From assembly GCF_021869535.1 (NCBI RefSeq), contig NW_026262729.1, forward strand, positions 62,001 through 126,000: a DNA stretch of 64,000 nucleotides. Reading direction: 5' to 3'. Origin of the DNA: Mytilus californianus (Eukaryota). A program made the position numbers and the translations under genes. The notes under the pieces were generated by a model. That model ran no database searches. It saw only the letters and a list, made by a program, of their open reading frames with translations, and was not told the origin of the DNA. Position 1 is the first letter of the stretch. Each line of letters starts with the position of its first letter. Below are positions 1 through 64,000 of the stretch, piece by piece.

Positions 1-473
1 TATTATTTGTTTCCGTGCATTTAAGTATGAGATTGATACACCCACGATACATTCGTTACAGTACATGTATCAAAAACTTAATCTTTTTAACTTGTTAGTT
101 GCTATGCATATGTGTATGCCGTCTGTTTAAGCACGAATTATTCTTGATTTTCTGAAATCATGCCATACATTACATAAAATCATATAATAGACACTATTTT
201 CTCACACAGTACACTAATTCTTAAGATAATAAATATACGTGTATCTTGTACGTGTAAATAAACACATTGTTATAAATGCCTGTTGTGTGCATATTGTGCA
301 AACAACGAGATAGCATCTGTTGTTAATTCACCCTCCATTCCCCCTATATCAATTACCCACGCTATAGATAGAACTGTGTTTCTGACAGTCGCTCAATTGA
401 CGAAGTAATTAAATGAAAACAGGAATTAATTCATTAACTTTCTGAAGTGTGAATCTAGTTAATTTACTTAAGC

Positions 474-566
474 ATGACTGCTGATTTTGAATTCAAAGAC
501 ACGGAGAAGACACCAATGGCGCCAACTGTTTCCATAGAGCAGATCACCATAGTTCGACCGATAAAG
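474..566 (+). CDS. TMEM47: TMEM47-like coding exon 1
   Basis: ATG at 474, 31 open codons, donor AAG|GTAAGA, phase 0. Not in the ORF track. Confidence 0.85.
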
Positions 567-3500
567 GTAAGAATTATCTCGTTTAGTTTTATTAAGCAGG
601 AATAGTTTAGTTTTATTAAGCAGGAATAAGATGTTGTTTTAACAGAGATAGAAAAAAAATATTTTGCTAAGTTCTTTTCCATCTACATACTGGCACATCT
701 TTTGTAATGTCAGTGACCACCTGTTAAACGCTGATTTCTTTTCTTATTTCAAAACATATCGAGAATGAAACAGTTGGTATTAATGGCAGATCTTCGATAG
801 TCACTGTTAAATTATTAACATTTCTATTCTCAGAAAGATTTAGGGAACGACCATTTAAATTCAAGGGGTTATGGTTTTTTCCTAAACAATATTCTGATCC
901 CCAATTTGATGAAAAAAATATTGTGGTCAAGCAGATGACAAAAAAAATTATTCTGAATCCAGATTTTCCCCATACCTTATAGTGTTAAATTTTTTAAAAA
1001 GTAATTTGATTAATAGCGTCGAAAAACTAAAAAAAAAATCTAACTCAGACAAAATACCATAACCCCCCTTGAAGTAAAATAGTTGCTCTCTTAGAAATCA
1101 AAAAATTTGTATAGATACTTGTCTGTTGTTGCAGACACTGTATGTTGACCTCTGGGTGTCTTTTGGGTTTGTGTCGTTAAGTCAATGACTTATTTGGCAT
1201 ATTCCGCCCATTTATTTATACAAAAAGAGAAAGAATTACCAAATTGTGATTTTAAGTTATGGATTTACTCCTTGTATCTTCAGATCTTCAGTCTTCTTGT
1301 TCTGGTAACATTTTTCAAACATCCCTGTAAGAAATTTGGTCTGTTATTTTACAGTTTTGCCGACTTTTTAACGTGAATTGCTGAATATCATATTGTATGT
1401 ATTTTTTACATTCTCCTTTGTGTTAAAAATAGGAAAAAATATTGCATGTGCTTCAAAACAAATATGAAACGAGAAGATAATGTAACAGTTACGGAATAAC
1501 ACGTGTATATATTTGCCCATCATTAGGTAATCTTTATCATCACTTTAATAAATTTCATACAACGATCAACACATGAAAGTATCATCTAAGTGTGCTTGTG
1601 TTTGATTTGGATATATTCCAGAGTCTGCAGGAGTAATTAACTACAAAGTAATTCCTGTCATTTATTATTATAATTCATTGTCGGTTTATCCATAAATTTT
1701 TCTGTATTTTGATAAGTATATTGTTATTTTTTTATGTAAATAATATGGAAGACCGTTAACGCATGCATGGTTTTAGCCAGAAATTCCCAAAATACAAAAC
1801 ATATGGCAGAGATACATGTAAATGGTTATTTAAGACGATTTAGATATGTGAGGGTACCGTATCACAGACACTCTTAATATTGTTTTTCATATATACCTTC
1901 ATATAACAAAGGTATAGAAGAGAGAAAAATTCAGAGAAAAGTGCCTGTGTACCCTATGTGGAACAGAAAATCTTCGGGTCTTTGGCATGATATGCGATTT
2001 CGTGTGTGTTTGTGCGTTTTGTTTATCATATTTATATATGTTTATTTTAAAATCTTAAATCTGTGTGTTCTGCTATGTTTTAGGATTTATATTCCTTTTA
2101 TTTACCTTGTCTGTTTTTCGCTTAGTTCTGTTCGTTCTTTCAATTTTCGTATGCTTTAACTTATCTTCTAATGTAAAGGTCAGTATCTCCTCTACTTTGT
2201 ATGTTGAGGTTTATTTTGGTCATTCGAAAAATGTCTTTAACTGCTGACATTAATAAATCCATCAATGAAAGTTACCGCAATGAAAATGTACCAATGTACA
2301 GAAAATGAACATCAGTCTCTTCCACAATTTAAGGAGAGATATATAACAACGGCGGTATAAAAAGATAATACTCTACGCGTGGAATTGAAAGGCCCATGTC
2401 GTTTCTTCATTATTGATGGTCAGCTACTGAAAACCAGGTTTTGATATTTAACCATCAACATGATAAAATTGAGCTTTAATTCCTTAACTAAACGGTCTAC
2501 ACAACTGAAACACAAACGCTAAAGTTGGTCGGATTTTTAACAAGGACAAAAAAGATCCTTTAAAACTTCCTTAGAGTAATTATGATTTGTTGAAAGTTAG
2601 GTTTCTATAAATTTCATTTTATATTTGAGGTACTAAGTATGCTTAATTGGTTGCCCTGAGTTTATTTATGAACTGTCATCAAATTGGATCTTCAGTCTAA
2701 TCTTCATCAGATGTTTGGCCGAAAGATTTGTAATACAGAGGTTTCTTTAAACTGTGTTTTATATTTCAGGTAGTTGTTTTTTTGTGTGCAGTCGTGGATT
2801 TACTTATAAACTGTCTGTAAACTTGAAATTCAGTCTAATTTCAATTAGTTATTTCGCCGAAGGATTTTTACAACTGAGGTTTCTATAAACTTTGATTTAC
2901 ATTTCAGGTAGTTGCCCTTTTATGTGCAGTCATGGGTTTATTTATGAACTGTCTGTCAGTAGGATCTACGTCCTGGTTTCAAACAGATTTTGGAAGAGAC
3001 GGGTTGTGGCAGACATGTGTATTTATTGAGGAAGATGCAATAGAGTGTCGGACTGTTAAAACCTCAGGTATTTTCGTCGAGATTAAAGAAATTTTTAGCC
3101 ATTTTTACAAGTTTTAACATCCAATATATTGTGTAGTAAGAATAACTTGTTGTCAATGGAGAAATACAGATTGTATTGTAGAAAGTATTAATATGTTTCA
3201 TAAAGGTTATTTCTCTTATTTCAATATATCCAAAGTGTTGGCGCTTTGTTATCTATTGCTTGTCGGTTTCACAGACAGACATGAGTATAAATCTTGATAG
3301 TCATATTCAAAAGGAATCCAACAGGTTATTTTTTTTACAACGGCATTGACTATATTTACTATATATGTTACTTTTCGCTAAGTCTCTGGTATACGTTTTA
3401 ATGAAAGCGTTGTACTGCTAGATGAATTTTGTGTGAAAGGGGTGGTTTTCCTAAGAGAATCGCATCATATTGAAATCGATAAACTATATGACCGACATAG

Positions 3501-6500
3501 TTTCATATATAAAAGATTTGTTTGTAAGTAAGTATGTTTATACATAACCGTTAGACTTGGGGAGACTGCAATCAACATAGCAGAACAACTGTTGTAAAGT
3601 ATTAACCAAAACTATCAACAGTTTCAATACCAGACGGATAACAATCTCAATACTCCTGATACTTGTACCTGAAGTGCAAACTAAAATGCTTATATACTGC
3701 TTTGATAAATAATTGAAATTTCAGATAAAATGTGCTAATAAAAATTCCAACATGTTCCTTTTGTACTACCAAGTCTAGAGCCAGCTTTTTAAGAGCTGCA
3801 TCTATACAAAATTGTATTTAAATTTGTTTGATACAATATAATATGACCTTCTTAAATTTGTATTGAATACATTTTTTTTCAAATAAGTGGGATTTTTTTT
3901 TATAGTTTTTTTTTAGAATTCCAAGCCTGTTGTGTTGACTTTTTCTTGAAATGTAACGTCTGGTATCAATAAAGATTGCGACTTAAATCAACAAAATATA
4001 AAATAAAACAACTCAGCACAAAGTACTTAAATGAAACAAAATTTTAACAAAAAAATCATAGTCATTTTTTTTTCAATTACAGCGCACAACAACTTCTTGA
4101 AATGAAAATAAAATTGATCTAAATTAAATACTAACAAAGAAGAGACAATGCTAACAGAACAAAAAAATTAAAGTAGAAGAAAATAGTTCACAAAATTATT
4201 TCAACAATACAATTTTTTAAGGTAATTTAATACATATTTATCCAAATATTATTGCCACTTTGACGCTTTTCAATTTTTTTCTTTAACTCTGGATATATTT
4301 TGCAATATATTTTTCAGATTGGTTAGAAGCTTCGCGTGTTTTATTTGTGATTGGGATGGTGATATGCTTCCTGTCTATATTTTTAACATCTTTTGGACTA
4401 ACTACAGATTTATTTCATCGAAAAGAGAAATATTACATCGCTGGTATGACATTTATGGTACTTGCAGGTAGGCTTTATGTTACAATCACTCGGTATGACA
4501 TGTATGGTTCTTGCAGGTAGGCTTTATGTTACAATTACTCGGAATGATATGTATGGTTCTTGCAGGTAGGCTTTATGTTACAATTAATCAGTATGACATG
4601 TATGGTTCTTACAGGTAGGCGTAATGTGACAATTACTCGGTATGACATGTATGGTTCTTACAGGTAGGCTTTATGATACAATTACTCGGGATGACATGTA
4701 TGGTTCTTGCAGGTAGGCGGTATGTTACAATTACTCGGTATGACATGTATGGTTCTTACAGGTAGGCTTTATGTTACAATTACTCGGTATGACGTGTATG
4801 GTTCTTACGGGATGCGTTATGTTACAATTACTCGGTATGACATGTATGGTTCTTGCAGGTAGGCTTTATGTTGCAATTACTCGGTATGACATGTATGGTT
4901 CTTACAGGTAGGCTTTATGTTACAATTACTCGGTATGACGTGTATGGTTCTTACGGGATGCGTTATTTATCAATTACTCGGTATGACATGTATGGTTCTT
5001 GCAGGTAGGCTTTATGTTACAATTACTCGGTATGACATGTATGGTTCTTACAGGTAGGCTTTATGTTACAATTACTCTGTATGACGTGTATGGTTCTTAC
5101 GGGATGCGTTATTTATCAATTACTCGGTATGACATGTATGGTTCTTGCAGGTAGGCTTTATGTTACAATTACTCGGTATGACATGTATGGTTCTTACAGG
5201 TAGGCGTTATGTGACAATTACTCGGTATGACATGTATGGTTCTTACAGGTAGGCTTTATGATACAATTACTCGGAATGATATGTATGGTTCTTGCAGGTA
5301 GGCGTTATGTTACAATTATTCGGTATGACATGTATGGTTCTTACAGTTAGGCTTTATGTTACAATTACCCGGTATGACATGTATGGTTCTTGCAGGTAGG
5401 CTTAATGTTACAATTACTCGGTATGACATGGATGTTACTTGCAGGTAGGCTTTATGTTACAATTACTCGGTATGACATGGATGTTACTTGCAGGTAGGCT
5501 TTATGCTACAATTATTCGGTATGACATGTATGGTTCTTACAGGTAGGCTTTATGTTACAATTACTCGGTATGACATGTATGGTTCTTACAGGTAGGCTTT
5601 ATGTTACAATTACTCGGAATGACATGTATGGTTCTTGCAGGTAGGCTTTATGTTATGATTACTCAGTATGACATGTATGGTTCTAACTGGTAGGCTTTAT
5701 GTTACAATTACTTGGTATGACATGTATGGTTCTAACTGGTAGGCTTTATGTTACAATTACTTGGTATGACATGTATGGTTCTAACTGGTAGGCTTTATGT
5801 GACAATTACTCCGTATGGCATGTATGGTTCTTGCAGGAATTCATTATGTTACAATTAAACGATGAAATGCACGAAGTATCATTTGTAAAAAATGTTCTTT
5901 GACTCTTCCATTTTATAATAATTATGCTGTTATTGTGAAATCATTAAGTATAGAGTTTCTCTTGGTTTTTGGACTCCCCCAGATGTCAATACATGTCTTT
6001 TTCAATTGTCTTGTAAGAAACAGTTTATTGGCGACAGACTTTTTTGTAGTCTCTGTTGTATTTTTATCACAGCTATTCTAGACTCGGGACTATTTAGAGT
6101 TAGTTACATGGTGTAGACACTTGACAACAATTGACGAACGTATCTTGACCTCTAGATTTTTTTTTTCGTGTTGTTGGGTTTCTGTCTCATTGACGCATTT
6201 CATCATCTCTTTTTATTTATATGGTAGACGCCATTTTATTTCTATAAACATGATACATGGCTATTATCGAGGAAGTTATGTCGGATTCGTTTGAGCCTAC
6301 TTTAAATTTTTAACGCACATTGTATACTGACTTGAGAAATTTAACTCGATATAGAATAATATTAACCAAAGAAATTGACAACGAAAACTTTAAAGAAATC
6401 GAAACTTACCATTTAAAATTGTTTATACTTGAAAGAAAGCTTAGCCTAGTAACATGATATTATGCAGATTTAAATTTTATTTCAGCTATATCAGAAATGA

Positions 6501-6721
6501 TTTGTTTAATTATACATCCAGTCAAATATAACGAGGAATTGGAAAAGGCAGGTATACACCTTTCCTGGGGTATGGGCTGGTCATATGGACTAGGATGGAT
6601 AGCTGCTATATTAATGACTGTTGGTGCTGTTATCCTGTACATCGACAAAAATGCAGATGAATTGATTTATCGTGAGAAAACATCTTATAATGATTCAATA
6701 GAAGAAGCGTACGACCCTTGA
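474..6721 (+). CDS. TMEM47: TMEM47/VAB-9-like tetraspan membrane protein (PMP22/EMP/claudin superfamily), 4 coding exons, 212 aa
   Basis: Exons 474-566, 2908-3067, 4318-4467 and 6486-6721 all have GT-AG boundaries, matching phases (0,1,1) and sum to 639 nt. The product begins MTADFEFKDTEKTPMAPTVSIEQITIVRPIKVVALLCAVMG and contains W..GLWQTC..C and GWSYGLGW claudin-family motifs with four hydrophobic segments. The N-terminal 'ITIVRPIKVVALLC' resembles invertebrate TMEM47 (from recall). Confidence 0.88.
840..1093. mobile_element. MITE (non-autonomous DNA transposon) in TMEM47 intron 1
   Basis: Imperfect terminal inverted repeats: TAGGGAACGACCATTTAAATTCAAGGGGTTATGGT at the left and ACCATAACCCCCCTTGAAGTAAAATAGTTGCTCTCTTA at the right. 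About 250 bp, non-coding, TA-flanked. Confidence 0.65.
2599..3020 (+). repeat. Degenerate tandem triplication (about 139 bp) of the TMEM47 intron-1/exon-2 acceptor region
   Basis: AGGTTTCT(A/T)TAAA starts at 2599, 2739 and 2877. Each is followed by ATTT(C/G)AG|GTA and exon-2-like sequence such as TTTATTTATGAACTGTC. Confidence 0.8.
2908..3067 (+). CDS. TMEM47: TMEM47-like coding exon 2 (TM1 and GLW loop)
   Basis: Acceptor ATTTCAG|, encodes VVALLCAVMG...GLWQTCVF...ECRTVKTS, donor CAG|GTATTT. Confidence 0.9.
4318..4467 (+). CDS. TMEM47: TMEM47-like coding exon 3
   Basis: Acceptor TTTTCAG|, encodes DWLEASRVLFVIGMVICFLSIFL...MVLA, donor CAG|GTAGGC, 150 nt, phase 1-1. Confidence 0.9.
4443..5862 (+). 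repeat. 49-bp minisatellite, about 29 units, each equal to the last 25 nt of TMEM47 exon 3 plus the first 24 nt of intron 3
   Basis: Unit GGTATGACATGTATGGTTCTTGCAG|GTAGGCTTTATGTTACAATTACTC. The first copy is the coding exon end (donor after 4467) and the last junction-equivalent is at 5836. Confidence 0.97.
6486..6721 (+). CDS. TMEM47: TMEM47-like coding exon 4 (last)
   Basis: Acceptor TTTCAG|, encodes AISEMICLIIHPVKY...GWSYGLGW...EEAYDP*, and matches ORF 6497-6721. Confidence 0.9.
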
Positions 6722-7286
6722 ATCCTCTGATAGACTGGTTAAAGTTATTGATACTGGTAATTGTTATGATCTCTGCTTTATCATGTCTTAATAATTGCAA
6801 TATATTTACTGTAGATATACCTTCGAAAAATTGTAAAGCATTTTAGATCAGCATACGAACAATCTGATTTTATTTAGTGTTACAATTCCTGCACTTAAAT
6901 ACTTACAAATGTTCTGTGTAAATTTTAAACATATGAAAGTTGTTGAAAAACACGAATTTACGTTCGAAACAAACTCTATGAAACTACGATATGTTTAAAA
7001 GATAAAACTCTATTTTGTGCAAAGAGTATTGTCTATTGAACGGATGATTTGTATACTTGAAATGCTGTGTTCAATTATCTTTATGTGTAAGAGGAAATAC
7101 TTCTGATTTTCAACCTCTTTGTAAAAATCGTTTTGAAAGTTAAGCATTTTAATTTGTGATACTGCACATGTACATGTTGCTAACTGATGATGTATTACGT
7201 ATGCATTTGAGTGTCTGCAAGTTTTTTTTCACGAAATATGTTTTCGATAAACGTTTTACTTTAAACAGTATTTATTATTGAAAAAC

Positions 7287-7292
7287 AATAAA
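7287..7292 (+). promoter_or_regulatory. Candidate polyadenylation signal of the TMEM47-like gene
   Basis: AATAAA about 570 nt after the stop and just upstream of the HINE insertion. Position only, no transcript evidence. Confidence 0.35.
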
Positions 7293-7492
7293 GTAGTACA
7301 ATTTTACACAGCAGTCAAATATGCATGGGTTTCGGAAACAAGTTTGGAAAAACTTTTATAAATCCGTCTCCCGAAACGTTTTACACAAATGGCTATTTGG
7401 TTCTGAAGAAAAAAAAGACATATCACAACGACCTTTTTATTATACGACCGCAAAAATTGAAAATTTTTTGGTCGTATATTGGTATGACGTTG

Positions 7493-7530
<38 letters not shown>

Positions 7531-8140
7531 CGGCGTCGTCCGAAGACACATTGGTTTTCGCACTCTAACTTTAGTTTAAGTGAATGGATCTCTATGAAAT
7601 TTTACCATAAGGTTCAATACCACAAAAGGAAGGTTGGCATTGATTTTGGGGGTTATGGTACCAACAGTTAAGGAATTAGGGGCCAAAAAGGGGCCAAAAA
7701 TAAGCATTTTTGTAACTTCCAGACATAACTTGTGTGTTAGTATATGGATCTCTCTGACATTGTACCACAAGGTTCCATATCACACAGGGAATGCTGGGAT
7801 TAATTTTGGGGGTAATTGCCTCAAAATATTAGGAATAGGGGCCAAAAAAGGGACAACTTTCTAGTTTCCAGACAATAACTTGTGTTCAAGTGTATGGATC
7901 TCTCTGAAATTGTACTGCAAGGTACCATACCACAAAGGGAAAGCTGGGATTGAGTTTGGGGGTGATGAATCATAAGGGGGTTCAAAAAATTTGGGGGGGG
8001 ATTTTTTTTTTTTTCCTTTTTTTTTTCTTTTAAAATTTTCCATTTTAAGTTGGTTATTTCTGTTTTATATTTAAAAGCAAATAATAACGATATGGTAGGA
8101 GATACACACCAAACAGGATGTGTAAATTATTATAAAATAA

Positions 8141-8365
8141 GTATTGTGCAATAGCAAGAAATTTTCAATTGCACAGTATTGCACAATAGCAAGAAATCTT
8201 CAATTGCACAGTATTGCGCAATAGCAAGAAATCTTCAATTGCACAGTATTGTGCAATAGCAAGAAATATCCAATAGCACAATATTGCGCAATAGCAAGAA
8301 ATTGTCAATTGTACAGTATTGCGCAATAGCAAGAAATATTCAATTGCACAGTATTGTACAAAAGA
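8141..8365 (+). repeat. 35-bp tandem array (about 6.5 units) inside the HINE
   Basis: GTATTG(T/C)GCAATAGCAAGAAAT..TCAATTGCACA recurs at 8141, 8176, 8211, 8246, 8281, 8316 and 8351. Confidence 0.9.
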
Positions 8366-8414
8366 AGATACTTCGTATAAATTGCTTATTTCTTGACCAA
8401 TTTCAATGGGGTTT

Positions 8415-9030
8415 TATTCTTGAATTCTTGGGGTTCTTTAATATGCTGATTCTAACCGTGTATTAAGTTTTTGGATTTTGGGCCCCGTTTTTAAATTGGT
8501 CCACATTGAGGTCCAAAGGGTCCAAAATTAAACTTTGTTTGATTTCATCAAAAATTGAATTATTGGGGTTCTTTGATATGCCGAATCTAATTGTGTATTT
8601 AGATTCTTAATTTTTGGTTCTGTTTTCAAATTGGTCTACATTAAGGTCCAAAGGGTCCAAAATTAAACTTAGTTTGATTTTAACAAAAATTGAATTCTTA
8701 GGATTCTTTGATATGCTGAATCTAAACATGTATTTAGATTTTTGATTATGGGCCCAGTTTTCAAGTTGGTCCAAATCGGGGTCCAAAATTAAACTTTGTT
8801 TGATTTCAAAAAAAATTGAATATATGGGGTTCTTTGATATGCTGAATCTAACCATGTATTTAGATTTTTGATTTTTGGGCCCCATTATCATCTTAGTCCA
8901 CATTGAGGTCAAAAGGGTCCAAAATTAAACTTTGTTTGATTTCATCAAAAATTGAATTCTTGGGGTTCTTTGATATGCTGAATCTAACCATGTATTTAGA
9001 TTTTGGATATTGGACCATAATAGTTGAATG
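8415..9030 (+). repeat. About 135-bp tandem array (about 4.5 units) inside the HINE
   Basis: GGGGTTCTTT(G/A)ATATGC recurs at about 8430, 8565, 8700, 8826 and 8962. Confidence 0.85.
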
Positions 9031-9515
9031 TCCAATTTAAAATTTTTAAGTTCTTAGACCACATTCATTCTGTGTCAGAAACCTATGCTGTGTCAAATAT
9101 TTAATCACACTCCAAATTCAGAGCTGTATCAAGCTTGAATGTTGTGTCCATACTTGCCCCAACTGTTCAGGGTTCGACCTCTGCGGTCGTATCAAGCTGC
9201 GCCCTGCGGAGCATTTTATTTGTATTGTTTTACAGTCTTTCATTTTTTTAAGAAATATATTAATGTTATCGCGGTTACTGTGAATTAATTTAATTACCGT
9301 GGATACAAATTACAGTTGATTGAAATCGTCATTGGTAGTAATTTTTGTCAACGTATATGTGTTCTGTCTGACAGAATTACTTCTGGAAACTTTGTTATAT
9401 GTTATAAACAATGTTTTAATGTCTGTTCCTATGGAAATAATACTCTGTACCCTTTATTCCGTTAGGAACAAATACTGCTATATTTTTTCCTGGCGAGAAC
9501 ATTTCTACCATTTAG

Positions 9516-9619
9516 AACTTTTATTAAGGAACTTCTATTCCATGACAACTTTTATTAAGGAACTTTTATTCCATGACAACTTTTATTAAGGAACTTCTAT
9601 TCTATGACAACTTTTATTA
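9516..9619 (+). repeat. 31-bp minisatellite, about 3.3 units
   Basis: AACTTTTATTAAGGAACTT(C/T)TATTCCATGAC starts at 9516, 9547, 9578 and 9609. Confidence 0.9.
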
Positions 9620-10346
9620 TTATTCATTCCTATTCACAATAGCAGAGATAATTTAAAAATATATTTTTTTCTTTGCAATCTTTTATAAGTGCAATTCGAA
9701 GCGTATCTCTGGAATTATCTCTTGTTCGTGTGAAGAAAACGTCAATAAGACAGCAACCCATCTTGAACGCAAATAATAAAAACTGAAGAAGAACAACGCA
9801 TGAATAAAATATATGGGGAGGTTTTTTATTAAGTGGACATCATAGCAACATTCATGTCATAAAGTTTCTAACCGAATTAAATCATGTATCAATAAAGCAT
9901 AGCACAGCGATTCTGGCTTACGTGAACCATTTGAATCTCGTTACAGTTATATGTGATATGTTGATTTTCTTGTCGGTTGAAATATGTCATTCCATTAGTA
10001 TGCATTATTTGTCTTAATTTGAGTGAATCCTTGTATTTTCCGACGTTCCATCCAATCTACACCTTACAATTGAGGAGTTTGAGTATATCTGTAATACGAT
10101 TATTGTTCCTTTAATGCATTTGTTTGTTTTGTCGATTTTTTATCCATTTGTTACATTTATATTTTTATATAAACACATTTGTATATAATGTTGTTGAAAT
10201 ATACAAAATAATAAATTCCTACCAAATTATTTGTTCAATTTTAATTATTTTTTATGGAGGATCATACACGCACGACGATGCAAATTATGTAGAATTTAAT
10301 TCTTAAAAAATCCATAAACACAAGAGAAAAAACAGAAACTGTATCA

Positions 10347-10620
10347 TTGATTGATTGATTGATTGATTGATTGATATTTAACGCCACTTTCAGAACTATT
10401 TTGCTATTTCGTGGCGGTCAGTTTTTATTGGCGGAGGAAGTCGTAGTAACTGTAGAGAACCACCGACCTTCGGTAAAAAACTGACAATCCTATTCAATCA
10501 AGATTAGAGTCTAGCTCACCTGCCACGTGCGGGATTCGAACTCACAACCTCAGTGTTGATAGGCTAGTGATACAGTAGTTCGACTACTTTTATTTTAGCC
10601 ACACGGCCACCGAGGCCCCT
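10347..10620 (-). mobile_element. Full-length tRNA-derived SINE with 14-bp target-site duplication
   Basis: The minus strand starts GGGGCCTCGGTGGCCGTGTGGCTAA (A box), contains GTTCGAATCCC (B box) and ends in an (AATC)n tail. TSD CAGAAACTGTATCA is at 10333-10346 and 10621-10634. Confidence 0.88.
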
Positions 10621-11112
10621 CAGAAACTGTATCAGAAACAGAGAATATACTTTGATACGTGTGAACTGAATCTATGAAAAGAATAAAAGAATCATATTCT
10701 ACTCTTATGCTAATCAGATTATAAAAAACGGATTCTAGGAGATTCTACATGGAGAATACAAAATTGGTAGATATGGTATTATTGTCAATGAGATTTTTTG
10801 TTTTGTTTGCCGTATATTTTTTTTGGCCTTATGACATCAGTCTGTATAAATATGAGAACTAACGATGAATAATTGTACTTCATCACAAATCATCGCAAAC
10901 CAGATAAATGAAATGTTGTAAAAGGTTTGAAAGGAATGAACAATACACTAATGTTGACAGTGATACATTTTGCTTTCTAATTCAGCCAGGTTGAAGTATA
11001 ACGAGTGTACCCATAAGTTGAAAAACATGCGGCAATATGCCACAAAATATGAGACATGTATAATGAATATTTCATCCAAATAATCATACGGGGTGTTAAA
11101 AACATTAGGGGG

Positions 11113-11437
11113 AGGGTTGAGCGCTCATACACATGTTTAACTGGGCATATTATTTAGGTACATGTCTCAAGTCAGGAGCCTGTAGTACATTGGTTGTCGT
11201 TGGTGTTTGATTTCCGTAAATTGTTTTGTTATAAATTAGTCCATTAGTTTTCTCATTCGAATTGTTTTTCACATTTTTCATGTCGGGGGTCGGAGTCTAT
11301 TATAGCCGACTATACGGTATAAGTGTTTACATTTTTGAAAGCCGTATGGTGGTCTATAATTGCTTACTACCACTTCATTTTAACTCTGGTGGATAGTTGT
11401 CTCATTGGCAATCATACCAAATCTTCTCATTTTTATA
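11113..11437 (-). repeat. Abundant interspersed repeat, family A (GGAGATGTGGTATGATTGCCAATGAGACAAC motif)
   Basis: The same motif recurs at about 19660, 20512, 20727, 21733, 31000, 35918, 45655, 51905, 52185 and 61340. Confidence 0.75.
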
Positions 11438-11772
11438 TTAAGTAATGACAGCAATTGTCAGAGAGATCCATATTCTTGTAAGTAAGAGTGTAGCTCTAGT
11501 CAAACAAAAAGTCCGAACAAGAATCACAGACAAAAACTACATGGAAGATTAAAATCGTTTTTTTTTTTAATCTAGGCATGTGCACTGAATGTTGCGATTT
11601 TTTACGTCATGGGATATTTGACAAAGACAAAAAAAAACATTTTGTAACATCAATATTACTGGAAACGAGATAAAATTTAACTCGGCTTTATTGAAGTGAA
11701 TTATAGCACAAAATATATCAAGTGTATAAGAAAAACCAAAAGCAAAGAAATGAAATTTCAAGATATTAATAA

Positions 11773-13539
11773 TTAGGATATAGAACATGCCGTCGACTTT
11801 TGTCCTGCGATTGTTACTTCGTAATAAGAAACCGCTCCTTGAAAACTGCTGCATAAAAGCAAGCACCTCTTGTCCTTTTCATAGAATACCCCCGTTGGGC
11901 AATCAAGTCCATCGGTTTTACTTAATAATACCTTACTCTGTTTTCCATCTGGTGATATCGCAACGACGTTGTTAGACCAACGACCGGTAACGTAGATGTG
12001 TCCCTCTTCGTCATACGTGATAGCTCGAGGGTTACGTAGATTTTCATCTTTAAATTTCCAAAGCGGTTTCCCGTCACGATCACAGCAATGAATAGTATGC
12101 GTATTCCATTCGGAATAAACAATTTGATCGTTACATACTGCAACGTACCACACATTCGAAACACTCAGCGATAAAGATACTTCAACGTTTCCTTCAAGAT
12201 CTATGAATTTTATGCCGTCTCGATGAGAAACTACCACTAGTTTCCCATCAGAAAAATCAATTCCATAACACTGACTTTCGACATCAAACCGTTGAATAGT
12301 CAATCCACTTGCCACATCGATGATAAGTATGGCATGTTCCAAAGGCACAGTCACGGCAACTCTTTGTCTTCCGAGTACAGTCAAATCCCAAGGCTGATTC
12401 GGAAGTGGTATGTCACGATTATGACCACCATCTTCATGGCAGACGATTAAACGCTTGTCGCTACAATCAACGAAAATAAATTTACCGTTTGGTAACACTG
12501 TGCAACTGGTTATATAATTATCGCGTTTTCCTTTTTTGATCGAAATGCTTCTCTTTAGTGTCAGAAGACATGTTGGTTTACGGACACCAAACACTGTTAC
12601 CGTAGCACCCTCGTTTTGATTTCTGCTATTGTTGCTCTGACGGCTTCTAGCAGATATGATTCTTACTGGATTCTTTTTTACTATTATGTCCCCAAACGAC
12701 TTTACTTCATTATACAAGGATGAAAAAGCTGGATTGAATTTAAGTTCCATATCGCGTTGTTTTAATCGTTCATCCTCATACAAATTGTGTAGCGATTTTT
12801 CCTCTTTTTCAAGTTTTGCTTCCATTTCGCACGTGGCTAGAAATGTCTTTGAATCTGATCCGAAATTCTTTATATTGCTAACATACTTGTTTATATGTTT
12901 TATACTCTTTTCAATTGTTACAAATTCTAACATGACGTCATCTAATTCGCCAATCTGTTTTTCTTCGGCTATGGTTAAGTTTACAAGAGTGTCATGTTCA
13001 ATTTTATCCAGAAATTGATTGATAGTTTTTCTTGCGTTTACTATCTCTTTCTGGATTTTTTGTCTTTGTTGTTCAATATTTTTTATATTCTCTTTACGAT
13101 TATCACGAATTGAATGTATATCGGAAGCCAGTTGTTTGCTTCTTTTTTCTAATTCGGTTAACATTCTTGGTGTTTTTAGTTGCGTTAAGTTTTCATCGAT
13201 AAAAAGTGTATTGTTACACTTAGAGTGTTTAGATGCAAGACAGCCAGTGCAACACGCACAATTATGAATAACGCAGTAATGATCAAATTTCTTTCCATGA
13301 AGACCACAAAATTCCTTCATATTTGTAACAAAATTGAGTAACTTATGGTATTCTTCTATCGGAAGCACCTCGTGTTTCTTTGTACTGCCTACAGATCTAT
13401 GATGAACTTTACAATCGGAACATAACCCTTGTTTACAAAGAGTACACCAAAGTTCAGCTGGCTGTTCCCGCATTGGACAGTACCCGCAGTTTGTAGCAAC
13501 GAGTGTACGAGGCGTTTTTCTTCCTCTTCTTGATGTCAT
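11773..13539 (-). CDS. RING-less TRIM-like protein: B-box1, B-box2, coiled coil and NHL-like 6-bladed beta-propeller; single coding exon, 588 aa
   Basis: 605-aa ORF. The likely start is ATG 13539, just inside acceptor TTTCACAG| at 13553. B-box1 is CGYC..WCTLCKQGLCSDCKVHH..KHEV and B-box2 is CGLHGKKFDHYCVIHNCACCTGC..KHSKC. A heptad-rich helix follows, then propeller repeats (PWDLTV, CYGIDF, PRAITYD, PTGVFY). AATAAA lies at 11687-11692 on the minus strand. Confidence 0.9.
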   Translation of the reverse strand: MTSRRGRKTPRTLVATNCGYCPMREQPAELWCTLCKQGLCSDCKVHHRSVGSTKKHEVLPIEEYHKLLNFVTNMKEFCGLHGKKFDHYCVIHNCACCTGCLASKHSKCNNTLFIDENLTQLKTPRMLTELEKRSKQLASDIHSIRDNRKENIKNIEQQRQKIQKEIVNARKTINQFLDKIEHDTLVNLTIAEEKQIGELDDVMLEFVTIEKSIKHINKYVSNIKNFGSDSKTFLATCEMEAKLEKEEKSLHNLYEDERLKQRDMELKFNPAFSSLYNEVKSFGDIIVKKNPVRIISARSRQSNNSRNQNEGATVTVFGVRKPTCLLTLKRSISIKKGKRDNYITSCTVLPNGKFIFVDCSDKRLIVCHEDGGHNRDIPLPNQPWDLTVLGRQRVAVTVPLEHAILIIDVASGLTIQRFDVESQCYGIDFSDGKLVVVSHRDGIKFIDLEGNVEVSLSLSVSNVWYVAVCNDQIVYSEWNTHTIHCCDRDGKPLWKFKDENLRNPRAITYDEEGHIYVTGRWSNNVVAISPDGKQSKVLLSKTDGLDCPTGVFYEKDKRCLLLCSSFQGAVSYYEVTIAGQKSTACSIS

Positions 13540-14252
13540 TGTCAGAGCGGTACTGTGAAATTTAATAGAAACAATGTACTTTTTAAACAAGAACTTCAGT
13601 GTAAATAACTAAAAATCATTCTACCAATTAAACAAAGAAATTCAATACGCACCTTTTCATTAAGAATATTTAATGGAATTAAATATCTGTACAATATATA
13701 TTTAATTTCTTTCTTTTTCATTAATATTTAGAAAAAAATCCATGTTGAATTAATATTTCTTTAATAAATTTTTTTTTTAATTGAAATAAAGTTTTATGAA
13801 ACATTTTACACAAAACAAATTTTTACACAAAACAAATTCTTACCTTCATGAAACTTTGTGTAGACTAGAATATATTTTGTTCATTGTTTCTTTAGCAAAA
13901 GAATCATTCATGGTTCGGTAACGTATTTTGTGATATGCTATTTCTTACGGAACGTCAGCCTTACGAATTTAAACCTATTAGTTTTAAGGTTTCATTCATT
14001 AACACAAAAAAATGAATGTCATATGTACTAATTTTGTTAGTTATTCAATGCACATTGCTCGTTTCGAATTTCAGATAGGAAAAGAATATCATTATTTAAT
14101 TGGCTTAAACATTTAATATTGTTTTTACCTTATGGGTTTTTCTGGATTCGTAATAAGTAATGAAAACGACAACCCTTTACATATCTGATTCAATCTAGTA
14201 TTAACTGTCCTGATAATGTTTGGGTTAGGAAATGGCAGGACATAGGTACAAA

Positions 14253-15743
14253 CTTTTGAAATACTTCATATATTTTGTCATCCCGTGGCCTTTTGTAGTA
14301 TATATACTATACGGTATTGGTTTTGTTTATTGTTGAAGGTCGCACGGTGATATGTAGTGGTTCACATCCTTGTCCTTTGGTCTTTGATACATGTTTTGTT
14401 GTGTAATTTACAATAATCATGCCTCATCTCCTTATTTGTACAAAGTGACGTCGTAAATTCCATAAAATAAAATATGTGTTTTGGCTGTTATTTCTGAAGA
14501 AGTATACCGATGAGCTAGACCAAACTGATGTGTCATTTTTATAATAACACACAATAGGCTTATTAGTTTTTACACCATTTTGGAATACATATTGTACATA
14601 GTGATAAAAGTTACTGCTCCTGCATGTAATCTCAGGGGAAAATGTCATATGCATTTTGATTTCTTTAGATGAAAATATGTGTGAAATAATTAGTTTACAG
14701 GAAAGTATTTAAATATTCATAAAAAAAAAGTAATAAGGTTTTCAAATAAGCTTACAGCACAAAATTTTTATGTATGTATATTTCGAATTGGTTTTTGAAA
14801 TGTTGCTTGTACGAACAAACCGTCTGTCCTTCCACAGCAAATTGAAATAAGGAACAGAAAAAAAATACTATAGAGACTTGCAACATAGTATGCAGGTGCT
14901 ATCTAAATTAGTCGTATCATCTGCTTCAATGTAAATGTCATATGACGTTTTTGTTAAATTCTGAAAGTTTGCATGAGGGAAATAGACCTTTCACAAGCCG
15001 CTTTTTAAATTAAGCAAGAATCCAATTAACTGTTGTCACCAATTTTGTTCATGATGATCTATTGAATTTAAACACAGATACAAATATTTGAAATAACAGT
15101 TCAATATAATTACTCTAAAGCAATACTCTGCCTTCTTCAAACGAAATACAACACAAATGCATTGTGTCATTATACTTTATCAGTGTTATTGCTTTTGTAG
15201 GAAAAGCATGATGGTAGAAATTGGCTTTACCGCAAAAAAGGATGTGACACTACTGAGTTTCGGTTTTTTTTTTTATGAGTATTTAAAAACTTTCCTTTAA
15301 ACTAATTATTTCACACATGTTTTCATCTAAAGAAATCAAAATGCACATCGCATGTCTCCCTGTAGATTACATGCCAGGAGCAGGAACTTTTATTACTATA
15401 CACGATATATATTCCAAAATGGGGTAAAAACTAATAAGCCTATTTTGTGTTGTTATAAAAATGGCACATCAGTTTGGTCTAGCTCAGCGGTATACTTCTT
15501 CAGAAAAACAGCCAAAACACAAATTTTATTTTATGGAATTTACGACGTCACTTTGTACAAATAAGGAGATGAGGCATGATTATTGTAAATTACACAACAA
15601 AACATGTACCAAAGACCAAAGGACAAGGATGTGAACCACTACATATCACCGTGCGACCTTCAACAATAAACAAAACCAATGCCGTATAGTATATATACTA
15701 CAAAAGGCCACGGGATGACAACATATATGAAGTATTTCAAAAG
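14253..15743. repeat. Large inverted duplication: two arms of about 480 bp around a spacer of about 535 bp
   Basis: 14253-14729 is the reverse complement of 15264-15743 at roughly 90% identity by eye. The mirror ORFs 14424-14654(-) and 15352-15564(+) share FQNGVKTNKPI. Confidence 0.92.
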
Positions 15744-16262
15744 TGAAAACAAATAGCCTGATTTAAACAATAACATTGAATAAAAACAATTGAATAAAAG
15801 ACAATTACATCATATATACAGCAAACAAACGATATCCACTAGACAATGGTTATTTGCTTGGGACATGTACAAAAAGAAAACGACGAGAATATGATGAAAC
15901 TTCTACTTTATGCAAATATAAACCATTTGTAGCATGACTGTTTAAGATTTGCCAATAAGTTTAATCATTATTCAAAAACAACTGTACATTTTAAAAACGA
16001 GTGGGTTATATTTTGAATATAGAAAAGTTGTCCAAGGTTTGCATCTCTGAAAACAACTAATCAGGTTATTCACAGTTAAAATCGTATTTACCAATGGATA
16101 GTTACCCAGGGTGCTAAAATCTTCTTTTGTTTAAAAGTCTTGGTAACTTTTCAGTTCATATATATATTCAAATAAGCTAATAACATATAACACATATAAT
16201 TAAGTTATTTTATTCCTTTACTTCAAAGTGACCAACTAAATGTATATGCATTTGCCCAAAAA

Positions 16263-17193
16263 TTATCCTTTTGGAGAACTGTTCGGTGATGAAGAAATAG
16301 GATCTCCTCTTGTTCGAACATCTCTAAACGGACATTTAAATTTCGGTCCAAGATCTATCCTAAATCCAGCGGCAAGTGCAGCCAGAGTTCTACCAGGAGC
16401 ATCTTCCTCATCTTTTGGGACTTCAGATGGATCAGCCCCTTGTATTGATCCCCTAGCAAATGCCGATAATTGTTTACCATCTTTCTGTCTTGACTTTGGG
16501 ATGGGGACGGGGAAATTTTCCTGTACTTCCCTTGAAATACATATATCTTGAGGACTACAGTAGAGTTCTGTTGTGTTAAGACAAACGGGACAGTCTGGTG
16601 CCGGGGCAAAATGAATCATATTAGCAACTGATTCAGAATAACCTTGCACATTTCTGAATTGTGGAATAAATCCATACCGCGGTTCAAATTTCATCAAATT
16701 TTGAGGTCTGTGTTCAATCTTTCCCTTGATAGGGTAATCCCATGCAGGATCTTGCTGGTACAATGATATCATTTGCTCTCGAAATCGCTCCCACAACATA
16801 TCAATAAATGAATGATACACAAAGTAGATCGGATCATATGCTGCTATATTCATCCGCGAGAAAGTACCATCCACCCAGACATGCACGCCTAGCGCGTGAC
16901 CTTCAAGACTATATCGTGGATCATCAAGAGGCTCAGTTATTTCAGAATGGTTAGTTTTAGACATAATTAATTCTATTGATTGTTTTGATAAAAGTGTTCC
17001 ATCGGCCCCAACATTCCGGAAAATAAGCGAACCACTAGGTGTCCTGAAATCTTTAAAAGGGCCAGTTGTTAGTTCGCCGAATCCATTTCCGAAGTATTTC
17101 GGACTCCAAACGTTAGATCTAGTAGGATCACGCATATGGAAATCAAGTGAACAGTCCCAGTAGGGAACAGGAACTCCAATTGCGGCTTCAAAT
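16263..17193 (-). CDS. Tyrosinase-like coding exon 3 (CuB region and C-terminus)
   Basis: ATTTCAG| followed by FEAAIGVPVPYWDCSLDFH, continuing into the 290-aa ORF 16263-17135. Confidence 0.92.
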
Positions 17194-20100
17194 CTGAAAT
17201 ATATAATTTCAAAAATAAGATATCAAAGGCGTAGATCTTTAAAATAAATTCGCGGAAAACCGTTTATGGCAATATTTGACGAGTACAGTGAAAATTTATG
17301 ATTCATTGTAATTTTCTATAACATTGATTGCTACGGATTTTATTTTTTCATTTTTAAAGATTGACTCCATGGCGAGAACGATTTGAAAAACATATATTGA
17401 TATTTTACAAAAAAAAAAGTATAATGATTTGATCTCTTGATTTCGAAAATAACATATTTCATGAATGAATCAAATAAATGTAATCAGATGTTCACAGATC
17501 ATTAAATTCCACCAATTACTAACTAATGAGTATACATAAAATGACATTTTTTTCTAAAATATGTCAAATATAACCGTAGTTTCTTGTCACGTCATCCTTG
17601 ACAATACAAAATACTCTTCTGCACTGAATTGATGTATTAATTTATTCGTTTAGATACAAAATGAATATAAGTTTTAAAAGATTAAACATTTTTACTCTGT
17701 GTATTTTTGTTTTATATTTGATGAGTATTTTTTACAATATATTCTATGCTCCTGCCTACGCCTTTGTAAGAACCAAATCCCTGTAAACTTTAACATATAT
17801 TTAAGTTGTGTAGTTTAGAGCTTGTCATACGGTTCTGGGCCTTTTTTGTTGTTGAGATATATAGATCTGTTTTTGACTATTATAATAATTTATGCTGTAT
17901 CATAGAGATTATCCACACACCTTCCAACTCATATCCTAAAAACAACAAACAAAACAGAAATAACAACAAGAACATCAACGAATATTAAGAATAACCGAAG
18001 TCACAGCGTAGTTATTTGTTTATTACATGTAACTACTTTCATGTGACCCAGAGTTTTTTTTTATATGTAAAACGAAACAAGATTTATTGCAATATGCAAG
18101 GCATTTATAGAACTAAATCAAACCATTAAACAATTATATTTTTACACGAAATATGTTAAGAGGGATATAAAAAAGTCATAAAGATCAGTATTTTGTTTAG
18201 GCTTTGACGTTTATGTAAAAGTTTAGGCGGCATTTTACCATGGATGAAAAAACATTCAAGTCAAACCATCTAAATCATCTGTTTATCTTCAATTGAATCA
18301 GGAATTTTAGATTTTTGACAGAATAAAATGTGAAAATTCAATCAGAAAACTTTCTCGTTTAATTTTATTCACAAATTCTCTAAATCAAAGTCTAATATAT
18401 CAAAAGAACTTTGTCAAATGAACAATCACACTGAACTCTCAAAACCATATACAACTTGTGTAAATACAAGCATGAAGGTCTACAATAGCTAAAGGAAATC
18501 TAGAAACTTTAACCAGATACGTTTATATCTTAGGCACGTGGTATGAGGTCTTATAAAGATTTCTGTTGTTAACTCCTCTGCATCTCGTAACTTTATAAAT
18601 TTCATTGTACTAAACAATCCGTATCATCTGTTGATACCAATAAATTGTACAATGTTTAAGTTAGGTAAGAGTCCAAAATTTTGGTCAAAAATGAATTCAA
18701 GTTTGTAAACAGTTTTTTTTTTTTTTACGATAAGCTTCCCTCTAAATATTTATTGGTTACTTTTGTAATATTCGTTAACTTTGCTCTCTCATGGACAAAT
18801 ATTCCACATATCATTAAAGCAATAACTAAAGACACATGCTCTCACATTTTAGATTGATTTTTCATTTCTTTGTTAAGAAACCTTTTTCTATAATCAACAC
18901 CCTACACATTAATTAAATTGTCGGTCAATTTTATTCCTAGGGAAAAACCAAGATGTGTAACTTACAAGAGTAGATAAATGCGTTGCCATGCTAAATAAGC
19001 TGGGCCACCATAAACAGATTCTAGAGCTTTTCCTGAATGAAGCGATGCTAAAACGGCATAGTCACTAATTCCATTCCTGACACTCTGAAAAGATACAAAT
19101 ATCAACAAATGGAAATGTACTAAGAGGAATGAGTACTAGTAAAACGTGGTTTATATCATACGAATACAGTATTACATTCTTATTAATAATTATATGACAC
19201 GGAAAAGGAAGTATTTATAACAATGTATGTCTCATAACAGGAACGAGTTGTATGGAATTTTAACTTGTGCATTGTTTTTCTTTTTAACTTGTGCATTGTT
19301 TTTCATTTTAACTTGTGCATTGTTTTTCTTTTAAACTTGTGCAATATTTTCCTTGCATTCTGCTGCACTTTTTAAATGATTCATTTTCGGTAAGAAAAGA
19401 ATAAACATTAAGGAAAATGTTTCGAAACATGATCAAAATATGTTTTCAATACTTAACTGATGCGATCGACTATATATCAGTCTACATGTAAATTTAACAT
19501 GCGTTCATATTTTCTAGACAGCTAATTCTTTTATGATGACTTAGTTTTCAGTTACGAAGTTACATTGATATATTTTTTAATATGTTGCACACGACAGTCA
19601 ACACGACGAATAAATCATTACAAATGAAATCCTTATTTGCAGTTGTCGGTGCTTTTAAAAATAAGGAGATGTGGTACTAGTATGATTGCCAAAGAGACAA
19701 CTATCCACCAAAGTTCAGATAAAGTGAATGTAAGCAATTATAGGCAACCGTACGGCCTTCAACAATGAGAAAAACACATACCGTATAGTCGGCTATAAAA
19801 GTCCCTGACATGAAAAATATGAAACAATACAATTGAGAAAACTATCTGCCTAATTTATACCAAAACAATTTACGAAAAACAAATATGACAGACACGAACC
19901 AAAGGCAACCACTGAACTACAGGCTCCTGAATCGGGACAGTCACATTAATAATGTGGCGGGGTTAAACATGTATGTGAGCGCTCAACCCTTTATGTCCGC
20001 TTTGTCATAAAGCTCATCAGGTATTCAGGTTTTATAAAATCGTTTCTATATAAGGTAAATACAGATAAGCGCTTTGGACGTACCAAATTTACAAAGTGTT

Positions 20101-21462
20101 CCTTATCATTGAATAAAAAGGGAGTATACTTATATCGATACTGATTTTATAAGTAAATTAGTCAAAGAAAGGCGAAAGATATCAAAGGGACATTCAAACT
20201 CAAAATCGAAAAAAAACTGACAACGCCATGGCAAAAAAAAAGAAAAAGACCAAAAGACAAACAACAGTACACAAAACACAACAAAAAAATAGAAGACTGA
20301 GCAAAATGAACTCCACCAAAATCCGGTGGTGATCTCAGGAGCTCCGGAAAGGTAAGCAGATCCTGCTCCACATGTGGCACCCGTCAGGCTGCTCATGTAA
20401 GTACAAAACCAGTGATAAGTCTTATTCGCTAGGTGATATTCGGTCACGAATTGTCAGGTCAAACGAAGAAACTAATGAAACTGTGTATAACAAAGGATTA
20501 CAAAAGATAACAGGCTCCGTGTTGAAGACCATACTTTGACTTATAATGGTTTACTTTTATAAATTTTGACTTGGATGGAGAGTTGTCTCATTGGCACTCA
20601 TACCACATCTTCTTATATCTATATATGTACTTACAGTAAAATGAGCCAGTCGTTTAGACAGGATAACAGGTATATGTACTTACAGTAAAATGAGCAAGTC
20701 GTTTAGACAAGATAACAGGTATATATGTACTTCGTACATTTTTTGTACATAAAATTAGGCCGTTAGTTTTCTCGTTTGAATTGTTTTACATTGTCATTTC
20801 AGGGCCTTTTATAGCTGACTGTGTGGTATGAGCTTTGCTCATTGTTGAAGGCCGTACGGTAACCTATAGTTGTTAATTTCTGAGTCATTTGGTCTCTTGT
20901 GGAGAGTTGTCTCATTGGCAATCATACCACATCTTCTTTTTTATATTTACAGTAAAATGAGCAAGTCGTTTAGACAAGATAACAGGTATATGTACTTACA
21001 GTAAAATGAGCAAGTCGTTTAGACAACATAACAGGTATATGTACTTACAGTAAAATTAGCAAGTCGTTTTGTTCTGTTGGCAAATCTTTCCCATACCATT
21101 TTATAATTAGGCGTCCTTACTTCGTGTCGGAGTTTATCTGGTGTTACTGTTGTTACATTGGGTTGTTGTATTGTTTGTCTTTTACTTCGGTGAGTTCGAT
21201 AGCTGCTTTCTCCAATTCGTTTTCTGAGTAACGAATTTAAGTAATTGACTGTACTTTTATCTGATCTTAAGGGTGACTTTGTGCCACGTAAAAATGTTTT
21301 AATACAACTGCTTTGCATTTTTCGAGAATGTTGTTCCCCAATGATTCCTGCATTTGACCAGAGGTCTAAACAGTCTAAAATGTCACCTGATAATGCATTT
21401 GAACAATACAGATTCACCATGAATAAAGTCAAAGTCAGCAACATATAAAATGTTTGTTTCAT
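16263..21462 (-). CDS. Secreted tyrosinase-like (type-3 copper family) protein, 3 coding exons, 487 aa, CuA site degenerate
   Basis: Exons 21049-21462, 18966-19084 and 16263-17193 have GT-AG boundaries, phases 0 and 2, and sum to 1464 nt. Features: signal peptide MKQTFYMLLTLTLFMVNLYCSNA, RSKR furin-type site, GPAYLAWQR, VPYWD, and CuB EGHALGVHVWV...AAYDPIYFVYHSFIDMLW. Confidence 0.9.
18966..19084 (-). CDS. Tyrosinase-like coding exon 2 (CuA region)
   Basis: TTTTCAG| followed by SVRNGISDYAVLASLHSGKALESVYGGPAYLAWQRIYLL, then |GTAAGT. Not in the ORF track. Confidence 0.88.
19660..19995 (+). repeat. Interspersed repeat, family A copy (tyrosinase intron)
   Basis: AAATAAGGAGATGTGG...ATGATTGCCAAAGAGACAAC...ACGGCCTTCAACAATGAG. 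Reverse-complement homolog of 11113-11437. Confidence 0.75.
20163..20415 (+). repeat. Interspersed repeat, family B (GGCGAAAGATA..AAAGGGACATTCAAACTC motif)
   Basis: Homologous copies at about 28120-28326(-), 36690-36750(-) and 63175-63335(+). Confidence 0.75.
20622..21070 (-). repeat. 49-bp minisatellite (about 5 units) spanning the tyrosinase exon-1 donor, interrupted by a family A repeat insertion at about 20733-20946
   Basis: The plus-strand unit GTACTTACAGTAAAATGAGCAAGTCGTTTAGACAAGATAACAGGTATAT starts at 20627, 20676, 20727 (split), 20992 and 21041. On the minus strand it reads ...TTTTACT|GTAAGTAC. Confidence 0.92.
21049..21462 (-). CDS. Tyrosinase-like coding exon 1 (signal and pro-peptide)
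   Basis: CTTTCAG|ATG at 21462, 138 codons, donor ACT|GTAAGT. Confidence 0.85.
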
Positions 21463-23847
21463 CTGAAAGTAAATATAGGTAAAAGTACAACTTGAAATAT
21501 AAATTAAACTTGAAGGAAAAACTTGATAAATTTGTACTGATATAAAGCCAGCATCACATTGTTAAGGATTACTTTTTACAATAGCAAAATTTTAAAACTT
21601 TGTATATATTAGGATTGGGACACGTACTCGAAATGATCTTTCCTGAAAATAGGCAATACATTGGTAAGACTAAACAATCATAGGTAAGACTAACACAATC
21701 TGTCGTATTATCCAACAGGTTGTTTTATTATAGATGTGGTATGATTGCCAATAAGACAACTCTTCATCAAATGACGTATAAGTAAGCAACTATAGGTTAC
21801 CGTACGACCTTTAACAATGAGCAAAACCCATACTGTACACTAAGCATAGTTTATTTTTAACGAAACTTCAACATCCTCCGAATTCATCAAGTCAGTTTTG
21901 ATATAACTTAGGTTATACTGATATATTGGTTTTCATCTTGCGCAGAACAATTAATCTTTTACTTGCTTTTTTCAAAGTTTTACCTTTTCAGCAGAAATAT
22001 TCATTGACATGATATGTCTAATTTATTTTGGTATCCCTTACCCCAAAGTTTGACTGGGTTTTGACAATAGACCTGTTATAAACAGGATTTTCCGTCTTAC
22101 TGTAAGATCCACACCAAAGGAAGAGTCCGCTTAATTGTGTGAGCTATAAAAATAAGCAGACAAGTGATTACCAAGCTCTATACAGTTTAAGAAACCTTTT
22201 GATAACTCTTTGAAAGGTTCGTTTGTGATTTGTAAGGCCAATATTTACCCCTACCAACCTAGCCCCCTCTTTGCAATTGTAGTCCAAATATCTAGCCCAT
22301 TGACCCTCTTTGGAGAACCCATGTAATGGATTTTTCAAGATCTTCGTCTGAGGGATGCTTCAAACATTTCCCGCTGGACTTAAAAGTAAACAACAACAAA
22401 TCTATCGTGCCTACTTTACTGTTAAGTGTTGAACCGTCACTGTTAATGATCTGTCAAAAAGTAGCTGTGTTGGACTTATTTACTTAATATAGACTGTGTT
22501 TACCTATGAGTAACCCTTTTAACATACATAGATACATTGTTCACAATTGACGCTTTGACAGATCATATTTATAATTGCTTTTACACGTTCATATATCTTA
22601 CTTTACAAGCCGATATGAAGAGAGATATTTTCGAGAATGCTACTGATTCAGACTTGGAGTACAGAATTATATAATAAAGGCTTACCTTAAATAAATTCAG
22701 GAACCATAGTTTGCTATCAAATCCGTTAATAGATACATCTTTTCCTCATATATCTGTCACGGATTGGTTTGTATGAAATGATTTAATGGTATTTATTAAT
22801 AACAATTATACATTTGTATATTAATTTGACAGTTTGTGAATTTAATTATCTTACAATTGGATGATATGTTATTGATGTGCCAAGTCATCTGCGGGACTCA
22901 ATATCTTCCCTCGGTTTTAAGTTTTATTATTACAGTCGCCCAGGTACCATCGGGTGACAGTATTCATGGGACGAGTTTACCTCCCAAAATGTCATAACAT
23001 ATGACGGGCATCTTTTATGAGCAACTTTTTGAACTGATTATGATGAAAGTGACAAGCGCAGTAAATAAAAGTTAACAAAAACTTATATTTGAACTTAATT
23101 AAGCAAACAAATAAAAGTATTGTAATTAAATTTGCAATTCAAATCAATATAATTACAAATATGTTAAATGTTTAGATAAATCATTACAATTATCTTTTAT
23201 TTTATTTTTTTTTAAAAAGGTGCACATGCACCTGCTTTCAACCGTAAATACTTAATTTTTTCCCAAATACAATGCTAATGCTTAAGAGTAGACAGGCACG
23301 GTTATATTACCATTATAGAAAGTAAGTATTGTAGCATACTTTTGGTACACAAAATGGTGATTTTCTTCTTCTTCCTTTTTTTTGGGATAATCGACTTTAT
23401 GAGCAATAAAGTTTTGTTTATTTTTTTTTCTTCTGAAGATTCCATTACTTTTAATGTGTTCACTATTTATGCTACCGCCACTTGCATGATTGATCATGTC
23501 ACATTAGTCAAAACACTTGCATATTGATGTACATGTGAAAGGTCAGGAATATGTTTTGTCTATAGCTATATTCACAATTATTGTAGGTATGTTCAGATCC
23601 CATGTGATACTATGCAGATTTGTTTGGCAACTTTCAAGTAGCGCGGAATCTCGCGGCGCAAGACAATACGATAAACCCAGAGAAATCTGAATCTCGATAT
23701 AGTATAGTGGTAATTAATTTTGGCGATCAATTCAGATGTTAGAAAATCTAATTCGAGCATAAAATATTGTATTTGTTTCCACTCTTTTCCAAGTTTGAAG
23801 AAGTTTTTTGGCATTTTAAGCACATACTTAAATGAGACACAAACCTA

Positions 23848-24090
23848 ATGCTGCGTTCACACGTAATTCGAATTCGATTCGCATTAACTAATTCGAATTA
23901 GTTTAATTCGCATTCGAATTATTTTAATTCGCATTCAAAACGTTTAACGTCCAAACATAAATTCTAATTCGAATTGCAATGCGCGTCAAATTCGCTTTAC
24001 TGTCATAACGACGTTAACTTTTAATTCGTATTAACAAAAACGCATTTCAAATGCGAATTGGACAATGCGATTAAGCCAATTCGAATCTCT
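23848..24090 (+). mobile_element. Probable PIF/Harbinger-type MITE fragment, rich in AATTCG motifs
   Basis: Begins TAATGCTGCGTTCACACG, a Harbinger-like terminus (from recall), followed by dense AATTCG/CGAATT repeats. No matching right terminus was found. Confidence 0.35.
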
Positions 24091-25609
24091 TTGACACATT
24101 CCCCGTATCATTCTCAATTTTATTAGAAAATAGATTATGTCCCCTTTGTAATATAGAGGTGGAAAATGAATTCCATTTTGCAATAATATGTACACAACTC
24201 AATAACTCTAGAATGAAGATGTTTAATGAAATTTCTCATATTGTTTCTAGTTTTATTTCAATGAGTAATGGGGAAAATTTGATTTTATTTTCTCTTGTGA
24301 AGAATATAACATTTTGATAATTATTGTTAATAGCATAAGTGAGATGTATAATTACAGAAACAATATAGCAATTGTGTATGAACCGTTGATTTACATGCAT
24401 ACCTTTTTTTCTTTGATATAACCTTATCTATGAATGAATAATATAGAGTTAAGCAGCATTTCCTCTAAATAAAATAATCTTAAGCTAATTTAAAGGGGAG
24501 GCATGTCGTCTAACATTTTAATATTTTTTGTAAATGCTACATATTTGTATTGTTTATTGTTTATTTGTGTTTGTATTTAGTAGCAATCCGATTGTTTGGA
24601 TTTTAAAAAATAAAATATCTTATCTTATCATCTTAGAAGAAGAAACAAAACGAGCATTTTTCTGTGCGTACTTTGCAAATCTTAATATCTGTGCAATTAA
24701 TCAATGAGAGTTAAGAATACCCATCTGCATTCCTAAATTTTTTAAAGACACAGTAAATGGGACACGGAAATGTCATTTTCTTTTCCTTAATAGATTAGGA
24801 TTTTGATTGCAAGTTTGGTTATTGATTTAGAAGAAGGGTGTGTGATTTAGAAGATGTAAGATTTGCCACTTCAGTAAAAGAAAACCAAGAAATAACATGA
24901 ATACTTCTAAATATAAATATGTATAAAAAAATTAATTTAATTAATGCAGGGAATTACAATTGTTGTGGCGGAATTCAAACTTGTAAAAAGTATTTTTACA
25001 ACGATGTCATTCAATCTCTTGACAATTATTCGATTAAAAGTACATAATTATCTAATTATGCGTTTGCACTTTAATATGCATTAGAAAAGCAACACATTTC
25101 CGTACATAGAAAAAGGTTTCTCAGTACAGTTGTCTGTGATAATGTTATGAACAGATTTCTATAGGGAGCAGGCATGTTATTAAACATACGTGCACTATTA
25201 AATGATAAGAAGACAAACTTACACTTTACTCACTTCACTGATAATTAAGGACGTTAATGGTCTAAGTTTTGGATCGCTATTCAAGAATTATTTAAGCGCG
25301 GCATTAAATCATCCTTCGAAGTATCAAGCACTGCAAGTTTTTTTTAGGCATATAAATATATTTCTGTTGCAAGGCTAATTTTTTTATCATATATATCCAA
25401 TTTTGCGATATACTAAACGCTTTATTTTTTTCCCAATTTTGACATATTCGCGAACGATATTTACCTTTATTTTACGAAAAATAATTAAACAGATCGCAAA
25501 AACAAATTGATATATCCTTGTCGTTCCTATAGGAATCAAAACTTAATATTTTGGAGTAAAGTTTCAGAATCAGTCCTCACGGCTGTTATAAAGTTATAAA
25601 AATATAACC

Positions 25610-26015
25610 TGCAAGGTTAACTGGGGAAAAGAAATATGGTCACTACAGGTCTTCTTCCGACCGGCAGTAAAATCCTTGCCAAAGTGGGGCGTCAGTTTGG
25701 TTGTACGGGATGTACAAGTACGCAGCCATGTTCGGTCAGAATGGGGACGTTAAATCCGATGCCTCGTGTAGAGGGAGTGCCACGCTCTATGCACGTTAAG
25801 AACCCTTGCAACAACTCTTAGGTGGTCTGTTGCAAGGCTAAATTTCTGTCCCTATCCAATTTACCCTCCTTTTTCAGTGGCAGTTTAAATTTCCTCGACC
25901 TTCATCCCAAACGGCCTCTATTACAGGACCTGCCTATTGTATTCATTGTAAATTTGTACTCGTCCCGAACATGCATGAAATATTTGCCACTGGACGTTAA
26001 GCAACCAACAATCAA
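25610..26015 (+). mobile_element. SINE-like element with a Deu/Nin-type core and (CAAT)n tail, probably 5'-truncated
   Basis: GC-richer block with GGGGACGTTAAATCCG...GCACGTTAAGAACCCTTG (Deu/Nin-core-like, from recall). It ends GCCACTGGACGTTAAGCAACCAACAATCAATCAATC. Confidence 0.5.
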
Positions 26016-28619
26016 TCAATCAATTAACATATAAGGGTTAGATTCGCTGTGATACATAATTGTGACGGATGAAATAGACGACATAAATGAATATACAAAA
26101 ACGTGTAAGAAATAAGGGTGGTAAATGCTGAAAAGGTATATATCATCTGCTGAGTGGGATGACACGAGCCGGGGTGCTCTTTTACCAAACCCAGCTTTTT
26201 AAAAAAAATTCCACTTATCTTCTTCCTTTTTTCAGATCCAACTTTTTAACCTCACATTCCCACTTATTTTACCCTCTATATACCACAAACCAAACGCTTG
26301 TCACCCTCCCCCTTTCCCTCAGCTCCTTTATCTGCTGACCACAGCTAGGAAAATGTTTTCTTTCCTTTTTATGAAGGGAATGAAATCGTCCCGATCAAAA
26401 TTAAGTTCAGACGAAATATATTTATATGCTATGTGAAGTAAACGAGGATAGATACCACTCGACTTGCTATTTTATATAGTTTAGTTGATTAGGATTTCTA
26501 GGCGCTAGACACACTGCAGGCGAAGTTGACTGCCTTGATGTCTTAAAAGCATAATTTTGCTCGAATCTCGATGAGGGAAGTACATAAATTTACTACCGCA
26601 AATTGTCAAATTTAACAGTTCTAAGTGGGATACCGCAGCGAGATCGAGAAGAGAAAACTTTTAAATTAACCAACTACAACCTGGTGTTTACAATGAAAAA
26701 GACGGAAATAAATATTAACAAGACCAAATAACACTTTACTTATAAGAGGATTAATGATCTTAGTCTGTGCAATAATTCAAGAATTATTTAAGCGGGACGT
26801 AAAGTCATTATTCCAAAATGCACTGCAAGTTTTCTGATTTTTTTTGTTGCAAAAATAACATCTTTAAAGGTCATAATTCGAATATTTCAACTTTTCTTTA
26901 TAGATATGCATGGAAATGCTGATCAAAAACATATAAACAGGGTGCATATGTACTACAGTGTTAGTTAATTTCTAAATGGTATCATAGTCTAGTTGATATT
27001 GACTGCGTGGAAGAGTACTGCATTGGAAATACCTTAAATTCTAAATATTCAAATTATGAACGATAAACGAACATATTAATATAAGTACATTACTTTGCTA
27101 TCAGCCATCTTTAGTCTAATTTGTGCCGATTTATATTAGTGATTTTTTAACTTTTTGTGTTTGTTTTTTCTCGTTTGACACATTAGCTACGATTTTATAT
27201 CGCCTTTATTCTACGAAAATAAATAAACCGATCGCACCATTTAATGTACCAACGCTTTCACTATATCTTAATTCTGTTTTGATTCGAGCGCCACTAATGA
27301 GTTCCAGCTAGACGAAACGCGCGTCTGGCGTAAAAATCATGAAACTTAGTATCGTTGATGATTATTTAGTGAGATTTACCCCACTTCTTATTTTTTCATA
27401 TGTAAATTTACCTTTTTCGTTATGTTGCAAAACATTAAATGGAACCCTTTGCCTTTTGTGAAAGCTTTCTTTTTTTCGTCAAAACTTATGATATAGAGTT
27501 TTTTTTATTTAGCGGCGTTTTGCATTTGCGCCGATCTGCATTTCACTCGCGCCGATTTTTTCTTTCACTTGTGCCGATTATTTCTTTCATTTGCGCCAAT
27601 TGTTTTACAGGTAAATTACAGGTGAAAACTATTTTTATTTATCATTATAAACCTCTTCCGCTAGCCAGTTATATATATGTTATGAATTATCAATTAAAAC
27701 ATGCATATAACTGTTGCCCCTGCCCACAATTGGGAGGTGGAAGTCGGATTTCGAGCAAAACTAGTCAATTTAAGGTTAAAAGCATTCTGTTTACATCCAC
27801 TTAAATAACTGAGTACAGCAATAAAATATCAAATGATATAAAAATCTATTTACAGTCTTTAGAATATCAAAGGACAATAAAACCTCTTTACGCGATGAAA
27901 AAAGCACAGCACTAAAATGCAAAAAGGAGCAAATGGAACTTGAATTTATAAAATCGGCGCAAATGTCATACGCCCCTATTTAGTTGGATAATATTAGTTT
28001 CTTGTAAAATCCATGCAATTATTATAAGTCAGCTTTTTCGTTGCCAACCATACTGGCGACTGACACTAGGAAGGGAATTTTGTAATCATCCATTAGACGA
28101 CAAATGCCACATGTATAGCAGGGTTTGGTCCCCTTTCGGAGTACTTGAGATCATCCCCGGTTTTTGGTGGGGTTCGTGATGTTCAGCCTTTGGTTTTCTA
28201 TGTTGTGTTTTGTATACTGTTGTTTGTCTTTTGATCGTTTTTCGTTTCTTGCCAAAGTGTTGTCAGTTTGTCTTCGACTTATGAGTTTAAATGTGTCCCT
28301 TTTGGTATCTTTCGCCTCGCTTTTAGAAGGTTCGTTAGAACAAACTGTTGTCAGATAATTGTGGTTTGTCTATATGAATAGCTGTTCTAGTTCAAAACTC
28401 ATTCTTTTTTTTCACCAATATAAGATTCTTTACAATTTGAACTATTAAGATAATGTATGGCGTTATTTTTTTACAAAACTTGATTTGTTTTACTTTTTAC
28501 TATTCAATAACCAATGATAGGTTTACATGTTGTAATGTAATGTAATATTATATAATTTAATTGTGAATTTCTCTTTCCTGAGTGTTCTTGCGTTTATTTG
28601 TACTGTATACATGTCATGT

Positions 28620-28925
28620 AATGTTGTCATTTTAGCGGTATTTTTAACATTGCCATATAAGCGGGAGGTTTGGCTAGCCATAAAACCAGGTTCAACCCAC
28701 CATCTTTTCTTGAAATGTCCTGTATCAAGTCAGGAATATGGCAGTTGTTATCAAATAGTCCGTTTCTATGTATGTTGGCGTTTGTTTTTGTAGCAGTTCA
28801 GTGTTTCTGTTGTTCCGTTGTTTTTCTCTTATAGTTGATGCGTTTCCTTCAGTTTTGGTTTGTGACCCGGATTTATTTCGCTTAATCGATTTATGACTAT
28901 TGAACAGCGGTATACTACTGTTGCC
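28620..28925 (+). repeat. Interspersed repeat, family C (AAACCAGGTT.AA.CCACC...CAGGAATATGGCAGTTG motif)
   Basis: Reverse-complement homologs at about 30715-30965, 51620-51860 and 55880-56460 (two adjacent copies). Confidence 0.7.
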
Positions 28926-29221
28926 TTTTTATATATATACTTATAGCGGATCTTTAAAATGCTTCTGGAGACAATTTAATGTCAAATTTCGAAGACGCTA
29001 AATTCTGTTTGTATTTTCGCGGCTCTTTCATACTGTCCATAATACAGAATATGTAAAACTTGTCTTTATGATGATGGTTTCCTGGAAATACACAAAAAAA
29101 AATCAAAGGCTTAGGATGGGTCGTAATAACCAATTCCAAAGCTTGCAGTTAGTATGAATAAGTCTGAAACCGTCTATGGAGACTGCAGGTGAGATGGGTG
29201 AACGAAAACTGAACGAGATAT

Positions 29222-29517
29222 CTACAACTGACCCGTGTTTGATAGCAGTGAAGCTATTTCGTCTAAACCGTTTCCATTTATTCCTATTTCTTGGCAGATC
29301 CGTAGAATATTATCCAATGTTTTGTGTTGACAAAGTAAAAGTATTTCGCGTGTTGTTTTCACAGGATTATTTCTGTTTTGCTGTAGAATTTTGTTGTATT
29401 CCACAACATCCAGTCCTAGCTCAAGCGCCAAATACAAACTCCTTGTCAACAACCTAACAGCCAACTGATTCAGCAAAAGAGGGGATAAAGTAACCTCCCG
29501 TAACCTGTCAATCTTAT
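29222..29517 (-). CDS. Roco-like last exon, death domain 2
   Basis: TTTTTCAG| ...LLNQLAVRLLTRSLYLALELGLDVVEYNKILQQNRNNPVKTTREILL...GQL*. Confidence 0.8.
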
Positions 29518-32500
29518 CTGAAAAAGAAAAAAAACTGTAAAAAATACTGCAAGATAAAATTTCAATGAATGATAAATATGAATATATATATAGTAAAGCT
29601 AAAGATTACAATGAAGTATTTTTTTACATAGGCAACAATGGTAGCCTTTTTGGGTTAATTCTGCGTTTTCACTATTAAACATCCATTGAATAAACTGTAA
29701 AATTCTGAACTTTGAACATTTTTGGGTGTGAATAAAACTGCAAAACACATATGGTGCCGTAGCTTTTTTGATAGAAAAATTGTATTTTTTAAGGGTAATC
29801 TATGGTTCCGCAATTTTCGAAATAGTATGAATGAAGAACACAGTCATTTTGCTTAATTTTGCACGTCACAAATAGTTTCCTCTAAGTTTTTCGATATCTT
29901 TACACCAATAGCCAACATTCATTTCTCACTATTTCAATTTTCTTTTCTCAGCAGAAAAAGACAGCAGAAAAGAAATTTACTTCTAACTATTATCTTGGAT
30001 GTAAATAAATAGGTGGCGCCCGTCATCTTTATTTACTTCCTTTTAACCTAAAGGATCCTTTTATTATAGTAATTGGTGTTCAGGAAAGGCATCGTAAATT
30101 TGCAGATATAGCATTGATTGATTGATTGATTGATTGGTGTTTAACGCCACTTTCAACACTATTGTTCTATTTCATGGCGGTCAGTTTTTATTGAATCTAT
30201 ATAGCATTGATAGGGTAAATATCCGACTGAGAATAATTTTATGTAATAAGTGGTGTTAATCCTGTAAAATTAATGTGTACTATTATGTCTGATGGAAAAT
30301 GTCGGTCGTAAAATTTTCGTACACTAAGGCGATCTTTTAATTGAAGCATCGTTGATTTTTTTTATCAGATTTTCATCTGCTATATAGTTGCTGTTGTAAT
30401 TTTTCCACTTTAAAGATATGAGTTACTACAATTACACACCCCTGTTCCTGCTTCAACTGATAACGAAGTGTAAGGAAAAAATCTTCAATCACTTTGACAA
30501 GCGTTAAAACGTTTATTATCATACTACCATGTGGGATACGATTTAGTGCCAAGTATAAATGAAAACATGAAATATTTTCACTAAATGCATTTGCTGTAAA
30601 GAAAACAACAAGCTGGTGTCTGTGGGTGATATATTATTTACACGAGATGATTCTTTGAACCAGTATCCACTTTACCTTTACGTTTAATGTATAATTTCAT
30701 ATAAATTCAGTAAGAGAAAACAAAAATACCGAACTCCAAAGTAAATCCAAAAAGGGAAGTCCATAAAACTTGACAAAATCAAATGTTAGACTATATCAAC
30801 CAACGGAACGAAATAAATACTTCTGTAATATCCTGACTTGGTACAGGCATTTCCGAGGGAAATGGTGGGTTCAACCTGGTTTTAAAGCCAGCTTAACCTC
30901 TCACTTGTATTATAGTTGTTTACGGTGCCATTATATTGATAAAAGCAACCATAACAGATATAATTGATTAATGTGACAATAATTGGATCCAGCAGTCAAA
31001 ACTTTGGAAACATACATGCACCTGTCCTAAGTCAGAAATCTGATGTTCAGTAGTTGTCGTTTGTTGATGTGGTTCATAAGTGTTTCTCGTTTCTCGTTTT
31101 TTTATATAGATTAGACCGTTGGTTTTCCCGTTTGAATGGTTTTACACTATAGTAATTTGTGGGGCCCTTTATGACTTGCTGTTCGATGTGAGCCAAGGCT
31201 CCGTGTTGAAGACCGTACTTTGACCTATAATGGTTTACTTTTATAAATTTTGACTTGGATGGAGAGTTGTCTCATTGGCACTCATACCACATCTTCTTAT
31301 ATCTATGTAAAATTCTTAAAAGTACAGAAATACATATGGAAAAATCCTCAATATTTGGCCTCAGTACGCTATAATGTACATCTAGCAGTAACAAGAACAA
31401 CAATACATGTGAATGCTTATAACCGACTTTATGTTAACAGGGATTAAGTTCAAAAGTTGAGAACATCATGCGGATGATCCCGTTAGTAATTTTTCTAAAA
31501 CGCTCATCGGTTTAAATGGAAAGGTGATTGATTGCCTTGTGAACAGGTAAGACGGCTTTGAAGAATTAGCTCTACTCTCCATGTTCTATTTCAGTGGGTG
31601 ACCATGTTGGTCAGTCGAACCCACTTAGTTTTAAATACAATTTTTCCCCAATTTTCACAAAACATATTATGCACAACTAATGTGAAGTACAACTATACAA
31701 AATGTTGTTCAAATTATACTCATACATTGAGATTTTGCATTCACAAAAAGTATTTTTCAAAATGTTTGATTGTTTAACAAAAACATAAGTTTTCACCAAA
31801 AGTACTTATTATATTTTCACATATAATATGTAAATTGTTAAAAAGAATATAAGCAAAAAATGCTAGTCTAACTCTTCCTAACTTGAGTTTCCAATAATCT
31901 TTCTGGTTTGATTGGCCCTTCAACGATTTCATTGGGTTTTGAATTTTCAAAGATTTTGGGCTTGAGCAAAATGAATTTTGTGCAGTAAAATTAGTAAGTT
32001 AATGTTACATAGTAAAAGAGGAATTCTACATTATTTATCGCGATTGAATATCATTTTCATCATTATTGTTCCAGACAAAAACCTTCAGATACTAAAACTG
32101 TACAAAACGCGAAACAATGTATGTTTAAAATTAAGAAAAAGTTTTTACCGCAAATGTTTCCAATAGTCACAAAAAAAATCTCATTTACATGTGGAGCACA
32201 ACCGCATAAAATATGTTCCAGTCCGATTCATTTGTTTGGAAAAAAAATAGTTCTCAAAATCTGTGTGTTATTTTACAAACTTTTTCTTAAACAGATTTTT
32301 CAATTTTTACATGAAAATATGAAGATCAACATATTTTGCGCAACAACTGTCCAACTTTTCTTCTGGAAATTGCATTCTCAGAAATTATGAACTGACAGAC
32401 GTACGCACAAAGTGAGGTATACGACCCTCGAGTAGGTCTCTTATTAACTTGATTCGTTTTTCTTACAGAAATCATTTTTACTTGAAGTTGTTGCAGCAAA

Positions 32501-35500
32501 TACCAAATTTTAGTGCTTTGAATATTGAATTGAACATCGACCTCACGCAATTGAGACAAGCGCCAGTGGGGACCACCGGTGCGTTAATATATACCATTAA
32601 ATAGCAAACGAATTAATTTTCATCAGTTTCTGTAATAAATTTTAAATCAATCATTATGTTTACATCTATTTTATGATTGGTCTTGGGTCGAAGATTAAGC
32701 AGTTTCACTCTATTAGTTAACATTAAACACCAATCTAACAGGTGTATAAAAGGTGTTTTAAGTCCATAATAATATACATACACATTATCTCATATAAATG
32801 TTTTGTAATTTCAAATAACCTCATTGGTTAAAAACGGACCAATGAAATAGTGGATTGAAAGAATTATAGTAGTAGTATATCAAATTTCATTCTAATCACA
32901 GGAAAAATAATCAAACGATGTTATAAATCAACACGTTTTAAGTTTTATTCAATGAATATGTCATTTGTATATCTGACTGAATTAGATTTAATTTGTTCGT
33001 AATATTGTGTGTATAATTAATTGTGGTATCCAATAAATGTACAGATTGATTGATAAATCGTCCAAAAACAAAACAGAAAATTCACACAAAATATGTAACA
33101 AACGTGCTTAAAAGTGATTGCATGTAAATATAAAGAAAACCAAAACGAAACTTTGTCGGCTTTTCACAATGAAAACTAATTAATTGTGTTCTCTTGCCTA
33201 GACTTCAAATTATAAATTTAAGTTACAAAGTGTAATAATTATACAAGTTGTCTATCAAACGTCATGTGTTCGAGTCTATCAGTCATTAAAATTTATCTTT
33301 GCTTTTCGTCTTCCTATTTATATGATTTTAGGCAAAACTGCAAAAAATTCAAATACTCTCCGGTTTTGGTAACTCTTGAATATTCATTATTTTTATTCGT
33401 GTGTACAAAAGAAATAATCTGGAAAGGATTCAAGATTATAATAATTTTTCAAAATTTCATCCATTTGTTTTTGAATCTTTTGATATATTCAATAAGAAAT
33501 ATGATTCACTTTATTCATCCTAATGTTCTTGCTTCATGCACATCGTTTTTTAAACATCCAATTGCGAGATTACTTTTGTTCAACGCTGAATACCACCCTA
33601 AATTGTTTTACGTGTATATACATAGAACCAATAATCATGATAATACGCATATTGATAAGTTCTTTCAAACTTACTGTTTTATGCGATCACGGACCTTACT
33701 ACATAATTCGTATAAATTCTTTGTTAGAAATATAATTAAATTTTACCTGACTTACATATCCCATGGTCACTGTTAGTATCTCTGTGTATCTGAAAGACAA
33801 ATGAACAAAATGAAAGTAAATATTATAATTTCTTATTTAAAAGTTAACAAAATCGATGTTTTGAAAATGGAAAATTTGTGCAACCAGAATGCTATTTGTA
33901 TCAACATTTATTTTTTGACTAGCTACCAGAAATTGTAATAAATTTTGAACCAATTTTGAAATACATTAACTTTGATCATGAAAATTTCTAAATTTTGCAC
34001 ATGAAACAGTAAATAATGCATGTGTTGTTACCTGGAAAACACGTCTTAACATAAAATTAATTAATTATTTTTTTTATGTTTTTATAGTTTCAAATGACTT
34101 GAAACAAGCAACTGGATTTTATTTGATAGAAATGCATTGAATTATTTGATCTATAGATTAAATGATTGTTGGTGTTCACTTGAACAACATGAAAGGTATC
34201 ACTAGTGGAACATGATCTGTTTACCCTTAAGAAGCGGTTGAGCTCAACTTGGTGGGGTTCGTGTTGTTGAGTCTTTAGTATTCTGTGAAGTGTTTTGTTG
34301 ACTGCATGTTATTTGTCATTTTTTCTTCTCTTTGGCCGTGGTATATTTTGTTTGATTGTTCCCTTGGTATCTTCTACGTCTTTTTTTACACCCTTGCAGC
34401 ACATATTATATCGAGGCGAGGATCAAGAAATCAATAATGAAAAATGAAACTGAACTGAAAGGAAGGAAATGGAACCCGAAATGGTAACGAACTTTGACTG
34501 CAAAGGGAAGTATGTAAGAGTTAGATAGGGTCCAACAAATTTAGTCCTAAAAAGGCCCATAAGAGCCTGTTTGTTATGAATGATGTTTCGTGTTAGGAAC
34601 CTGAAACTCTCCAATTACTAACTAACGATTTTATTTGGATTATTCTTAGTTTTAGTTTTTAGTTTGTTTGATTTATACGGTGTATTTTGTTTGATTGTTG
34701 TTTAAGAACTCGTTAAAAATTCCCCTACCTTGCATTAAATTGGTTTTTATTCTTTACAATTGATCAGGTGTTTTATGAAGTGAAGAATTCGTACAGAATC
34801 CTCCTTTTTTTTCATGAAGTTCATATCTGTTCCTTACAATTGATACATTTTTGCAGGAAATCGTTAAAGAGTTTCACTACCTTGCATAACATTTCATTTT
34901 TTCGTAATAATTGATCAATCTTTTAGGAAGAATTCGTAATGGAGTTTCCTCATCATCATTATATATATATATGTTCTTTAATAATGACCAATCTTTTTGG
35001 AAGAATTCGTTTAGGAGTTTCCTTACCGAACACAGAATGTGTTTTTGTTCATCACAATTGATCAGTTTTTTTTTGGTTTTACTTACCATGCACAGAATGT
35101 GTTTTTGTGCACCACAATTGATCAGTTTTTTTTGGTTTTACTTACCATGCACAGAATGTGTTTTTGTTCACCACAATTGATCAGTTTTTTCTGCAGATCC
35201 TTCATTGTTAATTGTTTTGCCGTATTTCTCCAACCGATTAAGGTTAATAGTAACTGAGTATCTATATTTGAACTGGTATGCACTATAACCTCTGCTGTCA
35301 GTGAATTCAAAATTCTTCGTCTAGAACTAGGTGACATTCTTCTTATCATTCTGCTGAGATCTGAATCGGTGGCAGTTTCTGTCAAAGACTGAGCATTCAA
35401 GCCTACGGCGAAAAACAAAAGAAAACATTTATTCGTTCCATTATTCATTCGATGATAAGGTTTGATAAATTATCTTTACAAATGTTAAGGTAATAGTGGT

Positions 35501-38500
35501 ATAATAGAGTTATTGGTAGCGCATCCTTCCGCATCTACTAATATGGACATTTTTAAATCCATGCATTATTAGAATTATAAACCATTGACTCGATTTTAGA
35601 ACAGCTAAACAATTTCTTTTGTCATGATGACTTTGTGCATGTTCTTCTGTCGATATTTTTATTAGAATAATTTTTGGTCATTTCTATTGTAAACATTTAA
35701 TGTAGTTCTCTATATATAGATATGTATTTAAAAATTAAAAGACATTCCATTCCGGAGTCTGTCGCAAACAATTAATACACATTTTACATTCCTCGGTACA
35801 TATTGCCATTGTGCTTCTTATTTTATTTTTATTAGACCTATTTTAAAGGTTTTCTATAGCAAACATTCATTTAACAATATTTTGAACACTGACTTCTATT
35901 AGGACAGCTATATACAAGTAAGGAGATGTGGTATGATTGCCAATGAGACAACTATTCACCAAAGTTCAAATGAAGTGGATGTAAGCAATTTTGGGCAACT
36001 GTACGGCCTTTAACAATGAGAAAACCCCTAACCATCCCCATCAACATCTCCTCCTTAATCTCGCACATGGTCTTTTAATGGCCTAAATATTATTACATCG
36101 TCAAAAGAAAGACCAATAGGTGATAATCTAGGCAACATTTTACAAATCTACAACAAAACCTGACTACGTTTAAACCTAAAGATGAGAATATATGTTTTGA
36201 AATGCAACATGGCTTTCCCAACAATGCAAAATTAAACATACCTTCACATGAAGTGTTGCACTTGTCTACATCTATCATTGAACATGTCTGTTGAATATAC
36301 AACATGAACTGTATTGAGTCATTATATATTGTCTATGTTCGTAGATCCGTGTATACCATACTTTTGCAGTATTAAAATTAAACTATTGATTTTTTACTTG
36401 AGAGGGACTGCTGCTTACAAGAAAGTTATTGAATACAGATTTCTCAAAAATAGAGTAAGTCATCTCTTCGAAAGTTTGTCGGACTTAATCATAAATTGAT
36501 TCACCGTTATAGAATATCTCATATAATCACAGCTGTGTTCCCCTCACTGAATGCAACGTATCAAAGGATTGTAACTTACCATGAGCAACGTGACGGGTGA
36601 CAATAGTGAAACAGAAACAGTTTACCAGTTGCTTTTGGTTGAGTTAGTTTTGCTTAATATTTTCTATGTAATGTTTATGACTGTTCGTTTGTTTGTCTTT
36701 TCGACTTATGAGTTTGAATGTCTCTTTGGTATCTTTCGACTCTCTTTTAAGACTCCATCAGATGAGCATTTAAGTTTAAAATTCATATTTTTACGTGATG
36801 TGTTATTGCCCAAATATTTGATATTTTGACTCGGATTTACTTGAAACACGATTTTTTTTTTAATTTAATTTATAAATTTGCTTCAAGTTATTTTTAATAT
36901 GGCAAGATTGTGAACTACAATTGACATACATGATTTCAAAATACAAAGATGAATAGTAATGGTTGTGCTTTTTTGTTATTTTACTTTTTATTTTTATATA
37001 GCATATTTTTGGTAAAGCTTACAAGATTTCCCATGTGTTTTATATTCATTTTGAAAGATGACGATATGATTTGAAGAATCAATATAAAGAAATTTAACAA
37101 AGAAAAGAATAAAGAAACAGCTAACGTTGGGAATATTTAACAAGTTACTAGTACCTGGCGTGTAAGGTTCCATACACTGAGTATTTCTTGTGGATCCACA
37201 AACGTCCCATGTATTCTACATGTATACGAATCGATTTGCTCCAGTTTTGTCGAGGCAACAAAACAGGGAGGTGTGAGATTACAAGTTTCAAATTCCACGC
37301 ACAGTTCTTCTTTTTTCAATTGATTCTTATTTGTAAATACGTTTATTATTTGTTTTAATGTGTATACCGTTAGTTCGTGAATGCTACTGCAGATTTCAGC
37401 TTTTGAAGAACTTTGAGTTGGTTTATCAGAAGTATTTCTAGTTACGTGTAAAATTATCATGTCGGCATCATTGATAATACTTAAGCAATATAATGTGTCT
37501 ATGGTAAATGCAACGAAATTCTTAAATACAATCGGCTTGCCATGAATTCGTTTGAAAGGAAATACATCAAACAGTGCACACGATAACTGTTTGAAAATTA
37601 ACGAAATTTGAATGCAATTTCTTAGTCTATATGCAACGCATGCACTTTGATCAAATTTTCTAAACTGCAACGCAAGTCCATCGGGTGCCATCTCTTTCAT
37701 ATATGATGATAGAAACAATTCGGTGTGATGCGAACTTGACTGCAGTCTACATGAGTTGGTTGATGCTAAATAGAGTAAACATGTTATATGAAATAGCGAA
37801 TCATTTGCTGAGATGTAACACTTGGTGATACTTTTATCGACATAACCTTCACTCACAATCTTCAGTTTATCATGAAGAGGCGCACATTCGTATTTATCAT
37901 TACCTAACATTATTGACACATGATTGAAAAATATAACTAATTGATAAAGAATAGAAACGTCTACACAAATGTTGTTTAGAGTGTCATCTGATGGTAGACT
38001 AAGTATATTTCCGTTTCGAGTTTGATATTTTAAGAATTTTTCTACATCTAGCTTTGTTGGCACTGTAATATGCTTGGCTTGATTGACGCAGAGTTCTACT
38101 GCATCTCTATGGTTGATGATCCCAGCACTACTCTTCCTGGTTGAAATAATAACATCTTGTAAGGAAAGCCATGTTGCTGGCACAGGTGCCCTCGCCTCAA
38201 TAGTTTTGCATGCTATAGAGGAAATATGTTGAGTGAGTTTGACAATTTTATCAGTATATAAATCCTCAAATGTGAACTCTAGCTCATTGTCAATAATAAC
38301 GTAATCACACATGTCTGTGTTATCTACAATGTCTGTAATCGTCTTCAGCAATCCAGAACCATCTTTAGTTGCCTCCTAAATACGATACATGAAATCAATT
38401 TTCAATTGTTTTTAATTTTGGGTTACGTAATGTAATTCTAAACTGAATTTATATCATATAAGAATTAAAGAAGATTGTGGGCACCACAACGACACAAATA

Positions 38501-41500
38501 ATCATTAAACATCGATAAGTAAACATAAAGTCAGTGTGCATATAATAGATTGTGGTGTGAAGTCTCCGAAAAAAGAAATTCAGAGCTTAAATGAAAGAAA
38601 TGTATGAATAAAGCATTGTAGAAATATAGTATACCAATATCAGTTCAATGGTAAGTCCAGAAAATAAGAGTAAGCATTTGAATCGAGCTTTTATGTACCG
38701 TTCCTTGCAAAAATGAAAATAAATACTAATCATGAGAAGGAATTAGTAAAATAAAATGTTATCTCCTTTACAATACGTTTCTTATTTTTTAACTTGTTTT
38801 TTGTCGAAAACCATTTAGAAACAAATGCAGAGTGAGTATATCAAATAAGATAATTTTACTGCAACCAAAGACCTATGAAATTGTTATTCTCCTATAGATC
38901 TTTTTGTGTACAGGCTGTTCTTTCAACATAAACATCGTTGTAAACTTGACACAAATAAACCAATTAACTCTTTCTTACCTTTAATGTTAAAATTGCAAAA
39001 TTGTACTTTCAGCCAAATGTCAAATGAAATGATTCAGCCGAAGCTGTATAACAGAATAAATATACGCCAACATACACATTCCCTCGATTGTGTAACATCT
39101 ATCTCACTACATATATACAACTCGAAACTATACCTCTTCATTCGATCCGCAATTCAGAACAACAAAAACCATTTTAGAAAACATGTCGTCAGTTAAATCT
39201 TCATTCCGTCCAGTAATTGTATCCATCAAGTATTTTATATAATCTGTAATTTGAAAAAAGGTATTTCTTAATACCTAAAAAAATTAATACTTTTTTTTTT
39301 CATTCCTTATTAGCAGACGCTTCCACTCTTAAAGTCTATTTTTTCTTGTATAGATTGAATAAGAAAATGAAAACAACACTTTATTAATTTTATGAGTCCA
39401 AAGCGCTTTTCTGGATTTACCTTCATCAGGAACGCTCAAAGCCGAATATTTGAAAGCCAAGGATGTACAAGAACCGAAACAGTCGAAGGGCTATATTACT
39501 AAAAAAGGAACAAAAAAATAGCCAAATTCATCTAAGGTCAACTTTGTCAGAGGGAGTTGAAACCATAGTTTCTAATAATTTCGAAATTTATTAACGGACA
39601 ATTTTAGAAATGTTTGTTGTAAATCATGTCAGTACCGAAGTACCGAAGTGCTGGCTACTGGGCTAATGATACCCTCGAGGAATGATAGTCCACCAGTAGA
39701 GCCAGTGCTGTAAAAAATGAAAACAACAAGTTTTAAATTTTATGCTTCCGAGGCTTTTCTAGATTTACCTTCATCAGGAACGCTCACAGCCGAATATTTG
39801 AAAGCCAAGGATGTACAAGAACCGAAACAGTTGAAGAGCTATATTACCAAAAAGAACCTAAACAAAATAGCCAAATCCATCTAAGGTCAACTTTGCCTAA
39901 GGGAGTTGAAACCTTAGTTTCTAATAATTTCGAAATTTATTAACGGGCAATTTTAGAAAGGATTGTTATATATCATGTCAGTACCGAAATACTGACTACT
40001 GAGCTGATGATACCCTCGGGGACTGATAGTCCACCAGCAGAGGTATCGACCCAGTGCTGTAAAAAATGAAAACAACACGTTATGAATAATAACCGTACAC
40101 TATCTGTATGTTAAAAATTAATCCTAATTCTAGCATTATCGTACTCTTCTATCCCGTTTCGTGTCTTGTGCAATTTAAATCTGACATCGCATATTGCAAC
40201 GCTTAAAACTATTCAAACATTTTTTTTCCTATAAATGTTATTTTAAAATTGAAAATAAGGCACATAAATATGAGGGAGAATCTGCATTATCCATAACCCC
40301 CTCTCTCAATTAATTGATGGTGGTAATGAACGTTTTATGTCATAGCATAGCATTTAGAGAATCAGACAAGCAAAATTACAATCTTTACAAAGCATGTGGA
40401 GATTTTTGTAGGTTTTTTTATGTTTATATTTGTCTACAAAAGACTCATCAGTGACGCTCGAATCAAAAAAGTAAAAAGAAAAAGGCCAAACAAAGTACGG
40501 AAAAACTCTGTGAATTAAAAGCCACAGTTGATTGGAGATGATTTGAAATGCGATTAGATACAAAAATCCACATGTTCAACTTATAGTCTCCAATCATTTA
40601 TACTAGAGACAGTGTAGATGTTAGTTAACTACTCCATATATGGAACAAAAAAGCAAAAGAAAGGCCCTGTTATGCCAAAACAATCTAATTTATAAAGATA
40701 TACAATATTTTGTTAAAATTTACAAACTAGATTTTGAAAATAACCCTAAAGTTTCATTAGAATCTATAATTCTCTATCATGAAGTATTTTCTGTGCAACA
40801 CTCACCTCTATTTGTCACAGGAGTGTTGATTTCAGACAAAACAGAACAAAATCTATCGATATCGATATCTAAATCTAGAACAACAATATATATTGCACTT
40901 GACGTAAACAAAAACTTATGGGCTGCTGCGAATTCAAATTTTGTTGATAGTGAGCACAGAGAAATTGATGCTAGATTACTATTATCTGTATTCATTGTTC
41001 GCTTTACATGTTCGAATGTTTCATAAACCTGCTTTCTGTTTTTCACTAATGCCACTTTAGGATCTAGATTTACGGTTTCTGACATTTCTCCATGTATTAT
41101 CGTATCCATTTTCTGTTGTATTGTTTGTGCCGCTTTTGCAAATTTTTTCTTAGTATTTGATACGAACTGCTTAAATTTTACTTGAGCGCCATCACTAGGA
41201 ACACGTTCAGCTGCATCGAAAGAATTGACGCTATCACCTGATGGCATGGAGATATCCATATTACCCAGTGACACGACGCTCCTTTCAGATTTAAGGGAAT
41301 ATAAACTAGTTGATGTTGTAGACCTTTGCAACAGTAAATTACTACTACTACTGTTATGCAGACCATTTAAATGAGGACTAAGACTGAATGGTTTTAGCTG
41401 CAGTTCTGGAGCATAGACAGTGTTACTTCTAAACAGATAAGACTGTTTATTTGCTTTGAGGCATTTCTCGTTCTCTGCTTCTGTTTTGAAATCATGTGTG

Positions 41501-44500
41501 TTGACATAGTGTCGGACGACCTCTCCCATCTGTCTGTGAACTAATTCCGCATCTGAAACTGAGAATAGTATTGTGAATCATTATAAAAATAATTATTTAT
41601 TTCAAAGTAGTGACTATTAAATTGTTTATTTCATTTTGTATTTTATAACATGTCCCTTGTTTCTATATATTATTTATATAAACCTTTAATATCAAGTTTA
41701 CACAATATTACTGAATTCGGTTTTATACGTCTTTACTATTTTTTTTTAACTTACACTTTAATTTTGATTTGAGTTTTTAATTGTGCACAACAAGGCATAA
41801 AATAAACGTTTTTATCCTTACGGACACCACATGTGATCACATACCACTAGACAGTTGTCTGATGCTACTACCCCGTTCAACATAAGCACAGAAAAAAATA
41901 AGGCGAATTCTATGCATGGATATTTTTTCTTTAACTTTGTACTCATGTAAGAACTGAATTTCCGGGTAAAACATGTGTATTCAAAAACAGTAGTTTACCA
42001 ATGTTCCAATCTGGTAAATCGACTAAAAAGTGATAAATCAAGGTAACAAATAAAAAGCGGGGGTATCACATGAACTCCAAAAGAGTGAGACCGGTGTATT
42101 GACAGTGTAAGCATCTCCTGTTATGCATGCATTACCCGACATGCGAATTCAAACTCAGTCAAAATGTCACATAAACTTGTGCAAAAATGGTCAGTCATAT
42201 CAAGTGATATAGAAATTAATTTTAAATACTTTTTTCGTGTGTTATCCATTCTCCACTTTCAATATTCATTTCACACATTCCATTATAGATATTTATTCCG
42301 TTTTCAATGTCTACATCTTTATCAGAGTAAGTTGACTGACGAATGAGAGCACGCATAACAACCATAGCAGAACGGTCATTTAATCCAATCACCCGTACGC
42401 TTACATCAGATGGACGGTATTCGCTTTTTTCGAGGCAGATTCGAAATTCTTCTGGTGTTAAAGTAAACATTTTCTCTGTAGATAAAATAATAAGTATACA
42501 CAAAATGAAGTTTGTTTTATAGTTTACTTATTTATACATGTATATATAGTGTCAGATTTCAAACATTTTATCTTTATTCTTTTGTTGCTCTTTTTTTTGG
42601 GGGGGGGGGGGGGGGGGGGGGAGGGGGGTTCCATTAGATTTGACGTTTCAACGACAACTCAAACTACTTAACCTGCTTATATGAAATTATGTCGCCCTAC
42701 ACTCTTATATCGATTTCTGTTCGTGTATGACCTTTCCATGGCTATGATATCATTACAGGTTACAAGAGCGCAATTATTTGTTTACATTTTACCGGCAAGT
42801 TTTTTTACCCCAAGATGGTACTCAGAATAGAATCCTATACGGCTTCTGATTGGATGATGCAGGATTGGAATTACATTTAATCGAAAGCCTATCCAATTAG
42901 GTTTAAAAATTGCAGAAAATCATATTCACATTTTACGAAGTATAGAAAATATCCTCCATTTCTGCACGATCCTATATATTTTTTTGGTTGTAATGCAACA
43001 CTGGCATTTCTAGTAACAGGAACTGCAATTCGTTTTTCCTAAGTTTGTATAGTCTTCGAGAAAAAAAATACGGAACACCAGTGGTACCCTATGGAAAATG
43101 CATTACGAATAATTGCGCTCTTGTAACCTACACATGCATTTCATATTAAGGAAGCAAAAAATGAAAGTTAAACACAGAGGAAATGTCCAAAAGTTATTCC
43201 ATACATCTAGAAAGTCAAAGACAATTTTATTTTTTTTCAATTCTGAAACATATATATTTCAAGCAAAGGATCGCGGAAAATATGCATTGTTACTTTGTAC
43301 AACAATATTTTACATGCACATATGTGTCGTGGTCAATTTCGTCGAAGAGTTGATGGTCAATACTTAAATCAGTTGAATAATGTTTCATTTTGATAAATGT
43401 TGACATTTTATACGATATATGGGATGGATAAGTTTATCAAAATATTCAGTTACCATAATGCAAGCTTTGGTGTAAAATAAACTGCATATGTCAGTAGAAT
43501 GATTTCATGAGACTTGTTAGCTTTAGCATGGATGTAAAGCTATACATATCTATAAGTTATTAGTTAGAATATCAACTAGAGCACACGCAATTTTATTAAG
43601 AGATTGTATTTATGATCACTCATTTTATGTCTGGTATATTTTACATGTTATATGAAGATATGTGAATATTAATGATGTGAACATTAAACAAACTTTTAGA
43701 TTTAATAACTAGTGGATAAGGATAGAGAAATATTATAGCTGGTTCCCTATTTTGATGGGCTAATGTCATATGAGTATGGATTTTACGATCCCGGACCCAT
43801 AATCCGAACTTGCACAATAGCTATTACACATAATATAACATAAAGATCAATCACTATACAAACACTACCATGCTAACGATTATTACTGTTACGATATAAT
43901 TCATTATTCTTTTTGAAGTCATTTAATATCTTGCAACCATAGGATCATCAAATCCATCCCCTACTTTTCATTTTTGCGAATCTTCTTGGTTTTTTTAATG
44001 TCTATATTTGTTTACGAATATCCTGTCATTTTTGCACTCAAGATGTACTTAAGAGGTTAAATCTTACATACCATTTACTTGTTTTGTAGCTGAATATGAT
44101 GTAAAAACAAGTAAACAATTATAATGTCGAAACCGCACAATTAGATATGTGGTTTGGTCTTTGTTTACGAAATAACTATTTACACAAGCCATTCTCATTT
44201 ACAAACATAGGAAGATATGTTATGTCTTCTTATGTTAAACATTCACAATATAATCCTGTATTAAAGAAATTTGCCTGGATGAGTAGGTATTCTTCATGTT
44301 ACTTTGGTTCTTAGAGTTTCAAAAATTTGTGAATGAATGCATGAAACTGCTGTAGGCATCAAAATTTTGAACACGCTTATATTGATTGCGGGGGAAATAC
44401 AGTTTTTATTCTTTCGGCTACCTAGAAAAAAGACACTCCAAATGATAAAGACACCGAACAATACACATTTGACTTAATATTGCAATAGTATATTTTAAGC

Positions 44501-47500
44501 TGTTGCACAACAAAGTGCTAATGACAAGACCTCGAAATAAGGTAAATCAGTTTTGTAGTTTTTGCAGTTTTTTGTATCAAATGTAAGAAGTTTAACGCTT
44601 ACAGCAAACATGTAGGACAGAAGTAGAAGATACTGATATTTGACAGACTATCAACAGGTGCGAGACGATATTTGTTAAAATATGTATATATATATACTGA
44701 AAAACCTTCATGTATTCAATATTTGTACATATATATATTTTAAAAAACCATCGTCTCGAACCTGAGACTAGTGAGAATATCGTCTTGGGAATATCTAATG
44801 GTGGCTAATGATTTTGTAACACTTTTATATTTCGAATTCAATTGGCAACTTGACCTTATGATACCTTCTGCTCAAAAGAATAAAAGGAACAAGCCGCTTT
44901 CATATCAAAACAAAACAAAGCTTTGCAGTTTGCAATGTGAGTCTCTATGTGTTTAATTATGTTAAAGAATTTTGTTTTTTTATTTCACACAAAAGTTATG
45001 AGGTCATGAACAAACGAAACAAAACATATACAAACCTTGCTTCCGTAGGGCCTGTATGATAAAAAAAACTCGGGCTTTACCAAATGAATACATGCATACA
45101 CATAATTGATTCATTTTAGATGGTAGTCTTGTTTTTCCTATTATACCTGTGCAAAAACCATTCATAACAATTTCACAAATATAATTATCATTTTTCGCAC
45201 TCTTCTTATACTTTCACAATGTTAAAATCAAATAAAATCACATCCCTTTTTGTTTATATCACTACTTACATCATGTTGTAATTTTAGCAGAATACTATAG
45301 CTGTTATTTAAAAGAATGCAATAGTCATATATGTTACCTTTATCCCATCAGCATCGCTCAGTAGTTCAACAATTCTTTCCAACTGTCTGCATTTTTCTTC
45401 TTTTTTCAGTTTTTTCGTTTTGCATAATGATTCAATAGCTACATCCAAGGCTGTCTTTTTAAACTGTATTCATAAAATTCATTAAATAAAAATATATTAA
45501 AAAAAGATATATACCTTTTTCCCATATGTCAAATTTCCTTCATCATGTATACTCAATGCAAAATAGTATCAGAGCAAAATACACATAACTTATTCGGACA
45601 AAGTGCATTTTAGCCTTATTAGATCGGTAAAGGGATTCAATTAGCAATTCTTATTAAAGAAGGTGATTGGTAATGTTACAATTGGGACAACTATCTACCC
45701 GAGACCAAATGACGTAGATGTTAGCAACAACAGGTCATCGTACGACCATCAGCAAAGAGCAAAACCCATATCGCACAACAATAGATAATAGGCATCGACT
45801 TGTACAAAACTACTTACGAAACTGTGACACTAGGTATGAATGATCTTATCGATTTGATGTTTTATTGAAACTAATAATGATCAATTATTACTTGGTTATA
45901 GGAATATATATGTCACAGATAAACACGGTTGAAGCCACATTCTTTCTTTGTTTATGATTTATCTACAAATGCGACTTATAGCCAAATCTTTACTTTCTAT
46001 CATAAGCAACACGACAGATGCAACAAGTGAGGCAGGAACTGCATACCCTTCTGTTGCATCTGCCTTCGCGAAAAGATTTTTTTTTTTTTTTTTTTTTATT
46101 TCATTTTTGATATTTTCTATTTTTCTATCCGTTATTGTAGGAAAAAACTATATGCAGTTTCATTTTAAGATACTGTATTTGTGAATAAGTCTTTTAAAAT
46201 TGTCATGAACTGATAAATGATAAATGGTAATGTTCATAGCAATGCACTATTGTAAGATGTTTTAATACCGATTTGACTTATCGTCTATGATAATTCGTTT
46301 GCAGTTGAAAATATCTGTCCTTCTTGGACTGATGATTTTATTGCCCCTTGGTAATTCATCACTTTTTTATCATCATTCTAGAAAGATGCTTAATAATTTG
46401 ATATCAGTCTCCATCATTTTCATCTGACAGAAATATTATAAATTATACTTACATTGTGAAAGTTGTACACAAATATGATTATTTTAATCTTGACTGTTTA
46501 TCGGATTAAACATACTGAGTAAACTTTATTGTGTGATTTTAAAAGACAGAGTTGTATCTTTTGCATAATTTTCATATTGGATGTTTCTACCCAATTATTT
46601 TTGAAATAAAGGATGCCAAAGATAATGCTTGGTATGTTTCTTGTCGTGGCTTACACCTGTATATAGGCAGTGAGGATCGGTTTGACAACTTTAATTTTCA
46701 TATATCAATACAAGTATTCCTACAGCACCTAAATATGGAGTTTTGTGAATCTGTCAATTGATACCATATTTCAGCGATTGTGTGCTTCATATCAGGATTC
46801 TTTGAAAAGGTGATTGGTACTTAAAAGAAGCTACTGTGACACTACTTATGAATGAGGTTATTAATTTGACGTTTTATTGAAATTAATAATGTTCAATAAT
46901 TTCTTGGTTATCGGAATATATATGTCACAGATAGACACGGATATATTCCTTTTGTTGAAGCCACCATTCTTTCTTTGTTAATGATTTATCTACAAATGCG
47001 ACTTATAGCCAAATCTTTACTTTCTATCATAAGCAACACGACAGATGCAACAAGTGAGGCAGGAACTGCATACCCTTCTGTTGCATCTGCCTTCGCGAAA
47101 AGAAATTTTAATGGAGATCAGTTGCTTTTACTTTCGTTTTTTTTCGTTTTTTATTTTTTTATTTTTCTATCCGTTATTGTAGGAAGAAACTATATGCATT
47201 TTCATTTTAAGATAATGTATTCGTGAATAAGACTTATAAAATTTTCATGAACTAATAATTGATAAATTGTAATGTTCATTAGATAACCAAGGAAGCAACG
47301 CACAATTATGAGATGCTTTAATACCGATTTGACTTATCCTCTATGATAATTTGTTTGCAGTCGAAAATGTCTGTCCTTTTTGGACTGATGATTGTATTGC
47401 CTTTTGGTAATTCGTCACTTTTTTATCATTATTCTAGAAAGATGTTTAATAATTTAATAGCAGTTTCCATTAACTTTATCTGACAGAAATATAATGAATT

Positions 47501-50500
47501 AGACTTGCATTGTGAAAGTTGTACACAAATATAATTAATTTAATCTTATTTGTTTGTCGACTTAAACATACTGGGTTAACTTCATTGTGTGATTTTAGAA
47601 GGCAGAGTTGTATCTTTTGCATAAAGTTACCGATTCGTCATTGACAGATAGCTTTCGTACTCGTTTAGTTTTTCAGTTAGAACAAAAAGAGGGAGGGGCG
47701 CAAAGGGGCAATCAAAAACAATGTCGTAAAAAGCAGGGCCAAAATGAAAAACATTGCATAAAAATCTAGATTGTGCAACACAAAACAGGTGCTCCGGAAG
47801 GGAAGCAGTTCCTGTTCCACTCGTGGAAACCGTTGTGTTACTCGTGGAAACAAATAAAAATTGGATGGTAAGTTGCATTCGGTGATTTCACAATTTAGTA
47901 AAGGAGGATGTGAACAAGACTACATATGTTGTTCTTTGGCCATACACATATTAAACGCCGTTTATTTCACTTAACATTATAAAACATACCAAACAAATGT
48001 ACATACCTTACTGTGTACAGTATAGTCGCCACCAACCATAACAAGTCTACGTACACAGTCATAGTGACCATATTTACTAGTTATGTATATTGGTGTTTCA
48101 TCATTCTATGAAAAATATACACTAGAAATATAGATTCTCCGTTTCAGAAATATAATGCATTATGTGTTATATTTTTGGTGTACTCTGCGATCACATTTTG
48201 TATTTTTTTTAACAATGTGTTTAAATTGAACATTGGATCGTTATATCATTGATGCGTCAAACAAATAAGGATCATATCAGTATTTTTATAAAATGTAATT
48301 AGTTAAATTTCAATAATTGAATACGTTTGATTCGAAATAGAAGTATGATAGCATCATATTTTAAATAAGAAAATAAGATGTTAAGTTTGTAAAAAATCAA
48401 ATTTCACGTTGAAGTAATGATTGAACAAGAAGTTAAATATTATTTTCATTAAAAAAAAAGTTTTAAAAAGTTGTCCACCGTTTCTAAGAAAGGATTACTC
48501 ACTTTATTTCTGTGATTTACGTCTGCTCCAAGTTCTATCAAACGACACATGATATCAAAGCAACCTTTGTAGGAAGCATGAATTAATGCTGTCTCGCCAT
48601 CCTGTAACATCAAGGTATTGTAAAACATTATCGTGGTTTTGTCAATACAATTGTTAGATGACTACCGTTGTACAGTATCAAATGACCATTCCTTTTTTCA
48701 ATATATTTATTTATGTTACATTTGGAAAACACAGATTTCAGAAATTCTGTAAATTAACTAAAATGTAGTATTTAACTGTCTATACAAATTCAATATTCAA
48801 TTCTGTTCTGTCTGTTTCAGTTGTGGTAGCATGCTAATGGATTTGACCAAACTTCTAACTATATATTCATGATATACCAGATAGAAAATTTAAAACTTAC
48901 TTTGTAGTGGTGGGATTCAATCGTATGATCCAATACTGTGTATTATCACAATACAAATCAAGATTCATTTATTTATCTCTAATTTTAATTAAAACTTTTA
49001 TTAATTCGAATACGTGTATAATTTTCACTGATATATAAGAAATAATGACAAAATAGTGGTGATATTTTTAACAACTGCATTTTATACTAAATGCTAATGA
49101 ATTCAGTAACATTAATGATAATTGACTAAATTCCTTTTAAATATAAAGACGGAATGTGAAGAACACGTAAGAATTAAACTTTTATAGTTTTACATCCTTG
49201 TTTTCATTCTCCGTTGCAAAGACTTGCAATTCTCCAGTTTTCAAGAATGCAGTGCATTTCTTAATGAAGTATATAATTAATTCAAAATCGTCAGTAGATT
49301 GTTCTATGTTAAACCAAATAAGATGGAAAATTAAAATATTTGAGTTTCTTTTTGTTCAGTGCCTTCTGGATGGACGAACATCTAACTGTACGTGTTATAC
49401 ATTTGGGTTCTGCCAATTTTTTAAGGACGTACGGTGAAGTACATGTATAGTTGCTTCAATCCACGTCATCTGAATTCCGGGGGATAGGTGTCTCATTGGC
49501 AATTATATCATATCTCTTTATTTTATGATATAGGTCTTTATATAGACTTACAACATCAGCTCTATCTACAGAAGCACCTTGACAAACCAAACTTTCAAAA
49601 GAATCCAAGTTACCATACTGTGTGGCTTTTATTAGACTTGTTCTTCTGTACTGTGTTAGAGAAAATGTTTATATTTATCATATAATTCGATAAAAATGGC
49701 CAATCGATAAATCCAGGTGCACCTTTATCTGTTGTAATCGTTACAATTCCTATCAAAAATACACTTATGAACGTACAATGAAAGAAATAAAACATGGAAA
49801 CTGTAATGAAATGCAGTTTATGTGTGAACCTCATTCTTTCCAAAACGGAATATGCCTATATTAAAACATTATTTATTTTTGGCTTGTCCCAAAATAATAG
49901 CTTGTAAGTCGTCTGAACAAATTATTGCATCTTTTCAAGATGAGTAGATTAAGCAATGAAAATAAATCTTATTCTACATTAAAAATAACCGTCTATCAAT
50001 GATGTTATTCATTTATGATTGATTCTGCATTTGGATAAAGGGACAGTCATAAAATGATGTTCTTACTAGGTCAGACTTGTCAACTGTGGCTCCTTCCTTC
50101 AAATAAAACTTCAGCTTCTCAGTATCGTTTTTGTCAGCAGCCCATAGCAGACACTGTGAAAAACACAAATATATACATTGTATTGCTTGTTGTTGTGTAA
50201 GGAGTAAATTAGAAGTTTGTATAGTTATTTGGCATTTTGGCATACAATTGATACATGGCAAAGAGAATATTTGTGTGGAATTGAAATTGCGATGGTCAAA
50301 ATCTTATTGTTGTTGATCATTGTTGTCTTAAATCCATTTTAATGTTCAAGATAATATACAATAATGTAATAATTGGTTGAAATTTTGGTTTTAGTGGAAT
50401 AATGCTCGGAAGTAGTCGTTTGACGACTTTTCAATCATATGTGCAGATAACGTATAAGTGATCATTTTAGCTGTTCAAAGATTTTGTTTATCTATTATAA

Positions 50501-53500
50501 TTTATAATCAAATGTACTAGATCTAGATGAAAACAATTATCATTTAAGGGCTGTAACGCTTATCAGGTATCGACTGACGATTTCCGTCAATTTGACTTAT
50601 TTGTAGATTTTAACTTGCTAATCCTTTTCTCTCTTTTTTCTAAAGTGCTTTTCAAAAATAGACTTTGCGCTATCTTAAGCCATGGTGGCCATTTTGGTTT
50701 GCAGGCGGGATCATTGTAATTTTTTTTAAACTTAATACCTTAAGGTTGATTGTGATTGATTTTTTTTTTCGCGATTGGCATAGAAGTTTAGAAAATACGA
50801 ACAGAATTGAAGATTTAAATAAATGTTAACGGACGACGAACGATTACAGACGCCAAATGATGACAATAGCTCTTTGGGATTGTTTGGTTTTTTGCATAAA
50901 CGACTGGTACAATCATTTTGTCATGCATCTACACAAAACTTATAAGACTGGTATCTTTAATGAGTTTTACACGTGCCTTATTGCCGGCTATTGGTATTGC
51001 AGATGCAATCGATAACACAGATCCGACAAATAGTTTTCAGTAGTTGTAGAAGGTTACTTCTGTTCGCATTTTCAACTGTTTATAACACCTCTACGTTATG
51101 TTTGTGTTGTTGTTCAACGGTATGGTAATGCTATATGTCAAATGTCTTTCAAATATTAGCTTTGACTTTATCGACTAACATTAATGTATGAGGTTGTGCA
51201 ACCACTCGTTTTCAATAAAACTTTGTCAATGATGATATAACTCTTAGAAACTACTGTTTGATCGTCACATTTAAAGTTCGTAGAATCTATATAATTTTCA
51301 AACTGAAGATTTACCAATTTATAAAACCAAATAGACTGCAGATATATATTGTCTATCGTAACTATATTAGTCCCAAAAAGAAGAAATACATTAAATAAAA
51401 CCAATAAATGAAAAAAATATTTAGAATATAAAACAGCATTTCTTAGGTCTCGTGTTTTCTACTAATAAAGTTGAACTCTTCTATATTCTGGTCTTCGTTA
51501 CCCTTTACTCAATTTTGAAATGATATTTTAAAGAAGGATATTAATAAGATAATATTAAATTTTTTGTAAACTTCTGTTAGTTCAGAATACTCATACTCGT
51601 TATTCATAGGAAATTTATAAATTAAGTAAAAAAACAAAATAGGGAATAATATCAATAAAGGCAACAGTAGTACATCGCTGTTCAGTAGTCATAATTCGAT
51701 TAAGCAAAAACATATCCGGGTAACAAATTAAAACAAAGGGAAACTCATCAACTATAAGAAGATAACAACGGAAGAACAGAAACATTGAACTACAACAAAA
51801 GCAAACGCCAACATACATAGAAACGGACTGTAGATAACAACTGCCATATTCCTGACTAGGTACATGACTTTGAATTATAAAGTATGTTTACAATATGAAA
51901 ATAAGATCGTATGATTGCCAATGAGACAACTAGCCACCAAAGTTCAAATGAAGTGGATGTTACAAGTATGGTTCTCGATTGCCTTTTTCCCCAAAATCTA
52001 CCGTAAGTGTTTGCCTAGTCTGCTGAATACGATCATTAATCCATGTTGACCGACCAAATTCAGTTGTGTATACAATAGTTAGAAGTAATCAAATAACAGA
52101 AATGAGATCGTACAGGGCCTAGTGGCTTTTTTATGAAACCACAATGTGACGATCCAATACTAGTAGTAGTTTTTAAGAAACATAACTGACTATACGATAT
52201 GGGATTTTCTCATTTTAAATGCCATATACTGTGGCCCTTTGTTGGTTAAATCTGCGTCATTTCGTGGATAGTTATTTCATTGGCAATCAAACTTAATCCC
52301 CTAATTTTTATACCATTGACCAGTAAACGTTCAAATTGATTCATTCATTATTTTGACAATATGTGAAATCATAGCTCCAAATTTGAAATAAAGTCAATTA
52401 AATATGCAGAACGTCAGAAAATGTGAATACGACTACCTTCAAGTTCTACAGAAAAACATTCGTCAGATCTGTTTTACCGATGGCAGTACCGAAAGTCGGT
52501 AATACGGTGTGCATTTTATTTTTAAAAAATACGTCAATTTATACTCATTGACGTCATCAGAACCAAAACGATTTTTTCTGAATTTTTGACACTTAAAAAA
52601 TACGCTGAATACTAATAGCTGTCACATAGCCAGATAGTCATACACCCCATGTGAATTTGTTATATAATCACCCATGTGAATTTGTTATATAATAAATGTC
52701 GTACAGCCTGTATACATGTATGTTATTGTTAAACATTAAATCTTATTTGACATCAGCTGATCTAAAATTGTTTAACTTGATATCTTGGCTAATGTCCAAA
52801 CCACCCACATGGTAAAAACTGTCATGTTAGATTTGTATCTTTAGAAAACGTCGAAGATGGCAAACAGCTATTAGGTCTGGGTTCATAAACTAAAAAAAAA
52901 TCAATAGGATCAGTAGAATTAGTAGATGAAAATAAACACTTTATACATTTTGTGCCTCCGAAGCGCTTTTCTGGATTTACCTTCATTAGAAACCCAAACA
53001 TTTGAAAAAAAGGGTGTATAAATACATGAACACTCACGCAATATGACCAAATGGGACCTAAAAGAGTCTGCCGTAAATATTTGTAAGCCTGGTATCTTTG
53101 ATGAGTTATTTTTTTTAACTATTAGGTAGCAATACACATTTAGGAAAAAAAACTTAAAATTGACACTCATAATTTTTAACCACGCGCTTTCCCTTCCTTT
53201 CTACCAAATAAGGCTTAATATTTGTGTTATGCATGTATATATTTATGGAAAGAGCATCTTCTATAGATTTGATTTCCAATAGTTATAATGGTGAAATATA
53301 ATCTCTTTTTGGTGTAACCATGGCAACAATCTGCATTTATTTGATACAAAATGTTGCAAAAAGGGGGGTGAAAATGTCACAAAAGTCTCCAAAATTTGGT
53401 TCAAAGGAGAATTTCAATCCATTAGAGTGATACATTTGTACCTTTCCTGAAACCATAGACATTTATCTATCAAGAGGTAAAAAAAAAATCATATGCATTT

Positions 53501-55254
53501 CTGCTCGTTTTTCCATAAAATTGAATTGAAAAGATCGAGGGTCAAATCTGTGATGAAAAACATGCACTACAATAATTTCTGGACCTATGAGCTGTACGGA
53601 TGTGAAAATACGGACTGTCAAACAGAAAAATGGCTTATAAAACATGCAAAAAACAATCTAGATGTTCATATAAACCCACTTGGAAGGCTATATTATTCTT
53701 CAACTATCTAAAAATCAATTTTATTGTACAAAAACTTTCATATTTAAAAAATTCACCATGGCCAAAATGAGAAACTAAACTTCTAACTGTGTATTGCTAC
53801 CTTACTCAAGAATTCAAAATCTCTGAAAGACCTTTTAAACATCCTTATTTGCGATTGGATAGGCAATAGTAACGAAAATGGTAAATAATACCTCTAATGC
53901 TATTGCATGAATACTACAGCAAGTCAGCTGTGTAAGTAGCACATTGAAGAAGAAATTATACAAGCAAACGATCTTCATTTTGTCTTCGACTCTAATGAAT
54001 TATTAAATAGACAGAACAATATCATTTGTCACAGGATAAAGGATGTGATACGGATTTATTACTTGCAAAAAAGGCAAAAAAAATCAATGAATTCAAGGGT
54101 TGCGATAAAATATTGTTCTGGTCGTACGAAGATTAAAGGCAGGTTTAAGCAAAGGAAATAGCAAACTACATTATTGCAGAACCGCATTTAAAGAATGCGT
54201 GATTCTTCCGTTCTATCTAATGAGAATTGGAAGTTGTGCTATCTACCCTTGAAACTTTTCGTTTTATTTTTTTCATTTTTTTTACTGAATCTTTTTTATT
54301 CTAATTATAACAGAGCTCAATTTTAAATGGGGAAGACTTCCTATTGTCGAACTTAATCAAAACTGTCAATTGACCATCTGATCAAATTGAAAGTTACACT
54401 GCCTTTTGGCACCATATACGATTTGCTAAACTTTATAGTCTTCATGTATCAGTTGGATACATATATATATAGTTTCAACCACTGCAAAATGTGTGATACG
54501 ATATTTCTCCTCTCAAGACATTTCAATTTCCATATTCAAAGCATGAGGCTTGCCAAGCAATTTAACTGTCACAAGTGGACATAAATCGTATTGCAAGAGA
54601 TTTGGTGGTAGAATCTGTTTTTCGAATTATTTTAGAGAATATGCAGATATGTAGACAAACATTATCTTTCTTTTTACCTTCAAAAGATGTGTTCTTTCTA
54701 TGTGACGTCATTATGCATGGTTGATTTTTTTGTAACGTCACAATAAGAAAATTCAGAGGAAGGCAAGAAAATTTGATGTCATAATTGATTTTTGACCAGT
54801 GAACCACACACTGATTATAAGAAAAATTATCATTTAATCGGAAAACGTTGAAATCGACTGAGAATTAGAGAAAATATTTTACCAAGTGATCAGTTCAGTA
54901 AAATGATATAACCTGAATCTTTTTTATCGATCCTACTTAAAAGGTATGATACTTCATGAGGTTAAGTCACAGTTACTTTTTAGTGAGAGTGTCATGAAGT
55001 CAGCTTGACAAAATATAAGTGTTAAATACATACATCAACAAAGTAAGAAAATCAAGATAAATTCAACAAAAATATCTTTATCATTACAAAGAAACTACAG
55101 ACCAAATCTAATTTTGATTTTTTACCATTTCATAGTAATTGATGTACTGTGTATTCAACCTTACAAAATTCTATGTACTTTTCAAAAACAAATATAATAT
55201 TCAGTTTACACCAACCTCATTAAGTTGCTTCTGTTTTCTTGCCGCAGTGGACAT
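29222..55254 (-). CDS. Roco-like protein ANK-ROC(degenerate)-COR-Death-Death, 13 (or 14) coding exons, about 1114 (1120) aa
   Basis: Exons: 55216-55254, 50067-50153, 48503-48601, 45338-45463, 45036-45051, [44072-44089 optional], 42230-42475, 40806-41552, 39134-39243, 37155-38375, 36242-36308, 35146-35402, 33756-33789, 29222-29517. All are GT-AG, phases are consistent throughout, and the total is 3345 nt without internal stops. Motifs: ankyrin GETALIHAS..G..LIELGADVN; ROC-like FEFAAAHKFLFTSSAIYIVVLDL; COR-like PVPATWLSLQ and DVEKFLKYQTRNGNIL; two death-fold-like exons. Confidence 0.8.
30119..30198 (-). mobile_element. 5'-truncated copy of the tRNA-SINE at 10347, with 13-bp TSD
   Basis: (GATT)n plus TTTAACGCCACTTTCA..CTATTTC.TGGCGGTCAGTTTTTATTG as at 10350-10430. 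ATATAGCATTGAT flanks it at 30106-30118 and 30199-30211. Confidence 0.8.
33756..33789 (-). CDS. Roco-like short linker exon
   Basis: TCTTTCAG| followed by IHRDTNSDHGI, then T|GTAAGT. Phase 0 to 1. Confidence 0.72.
34700..35190 (-). repeat. Tandem array spanning the donor of Roco death-domain exon 1 (3 young 59-60-bp units plus older degenerate units)
   Basis: AAAAAACTGATCAATTGTG(G/A)TG.ACAAAAACACATTCTGTG...G|GTAAG gives donors at 35145, 35086 and 35026. Degenerate CAAG|GTAG and AATTGATC copies continue to about 34700. Confidence 0.85.
35146..35402 (-). CDS. Roco-like death-domain exon 1
   Basis: CGCCGTAG| ...TDSDLSRMIRRM...LLLTLIGWRNTAKQLTMKDLQKKL..., then CATG|GTAAGT. Confidence 0.78.
36242..36308 (-). 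CDS. Roco-like linker exon
   Basis: AATACAG| followed by FMLYIQQTCSMIDVDKCNTSCE, then G|GTATGT. Phase 0 to 1. Confidence 0.7.
37155..38375 (-). CDS. Roco-like COR-domain exon
   Basis: TATTTAG| EATKDGSG continues into the 404-aa ORF and ends CAG|GTACTA. Contains PVPATWLSLQD and FLKYQTRNGNILSL. Confidence 0.85.
39134..39243 (-). CDS. Roco-like exon, ROC G4-equivalent region
   Basis: AATTACAG| followed by DYIKYLMDTITG...KMVFVVLNCGSNEE, then |GTATAG. Confidence 0.75.
39364..40078 (+). repeat. Head-to-tail dimer (about 350-bp period) of an interspersed repeat in a Roco intron
   Basis: AAAATGAAAACAACA occurs at about 39364, 39714 and 40064, and GGATTTACCTTCATCAGGAACGCTCA occurs twice. A related partial copy is at about 52930. 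Confidence 0.85.
40806..41552 (-). CDS. Roco-like exon, Ser-rich insert and degenerate ROC G3 region
   Basis: GTTTCAG| ... ISLCSLSTKFEFAAAHKFLFTSSAIYIVVLDL ... AGAG|GTGAGT. Matches ORF 40777-41529. Confidence 0.85.
42230..42475 (-). CDS. Roco-like exon, start of ROC (degenerate G1 and G2)
   Basis: TCTACAG| ... EEFRICLEKSEYRPSDVSVRVIGLNDRSAMVVMRALI...ENGINIY..CEMNIESGEW, then |GTATTT. Confidence 0.78.
44072..44089 (-). CDS. Roco-like candidate symmetric 18-nt microexon (ATKQVN)
   Basis: CATATTCAG|CTACAAAACAAGTAAATG|GTATGT, open in phase 1-1. Optional for frame. Confidence 0.4.
45036..45051 (-). CDS. Roco-like 16-nt microexon (ALRKQ), required for reading frame
   Basis: TTTTTTTTATCATACAG|GCCCTACGGAAGCAAG|GTTTGT supplies the phase 0-to-1 change the model needs. 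Confidence 0.65.
45338..45463 (-). CDS. Roco-like ankyrin-cap exon
   Basis: AATACAG| followed by FKKTALDVAIESLC...LLSDADGIK, then |GTAACA. Confidence 0.8.
45813..47623 (+). repeat. Direct segmental duplication of about 760-790 bp (45813-46570 and 46834-47623) in a Roco intron
   Basis: Near-identical spurious ORFs 45948-46184 and 46975-47226. Shared ends CTGTGACACTA and GAGTTGTATCTTTT(T)GCATAA. Confidence 0.9.
48503..48601 (-). CDS. Roco-like ankyrin exon (99 nt, one repeat)
   Basis: GTTACAG| followed by DGETALIHASYKGCFDIMCRLIELGADVNHRNK, then |GTGAGT. Confidence 0.88.
50067..50153 (-). CDS. Roco-like ankyrin exon
   Basis: TTCACAG| followed by CLLWAADKNDTEKLKFYLKEGATVDKSDL, then |GTAAGA. 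Confidence 0.8.
55216..55254 (-). CDS. Roco-like candidate first coding exon (MSTAARKQKQLNE)
   Basis: Acceptor TTTTTAAAG| at 55272, ATG at 55254, donor GAG|GTTGGT. It joins to give KQLNECLLWAA, an ankyrin-type start. Confidence 0.6.
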
Positions 55255-58031
55255 TTCTTCATTCCTTGATCCTTTAAAAATTTTGTCATAAAAATGTACT
55301 GATTTCAATCCATCTATATACCTTGGAGTTCAATATTCAAATGCAGGTCAGATATGCTTCTTCTATAGTTAGGACATTTAATAAGATGTCGCAGTTAAGA
55401 TAGGTACTTCTCACATGGACTTTATCAATTCTAAATGATCAATTTAATACACATTTAACTATGGAAAACATTTAAACAGATTACATTATTTACAACACAG
55501 ATTGTTTGATAACATTAATTAGATGTTCATTTAAAAAAAGCTCAGTTTTTTAAACTTGATAACACTTATGACAATATTTAAAATCCAAATTATAATAGAT
55601 GTGATCAGGTCATCATGTCTTGCTTAATTATCTGTGAAGTACGAGTCTATGGTTATCCTGACATTGTACTCTGCCAAAATCATGTAAAAATGACCTATTT
55701 ATAAAATCACTTTAAAATTACATTTGAATAAATAAAGTACTACTGTTTCAGCAAGACAAGAATATCAGCCAGGCATCCGGTGATTAAGTTAAAGTATTCA
55801 CTTTCAATAAAATTATAAAGATATACATGTATTCAATAAAATTTCATCTAGATTAACTCACTCAACAGACTTTTAAAAATAACAAAAATACCGAGCTTCA
55901 AGTAAATCCAAAAAGGAAAGTTCCTTATCAAATGGCAAAATCAAAAGCTCAAACACATCAAACGAATAAAAAACAACTGTCATAATATTCCTGACTTGGT
56001 ACAGGCATTTCTTTATGTAGAAAATGGTGGATTAAACCTGGTTTTATAGCCAGCTAACTCTCCCACTTGGATGACAGTTTTTTAAAGTTCAGTTATATGG
56101 GAACTTTGAAAAAACCGAAAATCAGTACTAATGTCAAAGACAAATAGAATATACAATTTGTACATTATATTCAACAATTACAGGGGCGAGTAAAACGAAA
56201 ACCGAACTTCAAGGCAAATTTAAAAAGGAGAAGTCTATAAAAACTGACAAAATCAAACGCTATGAAACAAGTGAAAAACAACTGCCATATTCCTAATTTG
56301 GTACAAGCATTTTCCGAAGAAAATTATGGTTAAACCTGTTTTATAGCTAGCTAAAACTCTCACTTGTATGACAGTCGCATAGAATTCCATTATATTAACA
56401 ACAATGTGTGAGCAAAACAAAAAACATTCTAGGTAAAAATGTCAAAAATTGGGGTACAGCAAATGTATATATATGGTCAAAGTACTGAATGATGAAACTC
56501 TAAATAAGGACACTAATGTTGGCATGTTTCCTATCTTCTTTTTTAACCTTTTGTTTCGTCTTATACATCTTAACCCAGTTCCTTCTTAAAAAAATGTTTC
56601 ATCAAACACCATGTACTATGATCCCTATCCCGTTCATCTTCACTGTCAGATAATTGTTTTCCCTTCTTTGTGATGTGCATGTGTTTAACTTTTACCTTAT
56701 TGCAATTCATGTCTAAAATAATATTTTTATATTAGCTATGATTTGTGATGTATATCATTTCCTAGTATTGATGTAGACATCTTTACTATAATTTCAACAT
56801 TTCACGATTTCACTACGATTTCATTTCTGTGTAATTATTGTGATTATAAACGGGAATGTTTTCAAACAATGCATATACATTAACTTTGAACATTTTGTTT
56901 ATTTTCCATCTGAGTTTCAAGCAAATCTTGTTGATATTGATAGATACACAAGCGGATAGTTAGGCTGATTTCTATTTATGTCTTAAAGATAAACCTGGTC
57001 TTAAGTTGAATCAAAAATACTAGAATAAAGTTGTTATAGGATTGACCAAAATGAACATTTTTTTTCAAATATGATAGTTATGCTCAACTGAAATTGAAGC
57101 ACATGGAATCAGCATGTATGATATGTTATTTTGTAGAGGCGGAAGGACCTGTTACGGGACGTTGGGGTTGGGACTTTATTTTTGCGAAAATTCAAGCTTT
57201 ACACTTATCAGGACTTATCTGGATTCAAGAGAGAATACTGTATTTTTTCAGGAATTCAGTTTTAAGCATTTATTTTCCGAGATGACACTCGCTCCTACAT
57301 CCCCCCTTTCCTCCCTCATACTAGTATAATAATGTTTGAAGTAAGTACCAATAACACCCCACATTATACCTCCTCTGAATTAAAACTGACAAGATAATGA
57401 TTTTGGCATATATAATTAGTTATCATAAATATGGAAATACATTGCATACTGCAAAATTAAAAGACATCAAAGTTTGAAAAAAAAATTTCCCAAGCTATTT
57501 TGCAATTAAAATCAACTTGAAAAAATACCTCCTCGAAAGGCTCTTGTAATTTTTAACAATCAGAATAGTAAGGGACAAGAAAACCAAGAAAAAAACCAAG
57601 ACACAAAAAAATCGCTGTGGTCATCCACTTTAACATAGGCAATTTTTCAAATATAGCATTTCAACTTGGAATGGCAAAGCACATAATACACACATGTTTT
57701 ATCTTAAACCTAGATTTGTTGTTGTTAACTATAAACTAAATCTACTTATCATTTACAAAACACAATGTACAAGCATATAGTTTCATAAAACACATCAACA
57801 TGGTCAAACTCAGCTAAATTTTTTATAATTCAACCGAACATAAAACCCATCTCTTTTTCTTGTTCCTACAAGTAAGAAACTTTTAGTAGAATAGAAAAAC
57901 AAAGGATAATTTTATGTGGTATCCATTCATGACACAAAATCAGTACATGCACAGCAAAAAACACACAAAAAGCAAAGGAACAGCGCTTTTATTAGTAGGA
58001 CCATTTCTGTATTGATGTACATTTAGTTGCT

Positions 58032-58610
58032 TTAATAGTATTTTCTTTGACGAAGTAAAGTGTTAACTGCATTTTGGAAGTATTCATGTGAAGCAGCAAT
58101 TTCTGGATATTCAATTGCAACGCATTTCTTGATAACACCCTTAACTTTTGGACAGAGTTCCTTTTTTATTTTATTACCTTTTCTACCTTCATTCCACTTG
58201 TATTCAAATCTAATATTGCCTTTAAATAGTTTAGGTTTCATTAAACATATCAATTTTAAGGCTAACTAGCCAGTTGTTCATGTTTGCTGTTGAATTTCCA
58301 GTAGTTCTGCTGTAGAAACCATGCTTTCATCTGGTGAAATGAATTCTGCAGATAATAAGGCAGAATTGGGAGCTATATTTGCATTTACTTCATATTTGCG
58401 ATAAGATGACTTGAATTACGTGAACGTGGTTTAGTTGGTTGTGAAAATGACATATCTGAAGCTTGTAATTAACTGTTAACATTTTGTCTTGATGTACTCC
58501 CATTGGAAGCATACGTAGCTACAAAAGAATTTGAAGAATTTGTCGAAGATTTATCTTCTTCAGCGTTAACTGTCTTAATTTTTGTAGGTTTGGTAACAAT
58601 AATAACATCA
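58032..58610 (-). pseudogene. Probable BEN-domain protein pseudo-exon
   Basis: Acceptor GATTACAG| at 58611 is followed by a Ser/Thr/Asn-rich frame with in-frame TAA, a frameshift, TGA and TAG. It ends LALKLICLMKPKLF...NEGRKGNKIKKELCPKVKGVIKKCVAIEYPE...FQNAVNTLLRQ, which resembles the BEN consensus by eye. Confidence 0.5.
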
Positions 58611-58723
58611 CTGTAATCTACATTTAGTTACATTTTCTGTCTTTAATTTCTAAATTTAAGTATCTACCCCTTTCTCGTGTTTCTATATTCAGGTTATGAT
58701 CACCAAGTCTAAATTTGGCAAAT

Positions 58724-58986
58724 AACTGTCTTTGCTCCTCTGAGCCGATAGTTAAATAAGGTTCTACAACTGTCTTTGCTCCTCTGAGCCGATAGTTAAA
58801 TAAGGTTCTACAACTGTCTTTGCTCCTCTGAGCCGATAGTTAAATAAGGTTCTACAACTGTCTTTGCTCCTCTGAGCCGATAGTTAAATAAGGTTCTACA
58901 ACTGTCTTTGCTCCTCTGAGCCGATAGTTAAATAAGGTTCTACAACTGTCTTTGCTCCTCTGAGCCGATAGTTAAATAAGGTTCTA
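58724..58986 (+). repeat. Perfect 44-bp minisatellite x6
   Basis: AACTGTCTTTGCTCCTCTGAGCCGATAGTTAAATAAGGTTCTAC is repeated with no visible differences. Confidence 0.97.
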
Positions 58987-59276
58987 ATTCATATGAATAT
59001 TTAAATTTTCTGTATGTTCTTAATTGTTTCCAGCTGAGTAGATTTATACTGGTGCTTTTTAGGAAATTATTTATGGTGTTCGCATGTGCTCTGTTTTAGT
59101 GTTTACTTAGTAAAACTAAAATATTGTGTCCTAACTTGTATATACATGTATCCATGAAGGACGTAATTTCGTTTCAAAATCGAATAGAGCACGTCCAAGC
59201 CAAAAATGTGTTTTTTTTTTTTTATTTCTTATATATATATATCAACGGGACATAATATCTTTTCCAATCTTCAATA

Positions 59277-59392
59277 TATAAAATTGAGAATGGAAATGGG
59301 GAATATTTCAAAGAGACAACAACCCGACCAAAGAGCAGAAAACAGCTGAAGGCCACCAATGGGTCTTCAACACAGCGAGAAAATCCCGCACT
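59277..59392 (+). repeat. Interspersed repeat, family D (ATAAAATTGAGAATGGAAATGGGG motif)
   Basis: Second copy at about 60938-61100. Confidence 0.75.
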
Positions 59393-60042
59393 CGCAATGA
59401 ATTCATGTGGTGTAACTGAAGTTTTAATCTCATTGTTTCCTTATCCAATTATCAATGTAGCAATATTATAATTATACTCGTAAAAAGCAAAAGTAATCAG
59501 CAAAACCAGCTCATTAAATAAGTAAGAGTGACCAAAATGATAAGTGTCGTTACTGGAGTTGTTGTCCTAAACAAATGACGATTTTTTTTAACAAACTTTG
59601 ATCTTACGATCTACAAATAGATCAATAGGAATCAATTCCATAGCATTTTTTTTTTCATTTCAGGCAAAAATGACTAGCAAAACAGATTTTCCCCCACACA
59701 GATACATTTCAACAAACGTATTCTCAGATGGGCGACACAAGCTTATTGGAGCCTCTTGTACAATATTTGTTTCCTCTTTTTTGGATTTGTTTTGTTAATC
59801 ACATTGTTTAAATGCTATAATCCAAGTATTTGCAACAACAATTTCAGGCTGGTATCCAGTTGAAATTAAACAGAAGAAATTATAATATTTTATTTCCAAA
59901 AGAAATACAGCTTATAGGCATATAACAAAATATACATCAAATGTCAATACACACATACATATATATATATACAGCAATAAATAGCGAATATTATCGATAT
60001 ACAATTGTTTTAATAAAAGTAGCGGAGCATGACACACAAAAT

Positions 60043-60860
60043 TTATGAATTACGAAGTTTTTCGGAAGCAAACAAATATTTCCCTAAATTATTTAGTTCT
60101 TTTACATTTTGTACTGATAATAACTGAACAAGTTTTAAAGCTGAAGGATTTCTCCTATAGTATTGTTTTATATATCATTTACGTATATCTTCATATTTCT
60201 TACATATTAAAATAAAATGACACTCATCTTCAATTAATCTATCGTTACACATTATACAATATCTTTCATTCCTGTTTACATTATAAAAGCGACCTGTTTC
60301 AATCTGTAAACAATGTGCATGTATTCTATATTTACAAATTAATGGTTTGAATACATAATTAACGGCTGTTCTTGAAAAAAAACAACTGTAAACCATGTAC
60401 GTGTATCGTATATATATTTGTAAAAAATACATTTAAATTATACTTCAAAAAACGATATTGCTTTATTTACAAAGTGATCAGTAATTCGTTGTTTAAACTA
60501 AATGAGAAATTTATCTACATAAAATGTGCCTTGGTTGAACCAAATTTAATTAAAACCATGTATATATAGCATATCTCCTATTTTACAAGCCCAATTCAGT
60601 CTATTGTGTGGCTTTCTACAAATAGATTCTAACATGGTATCATAACATGTTTTTGATATAACATCATCTGTATTTAATAGTTTAAACCAGTATTTCATTA
60701 TTCTACAATATCTTTCTATATACATAGGAAATCTTCCTAATTCAAAGTAAACCATATAATTTCCTGTAGATTTCTTAACTTTCAAAGTTCGTTTTAAATT
60801 TTGAATGCACCTTTTTAATATCTTCTCCTTTGTGAGCTCCCCACACATCACAACCATAGT
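60043..60860 (-). mobile_element. Decayed non-LTR retrotransposon (LINE) ORF2 C-terminal remnant
   Basis: Broken frames encode YFELGRFPMYIERYCRIMKYW, LQIETGRF...RNERYCIMC..IEDECHFILICKKY and LVQLLSVQNVKELNNLGKYL*. This is the CCHC-type tail typical of invertebrate LINE ORF2. Confidence 0.8.
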
Positions 60861-61763
60861 TTAAAATACATGACACGCATGTGTCAAACAACATCAATAC
60901 AGTTTCATAATGATAATAATCATTTTTTTTTATTTTACTATAAAATTGAGAATGGAAATGGGGAATGTGTCAAAGAGACAACAACCCGACCAAAGAGCAG
61001 AAAACAGCCGAAGGCCACCAATGGGTCTTCAACACAGCGAGACGGGCTTCAGCTGCCCTCAACAAAAATGTGTACTAGTTCAATGAAAATGGACGTACTA
61101 AACACTGCTTTTCGGCCTTGATTTGACAACATCTTTTGCAAAAAGTGCCATTAAAATCAAATAACATTCCTAAGTAAATAAACTGATCACTTATTTCAAT
61201 CTTATCTCCATTCAAAAACCATATTTCTTCTGGTTTAACTAAGCCTCTATTTCTAAGAATTACAACTTTTGTTTATATGTATGGAAATGGAACTCTTTAT
61301 AAGAGAATTAGTTAAAAATGGCCAACGTCCACTTCTTCTGAACTTTGGTGGTTAGTTGTTTCATTGGCAATCATACCACATCTCCTTATTTTTATACAAG
61401 TTGGCATATTTGACTTGTTTACATTTGTTTGTTTGGGCTTTGAAAGTGTAATGTAGGTGAATCATTAAGGATATTGTGCAGCTCTTATACGTGTTTATAC
61501 TTAAATTATGATGTGGAGCTTCGAGATATTTGTAAACTTTTTAATTAAAGACAAATTATCACAAAACTGTCAATTATGTTAGGTCCAAATACATGTGGGT
61601 CTTTAATGCGCATAAGCACAAATTCCGCCGACAAAAATTCCACAGAAAGATAAAAGATTGATCTTTTTAAAGTATAAATTTGCAACTCTGCCCAGTAAGA
61701 GTTTTTTGGAAAAAAATCCTAATAATGGACAATAATCTCACCGAAAAGAGAAAGTTGGTATGC

Positions 61764-63070
61764 TTTTTAGCTCACCTGGCCCAAAGGACCAAGTGAGCTT
61801 TTCTCATCACTTGGCGTCCGTCGTCCGTCGTCCGTCGTCGTCGTCCGTTAACTTTTACAAAAATCTTCTCCTCTGAAACTACTAGGCCAAATTTAACCAA
61901 ACTTGGCCACAATCATCATTAGGGTATCTAGTTTAAAAAATGTGTCCGATGATCCCGCCTGCCAACCAACATGGCCGACATGGCTAAAAATAGAACATAG
62001 GGGTAAAATGCAGTTTTTGGCTTATATCTCTGAAACCAAAGCATTTAGAGCAAATCTGACATGGGGTAAAATTGTTTATCAGGTCAAGATCTATCTGCCC
62101 TGACATTTTCAGATGAATCGGACAACCCGTTCTTGGGTTGCTGCCCCTGAATTGGTAATTTTAAGGAAATTTTGCCGTTTTTGGTTATTATCTTGAATAT
62201 TATTATAGATAGAGATAAACTGTAAACAGCAATAATGTTCAGCAAAGTAAGATCTACAAATAAGTCAACCTGACCAAAATGGTCAGTTGACCCCTTAAGT
62301 AGTTATTGCCCTTTATAGTCAATTTTTAACCATTTTTCGTAAATTTTTGTAATCTTTTACAAAAATCTTCTCCTCTGAAACTACTAAAACAAATTTAACC
62401 AAACTTGTCCACAATCATCATTAGGGTATCTAGTTTAAAAAATGTGTCCGATGACCCCGCCCGCGAACCAAGATGGACGACATGGCTAAAAAATAGTACA
62501 TAGGGTAAAATGCAGTTTTTGGCTCATATCTCTAAAACCAAAGCATTTAGAGCAAATCTGATGGGGATAAAATTGTTCATTAGGTCAAGATCTATCTGCC
62601 CTGAAATTTTCAGACCAATCAGGCAACACGTTGTTGGGTTGCTGCCCCTGAATTGGTAATTTTAAGAAAATTTTGCAGCTTTTGGTTATTATCTTGAATA
62701 TTATTATAGATAGAGATAAACTGTAAACAGCAATAATGTACAGCAAAGTTAGATCTACAAATAAGTCAAATGACCAAAATTGTCAATTGACCCCTTAAGG
62801 AGTTATTGCCCTTTATAGTCAATTTTTTACAATTTTCATAAATTTTGTAAATTTTTGTAAATTTTTACAAAATATTTTCCACTGTAATTACCGGGCCAAG
62901 TTCATTATAGATAGGGATAATAGTAAGGAGCAAGAATGTTCAGTAAAGTAAGATCTACAAACACATCACCATCACCAAAACACAATTTTGTCATGAATCC
63001 ATCTGTGTCCTTTGTTTGATATGCACATAGACCAAGGTGAGCGACACAGGCTCTTTAGAGCCTCTAGTTT
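61764..63070 (+). mobile_element. Second non-autonomous Helentron/HINE (pearl/CvA-like) element with an internal tandem unit of about 500 bp
   Basis: TTTTTAGCTCACCTG...AAGTGAGC start, (GTCC/GTC)n microsatellite, unit AAATCTTCTCCTCTGAAACTACT at 61861 and 62363, 3' subTIR AGGTGAGCG, hairpin AGGCTCT-TT-AGAGCCT, then CTAGTTT. Confidence 0.85.
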
Positions 63071-63701
63071 ATATTCAGGCGTGTTTGAGTTGACTGTTTA
63101 GTTTTGAAAACGTATAAAACAATGATATAAGAAAGGTCGGACACACTGTTCACGACACTACATTTTTACTGAAAAAGAGAGGCGAAAGATACAAAAGGGA
63201 CATTCAAACTCATAAGTCGATAATAAACTGACAACGCCGTGGCTAAAAAAGAAAAAGACCAACAGACAAACAATAGTACACACAACACAACATAGAAAAC
63301 TAAAGACTGAGCAACACGAACCCCACCAAAAACTGATTTGTTGTAAAATATTGTATATACATATTGTTAAATGTTTACAATAAGGGAAATTTACATTGTA
63401 ATGTAAATTTAATTCTGACAAGGCTATATGTTGATATAGCAAGATCTAGTGAAAAGTTACGTTGCACATTGGTAGTTTATTTTTTAGAGCATAAATATAA
63501 ACCAAAACTTTTAAGATGATAATTTCTTTATTTCATTTATACATTTGAAGATGTTTTTAGTACTGGTCGTTGGTCTCAGGAAATTATGCCATGCACAGAA
63601 TGAAACTCTGAACAATCTTGAAAAATGTCTTCCAGATTACTGCTTAAATTGTTATACTGTTACATTTTGTAATACTAAAAATAAATACAGGTATACATTT
63701 G

Positions 63702-64000
63702 ATAGCTTTTGCAAGTGGTGTAGTTCATTTAGTATAAAGCTTTAACCGGCAACAGATTATGATGAATAGCTTTTGCATGTGGTGTAATTCATTCAATACA
63801 AAGCCATTACCGACAACAGATTACGATGAATAGCTTTTGCAAGTGGTGTAACTCATTCAATACAAAGCCTTCGCCGACAACAGATTATGATGAATAGCTT
63901 TTGCAAGTGGTGTAATTCCCTCAATACAAATCCTTTACCGACAACAGGTTATGAAGAATAGCCTTTGCGAGTGGTGTAATTCATTCAATACAAAGCCTTT
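63702..64000 (+). repeat. 64-bp minisatellite, at least 4.6 units, running off the window end
   Basis: AGC(T/C)TTTGC(A/G) recurs at 63704, 63768, 63832, 63896 and 63960. Confidence 0.92.

Follow-up and report, generated by a model that had tools for sequence, protein, structure and literature searches.

Can a Roco protein stay in use once the motifs that bind GTP are gone? A GTPase switch is the defining feature of Roco proteins; how it controls COR dimerisation and the output domains is debated for LRRK2. The window, a stretch of 64,000 nucleotides from the mussel Mytilus californianus, raises the question. A sequence-only reading had placed in it, at 39134-42475, a kinase-less Roco-type protein with all four GTP-binding motifs erased.

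That interval covers only three ROC exons. The gene runs on the minus strand from 55254 to 29225. We obtain 15 coding exons and 1178 codons. The uninterrupted frame proposed earlier stands, but its size of 13 exons and about 1114 residues does not. The order of domains is four ankyrin repeats, a ROC-like G domain, COR and two Death-like domains:

55216-55254, minus strand: exon 1, start codon (MSTAARKQKQLNE); same as the N-terminus of P0030; GT donor
50067-50153, minus strand: exon 2, ankyrin repeat 1; tblastn of P0030/P0004; AG/GT sites
49552-49650, minus strand: exon 3, ankyrin repeat, 99 nt
48503-48601, minus strand: exon 4, ankyrin repeat, 99 nt; Pfam Ank E 1e-6
48007-48105, minus strand: exon 5, ankyrin repeat, 99 nt
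45338-45463, minus strand: exon 6, end of the ankyrin region and linker helix
45036-45051, minus strand: exon 7, 16-nt micro-exon (ALRKQ and 1 nt)
42230-42475, minus strand: exon 8 (Ea), ROC beta1-alpha1-beta2-beta3 hairpin with dead G1 and G2; RNA-contig junction to exon 9 and alignment
40806-41558, minus strand: exon 9 (Eb), insert, then dead G3, alpha2 and beta4; RNA contigs and alignment
39134-39243, minus strand: exon 10 (Ec), alpha3 (DYIKYLMDTI) and beta5 with dead G4 (VLNCGS); RNA contig and alignment
37155-38375, minus strand: exon 11 (Ed), 1221 nt, ROC alpha4-beta6-alpha5, then COR-A and COR-B; phmmer, hhalign and fold
36242-36287, minus strand: exon 12, 46 nt, Cys-rich linker; AG/GT block conserved in the window and in the M. 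edulis locus L001; fits P0030
35146-35402, minus strand: exon 13, Death-like domain 1; hhalign to tandem Death tails, E 3e-15
33747-33789, minus strand: exon 14, 43-nt linker; local alignment to P0030 1066-1080; AG/GT
29225-29517, minus strand: exon 15, Death-like domain 2; tblastn 87% to the P0030 C-terminus; hhalign
29222-29224, minus strand: stop codon TAG, directly after exon 15

For exon 7, a single AG...GT candidate both codes for the ALRKQ of the orthologue and gives the phase required by exon 8. The donor of exon 13 sits inside a 59-bp tandem repeat.

Is the protein a Roco? Scanned with Pfam and NCBIfam, neither the single exons nor the full-length orthologues show anything beyond Ank, which is above threshold in a window exon (E 1e-6) and in the orthologues (E 1e-21). 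The Pfam Roc, COR-A and Death models stay below threshold for the mussel protein and its orthologues. No kinase family matches the full-length orthologues at E <= 5, as expected for the kinase-less protein proposed. A phmmer search of PDB sequences with P0001 and with the Ea and Eb part of P0004 gives no match. In an exhaustive phmmer search the family connects solely with proteins that carry Pfam Roc and COR-A. Exons Ec and Ed align there to the end of Roc and to COR-A in P0008-P0013; COR follows Roc directly. When profiles are compared, the orthologues match the canonical Roc-COR profile over 713 columns (hhalign, 99.9%, E 2.1e-31).

The predicted fold was searched as well. The AlphaFold (AF2) model is that of the M. 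galloprovincialis orthologue, 82% identical to the window protein (pTM 0.69). Its best 37 Foldseek matches are all Roco proteins, with E down to 6e-14. The ranking by Z (about 21-23 over 450-480 residues) is topped by LRRK1, LRRK2 and M. barkeri Roco2, and the model aligns to LRRK1 631-1306 and LRRK2 1318-1866. The G domain alone resembles Rag/Rab small GTPases (Z 15-16, rmsd about 2.5 Å, about 170 residues). The sequence-only reading had staked its claim on such a search beforehand, and ROC-COR is what the search returns. Canonical Rocos were among the sequences of the AF2 alignment, so the fold evidence does not stand apart from the homology evidence. Roco descent is supported by matches of the modelled fold and by profile-profile homology, which is firm even though Pfam misses it.

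The tail was compared by profile and not by fold search, since AF2 is too uncertain there: the model of the C-terminal 218 residues is all-helical with two bundles, at a pLDDT of 52. By profile the C-terminus matches the tandem Death tails of canonical relatives (hhalign, 98.5%, E 3.2e-15).

What, then, has become of the G motifs? The strings quoted by the sequence-only reading are all present on the minus strand: VIGLNDRSAM and ENGINI in exon 8, ISLCSLSTKFEF and AHKFLFTSSAIYIVVLDL in exon 9, DYIKYLMDTI and VFVVLNCGS in exon 10, with the COR exon following. They fall exactly at the aligned positions of G1-G4 (hhalign E 2e-31), hence the match is far beyond chance. In the alignment with canonical bivalve Roc-COR proteins (five orthologues against six canonical proteins) GxxGxGKT is replaced by GLNDRSAM in G1, ST-DGI by IENGI in G2, WDFxGQ by CSLSTK in G3 and THxD by NCGS in G4. 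Gone are residues for binding guanine nucleotide and magnesium: Lys/Thr of the P-loop, Thr of switch I, Asp/Gly of switch II and the specificity Asp. The pseudo-ROC family further lacks WGE, a motif with which COR-A begins in canonical relatives. An insert of about 190 residues separates G2 from G3; it occurs throughout the bivalve Roco family and does not set this gene apart.

The loss is not confined to the window. All four motifs are also replaced in the M. edulis, M. galloprovincialis and M. trossulus orthologues. In a much more divergent, mussel-like contig (L002), which retains the gene exon for exon, G1, G3 and G4 are lost and the G2 threonine is kept. The replacements are conserved in at least five genomes, and the replacement motifs are conserved themselves (IGLND.S, ALS(T/A)(K/R) and LN(S/C)).

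The closest comparison is with the canonical bivalve Ank-Roc-COR-Death proteins of M. galloprovincialis (P0134) and M. californianus (P0136); M. edulis has a further canonical Ank-Roc-COR relative, P0009. They share the domain order, the large beta2-beta3 insert and, by profile, the tandem Death tail with the pseudo-ROC family, and are homologous to it over ROC-COR (E 2e-31) and tail (E 3e-15). However, they retain GxxGxGK[ST], ST-DGI, WDFGGQ and mostly THxD and are recognised by Pfam, which finds only Ank in the pseudo-ROC family. With G1-G4 absent from its sequence, the mussel gene is a Roco member by descent and not a Roc GTPase.

A gene that has lost so much might be a decaying paralogue, or an annotation artefact, without function. 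The failure of Pfam to find Roc, COR or Death, low expression and a fragmentary older M. edulis model would all fit. The locus is nevertheless transcribed. Spliced RNA contigs confirm three junctions. They join 41558 to 42230 (exons 9 and 8), one joins exon 10 to exon 11 (39134|38374; a single letter is unplaced, and the AG of the acceptor sets the start at 38375), and they extend beyond 37155. Expression of the gene is low: contigs reach a depth of about 5-10 in two runs, both from a single study. The one raw RNA run sampled (X21) has zero reads on the exons, which is uninformative at 6% of the run sampled.

Against decay also speaks a frame of 3534 nt that is open across 15 GT-AG exons. M. 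edulis (exon 9 in locus L001 included) and L002 both carry a collinear, intact copy, and full-length RefSeq models, listed as uncharacterised, exist in three Mytilus species. The older M. edulis model, P0001, skips one exon, a form that finds no support in the RNA contigs. Compared with M. edulis, dN/dS is 0.26 overall (bootstrap 0.21-0.34), far from the value near 1 that would have spoken against the sequence-only reading. It is 0.26 in the ROC core, 0.23 in the COR region and 0.10 in exon Ea, which once held the P-loop and is the most constrained part. These substitution ratios show that the gene is under purifying selection. Decay or artefact is thus already disfavoured, and we consider it extremely improbable.

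Does the protein act on its relatives? Degenerate septins and pseudokinases have regulatory roles within hetero-oligomers. Similarly, the mussel protein could be a decoy or regulatory subunit that forms heterodimers, via COR-B or Death-Death contacts, with GTP-competent Ank-Roc-COR-Death paralogues and modulates their switch. The sequence-only reading had suggested such a decoy, pairing through COR. Candidate partners exist: dozens of Roc-COR paralogues in Mytilus are intact, and the Ank...Death x2 architecture recurs in some of them. Nearly all surveyed canonical paralogues retain G3, and G1 and G4 are retained wherever models are complete; many 'G1-less' canonical models are truncated N-terminally or carry their G1 over 450 residues further upstream. 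The constraint on the COR region fits as well, and pseudoGTPases serving as interaction modules have precedent (PMC12490416, PMC10731463).

However, the pseudo-ROC clade has a very long stem and only about 14-18% identity to canonical paralogues, so that a shared COR interface is not evident. Because of the long branches, the tree, which left out three Death-bearing paralogues missed by the anchor pattern, cannot place the clade among canonical Rocos. Searching by words with ROC-COR of P0030 as query brought one additional Mytilus model and no more, since the representative of the 90% cluster is short. We regard a decoy or regulatory subunit as an unlikely explanation, with about one chance in four.

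A third explanation keeps some form of switch: ROC might still bind nucleotide, or another ligand, via a remodelled pocket. Certain pseudoGTPases do still bind nucleotide. The conserved replacement motifs and the strong constraint on exon Ea suggest that the old pocket region is functional. Yet Lys and Ser/Thr of the P-loop, Asp and Gly of switch II and the Asp of G4 are missing simultaneously, and no G domain is known to bind guanine nucleotide without any of these residues. A remodelled pocket is therefore very improbable. In human ROCO proteins the P-loop Lys is required for GTP binding (PMC3995007). A predicted G-domain fold combined with the loss of the G motifs makes the mussel ROC a putative class-I pseudoGTPase, for which we infer that canonical GTP binding or hydrolysis would be impossible.

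Since the gene is intact, transcribed and conserved, it most likely encodes a nucleotide-independent scaffold. We prefer, with a probability of about 0.72, a functional, divergent Roco without kinase that keeps the Ras-like ROC fold, would have lost canonical GTP binding and hydrolysis and hence would work as an adaptor that needs no nucleotide. In this adaptor the ankyrin repeats would serve as the partner-binding part, and the Death-like tail would draw in death-fold signalling proteins from the expanded immunity and apoptosis repertoire of mussels; by domain analogy, the protein may have a role in immunity or apoptosis. COR would dimerise without a GTP-driven cycle between monomer and dimer. 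Elsewhere in the family, dimerisation proceeds via COR-B and is controlled by nucleotide state (PMC6337361).

How does such an adaptor compare with known systems? Human DAPK1 (kinase, CaM-binding region, Ank, ROC, COR, Death) shares the order Ank-ROC-COR-Death outside its kinase part. In contrast to DAPK1, the mussel protein has no kinase, two Death-like domains and a ROC without P-loop, whereas the DAPK1 ROC binds GTP (PMC4104024). LRRK1, LRRK2 and C. tepidum Roco RocCOR match best in structure (Foldseek E down to 6e-14, Z about 16-23) and are only about 10-13% identical to the mussel protein, which lacks LRR, kinase and WD40. In these three active GTPases, dimerisation is governed by the nucleotide state. 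Class-I pseudoGTPases such as pG1/pG2 of p190RhoGAP, CENP-M, the N-domain of AAGAB and degenerate septins likewise keep the fold, have lost the G motifs and serve as interaction modules, but none of them is a ROC coupled to COR. Our searches of the open-access literature found no report of a Roco-family pseudoGTPase or pseudo-ROC, and nothing on pseudoGTPases with LRRK2 or on Roc-COR with Mytilus.

The gene is lineage-restricted and its family hugely expanded, which limits the impact of the finding; catalysis is often lost in such gene-family expansions. Still, three Mytilus species gain a domain assignment (Ank, pseudo-ROC, COR, two Death-like domains) for proteins uncharacterised in RefSeq. 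We give even odds that this is the first natural pseudoGTPase within Roco, a permanently nucleotide-free RocCOR under selection across mytilids and possibly a regulatory partner for the expanded set of GTP-competent Roco-Death proteins in mussel innate immunity. Roco would then join the GTPase families that have pseudoenzyme members. A conserved, expressed pseudo-ROC member with a RocCOR fold would mean that the module can be used without its switch. If true, mussels would provide a natural 'apo-locked' comparator for how the Roc nucleotide state controls COR dimerisation in LRRK2-type proteins.

The gene lies on the minus strand, with its ATG at 55254 and its last codon at 29225. We assembled the full coding sequence using three full-length RefSeq orthologues as guides, each annotated as 'uncharacterized protein': M. 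galloprovincialis XP_076085572.1 (P0030), M. edulis XP_071146745.1 (P0029) and M. trossulus XP_063408852.1 (P0028). The assembly has 15 coding exons, including a 16-nt micro-exon, with AG/GT sites at all of them; its 3534 nt (1178 codons) contain no internal stops. The protein is 82% identical to P0030 and to P0029. A sequence-only reading had counted 13 exons and about 1114 aa. This is a small undercount, but the uninterrupted frame it described is real. Its coordinates for the gene cover the ROC exons only, not the whole gene. All motif strings it quoted are found on the minus strand, spread over the first three of the exons listed here:

42230-42475, minus strand: Ea, ROC exon
40806-41558, minus strand: Eb, ROC exon
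39134-39243, minus strand: Ec, ROC exon
37155-38375, minus strand: Ed, the 1221-nt COR exon after Ec

Older or alternative Mytilus models (P0001, P0003, P0004) split the gene into pieces. The M. edulis model P0001 lacks Eb and continues across the Ed donor, and P0004 (RefSeq isoform X2) ends by read-through into the intron after Eb. Since the M. edulis locus (L001, from GCA_905397895) carries an intact Eb, its skipping in P0001 is an annotation gap. The window is AT-rich Mytilus-type mussel DNA (GC content about 32%), and its close protein matches are to Mytilus only. Just upstream of Ea, the intron holds a run of 30 G with one A among them (42599-42628).

The GTP-binding motifs G1 to G4 had been described as erased, with flanking ROC hallmarks remaining. 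MAFFT alignments with canonical bivalve Roc-COR proteins bear this out. Conserved flanking elements are the pre-G1 helix, the beta2-beta3 hairpin G.C..N.E.GEW, H..F.....AIY..V.D and DY...L..I. The motifs themselves are replaced.

Motif replacements in the window protein (MAFFT alignment)
G1: canonical VG..G.GK[ST]; window IGLNDRSAM (first Gly kept; Gly, Lys and Thr lost)
G2: canonical ST[DNE]GI; window IENGI
G3: canonical WDF.GQ; window CSLSTK
G4: canonical THxD (or TFAD); window NCGS
COR-A start: canonical WGE, invariant; window ARE

Judged from these alignments, the ROC has lost all canonical nucleotide-contacting residues. In human ROCO proteins the P-loop lysine is needed for GTP binding (PMC3995007). 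Almost all of the canonical relatives fetched have WDFGGQ, all complete models have GxxGxGKT and THKD, and G2-G3 inserts are common, reaching about 480 residues. In this comparison, loss of all motifs occurs only in the orthologue group of the window gene. The three Mytilus orthologues show the same replacements as the window; L002, a divergent mussel-like ENA contig, reads GLNDCSIQ, SALSAR and SLNS and retains Thr at the G2 position. Hence, the substituted residues are themselves conserved.

Is the protein a Roco at all? Pfam and NCBIfam searches with single exons and full-length orthologues (E <= 5) return nothing except ankyrin repeats, and phmmer finds no match among PDB sequences. An exhaustive phmmer search of P0001 against 1.8 billion representatives yields 12 proteins only. 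Seven are distant (E 2e-8 to 3e-4; Mercenaria, Sinanodonta, Tegillarca and Mytilus), and six of these have Pfam Roc and/or COR-A, five both, with accessory domains varying between Ank, SH2, Death, caspase, HEPN and PHD. The seventh, a repetitive fibronectin-III protein, looks like a chance match. When a profile of the orthologues alone is compared with one of 21 canonical bivalve Roc-COR proteins, the two match along 713 columns, from upstream of G1 through the COR end, at 99.9% probability and E 2.1e-31.

The predicted structure agrees, with two caveats: the AlphaFold2 input alignment included canonical Rocos, and the protein modelled is the M. galloprovincialis orthologue P0030 (residues 186-975; pLDDT 69, pTM 0.69; insert disordered or helical), since no single reference exists for the window's spliced protein. 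The model follows the Ras-like order beta1-alpha1-beta2-beta3...alpha5, then COR. All 37 top Foldseek matches in the PDB are Roco proteins, led by C. tepidum Roco (5.9e-14), then LRRK1, LRRK2 and M. barkeri Roco2. With a second aligner, LRRK1 631-1306 and LRRK2 1318-1866 score Z 21-23 over 450-480 residues; taken by itself, the G domain gives Z 15-16 (rmsd about 2.5 A, about 170 residues) against Rag, Rab and Rho GTPases. The RocCOR fold is predicted to be retained. Profile and structure matches support the Roco-type identity first proposed and show the gene to be of Roco descent.

The remaining domains are four N-terminal ankyrin repeats (Pfam) and a C-terminal 200 residues that, by profile comparison, match the tails of canonical Ank-Roc-COR-Death proteins, with their tandem Death domains (98.5%, E 3.2e-15, 184 columns). 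Pfam Death does not score on this region, which AlphaFold2 models as all-helical with low confidence. A kinase domain is absent from the full-length orthologues (Pfam/NCBIfam, E <= 5), as anticipated. The COR-B end (about 37155-37330, minus strand) carries a Cys/His pattern common to canonical bivalve Rocos, C..PPC...D.Y.C..H...DP.E....W, which may be a metal-binding element; one relative has a weak CHORD match.

The gene is kept by selection and transcribed. L001 is collinear with the window for more than 20 kb, with exons about 84-86% and introns about 67-80% identical. Against M. edulis, dN/dS is 0.26 (bootstrap 0.21-0.34; 833 aligned codons) at a dS of 0.35: 0.26 (0.16-0.43) in the ROC core, 0.31 in the insert, 0.23 in COR and 0.10 in Ea, the exon with the former P-loop. 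With the same losses in three Mytilus orthologues, the suggested conserved motif loss under purifying selection stands. On the 91-kb contig L002 the gene recurs with every exon matched, far more diverged (identity Ea 65%, Eb 50%, Ec 52%, Ed 42%, Death-like exons 48% and 54%). The five pseudo-ROC sequences form one clade (100/100), L002 outermost and the window outside the edulis-complex species.

Contigs from runs X1 and X2 (one sample, one study) join 41558 to 42230, and X2 contigs also 38374 to 39134; in both runs the genomic match ends at 37155 and the contig runs on for more than 950 nt. Because introns are skipped and depth is confined to exons and absent from unique intron sequence, these contigs must be RNA-derived, which establishes transcription of the locus. 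In the raw RNA-seq run X21, 6% sampling gave zero reads on the exons, which points to low or no expression in that run. Eb has two acceptor AGs 6 nt apart (41552-41560, cag/TTTCAG/ATG). The upstream site is the one used in RNA contigs; splicing at the downstream site would drop two residues and keep the frame.

Splice junctions also appear in tandem repeats. At the start of the intron after Ea, L002 has a 51-bp unit in 61 tandem copies (812-3931), which combines the final 34 nt of Ea (IETGEWIIHDK) with the GTATGT donor and 11 intronic nt. Each unit is 17 codons with an in-phase donor, and the frame is open throughout. Splicing from a later donor would lengthen the protein by blocks of 17 residues precisely where the ROC insert sits between beta2 and beta3, which may be one way in which bivalve Rocos acquired their variable inserts. 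In the window, the 3' end and ATG/GTAAGT donor of exon 13 (Death-like domain 1), single-copy in M. edulis, are duplicated by a 59-bp repeat (35031-35190; 2.7 copies, 95% matches), and a 49-bp unit (4443-5857; 28.9 copies, 90% matches) contains ...TTCTTACAG/GTAGG.... Together, the three arrays suggest recurrent tandem amplification of splice junctions in these genomes. Within the Eb-Ec intron lie a 349-bp unit, present in 2.1 tandem copies, and a short element (39364-40087 and 40429-40477). Both occur in RNA contigs too, and their summed DNA contig depth is 10^4 to 3x10^5, where unique sequence has about 20. Both are interspersed repeats of high copy number, probably SINE- or MITE-like.

PseudoGTPases are known in families other than Roco; in the open-access literature searched, no paper connects Roco proteins with pseudoGTPases. 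The strong constraint on Ea suggests that the former pocket region is now a structural or binding surface. We infer a ROC that, going by its residues, would not bind GTP, in a protein that may serve as a nucleotide-independent adaptor. Mollusc fusions of the ROCO domain with immune adaptors are on record (PMC9334734). Roco proteins dimerise via COR-B in a monomer-dimer cycle driven by nucleotide state (PMC6337361). A permanently empty ROC would abolish this cycle and may lock one state, with partners possibly including heteromers with intact paralogues.
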